A stretch of DNA of 64,000 nt from an uncultured Marinoscillum sp. (GTDB taxonomy: Bacteria > Bacteroidota > Bacteroidia > Cytophagales > MED-G16). Each line of letters starts with the position of its first letter. Within the stretch, counting starts at the first letter, position 1. Shown piece after piece: positions 1 through 64,000 of the stretch. Made by a program: the position numbers and the translations under genes. The notes under the pieces were generated by a model. The model made no database searches. It saw only the letters and a list, made by a program, of their open reading frames with translations, and was not told the origin of the DNA. The stretch spans positions 126,084 through 190,083 of the forward strand of contig CABZXU010000001.1 in the NCBI GenBank assembly GCA_902529805.1, given 5' to 3'.

Positions 1-10441: not shown

Positions 10442-13400
10442 AAACTATTTAACTTGTAAAAATTTAACTCATTATCATTTACACCTAGTACAAATTTAGT
10501 TTTATTTTTATCCAAGTAAAACATTTTTTTTATTTCTCCTGTTACATTCAATCCACTTTTTTTTTGATCAACATAATCAAATGTCCCATCACCATTTCCT
10601 TTGAGGAGAATCCCATGATTTGCATCAAAAGAACCAAAGTATGTTGAAACAAAGTTTTTATTTCCAAAAATCAATAAATCTAATTTATTATCAGAATTAA
10701 AATCACAAGTTTCTATTACAGATATAGGTGAAGACTGTGCTATAATTGGTAATGGTTTTGCATCAAATTTTTTTCCATTGTTAAGAAAAACAAATGATTG
10801 AAATTCATTAGCAAATAATATTTTAGAATTATCTAACTGAGATTTTGAAAAAATACCCTTTATTTCTTGACCAGCAAAATTTTTAAAATATAAAAATTTT
10901 CTTTTTAAATAGTTTAATTGTTTTGTTATTTCATCTCTATCTGCCAAAGGATATTCTTTTCCATTTCTGATATAAGATACTATTTGCTCAAAGCTTTCAT
11001 TATTATCAAAATCATTGATATACATTTTAACTGGAAAGTTTACAGAAGGTTTAAATTTTATATTTAATCCGATATTTCCAGCGATTAAATCCATTAAACC
11101 ATCATTATTAACATCTGCTGATTTAATAGAAAACCACCAACCATTTTTATTTAAGCTGTAATTTTTATTATCCTCTATTAAAGAACCTTGAATGTTTTTA
11201 TAAAATTTTATATCAGACCAATCACCACATACAAAAAGATCCATCCATCCATCATTATCTATATCAACCCATGTTGCATCAGTAACCATTCCTTGATTTT
11301 CAAAAGTAATTTTATCATTTATCCAGAACTTTCCACTTCCATCATTTTCTAACAAATAATGTTTTGGTGGGAATCCATATTTTCCAGGAATACTTCTACC
11401 TCCTAAAAATAAATCTACATCTCCATCATTATCAAAATCAGAAGCCCTAACAATAGATCCATTTTGATAAATTTCGGGAAGGGAAAATGTATCTAATTCA
11501 TAAATTCCTTTATCATTTAAAATATATAATCTATCTCTTATACTTTTATACCTTAAAGGAAACTCATTACCGCCACTTACAACATATAAATCTAGATCCT
11601 TATCATTATCAGCATCAAAAAATAAAGCATCTACATCCTCCGACAAAGAATCATTATAGATTTCATGATTGTGAACCAAGCTAAAATTTCCATTATCAGA
11701 TCCCATAAAAATTCTTGATTTATTAAAAGAGGATGATCCTAAAAATATATCTTGGAAACCATCTAAATTAATATCAGCAACAGCAAGAGCTGGGCCTTCA
11801 TTGGATAGCATATATGGCATTAATGGTTCTCTATTAAAATCATTAAAAATATTTTCTTTATGGAAAATTTTTGGAGTTATTTTTTCAGTATAATCATTGA
11901 AAATAGGAATTTTACTTTTATGTTTAATTTTATTTTTTGACCTAGCATCTTTTTCATATAAATTCAAAATTTTATTTCCTTTTATTGAATATAATTTTTG
12001 GGCTTTACCTGAAGGCCATTGAACAAGCATTGAATCTATAACCTCATAGTTATTTAAACCAAAAACCAACCCAGGTGAAGTTGAAGACAAAAAACCTTTA
12101 TTAGCAAAATTTTCTTTATACAAAATTTTATTATCTGACCAAATAGTAACTTTTGATCCAATTCCATTTTTATTTAACTTATCACCAATAAAATTTATTG
12201 AAATAAAATTTCTTTCTGGATAAAATTCATTTGATCGATTTGAATAAATTTTTGCTTTTGAATTTATATTATTTAATATTAAATCTAGATCACCATCATT
12301 ATCGAGATCTGAATAAGTAGCCCCATTTGAATACCCCTCAAAGTCCAACCCCCAATTTTCACTTTCATCAGTAAAATTCAAATTACTATTATTTCTGAAA
12401 AGATAATTTGATACTTTTCCATCTGGCATTTGATCTATTAATTCTAGATTTGTTAGTTTAGTTTTATTATTTAAATTTCCGCTTATTTGATTATTTGAAA
12501 TAAAATTGATATAGTCCATATCATTAGGACGCTTTAAAATTCCATTAGAAATAAAAATATCATTCAAGCCATCTAAATCAAAATCTTGAATAAGTGTTGA
12601 CCAGCTCCAATCAGTTGCATGAATCCCTGTCAATTGAGCAATTTCAGCAAAATTATTGTTACCTAAATTTAATTGTAATGTATTTCTAGTAAACTGTTTG
12701 TTATAGCCAAACTCTAATTTCATCTTATATATCTCATATGAATCTTCACCGGCTGAACTTTTTAAAACAATTTCATCAGAAGGCAACATATCTAAAACTA
12801 AAATATCTAATAAACCATCATTATTTACATCTCCAATATCATTACCCATTGAAAATCTAGAGGTATGCCTTATATAGTCCTCTAAACTTTCGGAAAAAGT
12901 ACCGTCACAATTATTTATGTATAAATAGTCGTTTTCTCTAAAATCATTAGATATATAAATATCATCACACCCATCATTATTTATATCAGAAATCGATACA
13001 CCTAAACCATATCCTATGTTACTACCGAGTATTCCAGAACTTTCAGAAACATCAGTAAAAAAAGATTTACCATTTACAATATCATGCCTAAAAAGTTTAT
13101 CGCCGGATTTTAAATCTCTTTGAAATCTAATTTTTGAATTTCCATATGTAATTTCAGAATGAATAGAATGATTTAATAAGTACATATCTAAATCTCCATC
13201 TTTATCATAATCAAAAAAAGCAGAATGAGTAGAAAAACCCTCGAAATCTAAACCATAATCTTGTGCCATTTCAGTGAAGGTTAGATCCTTATTGTTTATG
13301 TATAATTGATTTTTTCCATTTATATTCTTATAACCGCCTAAACGGTTTTGATAAATATCTAAATACCCATCTCCATTAATATCGATCATTACAACCCCTG

Positions 13401-13731
13401 TTTTCCAAGCATCAGGAGATGATAAATTTGCTTTTTCTGTAATATCTTCAAAAATAAAATTTCCTTTATTGATATATAATTTATTTTCTTCTTGATTAGC
13501 AGATAAATATATATCATTCAATCCATCATTATTTATATCTCCTACAGCTACTCCACCACCATTATAAAAATATAGATACTCAATTAGATTAAATTCTTCA
13601 GTTTGATTAAGCTTATTTTCGAAAATGACATTACTCGATTTAGGATTAATTTCTTCAAAAAGCGTATCTTTTTTTGAGCATGATATTAATGCAATGAATA
13701 AAATTGTAATAGATAAATTTTTATTTTTCAC
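10438..13731 (-). CDS. FG-GAP/VCBS repeat + ASPIC/UnbV domain lipoprotein (CRTAC1-like), paralog 1
   Basis: 1097 aa with lipobox LISC. It has many Ca-binding-like repeats (GDINNDGLNDIYL, FFDYDKDGDLDMYLLN, DVNNDGLLDILV) and a central UnbV/ASPIC-like block (GSKVTIWSDNKILYKENFANKGFLSS). Confidence 0.8.
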   Translation of the reverse strand: MKNKNLSITILFIALISCSKKDTLFEEINPKSSNVIFENKLNQTEEFNLIEYLYFYNGGGVAVGDINNDGLNDIYLSANQEENKLYINKGNFIFEDITEKANLSSPDAWKTGVVMIDINGDGYLDIYQNRLGGYKNINGKNQLYINNKDLTFTEMAQDYGLDFEGFSTHSAFFDYDKDGDLDMYLLNHSIHSEITYGNSKIRFQRDLKSGDKLFRHDIVNGKSFFTDVSESSGILGSNIGYGLGVSISDINNDGCDDIYISNDFRENDYLYINNCDGTFSESLEDYIRHTSRFSMGNDIGDVNNDGLLDILVLDMLPSDEIVLKSSAGEDSYEIYKMKLEFGYNKQFTRNTLQLNLGNNNFAEIAQLTGIHATDWSWSTLIQDFDLDGLNDIFISNGILKRPNDMDYINFISNNQISGNLNNKTKLTNLELIDQMPDGKVSNYLFRNNSNLNFTDESENWGLDFEGYSNGATYSDLDNDGDLDLILNNINSKAKIYSNRSNEFYPERNFISINFIGDKLNKNGIGSKVTIWSDNKILYKENFANKGFLSSTSPGLVFGLNNYEVIDSMLVQWPSGKAQKLYSIKGNKILNLYEKDARSKNKIKHKSKIPIFNDYTEKITPKIFHKENIFNDFNREPLMPYMLSNEGPALAVADINLDGFQDIFLGSSSFNKSRIFMGSDNGNFSLVHNHEIYNDSLSEDVDALFFDADNDKDLDLYVVSGGNEFPLRYKSIRDRLYILNDKGIYELDTFSLPEIYQNGSIVRASDFDNDGDVDLFLGGRSIPGKYGFPPKHYLLENDGSGKFWINDKITFENQGMVTDATWVDIDNDGWMDLFVCGDWSDIKFYKNIQGSLIEDNKNYSLNKNGWWFSIKSADVNNDGLMDLIAGNIGLNIKFKPSVNFPVKMYINDFDNNESFEQIVSYIRNGKEYPLADRDEITKQLNYLKRKFLYFKNFAGQEIKGIFSKSQLDNSKILFANEFQSFVFLNNGKKFDAKPLPIIAQSSPISVIETCDFNSDNKLDLLIFGNKNFVSTYFGSFDANHGILLKGNGDGTFDYVDQKKSGLNVTGEIKKMFYLDKNKTKFVLGVNDNELNFYKLNSL

Positions 13732-13738
13732 TTATTGA

Positions 13739-16700
13739 TTATTGATTGTTTAACTGATAAGTTTGAATTTTTTCATCATTATTTAATACAAATAAATAAT
13801 TATCAATACTTAAAAAACCCCTTACCTGTCCAACAAAGTTTATTCCAGATTCAATAGAAGTCATTTTTTTAAATTTTCCATCTTTATCACCTAATAAGAG
13901 CAACCCATACTGAGCATCATACTTACCTACCTCTGGCTTAACTCTATACAAATTGCCTCCAATTAAAACATCTTTAAAAGAATCATTATTATAATCATCT
14001 ATACTTATTGCATTTGTTGTAGAAAATTGCACATCAACTGGAAGATCAACCTTCTTAAAATTAAGAGAATCATCATTAAAATATATTGACGTTTTAAGAT
14101 CAAATACCTTATTTATTATACTATTATTAATCTTTTCTTGATCAAAAATATCATTAATGGTTTGATTTTTATAATTTTCATATTTTAGATATTTCTTTTT
14201 TAAAATAGGCATTTGCATAACTAAGTCATGACGTAAAGAAAGAGGATAGGATTCATTCCCATTATACTGGAAAATAATTTGCTCAATATCTCCATTATCA
14301 TCAAAATCATTTACATACATTAAAATTGGTTTTTGTTTATCAGCCTTAAACCTTGAGTTTAAACCATGATTACCAACAACTAAATCTGGCAAAGAATCCC
14401 CATTAAAATCAGCGTATTCAATAACATTCCACCAACCATTCGAATATTTCAATGATGAATTCTCTGACTTAAAAAATTTCCCATTTCTATTTTCAAAAAT
14501 AGTAATTGGTTTCCAATGACCTATTATAATAAGATCCATATCTTTATCATTATCTATATCAATCCATTTAGCATCAGTAACCATTCCTATTTTATTTAAA
14601 CTTTCAGCTATTTCATTAGTGACATTAATAAAATTACCCTTTCCATCGTTTTTTAAAATGTAACTACTTGGTGATAGTCCATAATTTTGTGGGATTAATC
14701 TTATTCCAACAAACAAATCATTATCACCATCATTATCAAAATCTGAAACTTCAACTACCGAAGAGCTTTCAAACTTATCATTTGGTAAAATTTTATCTAT
14801 TTTCATGAAATCATTACTACCTGAATTAATATATAACCTATCAGCTAAACCAGTAGAAAATTCTGAAAATTCACTTCCCCCACTTGCAACATATAAATCT
14901 ATAAAATCATCATCATTAGCATAAAAAAATTCACAATCAATATCTTCTGAATTTTTATCTTTTTGAAAAACATTCAATTCTAATTTTTTAAACTTTCCGT
15001 TACGCTGTTGAACATATAATGCGCCAGGATACCCATAGGCTCCACCTATAAATACATCTTCTTTACCATCATTGTCTACATCACCTTTGCAAATGCATGG
15101 GCCTTCTGTAGAATTCATGTGAAAAAGAAGTCTATCTTTATCAAAATCCACATAATAATTTTCATTATGTTTATAATTAATTGGCCCTAAAGAATCAAGT
15201 TCAAAAAATAGTTTATTGTTTATTTCTTTTTCATAATCATATTTTTCTTCCAAATCTGTTTCAGAAAAAATAAGAGTTTGATCAACATCTAAATTTTTAA
15301 CTACTGAAATCTTATCAGATGGCCAAATAATATGCAATGAGTCTATTTTTTTATTTTTTCCTATTCCAAATAACAATCTATGATCAACCGTGGATTGAAA
15401 CCCTCTTATGGGCATTTGTTCTTTATAAAACTTTTCGCCATTGATGTATATTGTAACTTTAGCCCCTACCGCATAAGGATTATCTTCTTTACCATCAAGA
15501 ATCAGCCTTAAGAAATGATTTTCAGGATACATTTTATTGGAATTATTTTTATACAAAAACATATCCATATTTACATTATTAACTATAAGATCATAATCAC
15601 CATCATTATCTAGATCAGCATAAGCAGAACCATTTGAAAAACTTGGTTCATCCAAACCTAATTTTAATGAAAGATTCTCAAATTTTAAATCTCCTTTATT
15701 AATAAAACCATAGTTTGAAACTGGTTCTGAGGGAATATAACTAATAAGTGTTTTATAATCTACCTTATTTGCAGATGTGATTCTTTTTACAACTTCATCT
15801 TGAGTTACATACTGTAAAAAATCTTGATTAGTTAAATCCCTATAAATTCCATTTGCAACAAATATATCTTTTAAGCCATCGTTTTGAAAATCAAACATAA
15901 GAGCTCCCCAACTCCAATCGGTTGCTTCAACTCCCGCAAGTCTTCCTATTTCACTAAATGATTCTCCATAATTATTTAGCTGAAGGGTATTTCGAGTAAA
16001 CTGATGCCAGTAACCATTATTGAAACCATATTGATATCTATCCCAACTATCAAATGTAGTAACAGTTTTAACCCTATCATCAGGCTCTGGTAACATATCA
16101 GTAACAAAAATATCAGAATATCCATCATTATTTATATCTGCAAGATCTGCCCCCATAGATGCTGCACTTACACTTCTAATTTGTTTTTCTAATACTTCAT
16201 CAAATCCTCCATTTTTATTATTTATGTATAGATAATCTCTTTCAAAAAAATCATTAGAAACATAAATATCTAACCACCCATCTTTATCTATATCACCAAT
16301 CGTTACACCTAGGCCAAATCCAATCACGCTTCCATAAATACCAGCTTCTTCACTAACATCGATAAACTTTCCATCCATGTTTTTAAAAAGTTTATCTCCT
16401 CCTACAAAATCTCTTTTTGGCCTTTCATTTTTTTTTAAATTAAAGCTTCCAATTGCCTGATAAGAATTATTTAAAAGGTACATATCAAGATCGCCATCCT
16501 TATCATAATCAAAAAAAGCAGCATGGGTTGAAAACCCCATATCATCTAATCCAAATTCCTTAGCCCTTTCAGTAAAAGTTTGATCACCATTATTTATGAA
16601 TAATTCATTTTGTTTATTATCTCCCTCAATATCACCCGAATTGCACACATATATATCTAAGAAACCATCTGCATTAACATCTGCAATACTTACTCCAGTA

Positions 16701-17029
16701 CTCCAAGACTTCATTCCCCCAACACCAGCCTCATCAGTAATATCTTTAAATTTCATGTCGCCCAAATTAAGATAGAGCTTGTTAGAATTTAAGTTAGAGG
16801 TAAGATAAATATCAAGTAAATTATCATTATTAATATCAATAACGCCTACACCTCCCCCATTAAAGTAGTTTCTATACGTGAAAATATTAAAATCATCATC
16901 ATAGCTTAAATCATTTGAAAAATAAATTCCTGATTCTTTATTTGATAATTTTGAAAATAACTTTTCTTCTTTTTTATTGACACATGAAATAAAAATTATA
17001 AAAAAGAAAATATTTTTTTTCATCATCAA
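13739..17029 (-). CDS. FG-GAP/VCBS repeat + ASPIC/UnbV domain lipoprotein, paralog 2
   Basis: 1096 aa with lipobox FISC. It is collinear with paralogs 1 and 3 (FFDYDKDGDLDMYLLN, ATDWSWGALMFDFQNDGLKDIFVANGI, GAKVTIYINGEKFYKEQMPIRGFQS). Confidence 0.8.
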   Translation of the reverse strand: MMMKKNIFFFIIFISCVNKKEEKLFSKLSNKESGIYFSNDLSYDDDFNIFTYRNYFNGGGVGVIDINNDNLLDIYLTSNLNSNKLYLNLGDMKFKDITDEAGVGGMKSWSTGVSIADVNADGFLDIYVCNSGDIEGDNKQNELFINNGDQTFTERAKEFGLDDMGFSTHAAFFDYDKDGDLDMYLLNNSYQAIGSFNLKKNERPKRDFVGGDKLFKNMDGKFIDVSEEAGIYGSVIGFGLGVTIGDIDKDGWLDIYVSNDFFERDYLYINNKNGGFDEVLEKQIRSVSAASMGADLADINNDGYSDIFVTDMLPEPDDRVKTVTTFDSWDRYQYGFNNGYWHQFTRNTLQLNNYGESFSEIGRLAGVEATDWSWGALMFDFQNDGLKDIFVANGIYRDLTNQDFLQYVTQDEVVKRITSANKVDYKTLISYIPSEPVSNYGFINKGDLKFENLSLKLGLDEPSFSNGSAYADLDNDGDYDLIVNNVNMDMFLYKNNSNKMYPENHFLRLILDGKEDNPYAVGAKVTIYINGEKFYKEQMPIRGFQSTVDHRLLFGIGKNKKIDSLHIIWPSDKISVVKNLDVDQTLIFSETDLEEKYDYEKEINNKLFFELDSLGPINYKHNENYYVDFDKDRLLFHMNSTEGPCICKGDVDNDGKEDVFIGGAYGYPGALYVQQRNGKFKKLELNVFQKDKNSEDIDCEFFYANDDDFIDLYVASGGSEFSEFSTGLADRLYINSGSNDFMKIDKILPNDKFESSSVVEVSDFDNDGDNDLFVGIRLIPQNYGLSPSSYILKNDGKGNFINVTNEIAESLNKIGMVTDAKWIDIDNDKDMDLIIIGHWKPITIFENRNGKFFKSENSSLKYSNGWWNVIEYADFNGDSLPDLVVGNHGLNSRFKADKQKPILMYVNDFDDNGDIEQIIFQYNGNESYPLSLRHDLVMQMPILKKKYLKYENYKNQTINDIFDQEKINNSIINKVFDLKTSIYFNDDSLNFKKVDLPVDVQFSTTNAISIDDYNNDSFKDVLIGGNLYRVKPEVGKYDAQYGLLLLGDKDGKFKKMTSIESGINFVGQVRGFLSIDNYLFVLNNDEKIQTYQLNNQ

Positions 17030-17592
17030 ATCTTTTGATTAATAATTTTAGAAACTGATAAGTCAGTAAATCTAACTCTAACATCTCTATCGTCAATAAT
17101 AGAAATTGTTATTCTTCTATTTCCTTGGACCATTACATATAATTTTTTATCATTTTCACCTTCAACAGCTAGGAAAGAACCTCCATACCAAGATTCTAAA
17201 AGTTGCTTAACATCTTCTAATAAAAAACTAGAAAACCTATCACGATTCCATGGGGCCCAACCCACATAAGAAAAAGTAGAAAGCATCATATAAACTTTAT
17301 TTTCATGAAATTTAGGATAAAATAACATTTCAGTATCATACCTAACCCCTTCTTTAATCAAATATTTTACAGAAGAATTTGAAGGGCCCTCTTTTACAAT
17401 TTCCTGTTTATTCAGTTCCCAGCATCTATCGTAAAATTCTTTTGATGTCATACCAAAGTGTAGATCAAAAAAAATAGAATCATTTCTTATACCGCTATTT
17501 AGTTCTCTTTTCTCTATATCATAATAAGAATGCTTACAAGCATAAAGAAAAAGGAAAATGAAAACTGAAAAAATATAAAATTTAACTTTCAT
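17026..17592 (-). CDS. Hypothetical lipoprotein
   Basis: 188 aa with lipobox LYAC. It has 4-nt overlaps with both flanking giant genes, suggesting translational coupling. I recognise no family. Confidence 0.6.
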   Translation of the reverse strand: MKVKFYIFSVFIFLFLYACKHSYYDIEKRELNSGIRNDSIFFDLHFGMTSKEFYDRCWELNKQEIVKEGPSNSSVKYLIKEGVRYDTEMLFYPKFHENKVYMMLSTFSYVGWAPWNRDRFSSFLLEDVKQLLESWYGGSFLAVEGENDKKLYVMVQGNRRITISIIDDRDVRVRFTDLSVSKIINQKI

Positions 17593-20500
17593 TGATTTAA
17601 TTTAAAAATTTTTAAAGAATCATTATTTAACGCAAAAATAAAATTTTCTTCTTTTTTTCTTTTTATTTTAATAATATCTCTTAACTGCCCTCTAATAAAT
17701 ATTCCAGATTTCTTATTATCTAAATATTTAAAATTTCCTTTTCCATCACCCAGATATGTAGACACATAACTCGCGTCATGGATTCCTATTTCAGGTTTTA
17801 TTTTATATTGATTTCCTCCCATTATTATGTCCTTGTTTCCATCTAAATTAATATCATCCAAAATTATCGCATATACTGGAGAAAATTGAGATTGAGAAGG
17901 AAGATCAATTTCAGAAAAATTAATCCCTTTATTATTTATCCATAGAGAAGTATTAAGTTTATATGTATATAGCTTAAGAGATGAATTTAATACATCTTCT
18001 TCGAATAAGTCAAAAAGCTTTTCATTTTTGTAATTCTCAAATTTTAAATATTTCTTTTTTAAACTAGGTATTTGCATCCATAAATCCTTCAATTGAACAA
18101 TTGGATATAAACTTTCATTTCTATACATTCCAAGAATTTGCTCTACAGTACCATTATTGTCAAAATCATTAACTAACATCGTAAGCGGATATTTTTGACT
18201 TGCTTTTAGTCTTGAGTTTAAACCATAATTTCCAATTATAATATCATAAAATCCATCATTATTAAAGTCAGAAACTTCAATTGTGTGATTCCAACCATTA
18301 GTTTTATCAAAACCATATTCGATAGATCTATCAACCAAACTATCTCCAACATTGATAAAAACTTTTATTGGCATCCATTCTCCAACAACTATCAAATCAT
18401 CGTCATTATCATTATCTAAATCTACCCACTTTGAATCGGTAACCATTCCTAAAAATTTTAAAGAAGTAGCAATAGAGTCTGATTGATCTGAAAAAACACC
18501 TTTTCCATTATTAGTAAATAAAAAACTACTAGCAGGAAGTCCATAGATATTAGGTTCAAGCCTTCCTCCTACAAATAAATCATAATCTCCATCTTTATCA
18601 AAATCAGAATATGACACAGTAGAAGTACTTTGAAATGGCATTCCTATAGGAAATGTTTGTTGTGATTTTATAAATTTACCATTTCCATAACCAAAATATA
18701 ATCTATCAAATAAATCTGTAGAAAATTCATTGAATTCATTCCCTCCACTAGTTACATAAATATCATTTTTCCCATCATTATTTGCATCAAAAATAACGCA
18801 ATCTGTATCCTCAGAGTTTTTATTAGACTCAAATGGTTTTTCTATTTTATCAAACTGACCATTAGGTTTTTGTATAAATATAGCTGATGTGGACCCTTTT
18901 GAATTACCAACAAAAAAATCTTCTAAAGAATCTAAATTAATATATCCTTTACATAAACAAGGCGTTTCATTTGAGTTCATTGTAAATAAAAGTCTTTGTC
19001 TATCAAAATCAACAAAATCGTTTTCTTTATGAACAAAATCAATACCATAATCATCAATTTTTTCATTAAATAAAACTCTTTTAGTTAGATGAGTTTTTTC
19101 TTGAGTTTTTTTATTTGAATTTATTTGATTTATATAAATATTCTGATTGGTATTTACATTCGTCAATAAACTTTCATTTTGATTAGGCCATATAATTTTA
19201 ATGGTATCTATACTAGACAAAGTATCCAAACCAAAAAATAACCTATATTCCACAGAAGATTGAAATCCTCTCATTGGATTTAGCTCTTGATAATATATTC
19301 TATTATTATGCTTGAGTATAACTTTAGATCCAATAGCTTTTGAGTTTTTTCCCTCACCTACTAAGCTAAAAGACAAGAAATTATTTTCTGAATTAAATTT
19401 TTCGGAAAGATTTTCGTAAACAAAGGAATTCATATTTACATTATTTAAAACCAAGTCAAGATCACCATCATTATCCAAATCACCATAGGCTGATCCATTA
19501 GAAAAAGTAGGTTCAGAAAAACCATATTCATCACTTACATCACTAAAGCTGAGATCACCTAAATTTTTAAAAGCAAAATTAGGAATAGGTTCACTAGGAA
19601 TCATATCAATTAACTTAGTTATAACATTGTTTTCTGTTTTAATCATATTTGAAATAATAGATGGATTAGCCATAAAATTAACATAATCCTGATCTAACAA
19701 ATCTTTGTATATGCCATTCGCAACAAAAATATCTTTAAAGCCATCCTTATCCATATCGAATATCAATGCACCCCAACTCCAATCTGTAGCATCTACTCCA
19801 GCAATTCTAGAAATATCAGAAAAAGAGTTATTGCCATTATTTAATTGCAATACATTTCTACTAAATTGGTGATAGTAACCCTGCCCAAGAGAAAACTGAT
19901 ACTTATCCCAACTATCGTAAACTGTTTTAGACATAATTCTATCATGACGAATAGGAAGCATTTCCGTTACAAATATTTCACTATTTCCATCGTTATTAAT
20001 ATCAGACATATCTGCGCCCATGGACCCCATTGATAATTCAGTCATATAGTCTTCTAAAGACTCTTTAAAGGTTCCATCTTGATTATTTATGTATAAATAA
20101 TCTTTTTCAAAAAAATCATTAGAAACATAAATATCAGGCCAATCATCTAGATTCACATCACCAATTGTCACGCCTAAACCAAAACCTATTGCACTAGTAT
20201 ATATACCTGATTCTTCAGATACATCTACAAAAAAATCATTTTCGTTTCTATATAATTTATTGCCACCAAATTTATTTGGAATATTTCTTTGGTCTTTTAT
20301 TAAATCAAAACCAACTCCAACAGAGCGAATAGTATTATTAAGTAAATAACAATCCAAATCTCCGTCTTTATCATAGTCAAAAAAAGCAGCGTGGGTAGAA
20401 AGACCATTATTATCTAGTCCATATTGTTTTGATGTTTCAGTAAATGTTAAATCACCATTATTTATAAATAATTCGTTATGCCTATTATTATTATTAGAGG

Positions 20501-20900
20501 GAGGACCAGATTTGCAAACATAAATATCTAAATAACCATCATGATTTATATCAACCATACTAACACCAGTACTCCAAACATTATCACTTGTAATTCCAGC
20601 AGATTGAGAAATATCTTGAAATTCAAAATTTCCTTTATTTAAATATAATTTGTTTGAAACTAGATTTCCTGTAAAGAAAATATCAGGTAAAGAATCATTA
20701 TTGATATCGCCAATTCCCACGCCACCTCCATTATAAAAGTTTCTATATGTATAAGGATTAAGCTCTTCAGTATATGAAAGATTATTTTTAAAATTTATGC
20801 CAGAATAAGAAGATTTAATTTTCTTAAATAAAAAACTATCCTTCTCTTCAGTTATACATGAAGAAGTTAAAATCAAAAGAAAAACAATAAAAACTCTCAC
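17589..20900 (-). CDS. FG-GAP/VCBS repeat + ASPIC/UnbV domain lipoprotein, paralog 3
   Basis: 1103 aa with a GTG start and lipobox TSSC. It carries FFDYDKDGDLDCYLLN, ATDWSWGALIFDMDKDGFKDIFVANGI and GSKVILKHNNRIYYQELNPMRGFQS. Confidence 0.8.
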   Translation of the reverse strand: MRVFIVFLLILTSSCITEEKDSFLFKKIKSSYSGINFKNNLSYTEELNPYTYRNFYNGGGVGIGDINNDSLPDIFFTGNLVSNKLYLNKGNFEFQDISQSAGITSDNVWSTGVSMVDINHDGYLDIYVCKSGPPSNNNNRHNELFINNGDLTFTETSKQYGLDNNGLSTHAAFFDYDKDGDLDCYLLNNTIRSVGVGFDLIKDQRNIPNKFGGNKLYRNENDFFVDVSEESGIYTSAIGFGLGVTIGDVNLDDWPDIYVSNDFFEKDYLYINNQDGTFKESLEDYMTELSMGSMGADMSDINNDGNSEIFVTEMLPIRHDRIMSKTVYDSWDKYQFSLGQGYYHQFSRNVLQLNNGNNSFSDISRIAGVDATDWSWGALIFDMDKDGFKDIFVANGIYKDLLDQDYVNFMANPSIISNMIKTENNVITKLIDMIPSEPIPNFAFKNLGDLSFSDVSDEYGFSEPTFSNGSAYGDLDNDGDLDLVLNNVNMNSFVYENLSEKFNSENNFLSFSLVGEGKNSKAIGSKVILKHNNRIYYQELNPMRGFQSSVEYRLFFGLDTLSSIDTIKIIWPNQNESLLTNVNTNQNIYINQINSNKKTQEKTHLTKRVLFNEKIDDYGIDFVHKENDFVDFDRQRLLFTMNSNETPCLCKGYINLDSLEDFFVGNSKGSTSAIFIQKPNGQFDKIEKPFESNKNSEDTDCVIFDANNDGKNDIYVTSGGNEFNEFSTDLFDRLYFGYGNGKFIKSQQTFPIGMPFQSTSTVSYSDFDKDGDYDLFVGGRLEPNIYGLPASSFLFTNNGKGVFSDQSDSIATSLKFLGMVTDSKWVDLDNDNDDDLIVVGEWMPIKVFINVGDSLVDRSIEYGFDKTNGWNHTIEVSDFNNDGFYDIIIGNYGLNSRLKASQKYPLTMLVNDFDNNGTVEQILGMYRNESLYPIVQLKDLWMQIPSLKKKYLKFENYKNEKLFDLFEEDVLNSSLKLYTYKLNTSLWINNKGINFSEIDLPSQSQFSPVYAIILDDINLDGNKDIIMGGNQYKIKPEIGIHDASYVSTYLGDGKGNFKYLDNKKSGIFIRGQLRDIIKIKRKKEENFIFALNNDSLKIFKLNQ

Positions 20901-20922
20901 TTGTAAAAATTATTGTAAATAT

Positions 20923-20955
20923 AAAAAAAAAGCAAGCGGTAAAAATACCGCTTGC
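20923..20955 (-). terminator. Intrinsic terminator/attenuator after susD
   Basis: Read on the minus strand: a 9-bp stem GCAAGCGGT/ACCGCTTGC (20932-20940 and 20947-20955) with a 6-nt loop, followed by a U9 run (plus-strand A-run 20923-20931). It lies 38 nt after the susD stop and 22 nt before the GTG start at 20900. Confidence 0.75.
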
Positions 20956-20992
20956 TTAATATATGCAACATAAAGTTTAAAACTTTATACTA

Positions 20993-22558
20993 TTAATTAT
21001 ATCCTGGATTTTGTGTTAACTTGGTGTTAGCATCCATTTGCGACTTAGGAATAGGGAATATATTCTTAGTAGCAGCAGAAGCATCCTTCTCCCACCATGC
21101 ATCGTTAAATTTCCCAAATCTAATTAAGTCTTGTCTTCTAACATTCTCAACATACATCTCTCTACCTCTTTCAGCTAAAAGTTGATCAGCAGTAAGAGTT
21201 CCAGCAAATGCAGTTAAGTTACCAGCACGAGCTCTAATTTGATTTACTAAAGCCAATGCAGTAGCATTATTTCCAAGTTGCATTTCTGCTTCAGCTAATC
21301 CAAGCAGAATATCACCATATCTAAATACAACCCAGTCGTTACTCATGTTAGGGGTACCTCCACTTTCATAAGGATATTTACCAATTCTTGCACCACACTG
21401 GCGACAAGCATCTGGCCAAATAGAATTTATGTAAGGAGTAAAATTCAATTCCAAACCATCATCATCTCCTTCTTCACCTCCAGCTGGATCATCAGTACCT
21501 TGAGGACCTACTATAAAATTTGTAAGTCTTCCATCTATAGTTCCAGTACCAGAAGTCTTTCCTTTAATCACAGTTCCCTGTGTTCCAGGATTGTTAACTG
21601 GATCAATATATGAGTTGTAAAATTCCTCTACAGTAGCATATCCATTCCAAGGTTGAGCTTGTAGTTTATAAGTGTTCTGACTTGCATAATGCAATGTCAT
21701 TTGAACCCAGTTAAAACCACCAGCAAATACTTTGTCATAAGGCACCACAAAAATGTTCTCACCAGAACCTGAGTTATCTATTGCAAAGTTGTCTACATAC
21801 TTTGCTTCAAGAGTATACCCAGCGGCACCAATTGCTTCAGCATCTGCTTTCGCAGCAGCCCATTGAGCTGTTCCTGTATAAACTTCTGCATTAAGATTCA
21901 ATTTATGTCTTATTGCAAGCGCAGCCCACTTTGTCATTCTACCATAAGTAGATTGATCTTTAACAGTAGGAAGCACAGGTATAACAGCATCCAATTCACT
22001 TTTAACAAAAGCATAAACTTCTGCTCTTGAAGAGTTAGCTAAAGCTTCAGTTACCTCAAAATCAATAGATAATGGCACGTTACCAAACATATCTAAAAGT
22101 TGGTAATACCAATATGCTCTTATAGCTCTAAGCTCTGCAATATATGCATCAGCACCATCAACATCTTTAAATTGATAAATTAAACGGTTACATGTGTTAA
22201 CACCAGCATATAATGCATTCCAAGCATTTGTTACAAATCCATTATCAGGAGTATACGTATGTTGATGTACTTGTAAAAGCACACCTCCATCATACCAGTC
22301 ACCACCTCTAGTTGGAACAACTAATTCATCCGAAGATAATTCATTAGTTGACCAAATATTAGAGTGACTTCCCATAGTAGTGAAGTTAGCATAAGCAGCT
22401 CCAAGAGCAGAGATATATTCATCTTCTGACTTAAAGAAGCTAGCAGCATCTAAATCACTATACAATTCTTCATCTAAGTTAGTACAAGCTGGAACGATAA
22501 ATACCAAACCAGCAATAACCAAGATTAGTTCTTTAACTTTTTTCATTAAGTTTTTCAT
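20993..22558 (-). CDS. susD: SusD/RagB-family outer-membrane lipoprotein
   Basis: 521 aa with lipobox VPAC. It lies 19 nt downstream of the SusC-like gene. Size and the TPR-like helical, W/Y-rich composition are typical of SusD homologs. Confidence 0.85.
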   Translation of the reverse strand: MKNLMKKVKELILVIAGLVFIVPACTNLDEELYSDLDAASFFKSEDEYISALGAAYANFTTMGSHSNIWSTNELSSDELVVPTRGGDWYDGGVLLQVHQHTYTPDNGFVTNAWNALYAGVNTCNRLIYQFKDVDGADAYIAELRAIRAYWYYQLLDMFGNVPLSIDFEVTEALANSSRAEVYAFVKSELDAVIPVLPTVKDQSTYGRMTKWAALAIRHKLNLNAEVYTGTAQWAAAKADAEAIGAAGYTLEAKYVDNFAIDNSGSGENIFVVPYDKVFAGGFNWVQMTLHYASQNTYKLQAQPWNGYATVEEFYNSYIDPVNNPGTQGTVIKGKTSGTGTIDGRLTNFIVGPQGTDDPAGGEEGDDDGLELNFTPYINSIWPDACRQCGARIGKYPYESGGTPNMSNDWVVFRYGDILLGLAEAEMQLGNNATALALVNQIRARAGNLTAFAGTLTADQLLAERGREMYVENVRRQDLIRFGKFNDAWWEKDASAATKNIFPIPKSQMDANTKLTQNPGYN

Positions 22559-22577
22559 AATTATTAAGGTTTAAAAT

Positions 22578-25532
22578 TTAAAAAGCTAAGTTTACACCGA
22601 ATGTAAATGTTCTAGCTCTATAGTACGTATTACGTCTTTCAATTCCAATAGCTAATGGATCAACACTTCCAACTCCACCTCCTTGTGAACCATCAAATTG
22701 GTCTTGGTATCTAGCTACTGGATCAACTCCTTCGTAGCCAGTAATCACGATTGGTCTTTGAGCAGAAAAATACAATCTGAAATTACTAATAGCACCATCA
22801 GTAGGAATAGTATATCCTAATGTAATGTTATTTAATTCAAAGTATGATCCTTTCTCTACGTGCGTATTATCAACAGCAGCTTTAGCTACTGTAGCATCAT
22901 AACGCGAAGTCTTTACCACATTCCAGTTTCCTACAGTTGTAGGCTCTGTGTTTTCGTAAAAACCTCTATACGTACTCAAAAGATCGTGACCAAATTCGCC
23001 ATTCCAAAACATTGAAATATCTAAATTTCCAATGTTCATAGTATTAGTCCAGCCTAAAGAAAAATCAGGAAGACCGTTACCAATAACTTGTCTATCATCA
23101 TCACAATCACAGAAAGTTCCATCGCCGTCCAAATCTGCAAATTTAACAGATCCGTCAGCGTTAATACTTTCTCTAACAACTCCCCATAATTGACCAAGTG
23201 TCTCACCTTCTTTCACTCTTACAAGTGTTACAGCACTTTGTCCGGGAGATCCCATTGCAGCTCTGTATAAAAGATCAGTACCTAACTTGTCATCTCCTGT
23301 TCCTAATGTTAATTTGTTAAGCTTACTTGAAGCTGTTCCAAAATTAACACCTGTAGTCCAAGAGAATGAGCTGTTATCAACTAAGTTATAATTAGCAGTT
23401 ACTTCAACTCCAGAGTTTGTTAATTCACCAATATTCAATAATGTTGTTGATACTAGGTTTGGTGGAACTGGAACAGTTACATTCAATAACTGATCTTTTG
23501 TTGTTCTAGTAAACCATTCAATAGCACCAAATAGTTTTGAATTTGCAGTAGCAAAGTCAATACCAATATTAGTGTGAGTTGTTTTTTCCCAAGCTAAATC
23601 TGCGTTAGCATTACTTGTAGGGCCATAACTTGAAACATAAGCTCCATTATAATAGAAGCTTCCAGCGGGCGCAAATCTTTGTAGTGAAAGATAAGAACCT
23701 AATGGCTCATTTCCTGTTTGACCAAGACTAACTCTAAACTTTAGGTTATCAAAACCTTCCATATCAAATAAATCATCTAAACTAGCTCCAGCTCCAACTC
23801 CATAAAAGAATCCCCATTTGTTGTTGACTCCAAATTTTGAAGAACCTTCATAGTTTAAATCAGCATTTATAAAAATGTTATCGTCAAAGTTTAAATTAAC
23901 TCTTCCAAAAAATGCTACTAGTTTATTTGAATTAGCAAAGCTATAAACATTACCCAGCCCATTTGCAAAATCTTGTGCAGCAGCTAGATTGTAATATGAA
24001 AATACGTCCGTTAAGAAGTTTCCACCTTCAGCATGGTATCCTTCATTGAACCACTCTTGATGACGGTAACCAGCAAGTATACCAAGGTTGGTAGTCCCAA
24101 AATTAGTTGCGTAATCAAGTGTTCCCTCAAAGATATCCATAGTGAATTGTTGGTTATCAGTTACAGCAAGACCATTTCTATCAGAACCTCTGAATCTAGC
24201 AGTCTTCTTGTAATAAGCACCTCTTTCAACGTCCGTGACTTGTTTTGTATAAGTCAAATATCCTTTTAATCCAGTAACTATACCTCCAAGGTCAAAATCA
24301 CCTTTGATAGTTCCTGTAAATATATTATCATCACCTTCGTTAACAGTTTGTTCTGCTATTGACAAAGGATTAAAAAAGTCAAAAATAGTTCTTTCAAAGT
24401 ATCCACCGTAAGGTGCTCCCGCAGCTGTAGCATCATATACAGGCATAGTAGGATTAGCAGTAGTTGCATATCTAAATACTTGCTTGAAACCAAAGTTTCT
24501 ATGCATATTAGTATTAGCAACATTTACGCTAAATTCAGCTTTGTCGTTTAATGCTTTTTGAGTAAGACTCAAATTAGCATTGATTCTATCTTGACCAGTT
24601 TTGATTCCAATACCATCTTGATTTCTGTAGTTCAAAGAAACTCTATACATTGTGTTTTCGTTTCCTCCAGAAATTGCTAAGTTGTGAACATGTGTATATC
24701 CCGCATCAGTAACAAGGTCCATCCAATCAGTTGTTGCACCTAAATTTACTGCTCCAGGAACCTGTAGGTATTCAGCAGCTGTCATCACAGGGATTTTTTT
24801 AGCTATCTGATCTACCGATCCAGAAACATTATATTCAACTTTAGTAACTCCTCGACTACCTGTTTTTGTAGTAATAAGAATCACACCACTAGAACCACGT
24901 GTACCATAAATTGCAGCAGCAGCACCATCTTTAATTACATCAATTGATGCAATATCGTTGGGATCTACCGAATCCATTGATCCACCTGCAACTCCATCAA
25001 TAACGATTAAAGGAGAAGCATTAGCTCCAACAGTAGATATACCTCTTAATCTAAGGACATATCCGTCATTAGGGTCACCACCTGGCTTTGAAACTGTAAG
25101 CCCAGCAACTTTACCCTGAAGCAGACCCATTGGATTGTTGTTCAACCCTTTGTTAAAGTCTGATTCTTTTACAGTTGTAACAGCACTTGTTACTTCCTTT
25201 CTTCGTTGATTACCATAACCGGTAACTACGATTTCATCAAGAGAAGCAACATCTAATTGAAGTTGTATACTTATATTAGATTGAGAGCCAACTGTAATTT
25301 CCTGTGAAGAGTACCCAACATATGAAACAACTAACACGTCACCTTCTGCAGCATCGACAGAATAATTTCCATCGAAATCTGTTATGGTACCGGTAGTGCT
25401 TCCTTTAACAATAATGTTAACACCAGGTATTCCTTCACCATTTTCATCTGTTACTGTACCAGAAACAGATTGAGCTAAAAGTACGCTCAGTCCTGACATA
25501 TAGACAAGGACAAATAGTAAAAGCTTTTTCAT
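22578..25532 (-). CDS. susC: SusC/RagA-family TonB-dependent outer-membrane transporter
   Basis: The signal peptide MKKLLLFVLVYMSGLSVLLAQS starts at the internal ATG at 25532; the ORF-track start at 25574 adds 14 unlikely residues. It has a CarboxypepD_reg-like domain (VSGTVTDENGEGIPGVNIIVKGS), a TonB-box region DEIVVTGYG, and a C-terminal aromatic residue (..FGVNLAF). No STN domain is present. Confidence 0.9.
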   Translation of the reverse strand: MKKLLLFVLVYMSGLSVLLAQSVSGTVTDENGEGIPGVNIIVKGSTTGTITDFDGNYSVDAAEGDVLVVSYVGYSSQEITVGSQSNISIQLQLDVASLDEIVVTGYGNQRRKEVTSAVTTVKESDFNKGLNNNPMGLLQGKVAGLTVSKPGGDPNDGYVLRLRGISTVGANASPLIVIDGVAGGSMDSVDPNDIASIDVIKDGAAAAIYGTRGSSGVILITTKTGSRGVTKVEYNVSGSVDQIAKKIPVMTAAEYLQVPGAVNLGATTDWMDLVTDAGYTHVHNLAISGGNENTMYRVSLNYRNQDGIGIKTGQDRINANLSLTQKALNDKAEFSVNVANTNMHRNFGFKQVFRYATTANPTMPVYDATAAGAPYGGYFERTIFDFFNPLSIAEQTVNEGDDNIFTGTIKGDFDLGGIVTGLKGYLTYTKQVTDVERGAYYKKTARFRGSDRNGLAVTDNQQFTMDIFEGTLDYATNFGTTNLGILAGYRHQEWFNEGYHAEGGNFLTDVFSYYNLAAAQDFANGLGNVYSFANSNKLVAFFGRVNLNFDDNIFINADLNYEGSSKFGVNNKWGFFYGVGAGASLDDLFDMEGFDNLKFRVSLGQTGNEPLGSYLSLQRFAPAGSFYYNGAYVSSYGPTSNANADLAWEKTTHTNIGIDFATANSKLFGAIEWFTRTTKDQLLNVTVPVPPNLVSTTLLNIGELTNSGVEVTANYNLVDNSSFSWTTGVNFGTASSKLNKLTLGTGDDKLGTDLLYRAAMGSPGQSAVTLVRVKEGETLGQLWGVVRESINADGSVKFADLDGDGTFCDCDDDRQVIGNGLPDFSLGWTNTMNIGNLDISMFWNGEFGHDLLSTYRGFYENTEPTTVGNWNVVKTSRYDATVAKAAVDNTHVEKGSYFELNNITLGYTIPTDGAISNFRLYFSAQRPIVITGYEGVDPVARYQDQFDGSQGGGVGSVDPLAIGIERRNTYYRARTFTFGVNLAF

Positions 25533-25767
25533 AGTTTGCTTTAATTTGTTATACATATATTTATTAACAATCAATTATTTACTGAATGGGATATAAAAAA
25601 CCCAAATGCGCATAATATTTAGATTGTCGACAATTTTAATTAAGTTAACTGACACAAAAATGCCACATTTTTATATAAAACAAAATAATATATAAGAAAA
25701 TTTTAACATTAGTTTAACATTAAAAAAACATAGAATTTAAATTAAAATTGAAATCGGATAGTGATTT

Positions 25768-25795
25768 AAAAAAAAAGGGATAGAAACTCTATCCC
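25768..25795 (-). terminator. Intrinsic terminator after the SnoaL-like lipoprotein gene
   Basis: Stem GGGATAG/CTATCCC (25777-25783 and 25789-25795) with a 5-nt loop. On the minus strand it is followed by U9 (plus-strand A-run 25768-25776). Confidence 0.7.
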
Positions 25796-25819
25796 TTTGT
25801 ATATTTAAACATAAAATGA

Positions 25820-26323
25820 TTACTCTTGAAGCTGAGCAAATATTCCACCTAAATCAAACCATTCTAAATCATAAGCAATCTTGCCTTCTTCATTAAATTG
25901 GAAAACACCATAATATTTTGTCTCAAAAACTTTTCCTGTTGCTTTATGATTATAATGCCAAGTTCCATATACTCTAACTCCTCCATCTGGAATATAATCC
26001 CCATCACTTACACCGGGATAATATTGCCTGTCTTTGAATTTAAAGTTTTCAAACTCCGCATGCCAACCTTTCATCCCTTCAGCAAAAGCTTCCATCGAAA
26101 GTGAATCATTTGTATTTGGAGGTGACCATACAAGATCATCAGCATAATTATTCATAAATGTTTCAAGATCTCCCTTTTCAAAAAGATCAAAAGTTGCTTC
26201 AGCAATTGCTTTATTTTTTTCAAACTTTGCAACACCTTCATCAAAAGCACTTGTCTCAGGTGCCGGTGGTGTACAACTTACTACCATAAACCATACACTA
26301 AAAATTATCATTAAATTTTTCAT
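25820..26323 (-). CDS. SnoaL/NTF2-like lipoprotein
   Basis: 167 aa with lipobox VVSC. It is a paralog of the N-terminal half of 48191..48979 (FEKGDLE, DGGVRVYGTW, ATGKVFE, EEGKI). The alpha+beta cone-like pattern is an inference. Confidence 0.6.
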   Translation of the reverse strand: MKNLMIIFSVWFMVVSCTPPAPETSAFDEGVAKFEKNKAIAEATFDLFEKGDLETFMNNYADDLVWSPPNTNDSLSMEAFAEGMKGWHAEFENFKFKDRQYYPGVSDGDYIPDGGVRVYGTWHYNHKATGKVFETKYYGVFQFNEEGKIAYDLEWFDLGGIFAQLQE

Positions 26324-26490
26324 ATTTATATTTTTACTTTATTTGACTAATAAACGTAAGTTAAATATATATATTAGATATATCTAGAATTGATACTTTT
26401 ATGTAAGGTTTGTTTTTCAATAGATTGAAAAAAATTATATAATCTAGTGTATAAGAATTATTTTTATAACCTTAATTTATTTATTTATTT

Positions 26491-28329
26491 ATGAAATCTA
26501 AATTTTTACTTTTAACGTATTTCCTATTTTGTGGTATAATATTAAATGCTCAAAAAAATTATATCATACCTGAACCTAAAAAAATTGAATTTATAGATAA
26601 TAATAAAATAGGGTTTAGATTATTCAAAAAATCATCATTAGAATTAATTGGTATTTCAAAAAATGATCAAGCGGTAGAAGATCTTACAAGTTTTATAAAC
26701 GAATTAACAGGTTTTTCTTTATCAGAAAAAGTAAATAAAAAATCTAATATTCTAATAAAAATTTCTTCAGGTATAGAAAACATTGGAGAAGAAGGTTATC
26801 TACTTTCTATTTTACCTAAACAAAACCTGACTATTGAAGCAAATTCTAAAAGAGGCTTATACTATGGTGTTCAATCTCTAAAACAAATTTTATTGTATAC
26901 AAAAGAAAAAAGGGATAATCCTAATTTTATATCTTTTGAAAAAAATGAGAAAATAATAGAAGAAAATTACGATAATGTGGAAGGTGATTTTAATGCTGCT
27001 AACTTAACAACCAAAGGGTATAAATCCATACAAGATCCTGGTGATTTTGTTAGAAATAATAAGTCTGATAATGCAAGAGGAGATTTTACTGATCTTCCAA
27101 GTGCTGAAAGACTTACAATAGATGCATACGAAATACCTTCAATGGTAATTGAAGATTCTCCACGATTTCAATATAGAGGAATGATGCTTGATGTCTCAAG
27201 ACATTTTATGCCTATTTCATTCATAAAAAAATTTATAGAAATTATAGCAATGCACAAAATGAATACCTTTCATTGGCATCTTACTGATGACCAAGGATGG
27301 AGAATTGAGATTAAAAAATATCCTAAACTAACTGCAGTTGGATCAAAAAGAAAAGAAACTTTAGTTGGACATTCATATGAAACGCCAATTTCTCTTGGGA
27401 TAATGAAAAAAAATCCAAATTTTGATGGAATTCCTCATGAAGGATATTATACTCAGGAAGAAATAAAAGATGTTATTGAATATGCTAATAAAAGATATGT
27501 TACTATCATACCTGAAATTGATATACCTGGTCATACATCATCAATGATTGCTGCTTATCCCGAGCTTGGAAGTTCAAAAGAAAATATTGGAGTAAAAACT
27601 TTATGGGGAGTTCAAAATGATATTTTAAATATAAATGAAACAACTTTTGAATTTCTAGAAAATATGTTTAGTGAAATTGTTGATTTATTTCCTTCGAAAT
27701 ACATACATATAGGAGGAGATGAAGCAAGAAAAATTCAATGGAAAAATTCAAAAATTATACAGAATCAAATGAAAGAATTGGGTCTAAAAGACGAAAATGA
27801 ACTTCAAAGTTATTTTATTAAAAGAGTTGAAAAGTTTCTCAATTCAAAAGGTAAAAAGATTATAGGATGGGATGAAATAATTGATGGAGGTCTTGCTCCT
27901 AATGCAACTGTCATGTCATGGAGAGGAGAAGAAGGTGCAATTCACGCTGCCAAATCAGGTCATGATGCAATAATGACTCCGACTTCCCATTGCTACTTTG
28001 ATTATTATCAAGATAAACCAAATAATGAACCTCTTGCTATTGGAGGTTTATTACCATTAAAAAAAGTGTATCTATATGAACCAATACCGCAAGGTTTATC
28101 AAAAGAAGAAAGTAAAAAAATATTAGGTGCTCAAGGAAATTTATGGACAGAGTATATAAAAAAACCAAAAGATGTTGAATATATGATAATTCCAAGAATG
28201 ACTGCATTATCTGAGGTAGTATGGTCACCAAGAAAATTAAGAAATCTAGGTGAATTCAAAAAAAGATTAAAGTCTTTTAAATTTTTCTATGATAAACTAA
28301 ACGTTAATTATAGAAAAAAAGATTTTTAA
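26491..28329 (+). CDS. GH20 beta-N-acetylhexosaminidase
   Basis: 612 aa with a signal peptide and GH20 catalytic motifs HWHLTDDQGWR and HIGGDE. Confidence 0.9.
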   Translation: MKSKFLLLTYFLFCGIILNAQKNYIIPEPKKIEFIDNNKIGFRLFKKSSLELIGISKNDQAVEDLTSFINELTGFSLSEKVNKKSNILIKISSGIENIGEEGYLLSILPKQNLTIEANSKRGLYYGVQSLKQILLYTKEKRDNPNFISFEKNEKIIEENYDNVEGDFNAANLTTKGYKSIQDPGDFVRNNKSDNARGDFTDLPSAERLTIDAYEIPSMVIEDSPRFQYRGMMLDVSRHFMPISFIKKFIEIIAMHKMNTFHWHLTDDQGWRIEIKKYPKLTAVGSKRKETLVGHSYETPISLGIMKKNPNFDGIPHEGYYTQEEIKDVIEYANKRYVTIIPEIDIPGHTSSMIAAYPELGSSKENIGVKTLWGVQNDILNINETTFEFLENMFSEIVDLFPSKYIHIGGDEARKIQWKNSKIIQNQMKELGLKDENELQSYFIKRVEKFLNSKGKKIIGWDEIIDGGLAPNATVMSWRGEEGAIHAAKSGHDAIMTPTSHCYFDYYQDKPNNEPLAIGGLLPLKKVYLYEPIPQGLSKEESKKILGAQGNLWTEYIKKPKDVEYMIIPRMTALSEVVWSPRKLRNLGEFKKRLKSFKFFYDKLNVNYRKKDF

Positions 28330-28350
28330 TAAATAATCATTTTATTTAAT

Positions 28351-28358
28351 TATATTTG
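28351..28358 (+). promoter_or_regulatory. Candidate -7 promoter box (TATATTTG) for metK
   Basis: An exact TAnnTTTG match 116 nt upstream of the metK ATG. The same 10-mer TATATTTGCA occurs at two other putative promoters in the window. Confidence 0.45.
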
Positions 28359-28360
28359 CA

Positions 28361-28473
28361 CCACATCAAGAATACTTAATTGTATACCAACCGAACGATA
28401 ACGGTGGTTTAGTGATGTGGGCATCTCAGTCAAAATCGATTCTCATACTCTAATCTTGATAAAAATAAAAATT
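28361..28473 (+). promoter_or_regulatory. Structured metK 5' leader (candidate riboswitch / translational regulator; class unassigned)
   Basis: Three-helix junction: P1 is 28361-28368 with 28413-28420 (8 bp). P2 is 28372-28375 with 28382-28385. P3 is 28386-28393 with 28402-28408 (7 bp, one bulge). Alternative pairings exist: ATCAAGA 28365-28371 with TCTTGAT 28454-28460, and TCTCATA 28441-28447 with TATGAGA 28473-28479, which covers the start codon. Confidence 0.4.
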
Positions 28474-29718
28474 ATGAGACATCTATTTACTTCAGAATCA
28501 GTGAGTGAAGGTCATCCAGATAAAATGGCTGATCAAATTAGTGATGCATTACTTGATAATTATTTAGCATTTGATAAAAATTCTAAAGTTGCTTGTGAAA
28601 CTCTTGTAACAACTGGACAGGTTGTAGTAGCAGGAGAAATTAAGACAAATTCCATAATAGATCATGATAAGATTATTAGAAATGTTATCAACGATATTGG
28701 ATATAACAAAAGTCAATACCAGTTTGATGCAAAATCTTGTGGTATTTTTTCAGCATTACACTCTCAATCATCAGACATTAATCAAGGGGTTGACAGGATA
28801 GACGAGAAGATGCAGGGAGCAGGAGACCAAGGTATGATGTTTGGATATGCTTCAAATGAAACTGAAGACTTTATGCCAATATCTATTGATTTATCTCATA
28901 AATTATTAATTGAACTTGCAGATGTAAGAAGAGAAAATGATGAAATTAGGTATTTGAGACCTGACTCTAAGTCTCAAGTTACATTAGAATATAAAGATGG
29001 AAAGCCTAATAGAATTGATAGTATTGTTATTTCTACTCAGCATGATGATTTTGATAATGATAATAAAATGCTTAAAAAAATTAAATCAGATATGATTAAT
29101 ATTTTTATTCCAAGATTTTTAAATAATAACCCTCAATACAAAAATTTATTTAACGATAATATAAATTATCATATTAATCCAACTGGAAAATTTGTTATTG
29201 GAGGTCCTCACGGAGATACTGGGTTAACTGGAAGGAAAATAATTGTAGATACATATGGTGGTAAAGGAGCTCATGGAGGTGGAGCATTTTCTGGAAAAGA
29301 CCCAAGTAAAGTTGATAGAAGTGCAGCTTATGCAACAAGGCATATTGCTAAAAATATTTGTGCAGCAAGGCTTTGTGATGAAATTTTAGTTCAAGTAAGC
29401 TATGCTATTGGAGTTGCAAAACCTATGGGTATTTATGTGAATACTTTTGGTACTTCTAAATGCTCAATGAGTGATATTGAGATCTCTAATGTAATATCTG
29501 AAAATATTGGTATGACTCCATATGATATTGAAAACCGACTAAAGTTAAGAAACCCTATATATCTTGATACAGCATCTTATGGGCACATGGGGAGAATACC
29601 TTCGATTGTTAAAAAAGAATTTTTATCATTAGATGGAAATAAAAAAACTTTAGAAGTAGAAACTTTTACATGGGAGAAATTAGATATGGTAGATAAAATC
29701 AAAAAGTTAATAAAATAA
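28474..29718 (+). CDS. metK: S-adenosylmethionine synthetase
   Basis: The start is set at MRHLFTSESVSEGHPDKMADQISD; the ORF-track start at 28417 adds 19 non-homologous residues. Motifs GHPDKMADQISD and GGGAFSGKDPSKVDRS are present. Confidence 0.95.
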   Translation: MRHLFTSESVSEGHPDKMADQISDALLDNYLAFDKNSKVACETLVTTGQVVVAGEIKTNSIIDHDKIIRNVINDIGYNKSQYQFDAKSCGIFSALHSQSSDINQGVDRIDEKMQGAGDQGMMFGYASNETEDFMPISIDLSHKLLIELADVRRENDEIRYLRPDSKSQVTLEYKDGKPNRIDSIVISTQHDDFDNDNKMLKKIKSDMINIFIPRFLNNNPQYKNLFNDNINYHINPTGKFVIGGPHGDTGLTGRKIIVDTYGGKGAHGGGAFSGKDPSKVDRSAAYATRHIAKNICAARLCDEILVQVSYAIGVAKPMGIYVNTFGTSKCSMSDIEISNVISENIGMTPYDIENRLKLRNPIYLDTASYGHMGRIPSIVKKEFLSLDGNKKTLEVETFTWEKLDMVDKIKKLIK

Positions 29719-29724
29719 TAAATT

Positions 29725-30135
29725 ATGAAAAAAACATACAAAGATGTTGATTCTAGTCTTTTAGTTGCGATTCCTAATCCTGATAAAAAGACCTATGAAA
29801 TTAAAATGAAACAACCTGAGCTAACTTTTTTAGGTGTTTATGAACAACCTGATTTTGCTTCATTATATATTTTATTTTATCCAGGAAAAACTATTGTTGA
29901 ATTAAAATCTCTTAAAATCTATCTTCAGCAGTATAGAGATCTTATCATCTCTTATGAAAGATTAATTAATATTCTTTATGATGATTTATTAAAAGTTTAT
30001 AAGCCAAAAAGATTAAGAATAGTTTTAGATTGTAATCCTAGAGGAGGTATTTCTTCTAGACTTACTCAAGATTCTGACTGGAAATCATTAGGAGGTAAAG
30101 AAGAATATAAAAATTATACTGAAGATGTTTGGTAG
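29725..30135 (+). CDS. queF: NADPH-dependent 7-cyano-7-deazaguanine (preQ0) reductase
   Basis: 136 aa, type-I QueF size, with the QueF motif ELKSLKIYL and a C-terminal NPRGGIS. Confidence 0.8.
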   Translation: MKKTYKDVDSSLLVAIPNPDKKTYEIKMKQPELTFLGVYEQPDFASLYILFYPGKTIVELKSLKIYLQQYRDLIISYERLINILYDDLLKVYKPKRLRIVLDCNPRGGISSRLTQDSDWKSLGGKEEYKNYTEDVW

Positions 30136-30136
30136 A

Positions 30137-30700
30137 ATGAGTGAATCAAAAAATAACAATTTTTATTTAGTACTAGGGTTAATTTTAATTGTTGCTTTTT
30201 CGAGATTAATTCCACATTATCCTAATTTTACTCCTTTATGTTCTATTGCATTATTTGGTGCAAAATATTTTAATAATAGGTACTTAGCATATATTTTACC
30301 AATATTTTCTTTATGGTTAAGTGATATTATAATTAATAATTTTGTATTAGGACAATATTTTAATGAATTCACACTATTCTATTCTGGTTTTTACTGGCAG
30401 TATGGATCTTTCATATTAATTACTTTAATCGGAAGACTTACGTTAAAAAACATATCTTTTTCTAAGATATTAGGTGTTAGTATTTCCTCTTCTCTTATAT
30501 TTTTTGTTATTTCAAATTTTGGAGTTTGGATTTCTAGTTCATTCTATCCTAATACCTTATCAGGATTAATTTCATGTTATGTTGCTGCTATTCCTTTTTA
30601 TTATGGAACACTAGGTGGGGCAATTTTTTACTCATTTTTCTTATTTGGCTCTTATGAATTTATTTCAAGAAGAACTAATAAAGCATTTTCAATTAGATGA
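30137..30700 (+). CDS. DUF6580-family putative transport protein (integral membrane)
   Basis: About 187 aa and about 5 TM segments. The N-terminus RLIPHYPNFTPLCSIALFGAKYF is as I recall for DUF6580. The start is at either 30125 or 30137. The gene overlaps the next gene by 4 nt (ATGA). Confidence 0.6.
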   Translation: MSESKNNNFYLVLGLILIVAFSRLIPHYPNFTPLCSIALFGAKYFNNRYLAYILPIFSLWLSDIIINNFVLGQYFNEFTLFYSGFYWQYGSFILITLIGRLTLKNISFSKILGVSISSSLIFFVISNFGVWISSSFYPNTLSGLISCYVAAIPFYYGTLGGAIFYSFFLFGSYEFISRRTNKAFSIR

Positions 30701-31680
30701 ACTCTATCTTTTCAGAATTAAATTCTAGGATTTTGGTTTTAGACGGTGCTATGGGTACAATGATACAAACCTATAAGCTTGAAGAAGAAGATTTTAGAGG
30801 TGATAGGTTTAAAGATCATAAAATACTACTTAAAGGCAATAATGATCTTCTTTCCATAACTAGACCAGATATTATTAAGGAGATTCATAAGGGCTATTTG
30901 AATTCTGGAGCTGATATTGTACAAACAAATACTTTCTCTTCTACATCTATAGCAATGGAAGATTATGCATTACAAGATCTAGTATATGAACTTAATTTTG
31001 ACTCTGCAAAAATAGCAAGAGAGGTAACAGATAAGTTCCATAAAAAAAAATATGTTGCTGGATCTATCGGACCAACAAATAAGACTGCATCAATGTCTCC
31101 AGATGTAAATGATCCTGGTTTTAGAGCAATTACTTTTGATGAGTTAGTTGAATCATATAAAGAACAGATAAAAGGTTTAGTTGATGGAGGTTCAGATATT
31201 TTGTTAGTAGAGACCGTTTTTGATACTTTGAATGCAAAAGCTGCTCTTATGGCAATAAATGATTACTTTGAAGAAAATAATATAAGTTTACCTGTAATGT
31301 TAAGTGGAACTATTACTGATAATAGTGGAAGAACACTTTCTGGACAGACTGTAAATGCATTTCTTATTTCTCTATCTCATTTTCCACTACTAAGTATTGG
31401 TTTTAATTGTGCTCTGGGAGCTGACAAATTAAAACCCTATTTAAAGAGATTGAGTAACAGTACTAATTTTTTTACCTCAGTTTACCCTAATGCCGGTCTT
31501 CCTAATGCATTTGGTGAATATGATCAGACGCCGAATGGTATGTTGGCTCAGTTAAGAGAGTATCTTGATGAAAATTTAGTAAATATTATTGGTGGATGCT
31601 GTGGAACTACATACGACCATATTAAACTTATATCTGAAGAAGTAAAAAAGTATAAAACTAGGTCTATATCAAATGACTAA
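30697..31680 (+). CDS. Homocysteine S-methyltransferase domain protein (N-terminal module of split methionine synthase)
   Basis: 327 aa with Hcy-binding domain motifs LDGAMGT, GFNCA and GGCCGTT (zinc-ligand cysteines). Confidence 0.85.
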
Positions 31681-34348
31681 ATGTAAAAATCTGACACTTT
31701 CTGGATTGGAGCCATTTGAGTTAAAATCAAATATCAATTTTGTGAATGTGGGGGAGAGAACCAATGTCACTGGATCAAGGAAATTTCTTAGGTTAATTAA
31801 AGATGATAATTATTCAGATGCAATTGAAGTTGCTAGAAATCAGGTAGAGGGAGGAGCTCAGATTATTGATGTGAATATGGACGAGGGTATGCTTGATGGA
31901 AAAGAGGCTATGGTAAAATTTTTAAATCTTATTCAAGCAGAGCCTGATATAGCTAAACTTCCAATTATGATTGATAGCTCAAAATGGGAGATAATCCTTG
32001 CTGGTTTAAAGACAGTTCAAGGGAAGTGCATAGTAAATTCAATTAGTTTAAAGGAGGGTGAAGAAATATTTAAGGAGCAGGCAAATACAATTAAAAAGTT
32101 TGGTGCTGCAACAATAGTTATGGCTTTTGATGAGAAAGGACAAGCAGATACATACCAGAGAAGGGTAGATATATGCAAGAGATCATATGATATACTTGTT
32201 AATGAAATTAATTTTAATCCAGAAGATATAATATTTGATCCAAATATTTTTCCAGTAGCTACTGGAATTGAGGAACATAAGACATATGCTGTTGACTTTT
32301 TTAAAGCAACAAATTGGATAACTACTAACCTCCCATGTGCTAATGTGAGTGGAGGAGTAAGTAATGTATCATTCTCATTTAGAGGTAACAATACTGTAAG
32401 AGAGGCTATGCACTCTGTTTTTTTATATCATGCAATAAAAAATGGGATGAGGATGGGAATCGTAAATCCATCATTATTAGAAATTTATGATAACATCCCC
32501 AAAGAATTATTGGGGTTTGTGGAGGATGTTATCCTCAATAGAAGAGATGACGCGACTGAGAGATTACTAGATTATGCTGAAAATGTTTCTAATAAAACTG
32601 TTAAAGATAAGAAGAAAGAGAAGTGGAGAGATGATGATGTCCAATCTAGACTCACTCACTCTCTAGTTAAAGGAATAGATAAATTTATAATTGAAGATGT
32701 AGAAGAAGCTAGACAAAACTCTGATAAAGCTATTCATGTGATAGAAACGTATCTTATGAATGGTATGAATGTAGTTGGCGATTTATTTGGTGAAGGTAAG
32801 ATGTTTTTACCTCAGGTAGTGAAATCTGCTAGAGTCATGAAGAAGGCTGTTGCTCACTTGGTACCTTTTATAGAGGAAGAGAAAGTAGAGGGGAAAAAAT
32901 CGAACGGTAAAATATTAATGGCTACAGTAAAAGGTGATGTACATGATATAGGAAAAAATATTGTTGGGGTTGTTTTAGCATGTAATAATTTTGAGATAGT
33001 AGACCTTGGTGTTATGGTTCCTCCAGAAAAAATTATAGACACTGCAATAAAAGAAAATGTTGATATAATTGGTTTAAGCGGACTTATTACACCTTCATTG
33101 GATGAGATGGTATTTTTAGCTAAAGAACTAGAAAAATTAGACCTTAAGATTCCTGTTTTAATCGGAGGTGCTACAACCTCAAAGACACATACAGCGGTTA
33201 AGATATCCCCTGAATATTCAGGTCCTGTTGTTCATGTAAATGACGCTTCAAAAGCTGTGCCAGTATCAACAAGTTTATTATCGGAAGATAGTGATGATTT
33301 TGTGAAAGGTGTGAAAACCGATTATGAGGTTGTTAAAGAAAACTTTGAGAATAGAAAGGTGACAAAAAGTTTTATTACAATTGATGAGGCTAGAAAAAAT
33401 AAATTTATCATTGATTGGAATAAATCAAAGATTGTAAAACCTACTTTTCTTGGAGTAAAAGAGATAGTGATTGATGATTTATCTATTCTTCGTGAATATA
33501 TTGACTGGACCCAGTTCTTTAGATCTTGGAATTTACACGGAATCTATCCAGATATTTTTAGTTATGAAGCTAACGGTAAGGAAGCTAAAAAATTATTTGA
33601 TGATGCTAACGAATTATTAGATAAGATAATCAAAGAAAAACTATTAACTGCAAGGGGGATTTTTGGAATTTTCCCAGCTAATTCAATAGATGATGATATC
33701 TTAGTCTATGATAATAAATCATCAGATAAAGTTCTAGATAAATTTTTGACTTTGAGACAGCAAAGTAAAAAAGCAGAAGGAATACCAAACATTGCTCTAT
33801 CTGATTTTATAGCACCTCAGTCATCTAAAATAAAAGATTATATTGGTTCTTTTTGTGTTAGCACTGGTTTTGGCTCAGATGAATTATGTTCAAAATTTGA
33901 GAAAGAAAACGATGACTATTCAAGCATAATGGTTAAAGCATTAGCAGATAGGTTCGCTGAAGCATTTGCTGAATACCTCCATAAAGAAGTGAGAATTAAA
34001 TATTGGGGATATTCTTCAAATGAAAATTTTTCAAATGATGATCTAATCAAAGAAAAATATATTGGAATTAGACCTGCTCCAGGTTATCCAGCTTGCCCAG
34101 ATCATTTAGAAAAAAATACCATCTGGAAATTATTAAAAGTAGAAGAAAAAATAGGAGTAAAACTTACAGAAAGTTTAGCAATGTGGCCTGCTGCCTCAGT
34201 TAGTGGATATTATTTTGCAAATACTGAATCAAAATATTTTGGATTGGGTAAAATCGATAAAGACCAAGTTATTGATTATTCTAAAAGAAGAAAAATATCA
34301 TTTAAAGAAGCCTCTAAATGGTTAAATCCAAATATTAATGATATTTAA
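31673..34348 (+). CDS. metH: Cobalamin-dependent methionine synthase (pterin-binding, B12-binding and AdoMet-activation modules)
   Basis: 891 aa with B12-binding DxHxxG (GDVHDIGKN) and a C-terminal activation domain ([12 protein letters not shown]). It overlaps the upstream Hcy module gene by 8 nt. Confidence 0.9.
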
Positions 34349-34393
34349 TTATTATTGCATAATAATTAAATTTAAGTTCCTAATTTAAAAATT

Positions 34394-36238
34394 ATGTGTG
34401 GAATTATAGCTTATGTTGGTGATAAACCTAGTGCTGGTAAAATTCTATTTAAAGGGCTTCATGCCTTGGAATATAGAGGTTATGATAGTTCTGGAATAGC
34501 TTTGCTCAATGAAAGAAATAATATTAAGGTTTTTAAAAAAAAAGGAATAGTTAAACTAGCAGAAAAAAAATTTTTAAAAGAAAAGTTAAATTCAAATATT
34601 GGAATTGGACATACAAGATGGGCTACTCATGGCGAACCTAACAATAAAAATTCTCATCCTATACTATCATACTCTAAGAATTTTGCAATTGTACATAATG
34701 GGATAATTGAAAATTATTCAAGTTTAAAACAAATATTATTAGAAAAAGGATATGAATTCAACACAGATACTGATACTGAAGTTTTAATTAATTATATTGA
34801 AGAAATATATAATAAAAGTGGTTCTAATTTTGAAAACGCTCTAAGTACTGCTCTAAGACAGATAAGGGGAGCCTTTGCTATAGCAATTATTAATAAAAAA
34901 ACCCCAAAATATCTTTATGGAGCAAGAAGAGGAAGTCCTTTGGTAGTCGGAATTGCAGAAAAGAAGTTTTTTTTAGCTTCAGATGCTTCCCCAATTATTA
35001 AGTATACAAATGATGTAATTTATCTTAAGGATAATGAAATAGTAAAAGTTTCTTCTGAAAATCTTAAGATCACAAATCTAAAAAAAGAAAAAATTAATCC
35101 AGAAATTAAAAAAATTGAATTAAAAATTGAAGAAATTGAAAAAGGTGGATTTGATTCTTTTATGTTAAAAGAAATTATGGAACAACCAAAATCCATAAAA
35201 CGCTCAATGCTTGGTAGAATTAATGTAAATACCAAATCTTTATTTATAAATGGTATAAATGATTATGTCAATAAATTATTAAATGCAAGAAGAATTATAA
35301 TTGTTGGATGCGGTACATCGTGGCATGCTGGTCTAGTAGCTGAATATTTTTTTGAAAAATATACGAGAATTCCTGTTGAAGTTGAATATGCATCTGAGTT
35401 TAGATATAGAAATCCAATTTTAAATTCAAATGATGTTGTGTTTTTTATATCACAATCTGGAGAAACTGCTGATACTTTAGAATCTGTAAAAATTACCAAA
35501 AAAAAGGGGGCAACTGCATTAGGAATTGTAAATAGTGTTGGTTCTTCTATAGCAAGAGCAACTGATGAAGGATGTTATCTGCATGCTGGTCCAGAAATAG
35601 GTGTTGCTAGTACTAAAGCATTTACTTCACAACTAATAATATTATTTATGATTGGAGTAAGACTAGCAAGAAGATTAGATAAAATTAAGGAAAAAAAATA
35701 TGTTGAAATGATTTATCAGCTTGACAATATACCTAAACTAGTTAAAGAAATACTTAAGAAAAAAAATATAATAAAAAATATTGCTAAGATTATTTATAAA
35801 AAAAAAAGTTGTCTTTATATGGCTCGAGGAACCAATTATCCAGTAGGCTTAGAAGGAGCTTTAAAATTAAAAGAAATATCATATATACATGCTGAAGGGT
35901 ATCCTGCTGCTGAATTAAAACATGGCCCAATAGCATTATTAGAAAAAGGAACTCCCGTTATTGTAATCTGTACTAGAAGTGATGAGTATGAAAAAACAAT
36001 TGCTAATATTGAAGAGGTGAAAGCAAGAAAAGCTATGGTTATAGCAATTTTGGATTCAAAGAATAAACATGTGAGCAAAATGGTAGATCATTCCATCGTC
36101 ATCCCTCAAATCAAAAATGATTTTTCACCAATCTTAAATATTATTCCTCTCCAGTTGTTAGCATATTATGTTACAAAGTATAAAGGGCTAGATGTAGACA
36201 AACCCAGAAATCTAGCTAAATCTGTTACAGTAGAATAA
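34394..36238 (+). CDS. glmS: Glutamine--fructose-6-phosphate aminotransferase
   Basis: 614 aa with the N-terminal nucleophile MCGIIAY, two SIS domains, and the canonical C-terminus KSVTVE. Confidence 0.95.
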   Translation: MCGIIAYVGDKPSAGKILFKGLHALEYRGYDSSGIALLNERNNIKVFKKKGIVKLAEKKFLKEKLNSNIGIGHTRWATHGEPNNKNSHPILSYSKNFAIVHNGIIENYSSLKQILLEKGYEFNTDTDTEVLINYIEEIYNKSGSNFENALSTALRQIRGAFAIAIINKKTPKYLYGARRGSPLVVGIAEKKFFLASDASPIIKYTNDVIYLKDNEIVKVSSENLKITNLKKEKINPEIKKIELKIEEIEKGGFDSFMLKEIMEQPKSIKRSMLGRINVNTKSLFINGINDYVNKLLNARRIIIVGCGTSWHAGLVAEYFFEKYTRIPVEVEYASEFRYRNPILNSNDVVFFISQSGETADTLESVKITKKKGATALGIVNSVGSSIARATDEGCYLHAGPEIGVASTKAFTSQLIILFMIGVRLARRLDKIKEKKYVEMIYQLDNIPKLVKEILKKKNIIKNIAKIIYKKKSCLYMARGTNYPVGLEGALKLKEISYIHAEGYPAAELKHGPIALLEKGTPVIVICTRSDEYEKTIANIEEVKARKAMVIAILDSKNKHVSKMVDHSIVIPQIKNDFSPILNIIPLQLLAYYVTKYKGLDVDKPRNLAKSVTVE

Positions 36239-36266
36239 AGCATGAAAACATTTTTATGATAAAAAA

Positions 36267-36590
36267 ATGAAGGCATATATATATTTGTTCTTAGCAATAA
36301 TTTTTGAAGTTTTAGGTACGCTTTTAATTCCTGCTACCAAAAATTTTACAAAAATTTTACCAACAGTAATTTTATCTCTTAGTTACTTCACATCTTTTTA
36401 TTTTCTGTCATTTGCCATTAATAAATTACCTATAACTGTAGTTTATGCCTCATGGTCTGGGTTAGGGATATTCACAATTGCACTGCTTAGTTATGTGTTT
36501 TATGATCAGACATTACGTTGGCAAGGTATATTAGGCTTGTTTTTTATTATAATTGGGGTAACACTTGTAAACATATATAAAACTCAATAA
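36267..36590 (+). CDS. SMR-family small multidrug efflux protein
   Basis: 107 aa, 4 TM segments, with the conserved membrane-embedded Glu in IIFEVLGTLL. Confidence 0.8.
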   Translation: MKAYIYLFLAIIFEVLGTLLIPATKNFTKILPTVILSLSYFTSFYFLSFAINKLPITVVYASWSGLGIFTIALLSYVFYDQTLRWQGILGLFFIIIGVTLVNIYKTQ

Positions 36591-36595
36591 AAAAA

Positions 36596-37018
36596 TTAAA
36601 GATATTTTTTCATATTAATTGAGCTCTTCTTAAAACCTTGTCTTGAATAAAAGTTTTCAAGATTTTCTTTACAAAACAACGTTATTCTATAACAACTATT
36701 TTTTTTCCCAATATTTATAAGCTCTTTTATTAAATTTTCACCAATAAACCTGCCTCTATAATTCTTATCGACAACAATATCTTCAATGTGTCCAGCAACT
36801 TCACATCTAATTTTGTTTTCAATAACTATTGAACCATAGGCAACTATTTTATTGTCCAAAACTCCAACTACTGATTTTGTGCTTTTATTTTGATTAAAAC
36901 TATTCCAAGCTGATTCTTTATCTATAGATTCAATATTTAATTCTTTTAATTGATTAAGAATTTTAAATACCCTATCTAAATCTTCTTTAATAACTTTTCT
37001 AAAAATCACTTTACTCAT
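36596..37018 (-). CDS. GNAT acetyltransferase, GNA1-like (glucosamine-6-phosphate N-acetyltransferase-like)
   Basis: 140 aa. The block AGHIEDIVVDKNYRG...CYRITLFCKENLENFYSRQGF...MKKY matches, from memory, the eukaryotic GNA1/GNPNAT1 pattern GHIEDI.V...Y.G.G.G..L......CYKI.L.C...N..FY.K.GF. Confidence 0.6.
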   Translation of the reverse strand: MSKVIFRKVIKEDLDRVFKILNQLKELNIESIDKESAWNSFNQNKSTKSVVGVLDNKIVAYGSIVIENKIRCEVAGHIEDIVVDKNYRGRFIGENLIKELINIGKKNSCYRITLFCKENLENFYSRQGFKKSSINMKKYL

Positions 37019-37619
37019 TGGTCTGAGTTTTTTTTGAATTTTTGTCTTTTATCCTGATTAAAACATATCCAAATGAAAATTGAAAAGTTGTGTTTTTTGT
37101 GTCATTTGCAAATGGATCATCATCAGAAATATTTTTCAGTCCTTTAACATATCTTACAGAAAAAATAAATCTATCTACAGGTTCAACTGATACGTCTAAA
37201 ACTAAACTAAAATCTCTTTTTAAAAATTTATCTTTAATATCTGTTGGAATTCCACTTACTTCATTAATGGCTCCAGTTAATATTCCAAATTGAGGTCCAA
37301 AATGAATATTCATTGGTCCAAATGAACTTCTAACTAGTATTGGAACATTTAAATAATTAATACTTCGAATCGTTGATGAGTTTATTTTTGTCCCCTGCGT
37401 TGAATACTGAAGCTCTGGTTGTATTCCAAAAATTAAAGGAAGCTTTATATAAGTAAAAACTCCAACATGCAAGCCAGTAATCGATTTTGTTCCAGAAATT
37501 GACTTTATATTTTGAGTTGCAAAATTAGATCCAGACTTTATTCCTAAATCAAATTTTTGAGAAAAAGAGTTTTGAATTATTAAAAGAAAAAAAATGAAGG
37601 TGAAAATTTTTGATTTCAT
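37011..37619 (-). CDS. Outer-membrane beta-barrel (porin/PorT-like) protein
   Basis: The signal peptide MKSKIFTFIFFLLIIQNSFSQ begins at the internal ATG at 37619. The sequence has an alternating beta-strand pattern and a C-terminal aromatic-rich strand. Confidence 0.65.
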   Translation of the reverse strand: MKSKIFTFIFFLLIIQNSFSQKFDLGIKSGSNFATQNIKSISGTKSITGLHVGVFTYIKLPLIFGIQPELQYSTQGTKINSSTIRSINYLNVPILVRSSFGPMNIHFGPQFGILTGAINEVSGIPTDIKDKFLKRDFSLVLDVSVEPVDRFIFSVRYVKGLKNISDDDPFANDTKNTTFQFSFGYVLIRIKDKNSKKTQTNE

Positions 37620-37843
37620 TTTTAAATTTACATTCATAAATTGTTTGAATTTATTTCAAAATTAATAAAAAATAGAACTGATAAACTTAATTTTTTTATA
37701 AAAGATTAAACCAAATAATCTTTTTAAATAGTTAATTAATATAAAAAAACTCTATTATTTCATTTGATTTTCGTTTTTTTATTAAAAAAAAATTAAATTG
37801 AACTCCTTTTGATTTTTTAAAATACTAACTATTTAATTATACT

Positions 37844-39436
37844 ATGAAAAAATTATTTAAAATTCCTAATTTATTAATATTACTAATTACTGCTATACTT
37901 TATTCTTGTGGAGGATCACAAGAAGTTCAAAAAAAACGTATGACGGTTACAACAAATTCTGATGAAGCTAGAGAATTACTTTATCAAGCATTAGATCAAG
38001 ATGAAGGATTAAATTGGCAAATAGCTGAGAATCTACTAAAATCTGCTTTAGCTAAAGATCCAAATTTTATACTAGCAAAGGCTTTATTAAATTCAGGTTT
38101 TGTTAACAATCCTAATTTAAAAGTATTATCTGAAATCAATAATAATTCCTTAGATAAAGTATCTGAAATGGAGGGATTATTTATTAAGGCATACTACCAA
38201 AGAGCTTCGGGAGAAAATAAAGAAAGTAGAGAAACATTAAAAAAATTGACTGACAAATATTCGGATATTCCAATTTTTTGGCTGCATAGTGGAATTCTTA
38301 AATCTATTGGTGGTGGCGGTGACATTAATGATGCGATCAAAGATTTAGAAAAGTGTTTAGAAGTTGATCCAAATAGTTATGGCGCAAATGCATTTCTTAT
38401 GGCTAAGCATATGGTTGTAGGAACTTTAGGTAGAATGCTTCCAGTAGAAGAAAGAGATTTAGAAGTTGCTAAAATGCATATAGATAAAATGATTGAAATA
38501 GATCCCAATAATTCATATGGTCCTACTTATGCAGGAAATTATGAAAGATCAAAAGGAAATTTTGAAAAAGCTATCGAGTACTACGAGCAAGCTGGAAGTA
38601 TTCCTTCGGATGACAATCTTAATCTTTATCAAGCAAATCATTACCTTGCATTAACCAATACATTTTTAAAAAAATATGATGTTGCTGAATCTTATTTTAG
38701 AACAAACATTGATATTGCAGAGGGTGGTTATCAAAGACAAGCTCTATGGTTTATGCCGAGTCTTCATATTTTTAATAGTGATTTTGATAGAGCAATTGAA
38801 GCAACAGATGAATATATCGAAAAAATGCCTACTTTGGAATTATCATATATTTTAGAAAATAATCAATTAGGGGGAGTTCATTTCCATAGATTCTTAGCTT
38901 TTTCTCATAATCAGCAAGATGAAGATTCATTTAAAGAAATTGAACAATTTTCAAAATTTAGAATGAATGTAATGGAATATAATAAATCATCAATGACTGA
39001 AAAGCAATATCAGGATGGACAAGATAGGCTAAATTATCAAGTTCAGATTATGAAAGCATGGCATGCCATTCTTTTTGGAAGGTATGATGATGCCCGACAA
39101 TCTTTGGTGTCCGCTAAGCAATTTGTTGAAGAAGGCATAAAAGAAAATCCAGATTGGCAATACCCATACTTTGACATTAATGTTTTTGAAGGAATGATTC
39201 TACTTAACGAAGGTGATTTTAATGCATCAATTGAATCTTTTGAAAAAACTAAAGGTAAAGTTGGAAACGGTGCTTTAAATATGGACAGAGTTTATTTTGA
39301 TTACTTTCATGCTCTTGCTTTAAAAGGAGCTGGAAGAATAGATGAAGCAACTCCTATATTCACTAGAATAGCTAACGAAAACTTTTACGGCATTGGAAGA
39401 GCATTAACAAGGGAACTTGCAGCTGCTCAAATTTGA
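37844..39436 (+). CDS. TPR-repeat lipoprotein
   Basis: 530 aa with lipobox LYSC and repeated TPR-like helical pairs. It ends 21 nt upstream of the sensor phosphatase gene. Confidence 0.65.
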   Translation: MKKLFKIPNLLILLITAILYSCGGSQEVQKKRMTVTTNSDEARELLYQALDQDEGLNWQIAENLLKSALAKDPNFILAKALLNSGFVNNPNLKVLSEINNNSLDKVSEMEGLFIKAYYQRASGENKESRETLKKLTDKYSDIPIFWLHSGILKSIGGGGDINDAIKDLEKCLEVDPNSYGANAFLMAKHMVVGTLGRMLPVEERDLEVAKMHIDKMIEIDPNNSYGPTYAGNYERSKGNFEKAIEYYEQAGSIPSDDNLNLYQANHYLALTNTFLKKYDVAESYFRTNIDIAEGGYQRQALWFMPSLHIFNSDFDRAIEATDEYIEKMPTLELSYILENNQLGGVHFHRFLAFSHNQQDEDSFKEIEQFSKFRMNVMEYNKSSMTEKQYQDGQDRLNYQVQIMKAWHAILFGRYDDARQSLVSAKQFVEEGIKENPDWQYPYFDINVFEGMILLNEGDFNASIESFEKTKGKVGNGALNMDRVYFDYFHALALKGAGRIDEATPIFTRIANENFYGIGRALTRELAAAQI

Positions 39437-39457
39437 TTATTTTCTTAAATTATATTT

Positions 39458-42400
39458 TTGATGAGAAATTGGCTTATTATACTATTTCTATTTATAAACT
39501 ATATTTCTTTTTCTCAATCAAATATTTTAATTAAAAAACAGGATATTGATAATTTATCTTCAGAAAAAGTAAATTCTATATTTGTTGATAATAAAACATT
39601 TTCTTGGATAAGTACCCCTGAGGGATTAAATAGATTTGATGGAAAAAATAATACTGTTTTTAGATCCAATCCTTTTGATAGTACTACTATAATTGATAAT
39701 AATGTTTTTGGGGTTTTCCAAATAGATAATAATGGGGTCTTTGTTAAATCAAATGAAGGTCTAGATTATTTCAGTTATTCTGATTTTAATTTTAAGAGAA
39801 TTCAAGATAAGTCAAAACCAATTCATCATATTTTTAAAGAAAATAAATTATTTTTTTCAACAGAATCAGAGGGTTTATTTGTGTATGATTTAAGTAAAAA
39901 TCAAATTGATAATTTTAAGTTTGACCCGAGAAATCCACTTTCAATTTCTTCATCAAATTTTTCTGAAAACCAAAATCAGATTATAAAATTAATTAGAACA
40001 GATAATACATCTTCCGATTTGTGGTTAGGAACATTGTATGGACTTAATAAATTTAATCTGAATACAAAATCTTCTAAAAGATTTTATGAAAACTCTCAAG
40101 ATAATTCTCTTAATTCTAATATCATAAATGATATTTTTGATCTTGCAGATTCAACAATTTCATTAGATTCAGACCTATCAAGTAAACTTCTTATTTCGAC
40201 TGAAAATGGACTTTCAATGGTCGATAAATTAAGTAATAAAATAACTAATTATGAAAGTTTAAGAAATAATAAAATTTATAATATTTTTAAAATATCTACC
40301 ACTTTGCTTATTCATAAAAAAGATGGGGTTTTTAAAATTGAAAGTTTGAATGAAAATGAAATTAAGTTAAGTAAAATTTTTAACTCAAGAGATGAAATAA
40401 AAATAAAAATCATTAATGAAAACGAGTTTATTATTTTTAAAAAAAATACATCCAAATTTAATAGAATAGTATATTTCAATAATCAATTTATAGATATCCC
40501 TATTGAATTATCTAATAAAATTAATATTAATGACATAGGTAATTTTAATAGTTCATATTATGTTTCATCAAATTCTGGATTAATTAAAATTAACGAGAAA
40601 CTCGATAATATAAACAATGTTACATTAAATGAAATTGGACAAAATACTATTATTGCTTTTGCAGAAAATGATTATTATAAAGCGATATTATTATCAGATG
40701 GAAATTTATTATTGTACGAATATGAATCCTTAGTAAAAAAAATTAAAATAAAAGGATTTTCAAATGATTTGATTCTCAATACTGCTTTTCATCTTGAAGA
40801 AGATGAATTCATTGCTTTAGGAAATGAAAAATTACAAATAATTAATCTAAATGATTTTTCAATTGAGACATATGAAACTTCTAACGAAGGTTTTAATTCT
40901 ATTTTAGAAGGAAACATTGATAATTTAAAAACTATTAAAAGACAAAACTTAACAGGTAAAGAATTATGGATTTCCCTTAATAATGGGATTTCTATTTTAA
41001 ACTTAGATACGAAAGAGTTTAATAACTTTAAATTTAACCCAAGAAGTAAAAATAAATTTCCGCAAGGATTTTCATCTGTTATTATTTCAAACAAAAATGA
41101 AGTTTGGTTAACAAATAGCTCTACTGGATTATACAAATACGATGAAAATAATTTAGATGAAATCAATCATTATATTTTTGATATTAACGATAAAAAAAGT
41201 ATTACAAGTTCATCTTTGACTGATATTTATGAATATGATGATAAACTATACATCTCATCAAATGGTGACGGAATATTTATATATGAAAATGATTCAACCG
41301 GTTTTTTACATTTGACTATTGATAATGGATTATTATCTAATCAGGTTTTAAATTTTTTTGAAACCTATGAATATTTATTTGTTCTGACTGAACTTGGATT
41401 AAATTACTTTGACTATGAAGGAAATCTTAGAAATGTAAACGATGAAGATGGATTAATAGTTGGTAATTTTTTAAAAAATGGATTAAGTCTTTATAATGAT
41501 TTTCTATATGTTTATTCTAATAATCAAATTCAATCCATTGATATAAATAATATTTTTGTTGATAATGTAAAACCAATTATAAACATAACACAATCACTTA
41601 TGATTGATAATAATTTTGATAAGAGAAGTTATAAAATAAACAAAAATAAAATAAACCTAACTTATGATATTTCTAATATTGAACTTGTTTTATCATCTCC
41701 TTCTTATTATAAATCAAATAATACAACTATTCTTTATAAATTGTCTCCAATCAATGAAGATTGGCTAAGCTTAGGAAAAGAAAAAAACTTAATCATTCAA
41801 AGTTCGAGTTGGTCAAATAGTTTTGTAAATGGAAATAAAATACTTGTTCCATTTGGGAATTATAAATTAGAAATTAAGTCATCTAATAGTTCAGGAATAG
41901 AAAGTTCAAATCTTCTTTCATATGATTTAAGTGTAACACCTCCATGGTACCTAACTCAAATGGCATTCTTTTCCTATTTGATAATTTTAGGGTCATCAAT
42001 TTATTTTTATGTAAAATATAGTCAGGGAAAGACAAAAAGACTTATGGAAGAAAAAAGAAAAGAGGAAGAACTTCAAGAAGCGCATAACCTTCAAATGGGT
42101 TTACTTGCTAAAGAAAACCCAAATAGAGATGATTTAGATATAAGTACATATATAAGATGTGCAACTGAGGTTGGAGGAGATTATTATGATTTTATTGAAT
42201 TTGAAGACGGAAGTTTATTGGCCATATGTGGAGATGCTACTGGACATGGAACTGCATCTGGAATGATGGTTTCAATAACAAAAGCAGGACTTCTTGGAAT
42301 TGATTCAAACGATCCGGAATTTATGCTAAAAACATTAAATAGAATAATAAAAAAAGTAGATATAGGTAGATTAAGAATGAGCTTAAATCTTGTTCATTTT

Positions 42401-42775
42401 CAAAATGGAAGTATTAAACTTAGTTCTGCTGCAATGCCACCAATATATCATTTTGAAAAGAAGAATAAAAAAGTAGATGAAATTCAATTATCAAATCTTC
42501 CTTTAGGAGGATTAATGAATGAAAGTTTTTCAGTAATTGATAAAAAGTTTGGGAAAGATGATGTGTTGGTAATGATTTCTGATGGGTTACCTGAAGCTCC
42601 AAATAAAAAAGGAGAGCTGCTGGATTATGAAGCTGTAAAAAAATGCATTGAAGAGAATGGTTATAAATCAGCAAATGAAATTAAAAATGAACTAGTTAAA
42701 TTATCAGAAACTTGGTTAGATGGGATTCATAACCCTGATGATATAACAATTGTTGTCTGCAAGAAAAAGGTTTAA
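39458..42775 (+). CDS. Membrane sensor: periplasmic two-component-regulator-propeller/Y_Y_Y-like region + TM + PP2C (SpoIIE/RsbU-type) phosphatase
   Basis: 1105 aa. Propeller-type repeats recur (WISTPEGLNRFD, WLGTLYGLNKFN, WISLNNGISILN, WLTNSSTGLYKYD). A single TM segment MAFFSYLIILGSSIYFYV is encoded at about 41960-42015. PP2C motifs GGDYYDF, GDATGHG and ISDGL are present. Confidence 0.8.
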   Translation: MMRNWLIILFLFINYISFSQSNILIKKQDIDNLSSEKVNSIFVDNKTFSWISTPEGLNRFDGKNNTVFRSNPFDSTTIIDNNVFGVFQIDNNGVFVKSNEGLDYFSYSDFNFKRIQDKSKPIHHIFKENKLFFSTESEGLFVYDLSKNQIDNFKFDPRNPLSISSSNFSENQNQIIKLIRTDNTSSDLWLGTLYGLNKFNLNTKSSKRFYENSQDNSLNSNIINDIFDLADSTISLDSDLSSKLLISTENGLSMVDKLSNKITNYESLRNNKIYNIFKISTTLLIHKKDGVFKIESLNENEIKLSKIFNSRDEIKIKIINENEFIIFKKNTSKFNRIVYFNNQFIDIPIELSNKININDIGNFNSSYYVSSNSGLIKINEKLDNINNVTLNEIGQNTIIAFAENDYYKAILLSDGNLLLYEYESLVKKIKIKGFSNDLILNTAFHLEEDEFIALGNEKLQIINLNDFSIETYETSNEGFNSILEGNIDNLKTIKRQNLTGKELWISLNNGISILNLDTKEFNNFKFNPRSKNKFPQGFSSVIISNKNEVWLTNSSTGLYKYDENNLDEINHYIFDINDKKSITSSSLTDIYEYDDKLYISSNGDGIFIYENDSTGFLHLTIDNGLLSNQVLNFFETYEYLFVLTELGLNYFDYEGNLRNVNDEDGLIVGNFLKNGLSLYNDFLYVYSNNQIQSIDINNIFVDNVKPIINITQSLMIDNNFDKRSYKINKNKINLTYDISNIELVLSSPSYYKSNNTTILYKLSPINEDWLSLGKEKNLIIQSSSWSNSFVNGNKILVPFGNYKLEIKSSNSSGIESSNLLSYDLSVTPPWYLTQMAFFSYLIILGSSIYFYVKYSQGKTKRLMEEKRKEEELQEAHNLQMGLLAKENPNRDDLDISTYIRCATEVGGDYYDFIEFEDGSLLAICGDATGHGTASGMMVSITKAGLLGIDSNDPEFMLKTLNRIIKKVDIGRLRMSLNLVHFQNGSIKLSSAAMPPIYHFEKKNKKVDEIQLSNLPLGGLMNESFSVIDKKFGKDDVLVMISDGLPEAPNKKGELLDYEAVKKCIEENGYKSANEIKNELVKLSETWLDGIHNPDDITIVVCKKKV

Positions 42776-42777
42776 AA

Positions 42778-44346
42778 TTATTTATGTTTATAAACCCAAA
42801 CATCAATAGGTTTTGATTTACCTTTAACTTGTATTGGGGAAATTTCTTTAAATTTATAATCATCAGTAAGTGATTTTTTTACATATTTAGAAATCAATAT
42901 TTCACCAGACTTAGCATGTGAACAAAGCCTAGCCCCAAGATTTATAGTATCGCCAATAACTGTATAATTCATTTGTTGTTCTGAACCTATATTACCCGAT
43001 ACCGCTTTTCCTTTATTGATTCCAATGCCTATTTTAAAAGGTTCAAAACCATCCTTTACTATTTTAGAGTTAAATTTATCAAGAGACTTAAACATTTCAA
43101 TAGCAGTTTTAATAGCATTTTCTGTGTCATTTTCATTTTTTAATGGCACTCCATATAATACCATTAATTCATCCCCAACAATTTTATCTAATGTACCATT
43201 AAATTTAAACACAACATCAATCATTGATTGAAAATACTTATTTAATAGTTTAACAATCTGCTTGGGACTTAACTTTTCTGACATACTAGTAAATCCTCTT
43301 ATATCAGAAAAAAGAATAGTAATTTCACTTTCTTCACCACCGAGATTTAGAGAATTTTCATTTTCTAAAAGTTTATCTACAATATTTTTTGATACATATT
43401 TTTTAAACGTAGATTTTACTTTATTAATCTTCGAAAGATCATCCATTGCTATAACAATTCCCGAAAAAGACTTCCCTTCATCAAATACAGGAGAACAAGA
43501 TAAATTTATACTAATGTTTTTAGATTTAGATTTTAAATTAAATTCGGATTCAAATATTCTTTTTTGCTCTGATTCTACTTTTTGAATTAAATCAATTAAT
43601 AAATTGTTTTTTTCGAAAATTATAAAAAAATGATTTCCAATCACTTCATTTTCATCTTTTTTAAGTAATCTAAGGGCTTCCTTATTAGTGAACTCAATTT
43701 CACCAAATAAATTAATTTCTACAATTCCAGTAGTAATAGAAGACATTATGTTTTCATTAAGCTTGTTGGATTTTTTTAATGACTCAAGTAGTTTAACATT
43801 TTGAAATGCAATACTTGTTTGAATTGAGATTGCTTCCAAAAGCTTTAGATCATTTTTCTCAAAATTTATAATACCATCACGAGATTCTTTATCAAATAAA
43901 ATGATTGCTCCAACTAATTTATTATTATATAAAATTGGGCTAGTTAATGCTTTTTTAGAATCAAATAATTCATGATTAAAATCATCTTTACTAGTAACTA
44001 TAAATGATTTTTTTTCTTTATTTAATTTTTTTAAAAAACCAGATCTAGTATTGAAAATTTGCTTTTTAATATTTTCTTCTTCTATATTAAAAGATGATAC
44101 GGTATCAAAAATATTTGAAACATCATTTTTGATTAAAACAATTCCCTTAGAAGAATTTATAATTGAAGAAGATAAAGTTAAAACATTAAAAAAAAGTTCA
44201 TTAAGATCATCAAGAGAATTTATTGTATTAGTTAGATCTAAAAGGGTTTCTAACTCTAAATATTTTTCATTTAAGGATTTATTTTTTTTTAATAGTTGAT
44301 TTTCTAAATCTTCTATAGATTTTTTTGAAGAAATGGGTGAAACCAT
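42778..44346 (-). CDS. Coiled-coil/GAF/PAS sensor class III adenylate cyclase
   Basis: 522 aa. The C-terminal cyclase domain has metal-binding Asp in FSDIRGFT and GDELMV. The purine-specifying Lys in LDKIVGDE and Thr in NYTVIGD fit an ATP-specific class IIIb enzyme. GDTINLGARL is also present. Confidence 0.8.
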   Translation of the reverse strand: MVSPISSKKSIEDLENQLLKKNKSLNEKYLELETLLDLTNTINSLDDLNELFFNVLTLSSSIINSSKGIVLIKNDVSNIFDTVSSFNIEEENIKKQIFNTRSGFLKKLNKEKKSFIVTSKDDFNHELFDSKKALTSPILYNNKLVGAIILFDKESRDGIINFEKNDLKLLEAISIQTSIAFQNVKLLESLKKSNKLNENIMSSITTGIVEINLFGEIEFTNKEALRLLKKDENEVIGNHFFIIFEKNNLLIDLIQKVESEQKRIFESEFNLKSKSKNISINLSCSPVFDEGKSFSGIVIAMDDLSKINKVKSTFKKYVSKNIVDKLLENENSLNLGGEESEITILFSDIRGFTSMSEKLSPKQIVKLLNKYFQSMIDVVFKFNGTLDKIVGDELMVLYGVPLKNENDTENAIKTAIEMFKSLDKFNSKIVKDGFEPFKIGIGINKGKAVSGNIGSEQQMNYTVIGDTINLGARLCSHAKSGEILISKYVKKSLTDDYKFKEISPIQVKGKSKPIDVWVYKHK

Positions 44347-44355
44347 TTAATAAAT

Positions 44356-44700
44356 TTAAGAAAGTTTTTCTAAAGCCGAATCAACTGAATCGTAGACCTC
44401 ACAATACTTAGTTATACCCATAATGTTAAAGGTTTTTTCAACAATACCAGCAAGATTAGTAAATGCCATAACTCCATTTACAACCTGTAATTTTTCAATA
44501 ATTTCAATAAGAATGGATACACCAATACTGTTTACAACCTTTGAATCATTCATGTCCACTAAAAATTTAGTGCTTCCAGATTCCATTTTTTCAGTAAATA
44601 CTTCTAAAACAGCTTCTCCAGCAAGATTATTAAAATAACCAGCGGTACTAATTATTATTACACCATCTTTTTCTTCAACATTTTTTATAGAATCACTCAT
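44356..44700 (-). CDS. STAS-domain anti-sigma-factor antagonist (RsbV/SpoIIAA-like)
   Basis: 114 aa with a STAS fold pattern. The candidate phosphorylatable Ser lies in VVNSIGVSIL. Confidence 0.8.
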   Translation of the reverse strand: MSDSIKNVEEKDGVIIISTAGYFNNLAGEAVLEVFTEKMESGSTKFLVDMNDSKVVNSIGVSILIEIIEKLQVVNGVMAFTNLAGIVEKTFNIMGITKYCEVYDSVDSALEKLS

Positions 44701-45127
44701 TATCTCTTTTTTTAGTCATTGTTACAGTTGTACCTGATTCATCACTATTATATTCAACCGAGTCCATTAATTCAGAAACAAGTTGAAGACCCCACCCCCT
44801 TTTTCTTTCATCAGAATTTAATTTATTTTCAATATTAGGTATTTCCACTTTAGATTTATCAAAACCAACTCCTTTGTCAATAACTTTTACAGTTAATTTA
44901 TCTGGTTCAACAATAAAGTGAATAAAAATTTCCTTAGTCTTTGAATGTTCAAATGCATTAATACATGATTCAATTAGGGCCATACTAATCTCAGCAGATT
45001 TTTCTTCAGAAAGATTCATATGCTTAGATATAACCTCAGCAGTCTTAGTTGCTGATAGTTCTATATCTGGAATTACTGGTAATTTTAATTCAACTACTGG
45101 CTCTTTTCCCATAAAATTTTTACTCAT
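44693..45127 (-). CDS. RsbW/SpoIIAB-like serine kinase (HATPase_c_2)
   Basis: 144 aa with N-box ESCINAFEH, G1 box DKGVGF and G2 box RGWGLQLV. It overlaps the STAS gene by 8 nt. Confidence 0.8.
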   Translation of the reverse strand: MSKNFMGKEPVVELKLPVIPDIELSATKTAEVISKHMNLSEEKSAEISMALIESCINAFEHSKTKEIFIHFIVEPDKLTVKVIDKGVGFDKSKVEIPNIENKLNSDERKRGWGLQLVSELMDSVEYNSDESGTTVTMTKKRDNE

Positions 45128-45241
45128 TTAAAAAGGTGTAATTTAATCCTTATCAAATTAATTATAAAGAAAATTTTACAAAAAATAATTATGTTTCTTT
45201 TTTTCATGAATTATCTACTATTTTAACAAAAAATAATAAAA

Positions 45242-45763
45242 ATGAAAAAAGGTAAAGTAAATCATGATGAAGTAGAAAACTATTGGGAGCTAATAAATTA
45301 TAATATACATCATATTAGTCATTCTGAATTGAAAGCATCGCTTATTCTAACTGCTTATGGAATAATTTTTGGCTTAGCTTACGATGTAAGCACTGAGTTT
45401 CCTATTAAAAACAATTTATTATATATATTTTATTTTTTAATTATATCGTTTATTTCCCTTACAATTATATCAATTGGATATTGTTTTAAAACATATATCC
45501 CAAGATTGAATAATAAACTTAAAAAATCAGTATTTTTTTTTCATGATATAAATTTCCATTATAAAACAGCAGAAAAATATTCAAAAAAACTTATAAAAGT
45601 TATGGAAGATGAAAGGGAGTTGAAACTATTACTTGCAGAACAGTCTTATATAAATGGTGTGATTGCTTCAAAAAAATATACAAATGTCACAAAAGCAATA
45701 AAATTTATGATTTACTCTCTTTCTGCTCTTTTTTCCCTTCTTATTTTTGAACTATTTGCTTAA
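45242..45763 (+). CDS. DUF5706 / Pycsar-effector-family membrane protein
   Basis: 173 aa with 3-4 TM segments. Motifs recalled for DUF5706 are present: HISHSELKASLIL (compare LSxxADxKAxIml), VFFFHDINF (compare NLLFFGNF) and a C-terminal KKYTNVTKAIKFMIYSL (compare KYryLritY). Confidence 0.6.
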   Translation: MKKGKVNHDEVENYWELINYNIHHISHSELKASLILTAYGIIFGLAYDVSTEFPIKNNLLYIFYFLIISFISLTIISIGYCFKTYIPRLNNKLKKSVFFFHDINFHYKTAEKYSKKLIKVMEDERELKLLLAEQSYINGVIASKKYTNVTKAIKFMIYSLSALFSLLIFELFA

Positions 45764-46360
45764 TTCTTCCAATTTTTTTTTTGCATATAATATATTTTTT
45801 TCTTTTTGTATATCTCCATTTTCTTTCATAAAATCAGTATAAAACTGATGAATACTTAGAAATTCTAATTGTTTATTGTAAAATTCTTCATCATTCTTAA
45901 CCACATTAAATTTAACCCATTCTTGTTTTAATTTTTCAGAAATATTTTCAAAATCTTTTGAGCCAAGATACTCTAAGTCTGAATCTCTTATAATTGATTC
46001 TAAATTATCTTTTGGAACAGCCAATGGCTTTGTTACTAATATTAACTTTTTTATTGATTCAATTGTTTTTTCATTATAATCATATTCTAATAATATTTTA
46101 CTTGAAAATTTAACCCCTATTTCTTCATGATTAATGTGAGATTCAATGAAACCATAATCATGTAATAAAGATGCCGTTAAAAGTGCTCTCCAATTTTCAT
46201 TATTAAGATCATAATTACTTCCTATTTTTAATGCTGATTTTATTACTCTTTTTGTATGAAATAAATTATGATAAAAATAATTTGGATTTAATTTTTCAGA
46301 CAAATCTCTAAATATCCTTTCAGACAATTTCTTAGGCACATAGTTTTTAAAAAAAAACAT
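45752..46360 (-). CDS. HD-domain metal-dependent phosphohydrolase
   Basis: 202 aa with the HD signature YHNLFHTKRV...LLHDYGF...RDSDL. Its 3' end overlaps the DUF5706 gene by 12 nt, convergently. Confidence 0.75.
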   Translation of the reverse strand: MFFFKNYVPKKLSERIFRDLSEKLNPNYFYHNLFHTKRVIKSALKIGSNYDLNNENWRALLTASLLHDYGFIESHINHEEIGVKFSSKILLEYDYNEKTIESIKKLILVTKPLAVPKDNLESIIRDSDLEYLGSKDFENISEKLKQEWVKFNVVKNDEEFYNKQLEFLSIHQFYTDFMKENGDIQKEKNILYAKKKLEELSK

Positions 46361-46395
46361 TTTGTAAATTAAGCTTGATTACAAATATAAAAATA

Positions 46396-46995
46396 ATGAA
46401 AACACCGCTAGTAAATCCAAAATATTCTAAAAACATCAAATTAAAAAAGCTAATTGATTTTTATAATGAAACGTTAGGTTTCTGTCCAAATAGTATAAAA
46501 ACAATGTATTTAAGACCTGAAATTGCATACTCTTTTATAGAATTAAATAAGGCGGTAATGAATAATAAAGGAAATGTAACTTCTGAATTGAAAAGAATGA
46601 TTGGTTTTATAAGTAGCAATGTATCAGGATGTAATTACTGTAAGGCCCATACCATTCGAGCTGCAGAAAGATATGGGGCAAGTAAAAAAAAAATAGAAAA
46701 CATATGGGAATATAAGACTTCAGATCTATTTACAAAAAAAGAAAAAATCGCATTAGAATTTGCATATAGAAGTTCAATAACTCCAAATGCAGTTGATGAT
46801 AACATAGCTAATGAATTAAGAAAATACTGGAAAGATGGTGAAATAGTAGAGATTCTTGGAGTAATTTCTTTATTTGGATTTTTGAACAGATGGAACGATT
46901 CCATGGGAACAGAGATTGAAAAACCGGCGTATGAATCTGGGAAAAAACTAATACCTAAAAAAAAATGGAATCCAAATAAACATATTTACAAATAA
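46396..46995 (+). CDS. Carboxymuconolactone decarboxylase (AhpD-like) family peroxidase-related protein
   Basis: CxxC motif CNYCKAHT. The start is taken at ATG 46396 (MKTPLVNP); the ORF track used an upstream TTG at 46375. Confidence 0.7.
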   Translation: MKTPLVNPKYSKNIKLKKLIDFYNETLGFCPNSIKTMYLRPEIAYSFIELNKAVMNNKGNVTSELKRMIGFISSNVSGCNYCKAHTIRAAERYGASKKKIENIWEYKTSDLFTKKEKIALEFAYRSSITPNAVDDNIANELRKYWKDGEIVEILGVISLFGFLNRWNDSMGTEIEKPAYESGKKLIPKKKWNPNKHIYK

Positions 46996-47001
46996 GATAA
47001 A

Positions 47002-47922
47002 ATGAATATAAATTATATATATCTAATTGTTATTTTTCAAGTTTTAGTTTCTTGTAACCTTAGTCAAAAAATAAATAATGATTATTTACCATCTCAAACT
47101 ACTGAAACAATAACACCATTAGGAGATACATTGATAAGCCCTAAATTGAAAGAAGGAAAATCATTAAATCAATTTAAATCTGCTCAAAAAAATTATATAA
47201 AAAATATAGATAATGCTGAATCCTTAATTTGGTATGGTAGAAGAACAGCTTATCTAGGTTATTATCAAGAAGCAATTAATTTGTATACTAAAGGAATAAA
47301 AAGCTATCCTAATGACCCACGTTTTTATCGACATAGAGGTCATAGATATATTTCAACTCGTCAATATGATAAAGCAATCAAAGATTTTCAAAAAGCAATT
47401 GAATTAGTTGCTGGTAATGTTGATCAAATTGAGCCCGATGGGTTACCTAATAAAAATAATATTCCATTGACTACGCTTCATGGTAATATTTGGTATCATC
47501 TTGGCTTAGCATATTACCTTAAAAATGATATGAAAAATGCTCTAAAAGCATATAGCAATAGAAGTGTAAGTCATAAATATGATGACAACATCGTTTCAAG
47601 TACACATTGGCTATATATGATAAATAGAAGACTCGGTAATATAAAAAGAGCTAACTCCATAATAGATAATATTAATAATGAAATGAATATTATAGAAAAT
47701 ATGAGCTATTACCAATCCTGTTTATTCTATAAAGGTGAAATTGAAGAGTCAGATCTTATTATTGATGACGTAGCATTGTACTCTTTGGGGAATTGGTATA
47801 TGTATGAAAAAAACGATTCATCAATTGCAAAAAAATATTATAAAGAATTACTTGATAAAGGAAACCCATACTCATTCGCTTATATTGCAGGAGAATCTGA
47901 CTGGACTAGATTTTTTGAATAA
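47002..47922 (+). CDS. TPR-repeat lipoprotein
   Basis: 306 aa with lipobox LVSC and TPR motifs (YYQEAINLYTKGIKSYPNDPRFYRHRGHRYISTRQYDKAIKDFQKAIEL). Confidence 0.65.
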   Translation: MNINYIYLIVIFQVLVSCNLSQKINNDYLPSQTTETITPLGDTLISPKLKEGKSLNQFKSAQKNYIKNIDNAESLIWYGRRTAYLGYYQEAINLYTKGIKSYPNDPRFYRHRGHRYISTRQYDKAIKDFQKAIELVAGNVDQIEPDGLPNKNNIPLTTLHGNIWYHLGLAYYLKNDMKNALKAYSNRSVSHKYDDNIVSSTHWLYMINRRLGNIKRANSIIDNINNEMNIIENMSYYQSCLFYKGEIEESDLIIDDVALYSLGNWYMYEKNDSSIAKKYYKELLDKGNPYSFAYIAGESDWTRFFE

Positions 47923-47930
47923 AAGAATTC

Positions 47931-47958
47931 AAAAAAAACCTCAGAAATTCTGAGGTTT
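47931..47958. terminator. Bidirectional hairpin terminator (strong for tRNA-Val, weaker for the TPR gene)
   Basis: Stem ACCTCAG/CTGAGGT (47938-47944 and 47950-47956) with loop AAATT. On the minus strand it is followed by U8 (plus-strand A-run 47931-47938); on the plus strand only TTT follows. Confidence 0.7.
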
Positions 47959-47964
47959 AAAATG

Positions 47965-48039
47965 TGGGCCCTGCTGGATTCGAACCAGCGACCCCCTGCT
48001 TGTAAGGCAGGTGCTCTGAACCAGCTGAGCTAAGAGCCC
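47965..48039 (-). tRNA. tRNA-Val (anticodon UAC)
   Basis: My manual cloverleaf from the reverse complement GGGCTCTTAGCTCAGCTGGTTCAGAGCACCTGCCTTACAAGCAGGGGGTCGCTGGTTCGAATCCAGCAGGGCCCA. It has a 7-bp acceptor stem, D stem GCTC/GAGC, anticodon stem CCTGC/GCAGG with loop CUUACAA, and a T arm GCTGG-TTCGAAT-CCAGC. CCA is not encoded. Confidence 0.9.
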
Positions 48040-48052
48040 AAACTTAAGTTTG

Positions 48053-48060
48053 CAAATATA
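48053..48060 (-). promoter_or_regulatory. Candidate -7 promoter box for tRNA-Val
   Basis: The minus strand reads TATATTTGCA (plus-strand tgcaaatata, 48051-48060). The box ends about 14 nt upstream of the tRNA 5' end. Confidence 0.5.
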
Positions 48061-48156
48061 ATTACCTTATTATGATTATAAATCATTTTTTTTTAAAAAT
48101 CGAAAGATTTTAAAAATCAGTTATATAACATATAAATTGTGATTATATTTTTTTTC

Positions 48157-48164
48157 TATATTTG
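48157..48164 (+). promoter_or_regulatory. Candidate -7 promoter box for the SnoaL-ABM lipoprotein gene
   Basis: TATATTTG (followed by CA) lies 27 nt upstream of ATG 48191. Confidence 0.45.
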
Positions 48165-48190
48165 CATTCTTTTAAATTAAAAATATAAAT

Positions 48191-48979
48191 ATGAAAAAAT
48201 TATTATTAATTATATCTGTAATGTTTTTCTATGGATGTAATACAAACCCAGATTATCAGGCTAATCTTGAATTAGCAAAAAAATGGGTTCAAGTTTTTGA
48301 AAAAGGGGATATTGAACTTTGGAAGGAAATCATGTCTGAAGACCTTCGAGATCAAGCGCCTTTATATGGAATGGGTGAAGTAGATTATGCAACATCACAA
48401 CAAATTGCTGAATTTTATGTCAATAGTTATACAGATGTTAAATTTAATGATCCTATGTGGTTACCAGGAATTGATACTGGAACCATGACTCTTGACGGTA
48501 GTGTAAGAGCTTATGGAGTATGGACTGGAAAAAGTAAGTCAACAGGCAGAACATTTACCTTACCATCTTATCACAACTTTGATTTTGCTGATGGAAAGAT
48601 TATATACACTGGAGAATATTTTGATGCAACAGGAATGGTTAACTCTGTTGGTCCTGTTCAAAGAAATGTAGTGGTAGTTACTTTAGATGTTAAAAAAGGA
48701 AATTATGAGAAAATTCAGACTTTAATGGATACAGAAGCTGGATTAAAAACTACTAGAAATTATGATGGTTGTACTCATACCGAAGCATTTTTTAATGAAG
48801 AAAATGGCAAATATATTGTTATTGAACATTGGGAATCATTTGAAAAATATAATGCGTATTCTGAGTGGAGATTAAACGAAGATCCAAGTGGGCTTGTTAA
48901 TGAAATGTTACCTCTACTTGTTGGTGGCATGAATGGCCTAAGTATATATTCAAATAATACTGGATATGGGTTTTATTAA
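48191..48979 (+). CDS. Lipoprotein with an N-terminal SnoaL/NTF2-like domain and a C-terminal ABM (antibiotic-biosynthesis-monooxygenase-like) domain
   Basis: 262 aa with lipobox FYGC. The N-terminal half is paralogous to 25820..26323. The C-terminal half has an ABM-like pattern (VVVVTLDVKKGNYEKIQ...YIVIEHWESFEKYNAYSEWR). Confidence 0.6.
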   Translation: MKKLLLIISVMFFYGCNTNPDYQANLELAKKWVQVFEKGDIELWKEIMSEDLRDQAPLYGMGEVDYATSQQIAEFYVNSYTDVKFNDPMWLPGIDTGTMTLDGSVRAYGVWTGKSKSTGRTFTLPSYHNFDFADGKIIYTGEYFDATGMVNSVGPVQRNVVVVTLDVKKGNYEKIQTLMDTEAGLKTTRNYDGCTHTEAFFNEENGKYIVIEHWESFEKYNAYSEWRLNEDPSGLVNEMLPLLVGGMNGLSIYSNNTGYGFY

Positions 48980-48998
48980 AAATTCATAATATTCTTTT

Positions 48999-49031
48999 AA
49001 AAAAACCCTCTAAAACCTAGAGGGTTTTTTA
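48999..49031. terminator. Bidirectional intrinsic terminator
   Basis: Stem CCCTCTA/TAGAGGG (49006-49012 and 49018-49024) with loop AAACC, flanked by an A-run (48999-49005) and a T-run (49025-49030). It lies between convergent genes. Confidence 0.8.
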
Positions 49032-49049
49032 TTTCTTAAAAAATTTAAA

Positions 49050-49955
49050 TCAAAAAAATATTTTTTGCGCAAACCTAAAGGTATTTGAGTGAGCCTCAAC
49101 GATATCTTTAATTTTTTTTGAATACCCTCCACCCATACTAACTTGAATGGGTATTTCATTTTGTTTTGCAATTTTTAAAACAAAATTATCTCTTTGTTTA
49201 CAGGCTTCTATTGATAAAGATAGTTTTCCAAGCTGATCACTTTCTAAAACATCAACTCCCGATAGATAGAAAATAAATTCTGGTTGAAATTGATCAATAA
49301 CTTTAGGTAATATTTGATTTAATTTTTTTAAATAAAATTGATCATTAGTAAAATCATCTAATGCTAAATCTAAATCACTTTTCTCTTTTTTAAATGGATA
49401 ATTATTTTTACCATGGAAAGATAAAGTAAATACATTATCATTATTTGAAAAAATTGAAGCTGTTCCATCACCTTGATGAACATCCAAATCAAGAATTAGT
49501 ATTTTTTTAACATAATTATTTTCTAATAAAAAGTTTGCAGCAATAGCTTGATCATTCAACATACAAAAAGCACCCCCCCTATCATAAAAGGCATGGTGAG
49601 TTCCTCCAGCTATATTCATAGAAATCATATTATTTAGGGCATAAATAGAGCAATCAATAGTTCCTTGAGCAATTACTTTTTCCCTTTTTATAAGATTTTT
49701 TGTAACTGGAAATCCAATAGGTCTTATTTCATTTTTTGAAAGAGATAAAGATGAAAGTCTTCTGTAATAACTTTTTTCATGAGTTAATAAAGCATTTTCA
49801 TCAATAATTACTTCAGGAGAAAAAAAATTATTAGGTGTACATGTTCCTTCTCTTATTAATTGATCAGGAATTAATTCATATTTTTCCATAGGAAATCTAT
49901 GACCTTTTTCTAAATGATATTTATAAATACTATCAAAAGCAATTTTGAGCATCAA
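49050..49955 (-). CDS. Histone deacetylase-family (Zn-dependent deacetylase/amidohydrolase) protein
   Basis: 301 aa with HDAC motifs GGTHHAF and DLDVHQGDGT. Confidence 0.8.
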   Translation of the reverse strand: MMLKIAFDSIYKYHLEKGHRFPMEKYELIPDQLIREGTCTPNNFFSPEVIIDENALLTHEKSYYRRLSSLSLSKNEIRPIGFPVTKNLIKREKVIAQGTIDCSIYALNNMISMNIAGGTHHAFYDRGGAFCMLNDQAIAANFLLENNYVKKILILDLDVHQGDGTASIFSNNDNVFTLSFHGKNNYPFKKEKSDLDLALDDFTNDQFYLKKLNQILPKVIDQFQPEFIFYLSGVDVLESDQLGKLSLSIEACKQRDNFVLKIAKQNEIPIQVSMGGGYSKKIKDIVEAHSNTFRFAQKIFF

Positions 49956-49976
49956 ATATTTTTATAAATGAAAAAA

Positions 49977-50930
49977 CTATCTTAATCCATCAATATCATA
50001 TCTAGATAAATAATTCCAAATTAATTGATTGGCGTCTATATCTCCATTAGAATAACCTTTTACTGAATTTGAATTTGAACTTATATTTGGCCAAGAATGA
50101 CCACCACCAATAACTTTATAATGTTCAACTGAAGTACCATTAGTTCCGTTCTTCCATGAATGATGTTCAACTGTGCTTTCATCTGAAGTATTGATATTAT
50201 CAATCTGAGATATAACGGGAGAAGAATCTGTAGAATTGAAGCTTACCCAATATGCATTTGAGTTTTCTTGCGAAATATAATAGCTTCCAATACCATCATA
50301 ATTATCTTCTGTTCCATGAATATTTATTATTGGTGTTGGATGAGATGGGGAGCAGGAATTGAATGTATCAATAAACATATGACCAGCCACAACACCTATT
50401 CCAGCAATTTTATCATTCATTAAACATGCTATTTCATAAGCTAGATATGCTCCATTAGAAAAACCGCAAACATAAATTCTTTTCTGATCAACCGAATAAA
50501 TTGAAGATAATTCATCAATTATTTTTCCTATAAATCCTACATCATTTACTTCTGTTGATTTTGAGTTTTCACCTCCTAGATGCCATGTAGGATCGCCCCT
50601 ACTGTCAGATGTTGCTTGGGGATAAACGAGAATGAAGTTTTCATTATCAGCAATTGATCTCATATCACTTACATATTCCATATAATCCTGCGCCATAGAT
50701 GCTCCTCCATGAAGATTAAATAAAATAGGATAATTAATTGAAGAATTATAATTTGGGGGTACATATAAGATAAACTCTCTATTTATCTGATCATAGTTTA
50801 TATTCTGGTTGGTCAAGCCAGTCTGTGAAAGTAAACTTTCTTCATTATTACAAGAAGTAATTATGAAAAAAAAAGATAATAAAATATTTATTTTTAATCT
50901 ATTCAATAAAAAGTTCTTTACAAATAACAT
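49977..50930 (-). CDS. Alpha/beta-hydrolase esterase, PHB-depolymerase/LpqC-like lipoprotein
   Basis: 317 aa with lipobox ITSC, nucleophile elbow CGFSNGA, and an LHGG oxyanion-type motif. Confidence 0.7.
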   Translation of the reverse strand: MLFVKNFLLNRLKINILLSFFFIITSCNNEESLLSQTGLTNQNINYDQINREFILYVPPNYNSSINYPILFNLHGGASMAQDYMEYVSDMRSIADNENFILVYPQATSDSRGDPTWHLGGENSKSTEVNDVGFIGKIIDELSSIYSVDQKRIYVCGFSNGAYLAYEIACLMNDKIAGIGVVAGHMFIDTFNSCSPSHPTPIINIHGTEDNYDGIGSYYISQENSNAYWVSFNSTDSSPVISQIDNINTSDESTVEHHSWKNGTNGTSVEHYKVIGGGHSWPNISSNSNSVKGYSNGDIDANQLIWNYLSRYDIDGLR

Positions 50931-51059
50931 ACATCTATATTTAACATATTCTTAACATTAAAATTTGAAAAGATAAAATTCTGTGATTACTTTTATAACA
51001 TCTAACGATATTATCCCCAAAAGTGTTTTAAGTTTTTTTAAAATTAAAATTATAATACA

Positions 51060-51755
51060 ATGAAAAATTTATTTATTGGATTCTTTACCATTATTATGGT
51101 ATTTGAATCTAAAGCACAGCAGGTATATTGGAATTGTTTTAATATAATTGTTGATAATCCAACTGAATTAGTAACTGCGCTAGACGCTTTTATGGAAACT
51201 ACCGATGCAGGAAAAAGTTTTACTCCAGCTTCTCTTACAGAAATGAGAAATTATGGAACAAACTATTCAGCTACTCATCAATTATGTTTCTTTTCACCAG
51301 ATCCAGCCTCATTAGAAGCTAACAGAAGTAAATTAAATAATTTACAAGCAGGTGTACTTATGGGGGTTTGGGATAAAACCGTAACAGTTGAATCATCTAT
51401 TCTAGGTCAATCTCTAATAGCTGATCCTTCAAAATTCAATTTGCCATATGGTGTGATTTACTCCATTCAAGTATCAGACCCCGTAGCTTATGGTGCTGCA
51501 TTTTCAAAAATGATATCGTCTATAGACTATGATGGAGCTATAGAATTACATGAAGCATTGATTGGCGGTGAAACAGGAGTAACTCATTATATTGTTGTTA
51601 GAACTAAAGATATGGCTACATGGGTAAGAGAAAGAAATAAGGTAAATGCATCTAAAGCATTTCAAGATTTTATAGTTGCTACAAGTGCTATTTCTAATAG
51701 ATCTGCAGTAGATATTTTCTCAGGTATGTTGATTAAACAATATAACGTACAATAA
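51060..51755 (+). CDS. Secreted protein of unknown function, array member A (two ferredoxin-like halves)
   Basis: 231 aa with signal peptide ..VFESKAQ/Q. It is a paralog of 52643..53329 (shared ATH, P..Y..AF.KM and GV(T/S)HYI motifs). Confidence 0.8.
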   Translation: MKNLFIGFFTIIMVFESKAQQVYWNCFNIIVDNPTELVTALDAFMETTDAGKSFTPASLTEMRNYGTNYSATHQLCFFSPDPASLEANRSKLNNLQAGVLMGVWDKTVTVESSILGQSLIADPSKFNLPYGVIYSIQVSDPVAYGAAFSKMISSIDYDGAIELHEALIGGETGVTHYIVVRTKDMATWVRERNKVNASKAFQDFIVATSAISNRSAVDIFSGMLIKQYNVQ

Positions 51756-51762
51756 ATATGTC

Positions 51763-51832
51763 TTATTTGGATTTATTCCAAATAATATATAATTTGCTCT
51801 CCCTTTCAACTTGAAAGAAGGGAGAGCAAATT
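51763..51832 (+). terminator. Two consecutive hairpins after array gene A (attenuator/processing site candidate)
   Basis: Hairpin 1 is TTATTTGGA/TCCAAATAA (51763-51785, 9 bp, loop TTTAT). Hairpin 2 is AATTTGCTCTCCCTT/AAGGGAGAGCAAATT (51791-51832, 15 bp, 12-nt loop). No U-tract follows either. Confidence 0.5.
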
Positions 51833-51860
51833 ATATTAAAAACTAAACTTAAAGGGTATC

Positions 51861-52622
51861 ATGAAAAATTTTATATTAATTTTCGCATTAATTATTAATG
51901 CTAATTTCGTTTTTGGCCAAGCTATTTCGTATAGATATATTAAACCTATAAAAGGTCATGGTCAAGACCTTAGAAAAGGATTAGAAGACAAAACAAAAAA
52001 ATATAATTCCAAAGAAAGCGATCCAAGGATTTATACTTTTGCAGTTAGGGCAAGTCAAAGAGGGTCAATGTCGGGAGTTCTTAGGATGTCTTATGGTGAA
52101 ACACTAGGTGAACTGTCAGTTGGCGGATCTGGTCAACCTGGAATGATGGAATACTGGATGGAAAATGTTGATAAATATATTGAATCAAATTCTCCAAGTG
52201 AAATTTTTACTCTAAGAAAAAGCGCTACTCATAATGATGCGTTAGGTACTGAAAAACCTTTTAGAAGAGTTTTTCATTACATTATTAAACCAGGACAATG
52301 GGACAAATTTTGGAAAGTCAGAGATAATTTACCCAAAGCAATTGAAGAATCAGGTGTTGACTTTGACGTTAATGCTTTTCAATCTTTTGCTGGTGGACCA
52401 AGAGGACATGTAAGAATTGTTGTTTTTGGAAAAGACATGAAAAGTTTTGAACCAGGATCTGGGGATTGGCAAAAAATAAGATCTGCTTATGAAAAGATTT
52501 ATGGGGAGGATTCATGGGATATAGACTGGGAATTAAGTAGAAATAGTCAACGAGAATGGGGAAATTCAGTTGAATTACTTGAATTTATGCCTGAATTAAG
52601 TTCCCCATTATTAGATAAATAA
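51861..52622 (+). CDS. Secreted protein of unknown function, array member B
   Basis: 253 aa with signal peptide ..NFVFGQ/A. It is a paralog of 53362..54120 (shared KYN, YTF, FWKVR, Y..IYG..SW..DW and PELSSP motifs). Confidence 0.8.
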   Translation: MKNFILIFALIINANFVFGQAISYRYIKPIKGHGQDLRKGLEDKTKKYNSKESDPRIYTFAVRASQRGSMSGVLRMSYGETLGELSVGGSGQPGMMEYWMENVDKYIESNSPSEIFTLRKSATHNDALGTEKPFRRVFHYIIKPGQWDKFWKVRDNLPKAIEESGVDFDVNAFQSFAGGPRGHVRIVVFGKDMKSFEPGSGDWQKIRSAYEKIYGEDSWDIDWELSRNSQREWGNSVELLEFMPELSSPLLDK

Positions 52623-52642
52623 ACTTAAAACTTAAAATAACT

Positions 52643-53329
52643 ATGAAAAAATCAATTATAATTTTACTTATAATATTTACACATCTAAACGTTTTTTCAC
52701 AAGAATATGTGTGGACTGTATATAATATTAAAGTAGACAGAGTTAATGCAGGGCAAGTTGTTACTGCAATGGATAAATACCTTTCAAAACCTGGTAATTT
52801 AGTAGATGGTGTCACTGTATCTTTATTTGAAATAATGTTTGCTAGTAATGACATGGATGCAACACATGTAATTGCTTTTACAGGTAGTGCAGATGCTATG
52901 AATGCTCAATATTCTAGAGAGACTGGTGATGACTGGAAAGTAATGATGAGTACGTTTGATCAAGTAACTAAAAGTGATGGGTCAGCTGCAGGTAGATCTA
53001 TTCATACAATAAATACTGATGCAGAAGGTCCAATGCAACATATCATACAAATGAAAGTTGATGAACCACAAAAATATGCTCCTGCATTTAAAAAAATGTG
53101 GTCTACAGTAAAGCCTAGTGGTAGGTTAACTTTAGGTCAATTTATTAGTGGTAGAAAAGATGGGGTTTCTCATTATATTTTAATATCAAGAAATAATTTA
53201 AAGGATCTTCTTTCTCCAAGAGAGTGGAATACCAAGGAACAAGATGCATGGGAAAAGTATAGAAAAGAAAGAGGTGATTCGGAAATTATCACAACAATGA
53301 CAAGAGCGTTGGTAAAACAATGGAAATAA
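52643..53329 (+). CDS. Secreted protein of unknown function, array member A'
   Basis: 228 aa with signal peptide ..LNVFSQ/E. It is a paralog of member A. Confidence 0.8.
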   Translation: MKKSIIILLIIFTHLNVFSQEYVWTVYNIKVDRVNAGQVVTAMDKYLSKPGNLVDGVTVSLFEIMFASNDMDATHVIAFTGSADAMNAQYSRETGDDWKVMMSTFDQVTKSDGSAAGRSIHTINTDAEGPMQHIIQMKVDEPQKYAPAFKKMWSTVKPSGRLTLGQFISGRKDGVSHYILISRNNLKDLLSPREWNTKEQDAWEKYRKERGDSEIITTMTRALVKQWK

Positions 53330-53361
53330 TTTTTTAAACTAAAAACTAAATTTATAATACA

Positions 53362-54120
53362 ATGAAATACATATATTTTATACTAATTACTTTATTTATA
53401 TCCTTTCAAGGATTATCACAGTCATCAGTTGTCTGGTTGTCTTACCATAAACCTATGAAAGGAAAAGGATCAGAGTTGTTTGATGCTATTAAGGATAAAA
53501 CACAAAAATATAATCAAGGACAAAATGATTCAAAGCTATATACATTTAGTATTATGGCCGGACCAAGACAAGGAGAATTTTTAAGAGTAGGTATGGGACC
53601 AACATGGAAAGACTTTGATAACTGGAGTCCAGATTCAAAGGAGATGGATTATTGGAGAGATAATGTTGCTCCTCTAATTGAATCATCTTCTGGAAGAGAA
53701 TACTTTGAAAGAGTTGATGATGCAAGTTATGATGCAAGTACCCCAGGTGAAAATAGTGTAGGATTAATGATTCACTATAACATAGGAGGTAATCCAAATC
53801 ATTTTTGGAAGGTAAGAAGAAATGCTGTTAAAGCAATTAAAAAATCAGGTGAAAGTGTTACATTAAATGTTTGGAGGTCAGCAGGTGGAGGTCCACAAAA
53901 TCACATAATAGTTGCATTTTCATATAAAAATATGGAGGAATATGGTAATGCTCAAAAAGTTTGGGATAAAGTAGGTGCAAAGTATGATGAAATTTATGGG
54001 GCTGGATCATGGAATACTGATTGGGGACTTTTGAGAGGTAGTCTTGAAATGTGGGGTGCTCAAACTGAGATAACTAGATTTCTACCAGAACTAAGCTCTC
54101 CTCCAATAGCTTTACAATAA
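53362..54120 (+). CDS. Secreted protein of unknown function, array member B'
   Basis: 252 aa with signal peptide ..FQGLSQ/S. It is a paralog of member B. Confidence 0.8.
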   Translation: MKYIYFILITLFISFQGLSQSSVVWLSYHKPMKGKGSELFDAIKDKTQKYNQGQNDSKLYTFSIMAGPRQGEFLRVGMGPTWKDFDNWSPDSKEMDYWRDNVAPLIESSSGREYFERVDDASYDASTPGENSVGLMIHYNIGGNPNHFWKVRRNAVKAIKKSGESVTLNVWRSAGGGPQNHIIVAFSYKNMEEYGNAQKVWDKVGAKYDEIYGAGSWNTDWGLLRGSLEMWGAQTEITRFLPELSSPPIALQ

Positions 54121-54151
54121 AATAATTGTATAATGTAAATTAAAAATAAAA

Positions 54152-54919
54152 ATGAGAATTTTATATAGTATTATTTTAATAGGTTTATTATCAGGAGTTG
54201 CTTATGCTCAAGATAATAATATGGATCCAACGGATCATGAGATTGCTACTTGGCAATTTAGAAGTATTAGTCCTAGTGATGTGGCTAATTTTTTATCAAA
54301 TGAAGATAATGTTTTTAGAAAAGCTGTTAAATCAGCTATTGCTGATGGAAGAATGAGACATTGGGGCTTATTAAGAAAAGTTAATGGCAATACATCTTCA
54401 GGTCATAACTATTTTTTTTATAATGGTTTTAATAAAATAACTGATTTAGATAACTCCCCGTGGGGTGCTGGCTCTAGTTTTGGATTAAAACCAGTAAAGT
54501 CAGCTGGTGTTTTAGGAACTGTTCATACATCTCCTGCTATTCAAGTATTTGCTGATAACCCAAAGCCTGGAAGCTATCTAGTTATAAATTATGCTAATCC
54601 CAATGATTTAGATAAATTTATTCAACTACAAAATGATGTTTGGAAACCATTCATTAAAACCTTTATAAATGATACACAGTCATCATTGGCCGGTTGGGAA
54701 GTACATAGAGTTGTTTCTCCTACAGGAAATGCGTATAACTGGAATGTTGCTACAATTGATCATTACACAAGTTTAAGTGGTGCAATGAACCCTTTTCCTA
54801 ATGGTTTTGATTGGCCTGAAGGCTTAGAAGAAATTAATAATCTTCTTCCAAATGGAAAATTTACTAGATCAGTTATTTATGAAGTTGTCTTCTATGAAGG
54901 ACTTGATGCAAGTAAATAA
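54152..54919 (+). CDS. Secreted protein of unknown function, array member C
   Basis: 255 aa with signal peptide ..GVAYAQ/D. It has two halves with a beta-alpha-beta pattern (EIATWQFRSISPSDVANF... and GSYLVINYANPNDLDKFIQ...). Confidence 0.8.
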   Translation: MRILYSIILIGLLSGVAYAQDNNMDPTDHEIATWQFRSISPSDVANFLSNEDNVFRKAVKSAIADGRMRHWGLLRKVNGNTSSGHNYFFYNGFNKITDLDNSPWGAGSSFGLKPVKSAGVLGTVHTSPAIQVFADNPKPGSYLVINYANPNDLDKFIQLQNDVWKPFIKTFINDTQSSLAGWEVHRVVSPTGNAYNWNVATIDHYTSLSGAMNPFPNGFDWPEGLEEINNLLPNGKFTRSVIYEVVFYEGLDASK

Positions 54920-54952
54920 ATATTAATTTTTAGATTAAAATAAATTTTTAAA

Positions 54953-55729
54953 ATGAAAAATACATTTATAACATTATTAATGTTTGTGTTAATCTCTTAT
55001 GATGGGATTAGCCAAAAAGTTGAAGGTATCAGTATTATGGATGCAGTTGTTCTTAAAGAAGGGATGGAAGAAAAATATATTGAAGTTGAGGAATTCTGGT
55101 CTAAAATTCATGAAGAGTTAATTAAAGAAGGTAAAAAAGTAGACTGGTCAATTTGGAAAAGATTACCTGGTGAACCTGTCTCCATCGATAGCAAACCAGC
55201 AGATTTTTTTATTTTTAATAATTTTGAATCGATTGAACAAATGCAAGCTAATAATGATATAGACTATGTTGCAATTGCTCAAAAAGTTCATGGAATTTCA
55301 AAGAAGAAAGCAACAAAAATGATTGATTCATCATCTGATCCTAGAGAAGCAACAAGGTCATATACCTTATCTATTCTATCAAGAGCAATGGCTCAAGATT
55401 TAAAAATAGAAAAAGGAACCATTGCTTCAATTTCTTTAATGCAAGAAAAAAATGATGATTATGAATCATTTGAAATGGAGGTTTTTAAAAATCAATTTCA
55501 AAAAAGAATTGATGCAGGAGCACAAAATTTTTGGGGTTTTACAAGAGTAGAAAATAGATCAGAAAATGCCTACAATCAATTTTCCCATATTTGTTTTAAT
55601 ATTAATGGGGAAAAAGAATACAATGGTAAAGATGATTTTAAAACTCAAAAGCTTGTAGAATTAGGTATGAAATCAAGAGATATGATTCCTAATCCAGGTT
55701 CCATGGAATGTGTATTTATTAAACAATAA
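54953..55729 (+). CDS. Secreted protein of unknown function, array member D
   Basis: 258 aa with signal peptide ..YDGISQ/K and the same two-half architecture as members C and E. Confidence 0.8.
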   Translation: MKNTFITLLMFVLISYDGISQKVEGISIMDAVVLKEGMEEKYIEVEEFWSKIHEELIKEGKKVDWSIWKRLPGEPVSIDSKPADFFIFNNFESIEQMQANNDIDYVAIAQKVHGISKKKATKMIDSSSDPREATRSYTLSILSRAMAQDLKIEKGTIASISLMQEKNDDYESFEMEVFKNQFQKRIDAGAQNFWGFTRVENRSENAYNQFSHICFNINGEKEYNGKDDFKTQKLVELGMKSRDMIPNPGSMECVFIKQ

Positions 55730-55757
55730 TTTTTTATTATAATAAATTTAAAATCAA

Positions 55758-56504
55758 ATGAAACATATATGTATAACACTAATAATAATATTTAGTTCTT
55801 TCGTATTAAAAGCTCAAGAAGTATTTTTCCTTCATGCAGTTAAAATTCATGAAGATAGAGTTGAAAGTTTTGAGGAAATACAAAAGAATTATGCTAGAGA
55901 ACTTGCCCAAGATGCAAAAAAAGAAGGTATCTTAAAAGATTGGGTTTTATTGAAGCCAGTAGAATTTATGGGTGAATCTACCGAACAAGAATACAACTAC
56001 GTATGGGTTCACATATTTAAAGATGTTAAACAAATGGTTAATAGAACAACATGGTGGGATAAGTCAAAAGAAAAGTTCGGCATTGAACCATCTGTTTTAT
56101 TTAGAGAAGATCTTGAAAAAAGTGGATATTGGTATTGGAAAACTGAAAAGCAAATTGAAACAGGGAGTATGGGAAAATATATCATATTTAACTGGGCTAC
56201 TCCATCTGATCTAAATCAAGCAATTTCACTTGCTGATGATATTTCTGAGACATTTAAAGCCAGAATGAAAAATGTTGGTATGACAGAATGGGGTGTTGCA
56301 ACTAAAATTATGCCACAAGGATTAGATAATTCTACAATATTCTTTTGGGATGCTTATGAAACATTTGAGGGGGCGGTTAAACATCTAATGAATGATGCGA
56401 TTCTTAAAGATATTGATGGTGAAATGTTTCAAGATTTTTTCAAACTTATGCCAAATGGTTGGGATAATAGAATGATTTTTGAACCCGTCACATCTACTAA
56501 CTAG
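55758..56504 (+). CDS. Secreted protein of unknown function, array member E
   Basis: 248 aa with signal peptide ..FVLKAQ/E. An internal repeat is visible: VFFLHAVKIHEDRVESFEEIQ...DWVLLKP versus YIIFNWATPSDLNQAISLADD...EWGVATKIMP. Confidence 0.8.
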   Translation: MKHICITLIIIFSSFVLKAQEVFFLHAVKIHEDRVESFEEIQKNYARELAQDAKKEGILKDWVLLKPVEFMGESTEQEYNYVWVHIFKDVKQMVNRTTWWDKSKEKFGIEPSVLFREDLEKSGYWYWKTEKQIETGSMGKYIIFNWATPSDLNQAISLADDISETFKARMKNVGMTEWGVATKIMPQGLDNSTIFFWDAYETFEGAVKHLMNDAILKDIDGEMFQDFFKLMPNGWDNRMIFEPVTSTN

Positions 56505-56505
56505 A

Positions 56506-56537
56506 TAAAAAAACCATCCCAATCGGATGGTTTTTTT
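56506..56537. terminator. Bidirectional intrinsic terminator closing the array (and murF on the other strand)
   Basis: Stem ACCATCC/GGATGGT (56513-56519 and 56525-56531) with loop CAATC, flanked by an A-run (56506-56513) and a T-run (56531-56537). Confidence 0.8.
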
Positions 56538-56541
56538 ATAA

Positions 56542-57831
56542 TTAATTAATTTTTTTAACTATTTTTTCAAACTGCATACCTCTAGAGGCCTTGAATAGAA
56601 CCGTGCAATTTTCAAAATTTAATTCTTTTAAAATTTGAAAGAGCTCTTTTTTATTTTTAAAATATTTAGCTGAAGGATAATTTTCAAGAGCATGTATCAT
56701 TTCTTCTCCAATTAAATAAACTTCTTCAAAATTAAAATCATTTAAAATATTACCGATTTTAGCATGCTCATTTCTACTTTTTTTACCTAACTCAAACATA
56801 TCGCCTAAAAAAACTATTCTTTTTCCTTTTATGTTAGAAAAATTAGTAAGAGCCTTAATTACAGAGGTTGGATTAGCATTATATGCATCCAAAATAATGG
56901 TACAATTTTTTTTTTCTATTACCTGAGATCGGTTTTGAGATGGTTCATAACTACATATTGCCTCTGCAGCTAATTTTAAATCAACACCATAATATTTGCC
57001 AATTGAGAGAGCAAATACAATATTTTCAAAATTATAATCACCAATAATTTTAGTTTCAAAAATTTCATTTTCTTTTAAAAAAAATGAAATAAATGGATCT
57101 GCTTTTAAATATTTACAATTTAAGAATGACGCCTCACCAAATAATAAATATGGCTTTTCGAATCTTTTAGAAAAATTAGAAATTACATTATCATTGTTAT
57201 TAATAAATGCAATACCATCATTTTTAATTAAATAATCAAAAAGCTCAGACTTTCCCCTTATAACAGACTCAAAACTGCCAAAGCCTTCTAAATGAACTGG
57301 AGCAATATTTGTAATTAAGCCTAAATTTGGTTGAGAAATTTCACACAAAAAAGCTATTTCTCCAAGTCTACTTGCACCCATTTCAATTATTGCAATTTCA
57401 TGCGAATCATTTAACTCAAGAATACTTAATGGAACTCCTATGTGATTATTAAAATTTCCTATAGTTGAAAATACATTAAATTTTGTTTTTAGCACTAATG
57501 AGATTAACTCTTTAGTTGTAGTTTTACCATTACTTCCGGTCACGCCTACTACTGGTATTTGAAGTTTACTTCTATGTAGTTTGGCTAGATTTTGTAAACA
57601 TAATAAAGTGTTTTCAACATATATACATCTATCTTTTGTTTTAAATTTTTTATTACTTGTTACAGCAAAACTAGCACCATTTGATAAGGATTCATCTATA
57701 AAATTATTTCCATCGAAATTATCACCTAATATCCCAAAAAATAAGTTTCCTTTTTTTACACTTCTAGAATCAATGGAAACACCACTAGATCCATTATATT
57801 TTTCATAAATATCATTTAAAATTAAATTCAT
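56542..57831 (-). CDS. murF: UDP-N-acetylmuramoyl-tripeptide--D-alanyl-D-alanine ligase
   Basis: 429 aa with the Mur ligase P-loop GVTGSNGKTTTKE and MurF-type collinearity. Confidence 0.9.
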   Translation of the reverse strand: MNLILNDIYEKYNGSSGVSIDSRSVKKGNLFFGILGDNFDGNNFIDESLSNGASFAVTSNKKFKTKDRCIYVENTLLCLQNLAKLHRSKLQIPVVGVTGSNGKTTTKELISLVLKTKFNVFSTIGNFNNHIGVPLSILELNDSHEIAIIEMGASRLGEIAFLCEISQPNLGLITNIAPVHLEGFGSFESVIRGKSELFDYLIKNDGIAFINNNDNVISNFSKRFEKPYLLFGEASFLNCKYLKADPFISFFLKENEIFETKIIGDYNFENIVFALSIGKYYGVDLKLAAEAICSYEPSQNRSQVIEKKNCTIILDAYNANPTSVIKALTNFSNIKGKRIVFLGDMFELGKKSRNEHAKIGNILNDFNFEEVYLIGEEMIHALENYPSAKYFKNKKELFQILKELNFENCTVLFKASRGMQFEKIVKKIN

Positions 57832-57834
57832 TTA

Positions 57835-58386
57835 TTACTTTTTTGCAGGAAAAATTTTATAATCAACATCTATTAAACCTTTACTAATTCTCAATAATTT
57901 GTTTTTTATTAATTTTTTTTTGAATGAAGTTAAATAATCCGTAAATAATATACCTTCAATATGATCATATTCATGTTGAATAATTCTAGCTTTCATGCCA
58001 TCAAAAACTTCTTTATGGTGATTCCAACTTTCATCAAAATATTCAATTTCAAGTTTTGGTTTTCTCTTAATTATCTCTTTTATTAATGGAATACTTAGAC
58101 AGCCTTCTTCAAATTCCCAAAGCTTACCATCTTCATTCAAAATTTTAGGATTCACAAAAACTTTTTTAAAATCTGACATATTTGGATCATTTAAAGTTGT
58201 CCCATCTACTACAAAAACTCTAAAGGGTTTTCCAATCTGTGGTGCAGCTAACCCAATTCCATCAGCTAATTTCATAGTTTCAAACATGTCTTCAGAAAGT
58301 TTATTAATATCAAGCTCATCTTTTTTAACAAGCAAAGCTTTCTTTTTTAATATCGGATTACCATACATATATATTGGGTATATCAT
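57835..58386 (-). CDS. def: Peptide deformylase
   Basis: 183 aa with motifs GIGLAAPQIG, EGCLSIP and QHEYDHIEG. Confidence 0.95.
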   Translation of the reverse strand: MIYPIYMYGNPILKKKALLVKKDELDINKLSEDMFETMKLADGIGLAAPQIGKPFRVFVVDGTTLNDPNMSDFKKVFVNPKILNEDGKLWEFEEGCLSIPLIKEIIKRKPKLEIEYFDESWNHHKEVFDGMKARIIQHEYDHIEGILFTDYLTSFKKKLIKNKLLRISKGLIDVDYKIFPAKK

Positions 58387-58799
58387 ATTTTATTATTTGC
58401 TAAATAAGATTGTAAAATTAAAGAAGCACTAATTCTATCAACATTACTTTTTTCTTTCCTGTATTTTTTATTTTTTCCAGCATCCAATATCGCTTTAAAA
58501 GCAATTTTGGAAGTATATCTTTCATCAATAAGTTTTACAGGTATTAAAGGAAATTTTTTCTTTAATAATTGGATAAATTTTTTTACTATTCTAGTTGCAT
58601 CGGTTGATTTACTTTTTAAGTTAAGAGGAAATCCAACTATAAATAAATCAATTTTATTATTTTGAATATAATTTTTAACAAAACCTAATACTTTATTTGA
58701 TTCACATGTTTTATATGGAGAAGCAATGATTTTTAAAGGATCAGTTATAGCTATACCTGTTCTTTTAGAACCATAATCAAAAGACATTATTCTTCCCAT
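58383..58799 (-). CDS. ruvX: YqgF/RuvX putative pre-16S rRNA nuclease (Holliday junction resolvase-like)
   Basis: 138 aa with N-terminal MSFDYGSKRTGIAITD and the motif DERYTS. Confidence 0.85.
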   Translation of the reverse strand: MGRIMSFDYGSKRTGIAITDPLKIIASPYKTCESNKVLGFVKNYIQNNKIDLFIVGFPLNLKSKSTDATRIVKKFIQLLKKKFPLIPVKLIDERYTSKIAFKAILDAGKNKKYRKEKSNVDRISASLILQSYLANNKI

Positions 58800-59560
58800 C
58801 AGTTATGAAAAGCGATATTTTCAAGGATTTTAGAGGCTTTTTTTTCTAATTCAAAAGCTTTAGGAAAGAGGATATCATTTTCTATATAGGAATGAACTGT
58901 TAATTCTTCATCAAATTCTTTTAATTCTTGAAAGATTACTTTTAAATGTAAATCTTTAATGTTTTTATAAGAATAATTTCTAGTAATTCCTCTTATTCCA
59001 GCCATTTCAGAATCTTCATTTATATGATCATCTAGAATTTTTTTTATTGAATGTTTTTTCATCATAACAAGTAGGGATGAGGGATTTATACGACCTTGGC
59101 TAGCATTAAATAACTCATAAATATAATTAAAGAAATCATTTTCTTCTTCATAAATATGCTCAACAAAATCTTCAAAAAAGATTGGGAAAATAAATTTTAA
59201 ATCTTTGGAAAAATTAGTTTCATATTTATTCTCATTTAAATTATTAATCAGATTTTGAAGGTATGGTAGTTTATTTTTTATAAAGTAATTATGATTGTCT
59301 TTTAAAAACTCAATAACTAAATTAACGGGTGATGATTTGAGATATTCATTTGCAAGTAAATTAGATTCATGTAATGAATTTCTATATCCTAATACTTTAC
59401 CAGAAGATATACCCTTACTATCACATAAATCAATTAAATTTTCGTCATAATGTTTATAAAAATCTATACCAAAGGAATTTAAAACCTTTGCATACTGATA
59501 ATCATCATGAATTAGATCAGAGATTTTTTTTTCATTGAGATACTTGGAGTTCAGCAACAT
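58799..59560 (-). CDS. Hemerythrin-like / RIC (ScdA, YtfE)-like di-iron protein (tentative)
   Basis: 253 aa. The N-terminus resembles the ScdA_N region (KISDLIHDDYQYAKVLNSFGIDFY). HHE-type motifs HIYEEENDFF and HSYIENDILFPKA are present. Confidence 0.5.
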   Translation of the reverse strand: MLLNSKYLNEKKISDLIHDDYQYAKVLNSFGIDFYKHYDENLIDLCDSKGISSGKVLGYRNSLHESNLLANEYLKSSPVNLVIEFLKDNHNYFIKNKLPYLQNLINNLNENKYETNFSKDLKFIFPIFFEDFVEHIYEEENDFFNYIYELFNASQGRINPSSLLVMMKKHSIKKILDDHINEDSEMAGIRGITRNYSYKNIKDLHLKVIFQELKEFDEELTVHSYIENDILFPKAFELEKKASKILENIAFHN

Positions 59561-59648
59561 GAAAATAAATCTATTAATTATATTTTTAAATTGTAAGGTT
59601 ATTTAGAAAAATTCTTAAATAAATTATTATAGAAAAAACAATAAGCTT

Positions 59649-61088
59649 TTAACCATTCATTGAAACCAAAAATTCTTCATTGTTTTTAGTCCCTTTAATT
59701 TTTGATAACAAAAATTCCATAGCCTCTATAGAATTCATATCAGCAAGATATTTACGTAAAACCCATAACCTAGATAACTCATCTTTGCTCATAAGTAAAT
59801 CCTCTCTTCTCGTTCCTGAAGCAGTAACATCAATTGCTGGGTAAAGCCTTCTATTGGACAGCTTTCTATCTAACTGAAGTTCCATGTTGCCGGTACCTTT
59901 AAATTCTTCAAATATAACTTCGTCCATTTTTGATCCAGTTTCAATTAATGCAGTAGTGATAATTGTAAGAGAACCTCCATTTTCTACATTTCTTGCTGCA
60001 CCAAAAAACCTTTTTGGTTTGTGCAATGCATTAGCATCAACACCTCCAGATAAAATCTTTCCAGATGATGGAATAACGGTATTATGAGCTCTAGCTAATC
60101 TAGTTAAAGAATCTAAAAGAATCACAACATCATGACCACATTCAACCATTCTCTTAGCTTTCTCTAAAACAATATTAGCAACTTTTACATGCCTTTCTGC
60201 TTGTTCATCAAACGTGGATGAAATAACCTCTGCTTTAACACTTCTAGCCATATCAGTGACTTCTTCTGGCCTTTCATCAATAAGTAAAATCATTAAATAA
60301 ACTTCAGGATGACTATCCGCTATAGCGTTAGCAATTTCTTTTAGAAGCACGGTTTTACCTGTTTTAGGCTGGGAAACAATCATACCTCTTTGACCTTTTC
60401 CTATTGGAGAAAAAAGATCCATAATTCTTGTTGAATAATTGTCAGACTTAGTACTTAAATTAAGTTTTTGATCCGGAAAAAGAGGAGTAAGATACCTAAA
60501 AGGAACTCTATCCCTTACTTCTTGAGGTTTTCTACCATTAATTTCAGAAACTTCAATTAAAGCAAAATATTTTTCATTTTCTTTAGGTGGTCTTATTTTA
60601 CCCTTAACAGTATCTCCTGTTTTTAAGCCGAATAGTTTAACTTGGGAAGGGGAAACATAAATATCGTCTGGACTGGCTAAATAATTATAATCACTGCTTC
60701 TTAGGAAACCATAACCATCTTGCATCATTTCTAGAACTCCTTCACTTTCTATTACACCTTCAAATTCTTTGAGCTCCGATTCAAACTTAGCTTTCTTCTT
60801 AAGATACTCTTCTCTAGGAAGTTTTTTTCTAACATTAGTTTTATCGTTGTCTATTTCTTTTTTGCTATTAACTTTTTTGACAGATGAATTTGTATTTTTC
60901 ACAGGGGTCTTAGAATTTTTATCATCACTTTTTTTATCATTTTTTGGTTTGGAAACTGCTTGCTCATCTATAATTTTATAAATTAAATCTTTTTTTGAAA
61001 GTTTTGTAATACCACTGATTTTTAGATCTTCAGCTATAGTCTTTAGCTCTGATAAAAGCTTATCATTTAATTGCTCAATTGTATACAT
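59649..61088 (-). CDS. rho: Transcription termination factor Rho (with a ~60-aa K/N/S-rich N-terminal insertion)
   Basis: 479 aa with an N-terminal Rho_N helix bundle, RNA-binding region GYGFLRS, Walker [13 protein letters not shown], and a low-complexity insert at about aa 44-108. Confidence 0.95.
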
Positions 61089-61211
61089 GGGTAAAATTAA
61101 TTTAAGTTATTACGATTCTTAATATTTGCTATTAAAGTTTTGATTATATCTTTTCTGGAAATTTCAGAAATCGTTTGAAGTGGCAATATTAGTACAATAT
61201 TGTAAATATTT

Positions 61212-61219
61212 CAAATATA
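61212..61219 (-). promoter_or_regulatory. Candidate -7 promoter box for rho
   Basis: The minus strand reads TATATTTG (plus-strand caaatata). It is ~124 nt upstream of the rho ATG. No good -33 element is seen. Confidence 0.3.
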
Positions 61220-61275
61220 TCTTCTTTTTTTTATTTATTTGTACTAGAAACAAAATATAGACAAAATTCTAAATT

Positions 61276-62544
61276 ATGTTAGAAATTAAAAAAATCAGAA
61301 AAAATAAAGTTGAAATCATTCTTAGTTTATCAAAAAGAAATGTTAAGAATATTAAATCCATCATTTATAATCTAATTGAAAGTGATGATAAAAGAAAAAA
61401 AATTAAAAGCAGATATGATAATTTAAACAGTCAGTATAATCTTTCTTCGAAAGAAATAGGTATAAATATTAAGCATGGAAATACCGCAAAAATTGAAGCT
61501 CTGAAATTAAATAATTCTAAAATTAAAGAGGAAATAAAAAAAATTAATAAAGATTTAAAATCGATTGAAAAAAAAATTTTTGATATTTTAATTACTATAC
61601 CAAATATTCCAAATGAAAATGTTCCTGAAGGAAATAAAGAAGAAAACAACGAAATAGTTTTTCAATCAAAATCATCTAAAACAGAAATTCCATTATTACC
61701 ACATTGGGATTTAGTTAAAAAATATAAAATTATTGATTTTGAACTTGGAAATAAAATAACTGGGGCAGGTTTCCCAGTATATATCAATAAAGGAGCAAAA
61801 CTTCAAAGAGCTTTAATTAATTTCTTTTTGGATGAAGCTGTTAAAAAAGGCTATTTAGAAATACAGCCTCCTATTCTAATTAATGAAAACTCAGGCTTTG
61901 GAACCGGACAAATTCCAGACAAAGAAGGACAAATGTATAAGGTTGAAAATGAAAATCTTTTTTTGATACCAACTGCAGAAGTTCCTATTACAAATATCTA
62001 TCAAAATACAATCTTAGATATAAAAGATACACCAATAAAGAATGTAGCATATTCACCATGTTTTAGAAAAGAAGCAGGATCATGGGGATCGCATGTTAGA
62101 GGGTTAAATAGATTACATCAATTTGATAAAGTTGAAATAGTTCAAATAGTTAGTCCTGAAAAATCTTATACTGTACTTAATGATATGTGTAATTACGTGG
62201 AGAGTCTACTTGAAAATTTAAAATTGCCTTATAGAAAAATTAAATTATGCTCAGGAGATTTAGGATTTACCTCGGCAATGACATACGATTTTGAAGTTTT
62301 CTCACCAGGACAAAAAAAATGGCTTGAATGTAGTTCCGTTTCTAATTTTGAAACTTATCAATCCAATAGGGCTAATATAAAAATAAAATTAGAAAATAAA
62401 AGTAAAGTTTTAGCACACACACTAAACGGGTCTGCTCTAGCTTTACCAAGAATATTAGCATCAATTATTGAAAACAATCAATCAAAGAATAAAATAAAAG
62501 TACCAAAAGTTTTAATCCCTTATACAGGTTTTGATGAAATATAA
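61276..62544 (+). CDS. serS: Seryl-tRNA synthetase
   Basis: 422 aa with an N-terminal coiled-coil arm, class II motif 2 CFRKEAGSWG and motif 3 GSALALPRILASIIE. Confidence 0.95.
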   Translation: MLEIKKIRKNKVEIILSLSKRNVKNIKSIIYNLIESDDKRKKIKSRYDNLNSQYNLSSKEIGINIKHGNTAKIEALKLNNSKIKEEIKKINKDLKSIEKKIFDILITIPNIPNENVPEGNKEENNEIVFQSKSSKTEIPLLPHWDLVKKYKIIDFELGNKITGAGFPVYINKGAKLQRALINFFLDEAVKKGYLEIQPPILINENSGFGTGQIPDKEGQMYKVENENLFLIPTAEVPITNIYQNTILDIKDTPIKNVAYSPCFRKEAGSWGSHVRGLNRLHQFDKVEIVQIVSPEKSYTVLNDMCNYVESLLENLKLPYRKIKLCSGDLGFTSAMTYDFEVFSPGQKKWLECSSVSNFETYQSNRANIKIKLENKSKVLAHTLNGSALALPRILASIIENNQSKNKIKVPKVLIPYTGFDEI

Positions 62545-62998
62545 TTTAGTAAAAGTTAGAGAAGGGAAAGTTGAAGACCTGCCAAATGTTTTTAATTTAA
62601 TTAAAGAGCTTGCAAAATATGAGAATGCTCTAAATAAAATAAAAACAAATGTCAAGACCCTTGAAAAAGACGGGTATGGAGAAAACCCTCAGTTTAAAAT
62701 TTTCGTTGCAGAATATGATTTTAAAATAATTGGAATGGGCTTAGTCTACTTCAGATATTCAACTTGGAAAGGCAAAAGACTATATTTAGAAGATCTTATT
62801 GTAAATAAAAAATTTAGAAGGCAAGAAATAGGAAAAAAATTGCTGAAAAGAATAATTAATTATGGAAAAAAATGTTCATGTAGCGGCTTAATGCTCCAAG
62901 TCCTAGATTGGAATGAAATTGGAATAAATTTTTATAAAAAATACAATTTTCAATTCGACAATCAGTGGTTAAACTGCTACTTAGATTTTAATAAATAA
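62531..62998 (+). CDS. GNAT acetyltransferase, spermidine/spermine (diamine) N-acetyltransferase-like
   Basis: 155 aa with an SSAT-like pattern LIKELAKYE...YSTWKGKRLYLEDLIV...VLDWNEIGINFYKKY. It overlaps the serS 3' end by 14 nt. Confidence 0.65.
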   Translation: MMKYNLVKVREGKVEDLPNVFNLIKELAKYENALNKIKTNVKTLEKDGYGENPQFKIFVAEYDFKIIGMGLVYFRYSTWKGKRLYLEDLIVNKKFRRQEIGKKLLKRIINYGKKCSCSGLMLQVLDWNEIGINFYKKYNFQFDNQWLNCYLDFNK

Positions 62999-63008
62999 AT
63001 ATATTGAT

Positions 63009-64000
63009 TTGAAAAATTCATCTAGTAAAAAACTAAATATTTGTGTAATTGGAGCAGGTTTTGCTGGAATTTCTGCTGCAACAAACTTAGCCAATTATGG
63101 TCATAATGTATTTGTTGTTGAAAAAAATTCTGATTTTGGTGGAAGAGCTAGAAAACTAAAAGCTAAAGGATTCACATTTGATATGGGACCATCCTGGTAT
63201 TGGATGCCTGATGTTTTTGAAAGACACTTTGAAATTAACGGTGAAAAAATAGAAGATTATTTAAAACTCAAAAGATTAAATCCATCATATAAAATATTTT
63301 TTTCAGATAAACATATAGTTTCATTACCAGTTGATTTTAATAATATAAAAAAAATTTTTGAAAAATATGAGAAAGGAAGTGGAGAAAATCTTACAAGATT
63401 TTTAAAAGACGCGGAAAAAAAATATAAAATTGGAATGAACAAATTTGTACGAAAACCAAGTAAGTCTGTTTTTGAATTTTTTAATTCAGAGATAATCACT
63501 GGTTTATTTAAAATGGATCTTTTCAAATCAATGCATACACATATTAGAAAATTTTTCAATAATAAATTTTTAATAAAAATTATTGAATTCCCACTTCTGT
63601 TTTTAGGGGCAACACCAAAAAATACCCCAGCTCTTTATAGTTTAATGAATTATGCTGATATTAAATTGGGAACATGGTATCCCGATGGAGGTATGCATAA
63701 AATTATTGAAGCAATGATTTCTTTAGCTAAAAAAAAAGGAGTTGTTTTCTATTCAAAAAATGAAGTAAAATCCTTCCAGATTAATAACAAAAAGATTGTA
63801 AAGGTTGAAACTAACAAAAAATTGTTTGATGTAGATATTGTATTATCAGGAGCGGACTATCATCACACAGAACAAAAGTTATTACCTCCTAAATACAGAA
63901 ACTATTCCTCCAAATATTGGGATAAAAAGACAATGTCACCATCATCACTATTGTTTTATTTAGGAACCAATAAAAAACTTAAAAACATTGAACATCATTG
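63009..64000 (+). CDS. crtI: Phytoene desaturase-family (CrtI-like) FAD oxidoreductase, 5' partial (runs off the window)
   Basis: Absent from the ORF track because there is no stop in the window. The frame is open from 62985, and the only plausible start is TTG at 63009. The translation is LKNSSSKKLNICVIGAGFAGISAATNLANYGHNVFVVEKNSDFGGRARK...GPSWYWMPDVFE...YPDGGM, a typical CrtI N-terminus. Confidence 0.8.
   Translation, partial: MKNSSSKKLNICVIGAGFAGISAATNLANYGHNVFVVEKNSDFGGRARKLKAKGFTFDMGPSWYWMPDVFERHFEINGEKIEDYLKLKRLNPSYKIFFSDKHIVSLPVDFNNIKKIFEKYEKGSGENLTRFLKDAEKKYKIGMNKFVRKPSKSVFEFFNSEIITGLFKMDLFKSMHTHIRKFFNNKFLIKIIEFPLLFLGATPKNTPALYSLMNYADIKLGTWYPDGGMHKIIEAMISLAKKKGVVFYSKNEVKSFQINNKKIVKVETNKKLFDVDIVLSGADYHHTEQKLLPPKYRNYSSKYWDKKTMSPSSLLFYLGTNKKLKNIEHH

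What the first reader, a model, noticed from the sequence alone, without database searches (positions are those of the whole stretch)
42778..45127. Partner-switching kinase/antagonist pair co-transcribed with a GAF-PAS adenylate cyclase instead of a sigma factor
Seen in the sequence, on the minus strand:
- An RsbW/SpoIIAB-like kinase (44693..45127; ESCINAFEH, DKGVGF, RGWGLQLV) overlaps a STAS antagonist by 8 nt (44356..44700; candidate phospho-Ser in VNSIGVS).
- Nine nt further on comes a 522-aa coiled-coil/GAF/PAS class III cyclase.
- The cyclase has metal-binding Asp in FSDIRGFT and GDELMV. Lys in LDKIVGDE and Thr in NYTVIGD fit an ATP-specific class IIIb enzyme.
- A matching PP2C input phosphatase (39458..42775) converges on this operon.
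- No sigma factor gene is present anywhere in the window.

Established knowledge: in the textbook modules (RsbU/V/W-SigB, SpoIIE/AA/AB-SigF), the kinase's alternative partner is a sigma factor encoded in the same operon.

Inference: here that slot is taken by a cyclase. The partner switch may therefore gate cAMP synthesis, or cAMP or GAF/PAS signals may feed the switch.
Basis: partly seen in the sequence, partly recalled or inferred. Interest (0 to 1): 0.7.

Follow-up and report, generated by a model that had tools for sequence, protein, structure and literature searches.

The report
Partner switch wired to adenylate cyclase
In a marine Bacteroidota genome, a protein "partner switch" (a kinase, the small STAS protein it phosphorylates, and a sensor phosphatase next door) sits beside a cAMP-making enzyme instead of the usual sigma factor; the same pairing recurs across several phyla, sometimes as one fused protein, which points to an apparently undescribed way of controlling cAMP.

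Summary
On the minus strand lie an RsbW-like Ser kinase (44693..45127), a single-domain STAS protein (44356..44700, 8-nt overlap) and a GAF-PAS class IIIb adenylate cyclase (42778..44346, 9-nt gap). A transmembrane PP2C (39458..42775) converges on them, and no sigma factor was detected in the window.

The linkage is not chance. STAS, and the kinase wherever the contig reaches, flank the cyclase in all 11 lineages whose cyclase is at least 38% identical (Bacteroidota orders plus Gemmatimonadales, the latter with permuted order). About 72 loci of more distant cyclases carry no STAS. At least 53 protein clusters from other bacteria carry GAF-PAS-cyclase and this kinase as one polypeptide, again flanked by STAS and PP2C genes.

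Two further genes belong to the module: an HD hydrolase (fused to the cyclase in other lineages) and a PycTM-family 3TM membrane protein.

Best reading: a sigma-independent partner switch that gates cAMP synthesis, the cAMP counterpart of the SiaABCD, HsbA-HsbD and Moorella MtT-MtG systems that control c-di-GMP. Direction of signal flow and the direct contact (kinase or STAS) remain inferred. I found no paper describing it. Verdict: new variant of a known kind; interest 0.66.

The parts
44693..45127 (-). RsbW/SpoIIAB-like GHKL serine kinase (144 aa), first gene of the operon
   Evidence: PF13581 HATPase_c_2 80 bits. Closest solved structure is B. subtilis RsbW 6M36, E 7.5e-10. N, G1 and G2 box residues are invariant in 8 orthologues. 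It falls below the NCBIfam RsbW and SpoIIAB equivalog cut-offs (56 against 145; 44 against 135). It is 47% identical to the C-terminal domain of natural cyclase-kinase fusions.
44356..44700 (-). Single-domain STAS protein (114 aa), predicted kinase substrate (Ser58)
   Evidence: PF01740 44 bits. VNSIG with Ser58 is invariant in 7 orthologues from two phyla. It aligns with RsfB, SpoIIAA and TM1081 structures. Its start overlaps the kinase stop by 8 nt.
42778..44346 (-). GAF-PAS class IIIb adenylate cyclase (522 aa)
   Evidence: PF00211 116 bits, PAS, GAF. The catalytic residues D348, D392, K388, T462, N469 and R473 are invariant in 18 homologues. K and T align with CyaB 3R5G and CyaC 1WC0. It starts 9 nt after the STAS stop.
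39458..42775 (+). Sensor PP2C phosphatase (1105 aa): signal peptide, about 800-aa extracytoplasmic region, hydrophobic segment, then a C-terminal SpoIIE-type PP2C domain. Converges on the cyclase.
   Evidence: PF07228 82 bits at residues 917-1102. N-terminal hydrophobic segment at residues 7-25. Orthologues carry weak Reg_prop and Y_Y_Y hits. One to three such PP2C genes sit in every related locus with enough flank.
37844..39436 (+). TPR lipoprotein (530 aa), 21 nt upstream of the PP2C on the same strand; probable periplasmic partner of the sensor phosphatase
   Evidence: Multiple TPR Pfam hits. N-terminal hydrophobic segment ending in Cys. The TPR-PP2C pair is conserved in L001, L003, L006, L086, L157 and L160, and also lies next to the ExbB-type sister cassette.
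45128..45241 (.). 114-nt divergent intergenic region between the kinase operon and the PycTM-like gene (presumed promoters)
   Evidence: Sequence read. No Rfam family. Consensus promoter scan uninformative. Function inferred only.
45242..45763 (+). PycTM-family (pJV1-spdB3-type) 3TM membrane protein (173 aa), divergent from the kinase
   Evidence: PF18967 41 bits against a cut-off of 27. Full-length match to PADLOC PycTM model PDLC02364, 85.6 bits. It is linked to the cyclase in four lineages at two different positions: upstream and divergent in the window, L001 and L083/84; downstream and convergent in L085 and L088.
45752..46360 (-). Stand-alone HD-domain phosphohydrolase (202 aa), overlapping the end of the PycTM-like gene by 12 nt
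   Evidence: PF01966. H31/H35, H67-D68 and D126 are invariant. It is homologous (33% identity, E 1e-23) to the C-terminal HD domain fused to the cyclase in P0123, L004, L005, L007, L165 and L169. The AF2 model has pLDDT 95.7; Foldseek gives only weak hits to uncharacterised HD hydrolases and class I cNMP phosphodiesterases.

Best explanation
This is a sigma-independent partner-switching module whose regulated output is a class IIIb adenylate cyclase.

Proposed path:
1. The transmembrane PP2C, working with its TPR lipoprotein, senses an extracytoplasmic cue and dephosphorylates STAS-Ser58-P.
2. The RsbW-like kinase re-phosphorylates Ser58.
3. When the kinase is not occupied by unphosphorylated STAS, the kinase dimer binds the dimeric cyclase and fixes its activity state. 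This is the place a sigma factor holds in RsbW-SigB.
4. Capture of the kinase by STAS releases the cyclase. The cyclase also integrates its own GAF and PAS inputs.
5. cAMP is the product. The neighbouring HD hydrolase is either its phosphodiesterase or an effector, and the PycTM-family membrane protein is a candidate effector.

Shown here: gene order and overlaps, domain identities, intact catalytic and phospho-acceptor residues, conserved linkage across phyla, and natural cyclase-kinase and cyclase-HD fusions.

Inferred: every protein-protein contact, the sign and direction of regulation, cAMP as product, and the roles of HD and PycTM.

I put about 0.65 on 'the switch gates cAMP synthesis' and 0.4 on the specific version in which the kinase, rather than STAS, is the direct contact.
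For: (1) Complete switch with intact active sites.

(2) Cyclase catalytically intact, K/T type.

(3) Cyclase-centred survey. STAS (plus the kinase where the contig reaches) is adjacent in 11 of 11 lineages at 38-85% identity: the window clade, L083/84, L085, L004, L005, L008, L088, L089, L086, L006 and L009. L009 (Gemmatimonadales) has the permuted order PP2C>cyclase>kinase>STAS with 4-nt overlaps. Control: a broad STAS HMM finds none in about 72 loci around cyclases below 36% identity.

(4) Natural fusion. L120 is one 826-aa ORF: GAF-PAS-Guanylate_cyc(497-669)-linker-HATPase_c_2(710-824), with STAS genes on both sides. 53 distinct 90%-identity clusters carry PF00211+PF13581, some on 5.7-8.1 Mb contigs. 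Its kinase domain is 47% identical to the window kinase (E 5e-41) and its GAF-PAS-cyclase part 30% identical to the window cyclase (E 7e-77). L170 reads STAS>kinase>FUSION>STAS> <PP2C.

(5) Kinase-centred metagenome survey: of 39 kinases with readable context, 17 are cyclase-linked or fused.

(6) No sigma factor was detected in the window, and none is listed among the Pfam-annotated genes of L001, L083-L089, L170 or L172.

(7) Experimental precedents for both contact modes with diguanylate cyclases: SiaC activates SiaD, HsbA acts on HsbD, and the Moorella switch kinase MtT binds the cyclase MtG (PMC7647112, PMC5085249, PMC8457831).

(8) Housekeeping chromosomal context and unremarkable GC.
Against: - No interaction was tested; AlphaFold-Multimer was not available.
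- In the fusions the kinase lies C-terminal to the sensor and cyclase domains. That would equally fit signal flowing from GAF/PAS/cyclase to the kinase.
- Kinases as close to the window's (63-67% identity) as the cyclase-linked ones of other orders sit instead upstream of ExbB-ExbD-ExbD-TonB. The kinase is therefore not specifically co-adapted to a cyclase.
- 15 of 39 readable kinase relatives have neither a cyclase nor ExbB nearby.
- In one fusion lineage (L171/L173) a 290-aa sigma-70-family gene lies two genes upstream and no STAS or PP2C is nearby.
- The rest of the genome could not be searched for a sigma partner.
- The best-characterised analogue (SiaABCD) uses the STAS-like protein, not the kinase, as the direct activator.
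Confidence: 0.4

Rival explanations
1. Same module and same direction, but the STAS protein is the direct regulator of the cyclase (SiaC-SiaD or HsbA-HsbD style). Unphosphorylated or phosphorylated STAS binds the cyclase, and the kinase and PP2C only set its phosphorylation state.
For: - SiaABCD has the same gene order, PP2C-kinase-STAS-like-cyclase, as L004, L005 and L008.
- SiaC directly activates SiaD, and HsbA acts on HsbD (PMC8457831 and PMC5085249).
- STAS is the gene immediately next to the cyclase in all Bacteroidota loci.
- Fusion loci and L123 carry a second STAS gene right after the cyclase.
Against: The recurrent covalent fusion joins cyclase and kinase, not cyclase and STAS. None of the 77 hits in that search lists a STAS domain (PF01740) alongside the cyclase. 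In the Gemmatimonadales order the kinase, not STAS, abuts the cyclase.
Confidence: 0.25
2. Reverse flow. The GAF-PAS-cyclase is the sensor or input (through its conformation or local cAMP) that controls the kinase. The real output is the STAS phosphorylation state acting on an unlinked target: a sigma factor, the TonB system or something else.
For: - In fusions the order is sensor-cyclase-kinase, and N-to-C signal flow is usual in multidomain signalling proteins (my own knowledge).
- A sigma-70-family gene lies two genes upstream of the 667-aa fusions in L171/L173.
- The PP2C-kinase-STAS cassette exists without a cyclase, of the ExbB type or with PP2C only.
Against: - The module already has dedicated sensor phosphatases as inputs.
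- No conserved candidate output other than the cyclase (and HD or PycTM) appears across 11 lineages.
- No sigma gene appears among the genes I could annotate in the cyclase-linked loci, apart from L171/L173.
- cAMP synthesis is itself an output activity, and its catalytic residues are invariant.
Confidence: 0.15
3. An anti-phage system: a Pycsar/Pucsar-like cyclase plus PycTM pore effector, with the kinase/STAS pair as its regulator (a CapK/CapS-like controller).
For: - The divergent neighbour is a full-length PycTM-family protein. It stays linked to the cyclase in four lineages at two positions.
- The cyclase catalytic domain hits PADLOC PycC models at 79 bits.
- Purine-making 'Pucsar' cyclases with TM effectors exist.
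- Kinase plus STAS regulators of immune operons exist (CapK/CapS).
Against: - CapK is HTH-STAS-GHKL and CapS is STAS-wHTH. Here the kinase is a bare 144-aa GHKL and the STAS protein has no DNA-binding domain.
- The kinase, STAS, PP2C and HD proteins have no PADLOC hits.
- The cyclase scores higher on the general Pfam model (116 bits) and carries GAF and PAS sensors, whereas most described Pycsar-clade cyclases are stand-alone.
- K/T residues indicate ATP as substrate.
- The module sits among housekeeping genes with ordinary GC. It is retained across diverged lineages, suggesting vertical inheritance. PycTM is absent from most lineages.
Confidence: 0.07
4. Neighbours only. The switch regulates something else and the cyclase is merely co-expressed, with no direct regulatory contact.
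For: No interaction data exist. The cassette occurs with other downstream genes.
Against: 11 of 11 lineages keep the linkage, with a permuted order in another phylum, against 0 of about 72 in the control. There are 53 clusters of covalent fusion.
Confidence: 0.05

Closest known systems
SiaABCD of Pseudomonas aeruginosa (PP2C SiaA, kinase SiaB, STAS-like SiaC, diguanylate cyclase SiaD)
   Same: A sensor PP2C, an anti-sigma-type kinase and a phosphorylatable antagonist-fold protein are encoded in one operon with a nucleotide-second-messenger cyclase and no sigma factor. The gene order PP2C-kinase-antagonist-cyclase matches L004, L005 and L008.
   Different: The output there is a GGDEF diguanylate cyclase making c-di-GMP; here it is a class III (PF00211) cyclase with GAF and PAS domains. 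SiaC is phosphorylated on Thr68, whereas here a canonical PF01740 STAS carries Ser58. Here the kinase, not the antagonist, is the partner found fused to the cyclase.
HptB-HsbR-HsbA-HsbD (P. aeruginosa) and the Moorella thermoacetica stressosome MtR/MtS/MtT-MtG
   Same: These are partner-switch proteins that bind a cyclase directly. HsbA (STAS) acts on the diguanylate cyclase HsbD, and the switch kinase MtT binds and attenuates the diguanylate cyclase MtG (quoting PMC7647112). MtT-MtG is the precedent for 'kinase takes a cyclase as its alternative partner'.
   Different: Both control c-di-GMP. HsbR is a REC-PP2C-kinase fusion fed by a phosphorelay (my own knowledge). Moorella uses an RsbR/RsbS stressosome. 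The window has a single STAS and transmembrane PP2C sensors.
RsbU/RsbV/RsbW-SigB and SpoIIE/SpoIIAA/SpoIIAB-SigF (Bacillus)
   Same: The three protein types match: a PF07228 PP2C, a PF01740 STAS with conserved Ser, and a PF13581 kinase. The closest solved kinase structure is RsbW.
   Different: No sigma factor was detected in the operon or the window. Scores lie far below the NCBIfam equivalog cut-offs. The phosphatase is a 1105-aa membrane sensor.
HenR/Alr3423/All4160 of Anabaena (STAS-glycosyltransferase)
   Same: A partner-switch-like module that controls an enzyme rather than transcription (PMC13555669).
   Different: There STAS is fused to the enzyme and phosphorylation inhibits it in cis. 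Here STAS is free and the kinase is the domain found fused.
Class IIIb adenylate cyclases CyaB (P. aeruginosa, 3R5G), CyaC (Spirulina, 1WC0) and Cya2 (Synechocystis, 2W01)
   Same: The catalytic domain is closely related (E 1e-28 to 1e-41) with identical metal, Lys/Thr, Asn and Arg positions. Cya2 has Glu/Gly at the substrate positions.
   Different: As far as I know, none of these is encoded with a kinase/STAS/PP2C switch.
Pycsar/Pucsar cyclase plus PycTM (3TM) effector pairs
   Same: A class III-fold cyclase is genetically linked to a PycTM-family membrane protein.
   Different: The cyclase here is a multidomain sensor enzyme with ATP-type residues under a phospho-switch, in a housekeeping context. 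An HD hydrolase is co-linked. No anti-phage evidence exists.

Membership tests
Partner-switching system (PP2C / GHKL Ser kinase / STAS) | GHKL (HATPase_c_2) kinase with N, G1 and G2 boxes and no HisKA domain | tested here: met
   PF13581 80 bits. E53/N57/H61, DxGxG and RGxG are invariant. RsbW 6M36 is the best PDB hit.
Partner-switching system (PP2C / GHKL Ser kinase / STAS) | Single-domain STAS with a conserved phosphorylatable Ser at the start of helix 2 | tested here: met
   PF01740 44 bits. V-N-S58-I-G is invariant in 7 orthologues and aligns with RsfB and SpoIIAA.
Partner-switching system (PP2C / GHKL Ser kinase / STAS) | SpoIIE/RsbU-type PPM phosphatase genetically linked | tested here: met
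   PF07228 82 bits, convergent 2 nt away. PP2C genes are present in every related locus with enough flank.
Partner-switching system (PP2C / GHKL Ser kinase / STAS) | Phosphorylation of STAS by the kinase and mutually exclusive binding of the kinase to STAS or to a target | not testable with these tools
   Needs biochemistry or multimer modelling.
Canonical anti-sigma modules (RsbW-SigB, SpoIIAB-SigF) | Cognate sigma factor encoded with the kinase; kinase orthologous to RsbW or SpoIIAB | tested here: not met
   No sigma factor detected in the 64-kb window. NCBIfam RsbW 56 bits against cut-off 145; SpoIIAB 44 against 135. The rest of the genome could not be searched.
Class III nucleotide cyclase, subclass IIIb adenylate cyclase | Two metal-binding Asp, substrate Lys plus Thr (in place of Asp), transition-state Asn and Arg | tested here: met
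   D348, D392, K388, T462, N469 and R473 are invariant in 18 homologues. K/T align with CyaB and CyaC.
Class III nucleotide cyclase, subclass IIIb adenylate cyclase | Makes 3',5'-cAMP from ATP | not testable with these tools
   Needs an enzyme assay with LC-MS.
Cyclase-controlling partner switches (SiaABCD / HsbA-HsbD / MtT-MtG type) | Switch genes in one operon or locus with a second-messenger cyclase and no sigma factor | tested here: met
Cyclase-controlling partner switches (SiaABCD / HsbA-HsbD / MtT-MtG type) | The cyclase is a GGDEF diguanylate cyclase | tested here: not met
   The output domain is PF00211, not GGDEF. This is an analogue, not a member.
Pycsar/Pucsar anti-phage systems | Cyclase gene linked to a PycTM or CNBD-TIR effector gene | tested here: met
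   The PycTM-family gene lies 114 nt upstream, divergent (PF18967 41 bits; PADLOC 85.6 bits). The linkage is kept in four lineages.
Pycsar/Pucsar anti-phage systems | Cyclase belongs to the fast-evolving, mostly stand-alone Pycsar-related immune clade; variable, island-like distribution | tested here: not met
   The enzyme is a GAF-PAS multidomain protein with K/T ATP-type residues. It sits among housekeeping genes and is retained from family to phylum level. No phylogeny against the immune clades was made.
CapK/CapS controllers of immune operons | CapK = HTH-STAS-GHKL; CapS = STAS-wHTH DNA-binding repressor | tested here: not met
   The kinase has the GHKL domain only (144 aa) and the STAS protein has STAS only (114 aa).
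Stressosome (RsbR/RsbS/RsbT) | Two STAS proteins, one (RsbR) with an N-terminal sensor domain, plus an RsbT kinase and an RsbX phosphatase | tested here: not met
   The window has one short STAS only. The phosphatase is a large membrane sensor.

The most novel reading that the evidence does not exclude
An RsbW-type kinase dimer acts as a direct, STAS-releasable allosteric clamp on a class III cyclase dimer. This would be a widespread sigma-free partner switch, free-standing in Bacteroidota and Gemmatimonadota and covalently fused in Latescibacterota-like and other bacteria. It would convert extracytoplasmic cues sensed by PP2C phosphatases into cAMP. In marine Bacteroidota that cAMP would act on a housekeeping PycTM-family pore or channel and an HD phosphodiesterase. 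In that case the 'suicide' effector family of Pycsar immunity would also have a physiological cAMP-signalling role, or derive from one.
Probability: 0.15. Interest if true: 0.85.

Novelty: new variant of a known kind. Interest (0 to 1): 0.66.

Why it matters
Partner switches are taught as sigma-factor regulators, and the known exceptions that control enzymes all concern c-di-GMP or a glycosyltransferase. A conserved, multi-phylum wiring of the same switch to a class III adenylate cyclase would add cAMP to the outputs of serine-phosphorylation switches.

It would also:
- give a first handle on cAMP signalling in abundant marine Bacteroidota, where (to my knowledge) it is poorly characterised;
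- explain what at least some of the many 'orphan' RsbW/RsbV/RsbU homologues in phyla without SigB-type sigma factors are for;
- provide, through the natural cyclase-kinase fusions, a ready-made single-polypeptide system for biochemistry and structure;
- raise a directly testable question, through the co-linked PycTM-family and HD genes, about physiological uses of an immune-effector family.

Tried and rejected
- Consensus promoter and terminator scan of 42500..45400: counts equal to shuffles, uninformative.
- Rfam at E<=0.1 over 37000..47500: nothing.
Not every ORF went through Pfam.
- cNMP-binding proteins in the window (phmmer with CRP and the L009 tandem CNBD protein): none.
- HD protein: no NCBIfam hit and no PDB sequence hit. 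The AF2 model is excellent (pLDDT 95.7), but Foldseek hits are weak (E 3e-4 to 1e-2) and split between uncharacterised HD hydrolases and class I cNMP phosphodiesterases, so I treat a phosphodiesterase role only as a hypothesis.
Multimer modelling of kinase, STAS and cyclase is not possible with the tools.
- Exact look-ups of the window's PycTM-like protein and of P0271 found no contig. Cluster look-up gave no organism names except one Ca. Latescibacterota. The source organism is therefore known only as a relative of SAG AG-426-P19, labelled 'uncultured Marinoscillum sp.' (77% cyclase identity).
- The N-terminal 125-175-aa extensions of many cyclase homologues were checked for a fused STAS or kinase: there is none, and they look like an extra GAF.
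- CapK/CapS and Pycsar readings were considered and rejected on architecture and context.
- Eight literature searches found no description of a partner switch linked to a class III cyclase. Subscription-only literature is not covered.
- The NJ tree of kinase domains has no support values and is used only descriptively.

Full report
**1. Observation**

- kinase 44693..45127, 144 aa
- STAS 44356..44700, 114 aa
- cyclase 42778..44346, 522 aa

The kinase stop and the STAS start share ATGAGTGA (8 nt). Nine nt (ATTTATTAA) separate STAS from the cyclase. The 1105-aa PP2C gene (39458..42775, plus strand) ends 2 nt from the cyclase stop.

Pfam confirms HATPase_c_2 (80 bits), STAS (44 bits), GAF/PAS/Guanylate_cyc (116 bits) and SpoIIE-type PP2C (82 bits, residues 917-1102). 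NCBIfam places the kinase and STAS far below the RsbW, SpoIIAB and SpoIIAA equivalog cut-offs. They have the same fold and chemistry as those proteins, but they are not their orthologues.

The quoted motifs are functional ones:
- Kinase N box (E53, N57, H61), G1 (D84xG86xG88) and G2 (R110-G111-x-G113) are invariant in eight orthologues.
- STAS V56-N57-S58-x-G60 is invariant in seven orthologues, and S58 aligns with the phospho-serine region of RsfB and SpoIIAA.
- Cyclase D348 and D392 (metals), K388 and T462 (substrate), N469 and R473 are invariant in 18 homologues.
- K and T align with class IIIb CyaB (3R5G) and CyaC (1WC0), whereas the guanylate cyclase Cya2 has E and G there.

No sigma factor was detected in the 64-kb window. 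No Rfam element lies in the locus. GC content is ordinary. The surroundings are housekeeping genes: glmS-like (34394..36238), tsaB-like, peptide deformylase and a Rho-like ORF.

**2. Is the linkage more than chance? Cyclase-centred test**

A search of 1.84 billion representative proteins gave full-length relatives down to about 35% identity. I used their alignment to fetch 80 genomic loci.

With HMMs built from the window proteins, STAS and kinase genes lie directly beside the cyclase in every locus whose cyclase is at least 36% identical and whose contig reaches the flank:
- the window's own clade, L001-L003 (L003 is a SAG labelled 'uncultured Marinoscillum sp.');
- an uncultured Bacteroidetes (L004);
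- a Cytophagaceae MAG (L005);
- Balneola (L006);
- Sediminibacterium (L008);
- a Gemmatimonadales MAG (L009), where the order is permuted to PP2C>cyclase>kinase>STAS with 4-nt overlaps.

Five further lineages reached through exact-protein look-ups show the same: P0121 66%, P0122 51%, P0124 42%, P0125 44% and P0126 38%.

That makes 11 of 11 lineages (identities). As a control, a broader STAS profile that includes SpoIIAA and RsbV finds no STAS in the roughly 72 loci around more distant cyclases. It finds a single RsbW-like gene, REC-fused, in L028.

PP2C genes (one to three, mostly about 1100-aa membrane sensors with weak Reg_prop and Y_Y_Y hits) are present in every locus with enough flank. 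A TPR lipoprotein gene often precedes them, as in the window.

**3. Natural fusions**

A kinase-centred scan of metagenome contigs turned up L120. It is one 826-aa ORF reading GAF-PAS-Guanylate_cyc (497-669), a Lys-rich linker of about 20 aa, then HATPase_c_2 (710-824), with STAS genes on both sides.

This is not an assembly artefact. Searching the 5.8-billion-protein collection with it returns 53 distinct 90%-identity clusters that carry both PF00211 and PF13581. They are 41-90% identical, and some lie on contigs of 5.7-8.1 Mb. One is named Candidatus Latescibacterota. JGI's automatic names read 'class 3 adenylate cyclase/anti-sigma regulatory factor (Ser/Thr protein kinase)'.

The fused kinase domain is 47% identical to the window kinase over its whole length (E 5e-41). 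The GAF-PAS-cyclase part is 30% identical to the window cyclase (E 7e-77), with K/T retained.

Around one fusion the full switch is again present: STAS>kinase>FUSION>STAS> <PP2C (L170). Another has FUSION>STAS (L172).

A second fusion ties in a neighbour. In P0123, L004, L005, L007, L165 and L169 the cyclase carries a C-terminal HD domain. That domain is 33% identical (E 1e-23) to the window's stand-alone HD protein at 45752..46360, and the H...HD...D residues are invariant.

**4. Further members of the module**

The gene divergent from the kinase (45242..45763) is a PycTM-family 3TM protein (PF18967 41 bits; PADLOC PycTM 85.6 bits, full length). It stays with the cyclase in four lineages. It is upstream and divergent in the window, L001 and L083/84, and downstream and convergent in L085 and L088. 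Keeping the link through a change of position argues for a functional tie.

In other lineages the adjacent gene is a different membrane protein or nucleotide receptor:
- TMEM175 channel (L004);
- YitT/DUF2179 (L005, and a similar 291-aa ORF in L165 that I did not scan);
- bestrophin-like (L086);
- a tandem cNMP-binding protein, in the Gemmatimonadales operon (L009).

The HD model is confident (pLDDT 95.7). Its nearest solved folds are uncharacterised HD hydrolases and, at similar weak scores, class I cyclic-nucleotide phosphodiesterases. A phosphodiesterase role is plausible but not established.

**5. What tempers the picture**

The kinase-centred tally covers 76 kinases, of which 37 sit on contigs too short to judge. 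Among the other 39:
- 16 are cyclase-adjacent and 1 is fused.
- 7 are followed by ExbB-ExbD-ExbD-TonB. These kinases are 63-67% identical to the window's, from low-GC DNA, with the same large PP2C upstream and a TPR homologue nearby.
- 15 have neither, mostly high-GC kinase>STAS>GAF-PP2C cassettes.

So the TPR/PP2C/kinase/STAS core is a portable cassette, and the position after STAS is a swappable slot. That fits 'output slot' logic. It also means the kinase is not uniquely tailored to a cyclase. Its high conservation (63-69% across Bacteroidota orders, against 40-48% for the cyclase) cannot be credited to cyclase binding alone.

In one fusion lineage (L171/L173, 667-aa proteins) a 290-aa sigma-70-family gene lies two genes upstream and no STAS or PP2C is nearby. 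A sigma connection cannot be excluded everywhere.

The NJ tree of kinase domains scatters cyclase linkage over several clades. It has no support values, so I use it only descriptively.

**6. Mechanism**

I commit to a sigma-independent partner switch that gates cAMP synthesis (about 0.65 overall).

Shown: all components, their intact catalytic and acceptor residues, tight operon packing, linkage across two phyla plus fusions in others, and the absence of a detectable local sigma factor.

Inferred:
- The membrane PP2C, with its TPR lipoprotein, senses an extracytoplasmic cue and dephosphorylates STAS-Ser58-P.
- The kinase re-phosphorylates STAS.
- The kinase dimer alternates between STAS and the dimeric cyclase and so changes cyclase activity. 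I favour this version (0.4) because the recurrent covalent partner of the cyclase is the kinase.
- Alternatively, STAS itself binds the cyclase as SiaC does SiaD (0.25).

The reverse flow, where the cyclase and its sensor domains feed the kinase, gets 0.15. A Pycsar-like defence system gets 0.07. Mere co-expression gets 0.05.

**7. Comparison with what is known**

Partner switches with non-sigma outputs are established. From PMC7647112, read:
- SiaABCD: PP2C, kinase and the STAS-like SiaC control the diguanylate cyclase SiaD.
- HptB-HsbR-HsbA-HsbD.
- BgrV/BgrR.
- The Moorella stressosome, whose switch kinase MtT binds the diguanylate cyclase MtG.

See also PMC5085249 and PMC8457831. An Anabaena module controls a STAS-fused glycosyltransferase (PMC13555669). 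A genomic survey predicted PP2C plus kinase plus STAS control of c-di-GMP enzymes in Campylobacterota (PMC9239204).

All of these concern c-di-GMP or other enzymes. Eight full-text searches found nothing on a class III adenylate cyclase in that role, nor on the cyclase-RsbW-kinase fusion. Subscription-only literature is not covered.

CapK/CapS (HTH-STAS-GHKL plus STAS-wHTH; PMC13373217) and Pycsar/Pucsar (bioRxiv 10.64898/2026.08.12.744502) were tested as memberships and not met.

**8. Verdict**

The detailed mechanism is inferred. The locus is larger than reported: it includes the TPR lipoprotein, PP2C, kinase, STAS, cyclase, a PycTM-family protein and the HD hydrolase (37844..46360).

It is a new variant of a known kind. 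It is of real interest to people who work on bacterial signalling, and it can be tested directly with the natural fusion proteins. Interest 0.66.

Noticed in passing
L112, L136, L144, L149, L153, L156, L158 (e.g. L136:2322-8875): A sister cassette from low-GC metagenome contigs reads large sensor PP2C > RsbW-like kinase (63-67% identical to the window's) > STAS > ExbB > ExbD > ExbD > TonB, with a TPR homologue downstream. The same switch core appears wired to a TonB energising complex instead of a cyclase.
   Followed up: partly
L009:7410-12689 (Gemmatimonadales MAG): The operon PP2C>GAF-PAS-cyclase>kinase>STAS is followed by a VWA-SH3 protein and a 336-aa protein with two cNMP-binding domains. 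The latter is a candidate receptor for the cyclase product in that lineage.
   Followed up: partly
L004:10100-10556; L005:10115-10987; L165:1761-2636; L086:1001-1936: Different channel-like or membrane proteins sit next to the cyclase module in different lineages: TMEM175 K+ channel (L004), YitT/DUF2179 (L005, and by similar N-terminus and size in L165, which I did not scan) and bestrophin-like (L086). The PycTM-family protein holds this place in the window. This may point to cAMP-controlled ion flux.
   Followed up: no
L171:5471-6343 and L173:5464-6336: In the lineage with 667-aa cyclase-kinase fusions, a 290-aa sigma-70-family gene (regions 1.2, 2, 3, 4) lies two genes upstream, after a PTS-EIIA(Ntr)-like gene. 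No STAS or PP2C lies within 7 kb. This could be a case where the fused kinase still acts on a sigma factor.
   Followed up: partly
L104:4111-6411: A single 766-aa protein combines PAS, SpoIIE-PP2C and HATPase_c_2 (phosphatase and kinase fused). It is followed by STAS and a GAF-PAS cyclase.
   Followed up: no
L028:9641-10516 (Terriglobia MAG): A REC-HATPase_c_2 (receiver fused to an RsbW-like kinase) lies directly after a GAF-GAF-PAS cyclase, with no STAS detected nearby.
   Followed up: no
L023:9730-12677 (Opitutales MAG): Two strong homologues of the window's TPR lipoprotein (HMM E 1e-138 and 5e-67) directly follow a GAF-GAF-PAS cyclase that lacks kinase and STAS neighbours. The TPR protein may be tied to the cyclase family independently of the switch.
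   Followed up: no
L001:3979-7182; L003:1-5407: Close relatives (cyclase 77-78% identical) carry one or two extra sensor-PP2C genes immediately upstream of the kinase on the same strand. In the window only 114 nt separate the kinase from the PycTM-like gene, so the number of input phosphatases varies among near relatives.
   Followed up: partly
window 51060..56504 (+): Seven tandem ORFs of 228-258 aa, each with an N-terminal signal-like segment, look like a paralogous array. The first has no Pfam hit.
   Followed up: no
window 10438..25574 (-): Three consecutive genes of about 1100 aa (10438..13731, 13739..17029, 17589..20900) lie downstream of a 998-aa and a 521-aa gene. By size and N-termini this looks like a SusC/SusD-type uptake locus. 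It was not checked with any tool.
   Followed up: no
window 45752..45763: The HD gene and the PycTM-like gene converge and overlap by 12 nt. The same tail-to-tail overlap is kept in L001, L083 and L084.
   Followed up: partly

Follow-up and report, generated by a model that had tools for sequence, protein, structure and literature searches.

Organization of the locus

The window, the whole 64,000-nucleotide stretch of DNA that was analysed, encodes a PycTM/DUF5706 membrane protein and an HD-superfamily protein on opposite strands, as verified by a check of the open reading frames (Table 1). The two genes are arranged tail-to-tail and their 3' ends share 12 nt, the shared segment being flanked by the two stop codons, TAA at 45761-45763 on the plus strand and CTA, that is TAG on the minus strand, at 45752-45754. 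The RsbW-like gene starts at 45127, 114 nt from the PycTM gene, and opens a kinase-STAS-cyclase operon that runs divergently from it, and the PycTM/HD pair is not co-transcribed with the cyclase in the window. A first-pass annotation had described the two reading frames with their motifs, the opposite strands, the 3' overlap and the distance to the divergent rsbW-rsbV-cyclase operon, and all of these were confirmed.

Table 1. Genes and features of the locus, in window coordinates.
Feature	Coordinates	Strand	Basis
SpoIIE-type PP2C phosphatase, 1105 aa; predicted partner-switch input phosphatase	39458..42775	+	PF07228
GAF-PAS-class III nucleotide cyclase, 522 aa; predicted adenylate cyclase (writer)	42778..44346	-	PF00211, PAS, GAF
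STAS protein, RsbV-like anti-anti-sigma type, 114 aa	44356..44700	-	PF01740
RsbW-like serine kinase (HATPase_c_2), 144 aa; gene 1 of kinase-STAS-cyclase operon	44693..45127	-	PF13581
Divergent intergenic region, 114 nt, between cyclase operon and PycTM gene; both promoters presumed there	45128..45241	.	coordinates
PycTM/DUF5706 three-TM membrane protein, 173 aa; predicted cNMP-responsive output	45242..45763	+	PF18967, PADLOC
Tail-to-tail coding overlap, 12 nt	45752..45763	.	coordinates
HD-superfamily phosphohydrolase, 202 aa; predicted eraser (putative cNMP phosphodiesterase, from context)	45752..46360	-	PF01966

The convergent PycTM/HD pair is more than a chance arrangement, since it was found again in 22 related loci. 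The lineage is Cytophagales (Marinoscillum-like MAGs) and not Flavobacteriia. Of the 22 loci, 18 have an overlap of 12 nt and three one of 6 nt. Throughout the clade the locus is syntenic, at 52-100% identity. Although the other flank varies in the Marinoscillum-like clade, the pair and the cyclase cluster remain together, with one or two additional SpoIIE genes between the cyclase operon and the PycTM gene in relatives of the clade. Owing to the conserved 3' overlap the PycTM and HD transcripts must overlap, and antisense cross-regulation may, speculatively, result. A sequence scan of the PycTM/HD junction gave no terminator-like site. When the 114-nt intergenic region was scanned for sigma-70 promoters, using a consensus that is not valid for Bacteroidota, the scores were at background level; no Rfam element was detected in this region, the only one nearby being a tRNA. 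The GC content is uniform across the locus.

The PycTM membrane protein

The membrane protein contains the motifs HISHSELKASLIL, VFFFHDINF and KKYTNVTKAIKFMIYSL. Its earlier assignment to DUF5706 held up against Pfam PF18967 (PycTM/DUF5706), with a score of 41.4 bits and a cutoff of 27.2. The PADLOC PycTM model PDLC02364 was matched at 85.6 bits (E=1.1e-24, model positions 4-153 of 160). Hydrophobic segments were located at residues 31-51, 59-82 and 151-173, two of them strong and one moderate, and residues 83-150 constitute a K/R-rich loop. The AlphaFold model is all-helical with a pLDDT of 87.9. The protein thus has the topology of the family, a small helical membrane protein with two to three TM helices and a cytoplasmic helical region.

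A cNMP-binding domain (CNBD) was not recognisable by Pfam search or in the AlphaFold model. Comparison of the fold with the PDB gave no meaningful match (best E~1) and hence no solved structural relative, and NCBIfam has no model that matches either the PycTM or the HD protein. The CNBD-less PycTM is nevertheless predicted to bind the product of the neighboring cyclase, and its output would be a graded, physiological change in membrane conductance, not suicide. That the output is benign is an assumption, because Pycsar effectors of the PycTM family kill cells.

The HD protein

The HD protein, which contains YHNLFHTKRV and LLHDYGF, scores 24.1 bits against PF01966 (cutoff 22). Together with this profile score, the H...HD...D metal-binding residues place it in the HD superfamily. 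Residues Y30, H31, H35, H67, D68, H78, E79, D126 and D128 are invariant in 37 diverse relatives and the AlphaFold model has a pLDDT of 95.5. Both sequence and fold identify small, uncharacterised HD hydrolases as the nearest solved relatives, namely 2pq7 (E=1.9e-10), YedJ, BH2835 and YpgQ.

The HD protein was also considered as a class I cyclic nucleotide phosphodiesterase. In the Pfam search the window protein had no match to PF00233, and the HD relative in locus L070 reached 19.6 bits, under the cutoff of 24.8 and over model positions 1-45 only. The HD profile matched class I PDEs in the PDB with E~2e-3 over only about 45 residues in the region of the YHNxxH..HD motif, and Foldseek comparisons with PDE5, PDE4 and PDE2 gave TMq values of 0.55-0.68. 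The sequence evidence, being sub-threshold, did not uphold this assignment, and the fold evidence is ambiguous. Because the similarity is sub-threshold, a phosphodiesterase role rests on genomic context, from which the HD protein is predicted to hydrolyse the product of the cyclase.

Among solved structures the best matches (2pq7, YedJ and YpgQ) are generic HD hydrolases whose activity is either unknown or directed at NTPs. This would suit a different explanation, a membrane-anchored complex of HD and PycTM that hydrolyses something other than the cyclase product, for example another nucleotide, a 2',3'-cNMP or an alarmone. In that case the three-TM part would anchor the enzyme, serve as a scaffold for oligomerisation or regulate the enzyme by sensing the state of the membrane, and the adjacent cyclase would reflect co-regulation or cross-talk. 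A PycTM protein without a CNBD also fits such a complex. However, no role other than that of a cNMP-responsive effector is otherwise known for the PycTM family, and the explanation is considered unlikely.

The cyclase operon and the partner switch

The cyclase scored 116 bits against PF00211, and PAS and GAF domains were also detected. Its catalytic hexad, D-K-D-T-N-R, is complete and comprises the two metal-binding Asp residues, the substrate-binding Lys and Asp/Thr, and the transition-state Asn and Arg of class III adenylate cyclases, including the Lys/Thr pair of class IIIb. Either this hexad or D-K-D-D-N-R is present in 44 of the 48 linked cyclases. Both hexads are signatures of class III adenylate cyclases. 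The UTP/CTP determinants of Pycsar cyclases are residues other than the adenylate-type hexad (PMC11224242). Judged from these residues, the window enzyme is predicted to be an adenylate cyclase and not a maker of cCMP or cUMP.

The phosphatase scored 82 bits against PF07228 over residues 917-1102, and its orthologs in loci L001-L008 and L170 also bear Reg_prop/Y_Y_Y sensor repeats. The genes for the STAS protein (44 bits, PF01740) and for the RsbW-like kinase upstream of it (80 bits, PF13581) have 8 nt in common. The partner-switch set of PP2C phosphatase, STAS protein and HATPase_c_2 kinase is therefore present, as it is in L170, and the cluster showed no gene for a sigma factor. The kinase-STAS-cyclase arrangement recurs in L170, which suggests that the target of the switch is the cyclase, and we infer that the switch regulates it.

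Coupling of HD and PycTM in relatives

Fusions of HD to DUF5706 in a polypeptide of about 400 residues, mentioned in the first-pass annotation, do exist. Of the 80 loci returned from reference genomes, 61 carry such a fusion, most of them in Flavobacteriaceae, and the fusions are approximately 392-442 residues long with the HD domain N-terminal. The metal residues of the fused HD domains are intact and the PycTM domain of L054 scored 129.5 bits. The fusions surfaced only in the reference-genome scan; among the close relatives none was found, all proteins being standalone with 160-215 or about 200 residues.

The earlier description of the window genes as split could not be retained. The fused HD domains form a clade separate from that of the window HD, no member of the window's clade is fused to PycTM, and the co-directional operons of the latter clade have PycTM first and HD second, opposite to the order in the fusions. 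The pair was therefore rejected as a split fusion, and the term is a misnomer.

The coupling of HD and PycTM takes at least three forms. In addition to the single polypeptide, there are co-directional operons, with GAF..HD followed by PycTM (L072/L080) or PycTM followed by HD (L096, L097, L101, L103, L109, L113-L115 and L118), and there are convergent pairs (the window's clade, L009 and L132). No cyclase was found within 10 kb of the 61 fused genes, so the cNMP link there stays hypothetical. Moreover, the fused genes adjoin conserved Metallophos phosphoesterase genes. Both observations agree with the anchored hydrolase with another substrate.

Association of HD proteins with cyclases, CNBD proteins and channels

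HD proteins of the window's clade are linked to cyclases in several ways. Seven loci encode cyclase-HD fusions (L144, L145, L148, L160-L162 and L170) and about a dozen have operons in which the cyclase is followed by HD. TPR-cyclases accompany L009, L105, L106 and L132, and a REC-cyclase accompanies L070. L106 is a cyclase-PycTM-HD operon in which the PycTM and HD genes overlap by 8 nt. Unfused HD/PycTM genes occur with cyclases throughout the Marinoscillum clade, and the co-occurrence of unfused versions with cyclases, which the first-pass annotation had proposed as a check, is thereby borne out in this clade, in L009, L105, L106, L132 and L070, and in the seven cyclase-HD fusions. All of the computational checks proposed in that annotation gave a positive outcome.

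Over the first 1 kb from HD the density of cyclase domains was 1.91 per 10 kb, and it was 0.18, 0.15 and 0 per 10 kb farther out; metagenome loci are, however, phylogenetically non-independent samples. Of the 24 HD loci whose flanks both reach 3 kb or more, 17 have a cyclase, CNBD or PycTM within 3 kb, and the other seven have none of these nearby. Additionally, HD is paired with CNBD proteins in about 10 loci (the CNBD of L069 scored 79 bits against PF00027). The partners are dispersed over the HD tree with varied gene orders, and cyclase fusions appear in several HD sub-lineages.

Locus L170 is an orthologous cluster, in which the cyclase is 47% identical to that of the window over its full length, RsbW 67%, STAS 50% and the SpoIIE C-terminus 49%. 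In this locus HD is the C-terminal domain of a GAF-PAS-cyclase-HD fusion, and the gene that follows encodes a homolog of the TMEM175 K+ channel.

An alternative would be that the three components are chance neighbors, or are kept together by phylogenetic inertia, and are functionally unrelated. Conservation inside the Marinoscillum clade could, by itself, be inherited synteny, and the genome is compact and AT-rich, so that short overlaps may be incidental. Yet the fusions are independent, several gene orders occur in distant lineages, the cyclase density beside HD is more than 10 times that farther out, and HD is fused to the cyclase in the orthologous L170 cluster. Chance is accordingly regarded as very improbable. 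For the cyclase-HD fusions and the HD/CNBD pairs the simplest explanation would be that the cyclase product is turned over, a logic that mirrors GGDEF-EAL/HD-GYP and RelA/SpoT, and they count against the membrane-anchored hydrolase with an unrelated substrate. A literature search found no mention of DUF5706 and nothing on HD-PycTM or on HD-type cAMP phosphodiesterases linked to class III cyclases.

Genomic context and defence

The flanks of the locus consist of metH, glmS, a Mur ligase gene and similar housekeeping genes. When 15 flanking proteins were searched with Pfam and PADLOC, no defence or mobile-element genes were identified, and a defence island was ruled out on this basis. In viral contigs the PycTM subfamily of the window had no relatives and the HD protein had a single one, and a viral origin was dismissed since both families are essentially absent from them.

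The possibility of abortive infection resembling Pycsar or Pucsar was weighed, in which phage would trigger the cyclase through the partner switch, PycTM would kill the cell and HD would act as a self-immunity brake on basal nucleotide. PycTM strongly matches the PADLOC Pycsar and CBASS-2TM effector models and the cyclase matches the PADLOC PycC models (6.5e-23). Because the PycC and PycTM models both match, automated defence finders could mis-call the locus. Furthermore, Pycsar effectors work by membrane impairment (PMC10118264), and purine-based kin exist in Pucsar, a cGMP-producing offshoot of Pycsar with PucTM effectors (preprint, 10.64898/2026.08.12.744502).

However, a Pycsar system has a PycC that makes cCMP or cUMP, whereas the window cyclase is predicted, from its D-K-D-T-N-R hexad, to make neither. 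The GAF-PAS sensors, the adenylate-type residues and the partner-switch operon are typical of physiological signalling, and physiological cyclases fall outside the immune clades (10.64898/2026.08.12.744502). Instead of a compact operon of cyclase and effector, the cyclase is the third gene of a minus-strand operon. The defence-island setting, patchy distribution and rapid evolution of Pycsar are not seen either, in view of the clade-wide synteny, the housekeeping flanks, the absence of a GC anomaly and the viral scan. In addition, 57 of the 61 Flavobacteriaceae loci have the fused homolog as a core gene in a conserved position, and the equivalent slot is elsewhere taken by TMEM175 K+ channel genes. 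Abortive infection is thus judged to be distinctly unlikely, and the earlier suggestion of a circuit different from canonical Pycsar agrees with the adenylate-type residues, the sensors, the operon and the flanks.

A proposed cAMP signalling module

The best reading is a physiological module of cAMP writer, eraser and membrane output that is related to Pycsar yet not a member of it. With moderate confidence, the PycTM/HD pair would be the output-and-reset half of such a chromosomal, vertically inherited cAMP signalling module in a marine, Marinoscillum-like member of the Cytophagales. The input would enter through SpoIIE-type PP2C phosphatases with propeller sensor domains, which would act on the STAS/RsbW-like kinase switch. 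The switch is co-transcribed with the GAF-PAS class III adenylate cyclase and presumably controls it. The cAMP produced would cause the three-TM PycTM protein to oligomerise or open, changing membrane permeability or ion flux. The HD hydrolase, probably in complex with PycTM, would reset the system by degrading the nucleotide and would set its threshold.

A broader and more doubtful proposal is that the three-TM PycTM proteins of Bacteroidota are widespread, physiological, cAMP-controlled membrane conductance proteins that are interchangeable with TMEM175-type K+ channels in such modules. Their partners would be a hitherto unrecognised family of small HD-type cAMP phosphodiesterases, which also occurs fused to cyclases as a bifunctional writer-eraser, and the Pycsar, Pucsar and CBASS-2TM effectors would be their relatives or exaptations. 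If this tentative proposal is true, the bacterial cAMP phosphodiesterases, of which few families are listed, would gain a new one, and proteins that now carry the label Pycsar effector in the annotation of many Bacteroidota would serve ordinary signal transduction. The three-gene operon of L106 and the natural fusion of L170 would then be tractable systems for ligand sensing by CNBD-less PycTM proteins, a question that the published work on Pycsar and Pucsar TM effectors leaves unsettled.

Comparison with known systems

The locus shares with Pycsar a membrane protein of the same family, PF18967, and a nearby cyclase of the class III fold. The differences are the GAF-PAS sensors of the cyclase and its Lys/Thr adenylate-type residues in place of the pyrimidine determinants, a kinase-STAS-cyclase operon divergent from PycTM in place of the two-gene operon, the HD hydrolase partner, and a syntenic, housekeeping context free of a defence island. 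Pucsar ties a purine cNMP to a membrane effector, of the 'pJV1-spdB3 family 3TM' type, as is predicted for the window. However, the Pucsar cyclases are standalone members of an immune clade, and an HD partner has not been described for Pucsar. In keeping with the proposed membrane output, the related EcPucTM assembles into a hexamer that resembles a channel (preprint, 10.64898/2026.08.12.744502), but it has an additional CNBD, whereas the window PycTM is all-helical with 173 residues.

The uncharacterised Flavobacteriaceae HD-PycTM fusions of about 400 residues have the same two domains, with the HD metal residues intact. In contrast to the window pair, they are single polypeptides with HD at the N terminus, belong to a separate HD clade, have no cyclase within 10 kb and occupy a conserved neighborhood of their own that includes Metallophos proteins. 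The class I PDEs (PF00233) resemble the window HD in their metal-site motif, Y-H-N-x-x-H ... H-D, and in having an HD fold that is all-helical, but their catalytic domain has about 330 residues and the window HD about 200. The window HD is closer to small HD proteins of the 2pq7/YedJ type.

The RsbU/RsbV/RsbW system has the same SpoIIE/PP2C phosphatase, STAS protein and HATPase_c_2 kinase and the kinase-STAS operon order; the window cluster differs in being without a sigma factor gene and in having a cyclase as the third gene of the operon. Synthetase and hydrolase are fused in the writer-eraser systems of c-di-GMP (GGDEF-EAL/HD-GYP) and (p)ppGpp (RelA/SpoT). These belong to other nucleotides and enzyme families, and the window genes are separate, with a putative cAMP activity of HD. 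The relatives L170, L145, L162 and others nevertheless fuse cyclase to HD, and if the broader proposal is true such fusions would be the cAMP counterpart of the GGDEF-EAL or RelA/SpoT enzymes.

The gene pair and its neighbors

The genes for the PycTM-family protein (DUF5706, the Pycsar TM-effector family) and the small HD-superfamily phosphohydrolase are convergent. Both reading frames were found exactly where the first-pass annotation had placed them, with every quoted motif present. The stop codons of the two genes bracket a 12-nt overlap (45752-45763), and 114 nt separate the PycTM start from that of the RsbW-like gene (45127), also as annotated.

Features of the gene pair and the adjoining cyclase cluster in the window
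Feature	Position	Strand	Basis
PycTM-family protein, 173 aa	45242..45763	+	PF18967, PADLOC PycTM
HD protein, 202 aa	45752..46360	-	PF01966
RsbW-like kinase	44693..45127	-	domain search, left of PycTM
STAS protein	44356..44700	-	domain search
GAF-PAS-class III cyclase	42778..44346	-	domain search
SpoIIE PP2C phosphatase	39458..42775	+	domain search

Elsewhere in the window, a tRNA gene (47965-48039, minus strand; Rfam RF00005, 72 bits) lies directly 3' of a TPR gene, ~1.6 kb from the HD gene. Methionine synthase (30697-34348) is encoded by two overlapping ORFs, one with the Homocysteine S-methyltransferase domain (30697-31680) and, after an 8-nt overlap, one with the pterin-binding, B12-binding and activation domains (31673-34348). 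Seven plus strand ORFs of 228-258 aa follow in series at 51060-56504, all with signal-peptide-like N-termini; those checked had no Pfam match, some pairs are paralogous (23-36% identity), and the same array is present in the orthologous region of L007.

The PycTM and HD proteins

The PycTM protein scored 41.4 bits against PF18967 (Pfam cutoff 27.2), confirming the family assignment proposed at first, and matched the PADLOC PycTM models from end to end (E=1.1e-24), with weaker matches to the CBASS '2TM' effector models. Its hydrophobic segments (31-51, 59-82 and 151-173), together with a K/R-rich loop (83-150), imply a protein with three TM helices whose N-terminus is inside, and AlphaFold models it as all-helical (pLDDT 87.9). 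In some MAG/SAG contigs the PycTM frame is in two pieces (L013:10604-11096, L017:10586-11087, L115:6711-7204), which may reflect either pseudogenes or faulty assembly. Distant standalone PycTM genes were also seen in other settings (L010:6001-11175, L011:6001-7515, L012:1951-3445), all lacking HD and cyclase: in one case two HSP90-like HATPase_c_3 proteins come next, and in two cases 269-292-aa proteins without a Pfam match, near class I ribonucleotide reductase genes.

The HD call likewise held (PF01966, 24.1 bits against a cutoff of 22), and the AlphaFold model is confident (pLDDT 95.5). Residues Y30, H31, H35, H67, D68, H78, E79, D126 and D128 are invariant in 37 diverse relatives, fusions included. 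The nearest solved proteins by profile are all uncharacterized small HD hydrolases (2pq7, 1.9e-10; YedJ, 1e-5; BH2835, 9e-5). The possibility was considered that the protein is a class I PDE. It was not assigned to that class because these PDEs matched the profile only at E~2e-3, confined to the YHNxxH...HD motif, Foldseek returned many PDE5/4/2 entries alongside 2pq7, 2pjq and YpgQ with similarly weak scores, and PF00233 matched one relative below threshold. Genomic context and analogy with GGDEF-EAL/HD-GYP and RelA/SpoT nevertheless suggest that the HD protein may act as a phosphodiesterase.

Fused and separate HD-PycTM genes

No HD-PycTM fusion was found among close or distant relatives in protein databases. 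When one genome per species was scanned with the HD alignment as query, 80 loci were returned, and 61 of these encode HD and PycTM in one ORF of 392-442 aa with HD N-terminal, bearing out the ~400-aa Bacteroidota fusion described in the first-pass annotation. The carriers include Polaribacter, Maribacter, Arenibacter, Zobellia, Winogradskyella, Aquimarina and other genera; on a complete Polaribacter chromosome, Pfam placed HD at 30-124 and PycTM at 271-381 (129.5 bits). The fused Flavobacteriaceae gene (L026-L092; e.g. L033:1441-5397, L086:11212-13686) behaves like a core gene passed on vertically, since it lies between the same two neighbors in 57/61 loci, a divergent ~1300-aa Metallophos protein and a convergent ~825-aa protein without a Pfam match. 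No cyclase was detected within 10 kb of the fused genes, even at E<=10. A second Metallophos gene is often nearby.

A third architecture is found in Chryseobacterium (L072:7646-11180) and a Flavobacterium MAG (L080), where a 967-aa GAF...HD protein is followed after 4 nt by a 208-aa PycTM. Directly downstream in the former is a ~1221-aa protein, possibly related to the neighbors of the fused genes.

In the HD-domain tree the fusions and GAF...HD proteins form one clade and the window HD belongs to a second, which is never fused to PycTM. The window pair was therefore rejected as a broken fusion, and the label 'split' that it had been given does not apply. The fusions tether HD to the PycTM N-terminus, and HD is probably associated with PycTM in the window too.

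Close relatives of both window proteins are standalone and marine. On their long contigs the convergent pair always adjoins the kinase-STAS-cyclase-SpoIIE cluster, with one or two additional SpoIIE genes in between in some genomes; the opposite flank is variable (CMD/TPR genes versus DUF481 and others). Of the 22 clade loci, 18 share the 12-nt tail-to-tail overlap and three overlap by 6 nt. The junction showed no terminator, and the conserved overlap might permit antisense cross-talk. In the reference-genome scan the carriers are Marinoscillum, Flammeovirgaceae and Cytophagales MAGs, that is, Cytophagia and not the Flavobacteriia named in the first-pass annotation.

Association with cNMP signaling

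Three relatives have cNMP-related neighbors: the convergent pair recurs in L009 (34-38% identity), where a TPR-cyclase is the gene immediately upstream of HD; in L070, HD is convergent with a REC-cyclase downstream of a hybrid histidine kinase; and in L069, HD is followed by a TM/HEAT protein and a cNMP-binding protein (PF00027, 79 bits). A metagenome scan seeded with these HDs gave 80 further loci, which were mapped with purpose-built HMMs, the cyclase, cNMP-binding domain (CNBD) and other models being derived from the same loci. Seven of the mapped loci encode cyclase and HD in a single ORF (L144, L145, L148, L160-L162, L170; e.g. L170:4568-6685), and these fusions are candidates for bifunctional cNMP synthase/hydrolases. 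Among the operons, HD follows a cyclase in about a dozen and PycTM in nine, and two others (L105, L106) have the order cyclase-PycTM-HD. HD and a CNBD gene are paired in about ten loci. The L106 genes are co-directional (TPR-cyclase, 667 aa; PycTM, 168 aa; HD, 205 aa), with PycTM and HD overlapping by 8 nt. Unfused HD and PycTM co-occur with cyclases in the Marinoscillum clade and in L009, L105 and L106. In the L144 fusion the cyclase hexad is degenerate (T-K-H-E-S-R), suggesting that this domain is a regulatory pseudo-cyclase.

Around HD, cyclase domains per 10 kb numbered 1.91 within 1 kb versus 0.18 (1-3 kb), 0.15 (3-6 kb) and 0 (6-10 kb) in the same loci. Among the 24 loci whose two flanks each reach >=3 kb, 17 carry a cyclase, CNBD or PycTM <=3 kb from HD; metagenome loci are non-independent samples, and many scored 'none' for partners are short contigs. 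The partners lie all over the HD tree, in differing orders and orientations, so a single inherited arrangement does not account for the associations. Comparative genomics ties the HD clade of the window to cNMP signaling.

The order in L170 is SpoIIE (with Reg_prop/Y_Y_Y), RsbW, STAS and a 705-aa GAF-PAS-cyclase-HD protein. Identity to the window is 47% for the cyclase (full length), 67% for RsbW, 50% for STAS, 49% for SpoIIE and 31% for the HD part. The L170 proteins are orthologs of the window's, so a cyclase of the window's own type exists as a physical fusion with this HD family. The fusion is followed, with a 4-nt overlap, by a homolog of the TMEM175-family K+ channels (PF06736, 87.8 bits; L170:6682-7347). 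Because TMEM175-like genes also lie directly 3' of HD or of a cyclase-HD fusion in three other loci (L143:813-1487, L162:2095-2787, L163:7717-7974), a bona fide ion channel family takes the slot held by PycTM in the window.

Predicted messenger and mechanism

The window cyclase has a complete catalytic hexad, D-K-D-T-N-R; linked cyclases mostly have D-K-D-D-N-R. In class III cyclases, Lys-Asp (IIIa) and Lys-Thr (IIIb) are the ATP-specifying pairs. In contrast, Pycsar cyclases use Y50/D94/R97 for UTP and F100/R142/Q144 for CTP (PMC11224242). On these residues, cAMP is the predicted messenger.

In the proposed circuit, a signal acts on the SpoIIE phosphatases and, with them, on the STAS/RsbW partner switch; this switch would control cAMP synthesis by the GAF-PAS adenylate cyclase. 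That cAMP would act on a PycTM-family oligomer and change membrane conductance, and the HD hydrolase would reset the signal. The architecture and linkage of this module are plain from the loci, and its functions are assigned from comparative genomics throughout. Taken together, the data support placing a PycTM-family effector within a cAMP writer/eraser/output module of housekeeping type.

Defense or physiology

It is also conceivable that the locus is a defense system. The PADLOC PycC models match the GAF-PAS cyclase (6.5e-23) and the PycTM models the neighboring PycTM gene, so automated defense finders may mis-call Pycsar at this housekeeping-type locus. However, the flanks encode split metH, glmS, an OMP, a deacetylase, an esterase and a Mur ligase, PADLOC matched none of ten flanking proteins, and GC is uniform (22-33%). 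Furthermore, the PycTM subfamily of the window has no relative in viral contigs, and HD has a single one among 2.9 million of them (L173:142-2929, IMG/VR). That contig has a 712-aa ORF with C-terminal HD, which looks like another cyclase-HD fusion, then an overlapping 222-aa ORF; since this resembles the cyclase-HD and channel arrangement of L170, it may be misclassified cellular DNA. With a sensor-domain, adenylate-type cyclase in a partner-switch operon, these observations make a defense role unlikely and favor a physiological module.

Pycsar is defined by pyrimidine cyclases, defense islands and effectors causing abortive infection (PMC10118264; PMC11224242). Pucsar is cGMP-based; the TM effectors are named the 'pJV1-spdB3 3TM family', EcPucTM is hexameric and channel-like, and physiological cyclases are outgroups to the immune clades (2026 preprint, bioRxiv 10.64898/2026.08.12.744502). 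The initial proposal of a cNMP circuit with a membrane effector, related to yet different from Pycsar, is supported by the recurrent HD-cyclase/PycTM/CNBD links, the adenylate-type cyclase and the non-defense flanks. Unlike the Pycsar and Pucsar enzymes, the window cyclase is a sensor-domain, adenylate-type protein inside a partner-switch operon.
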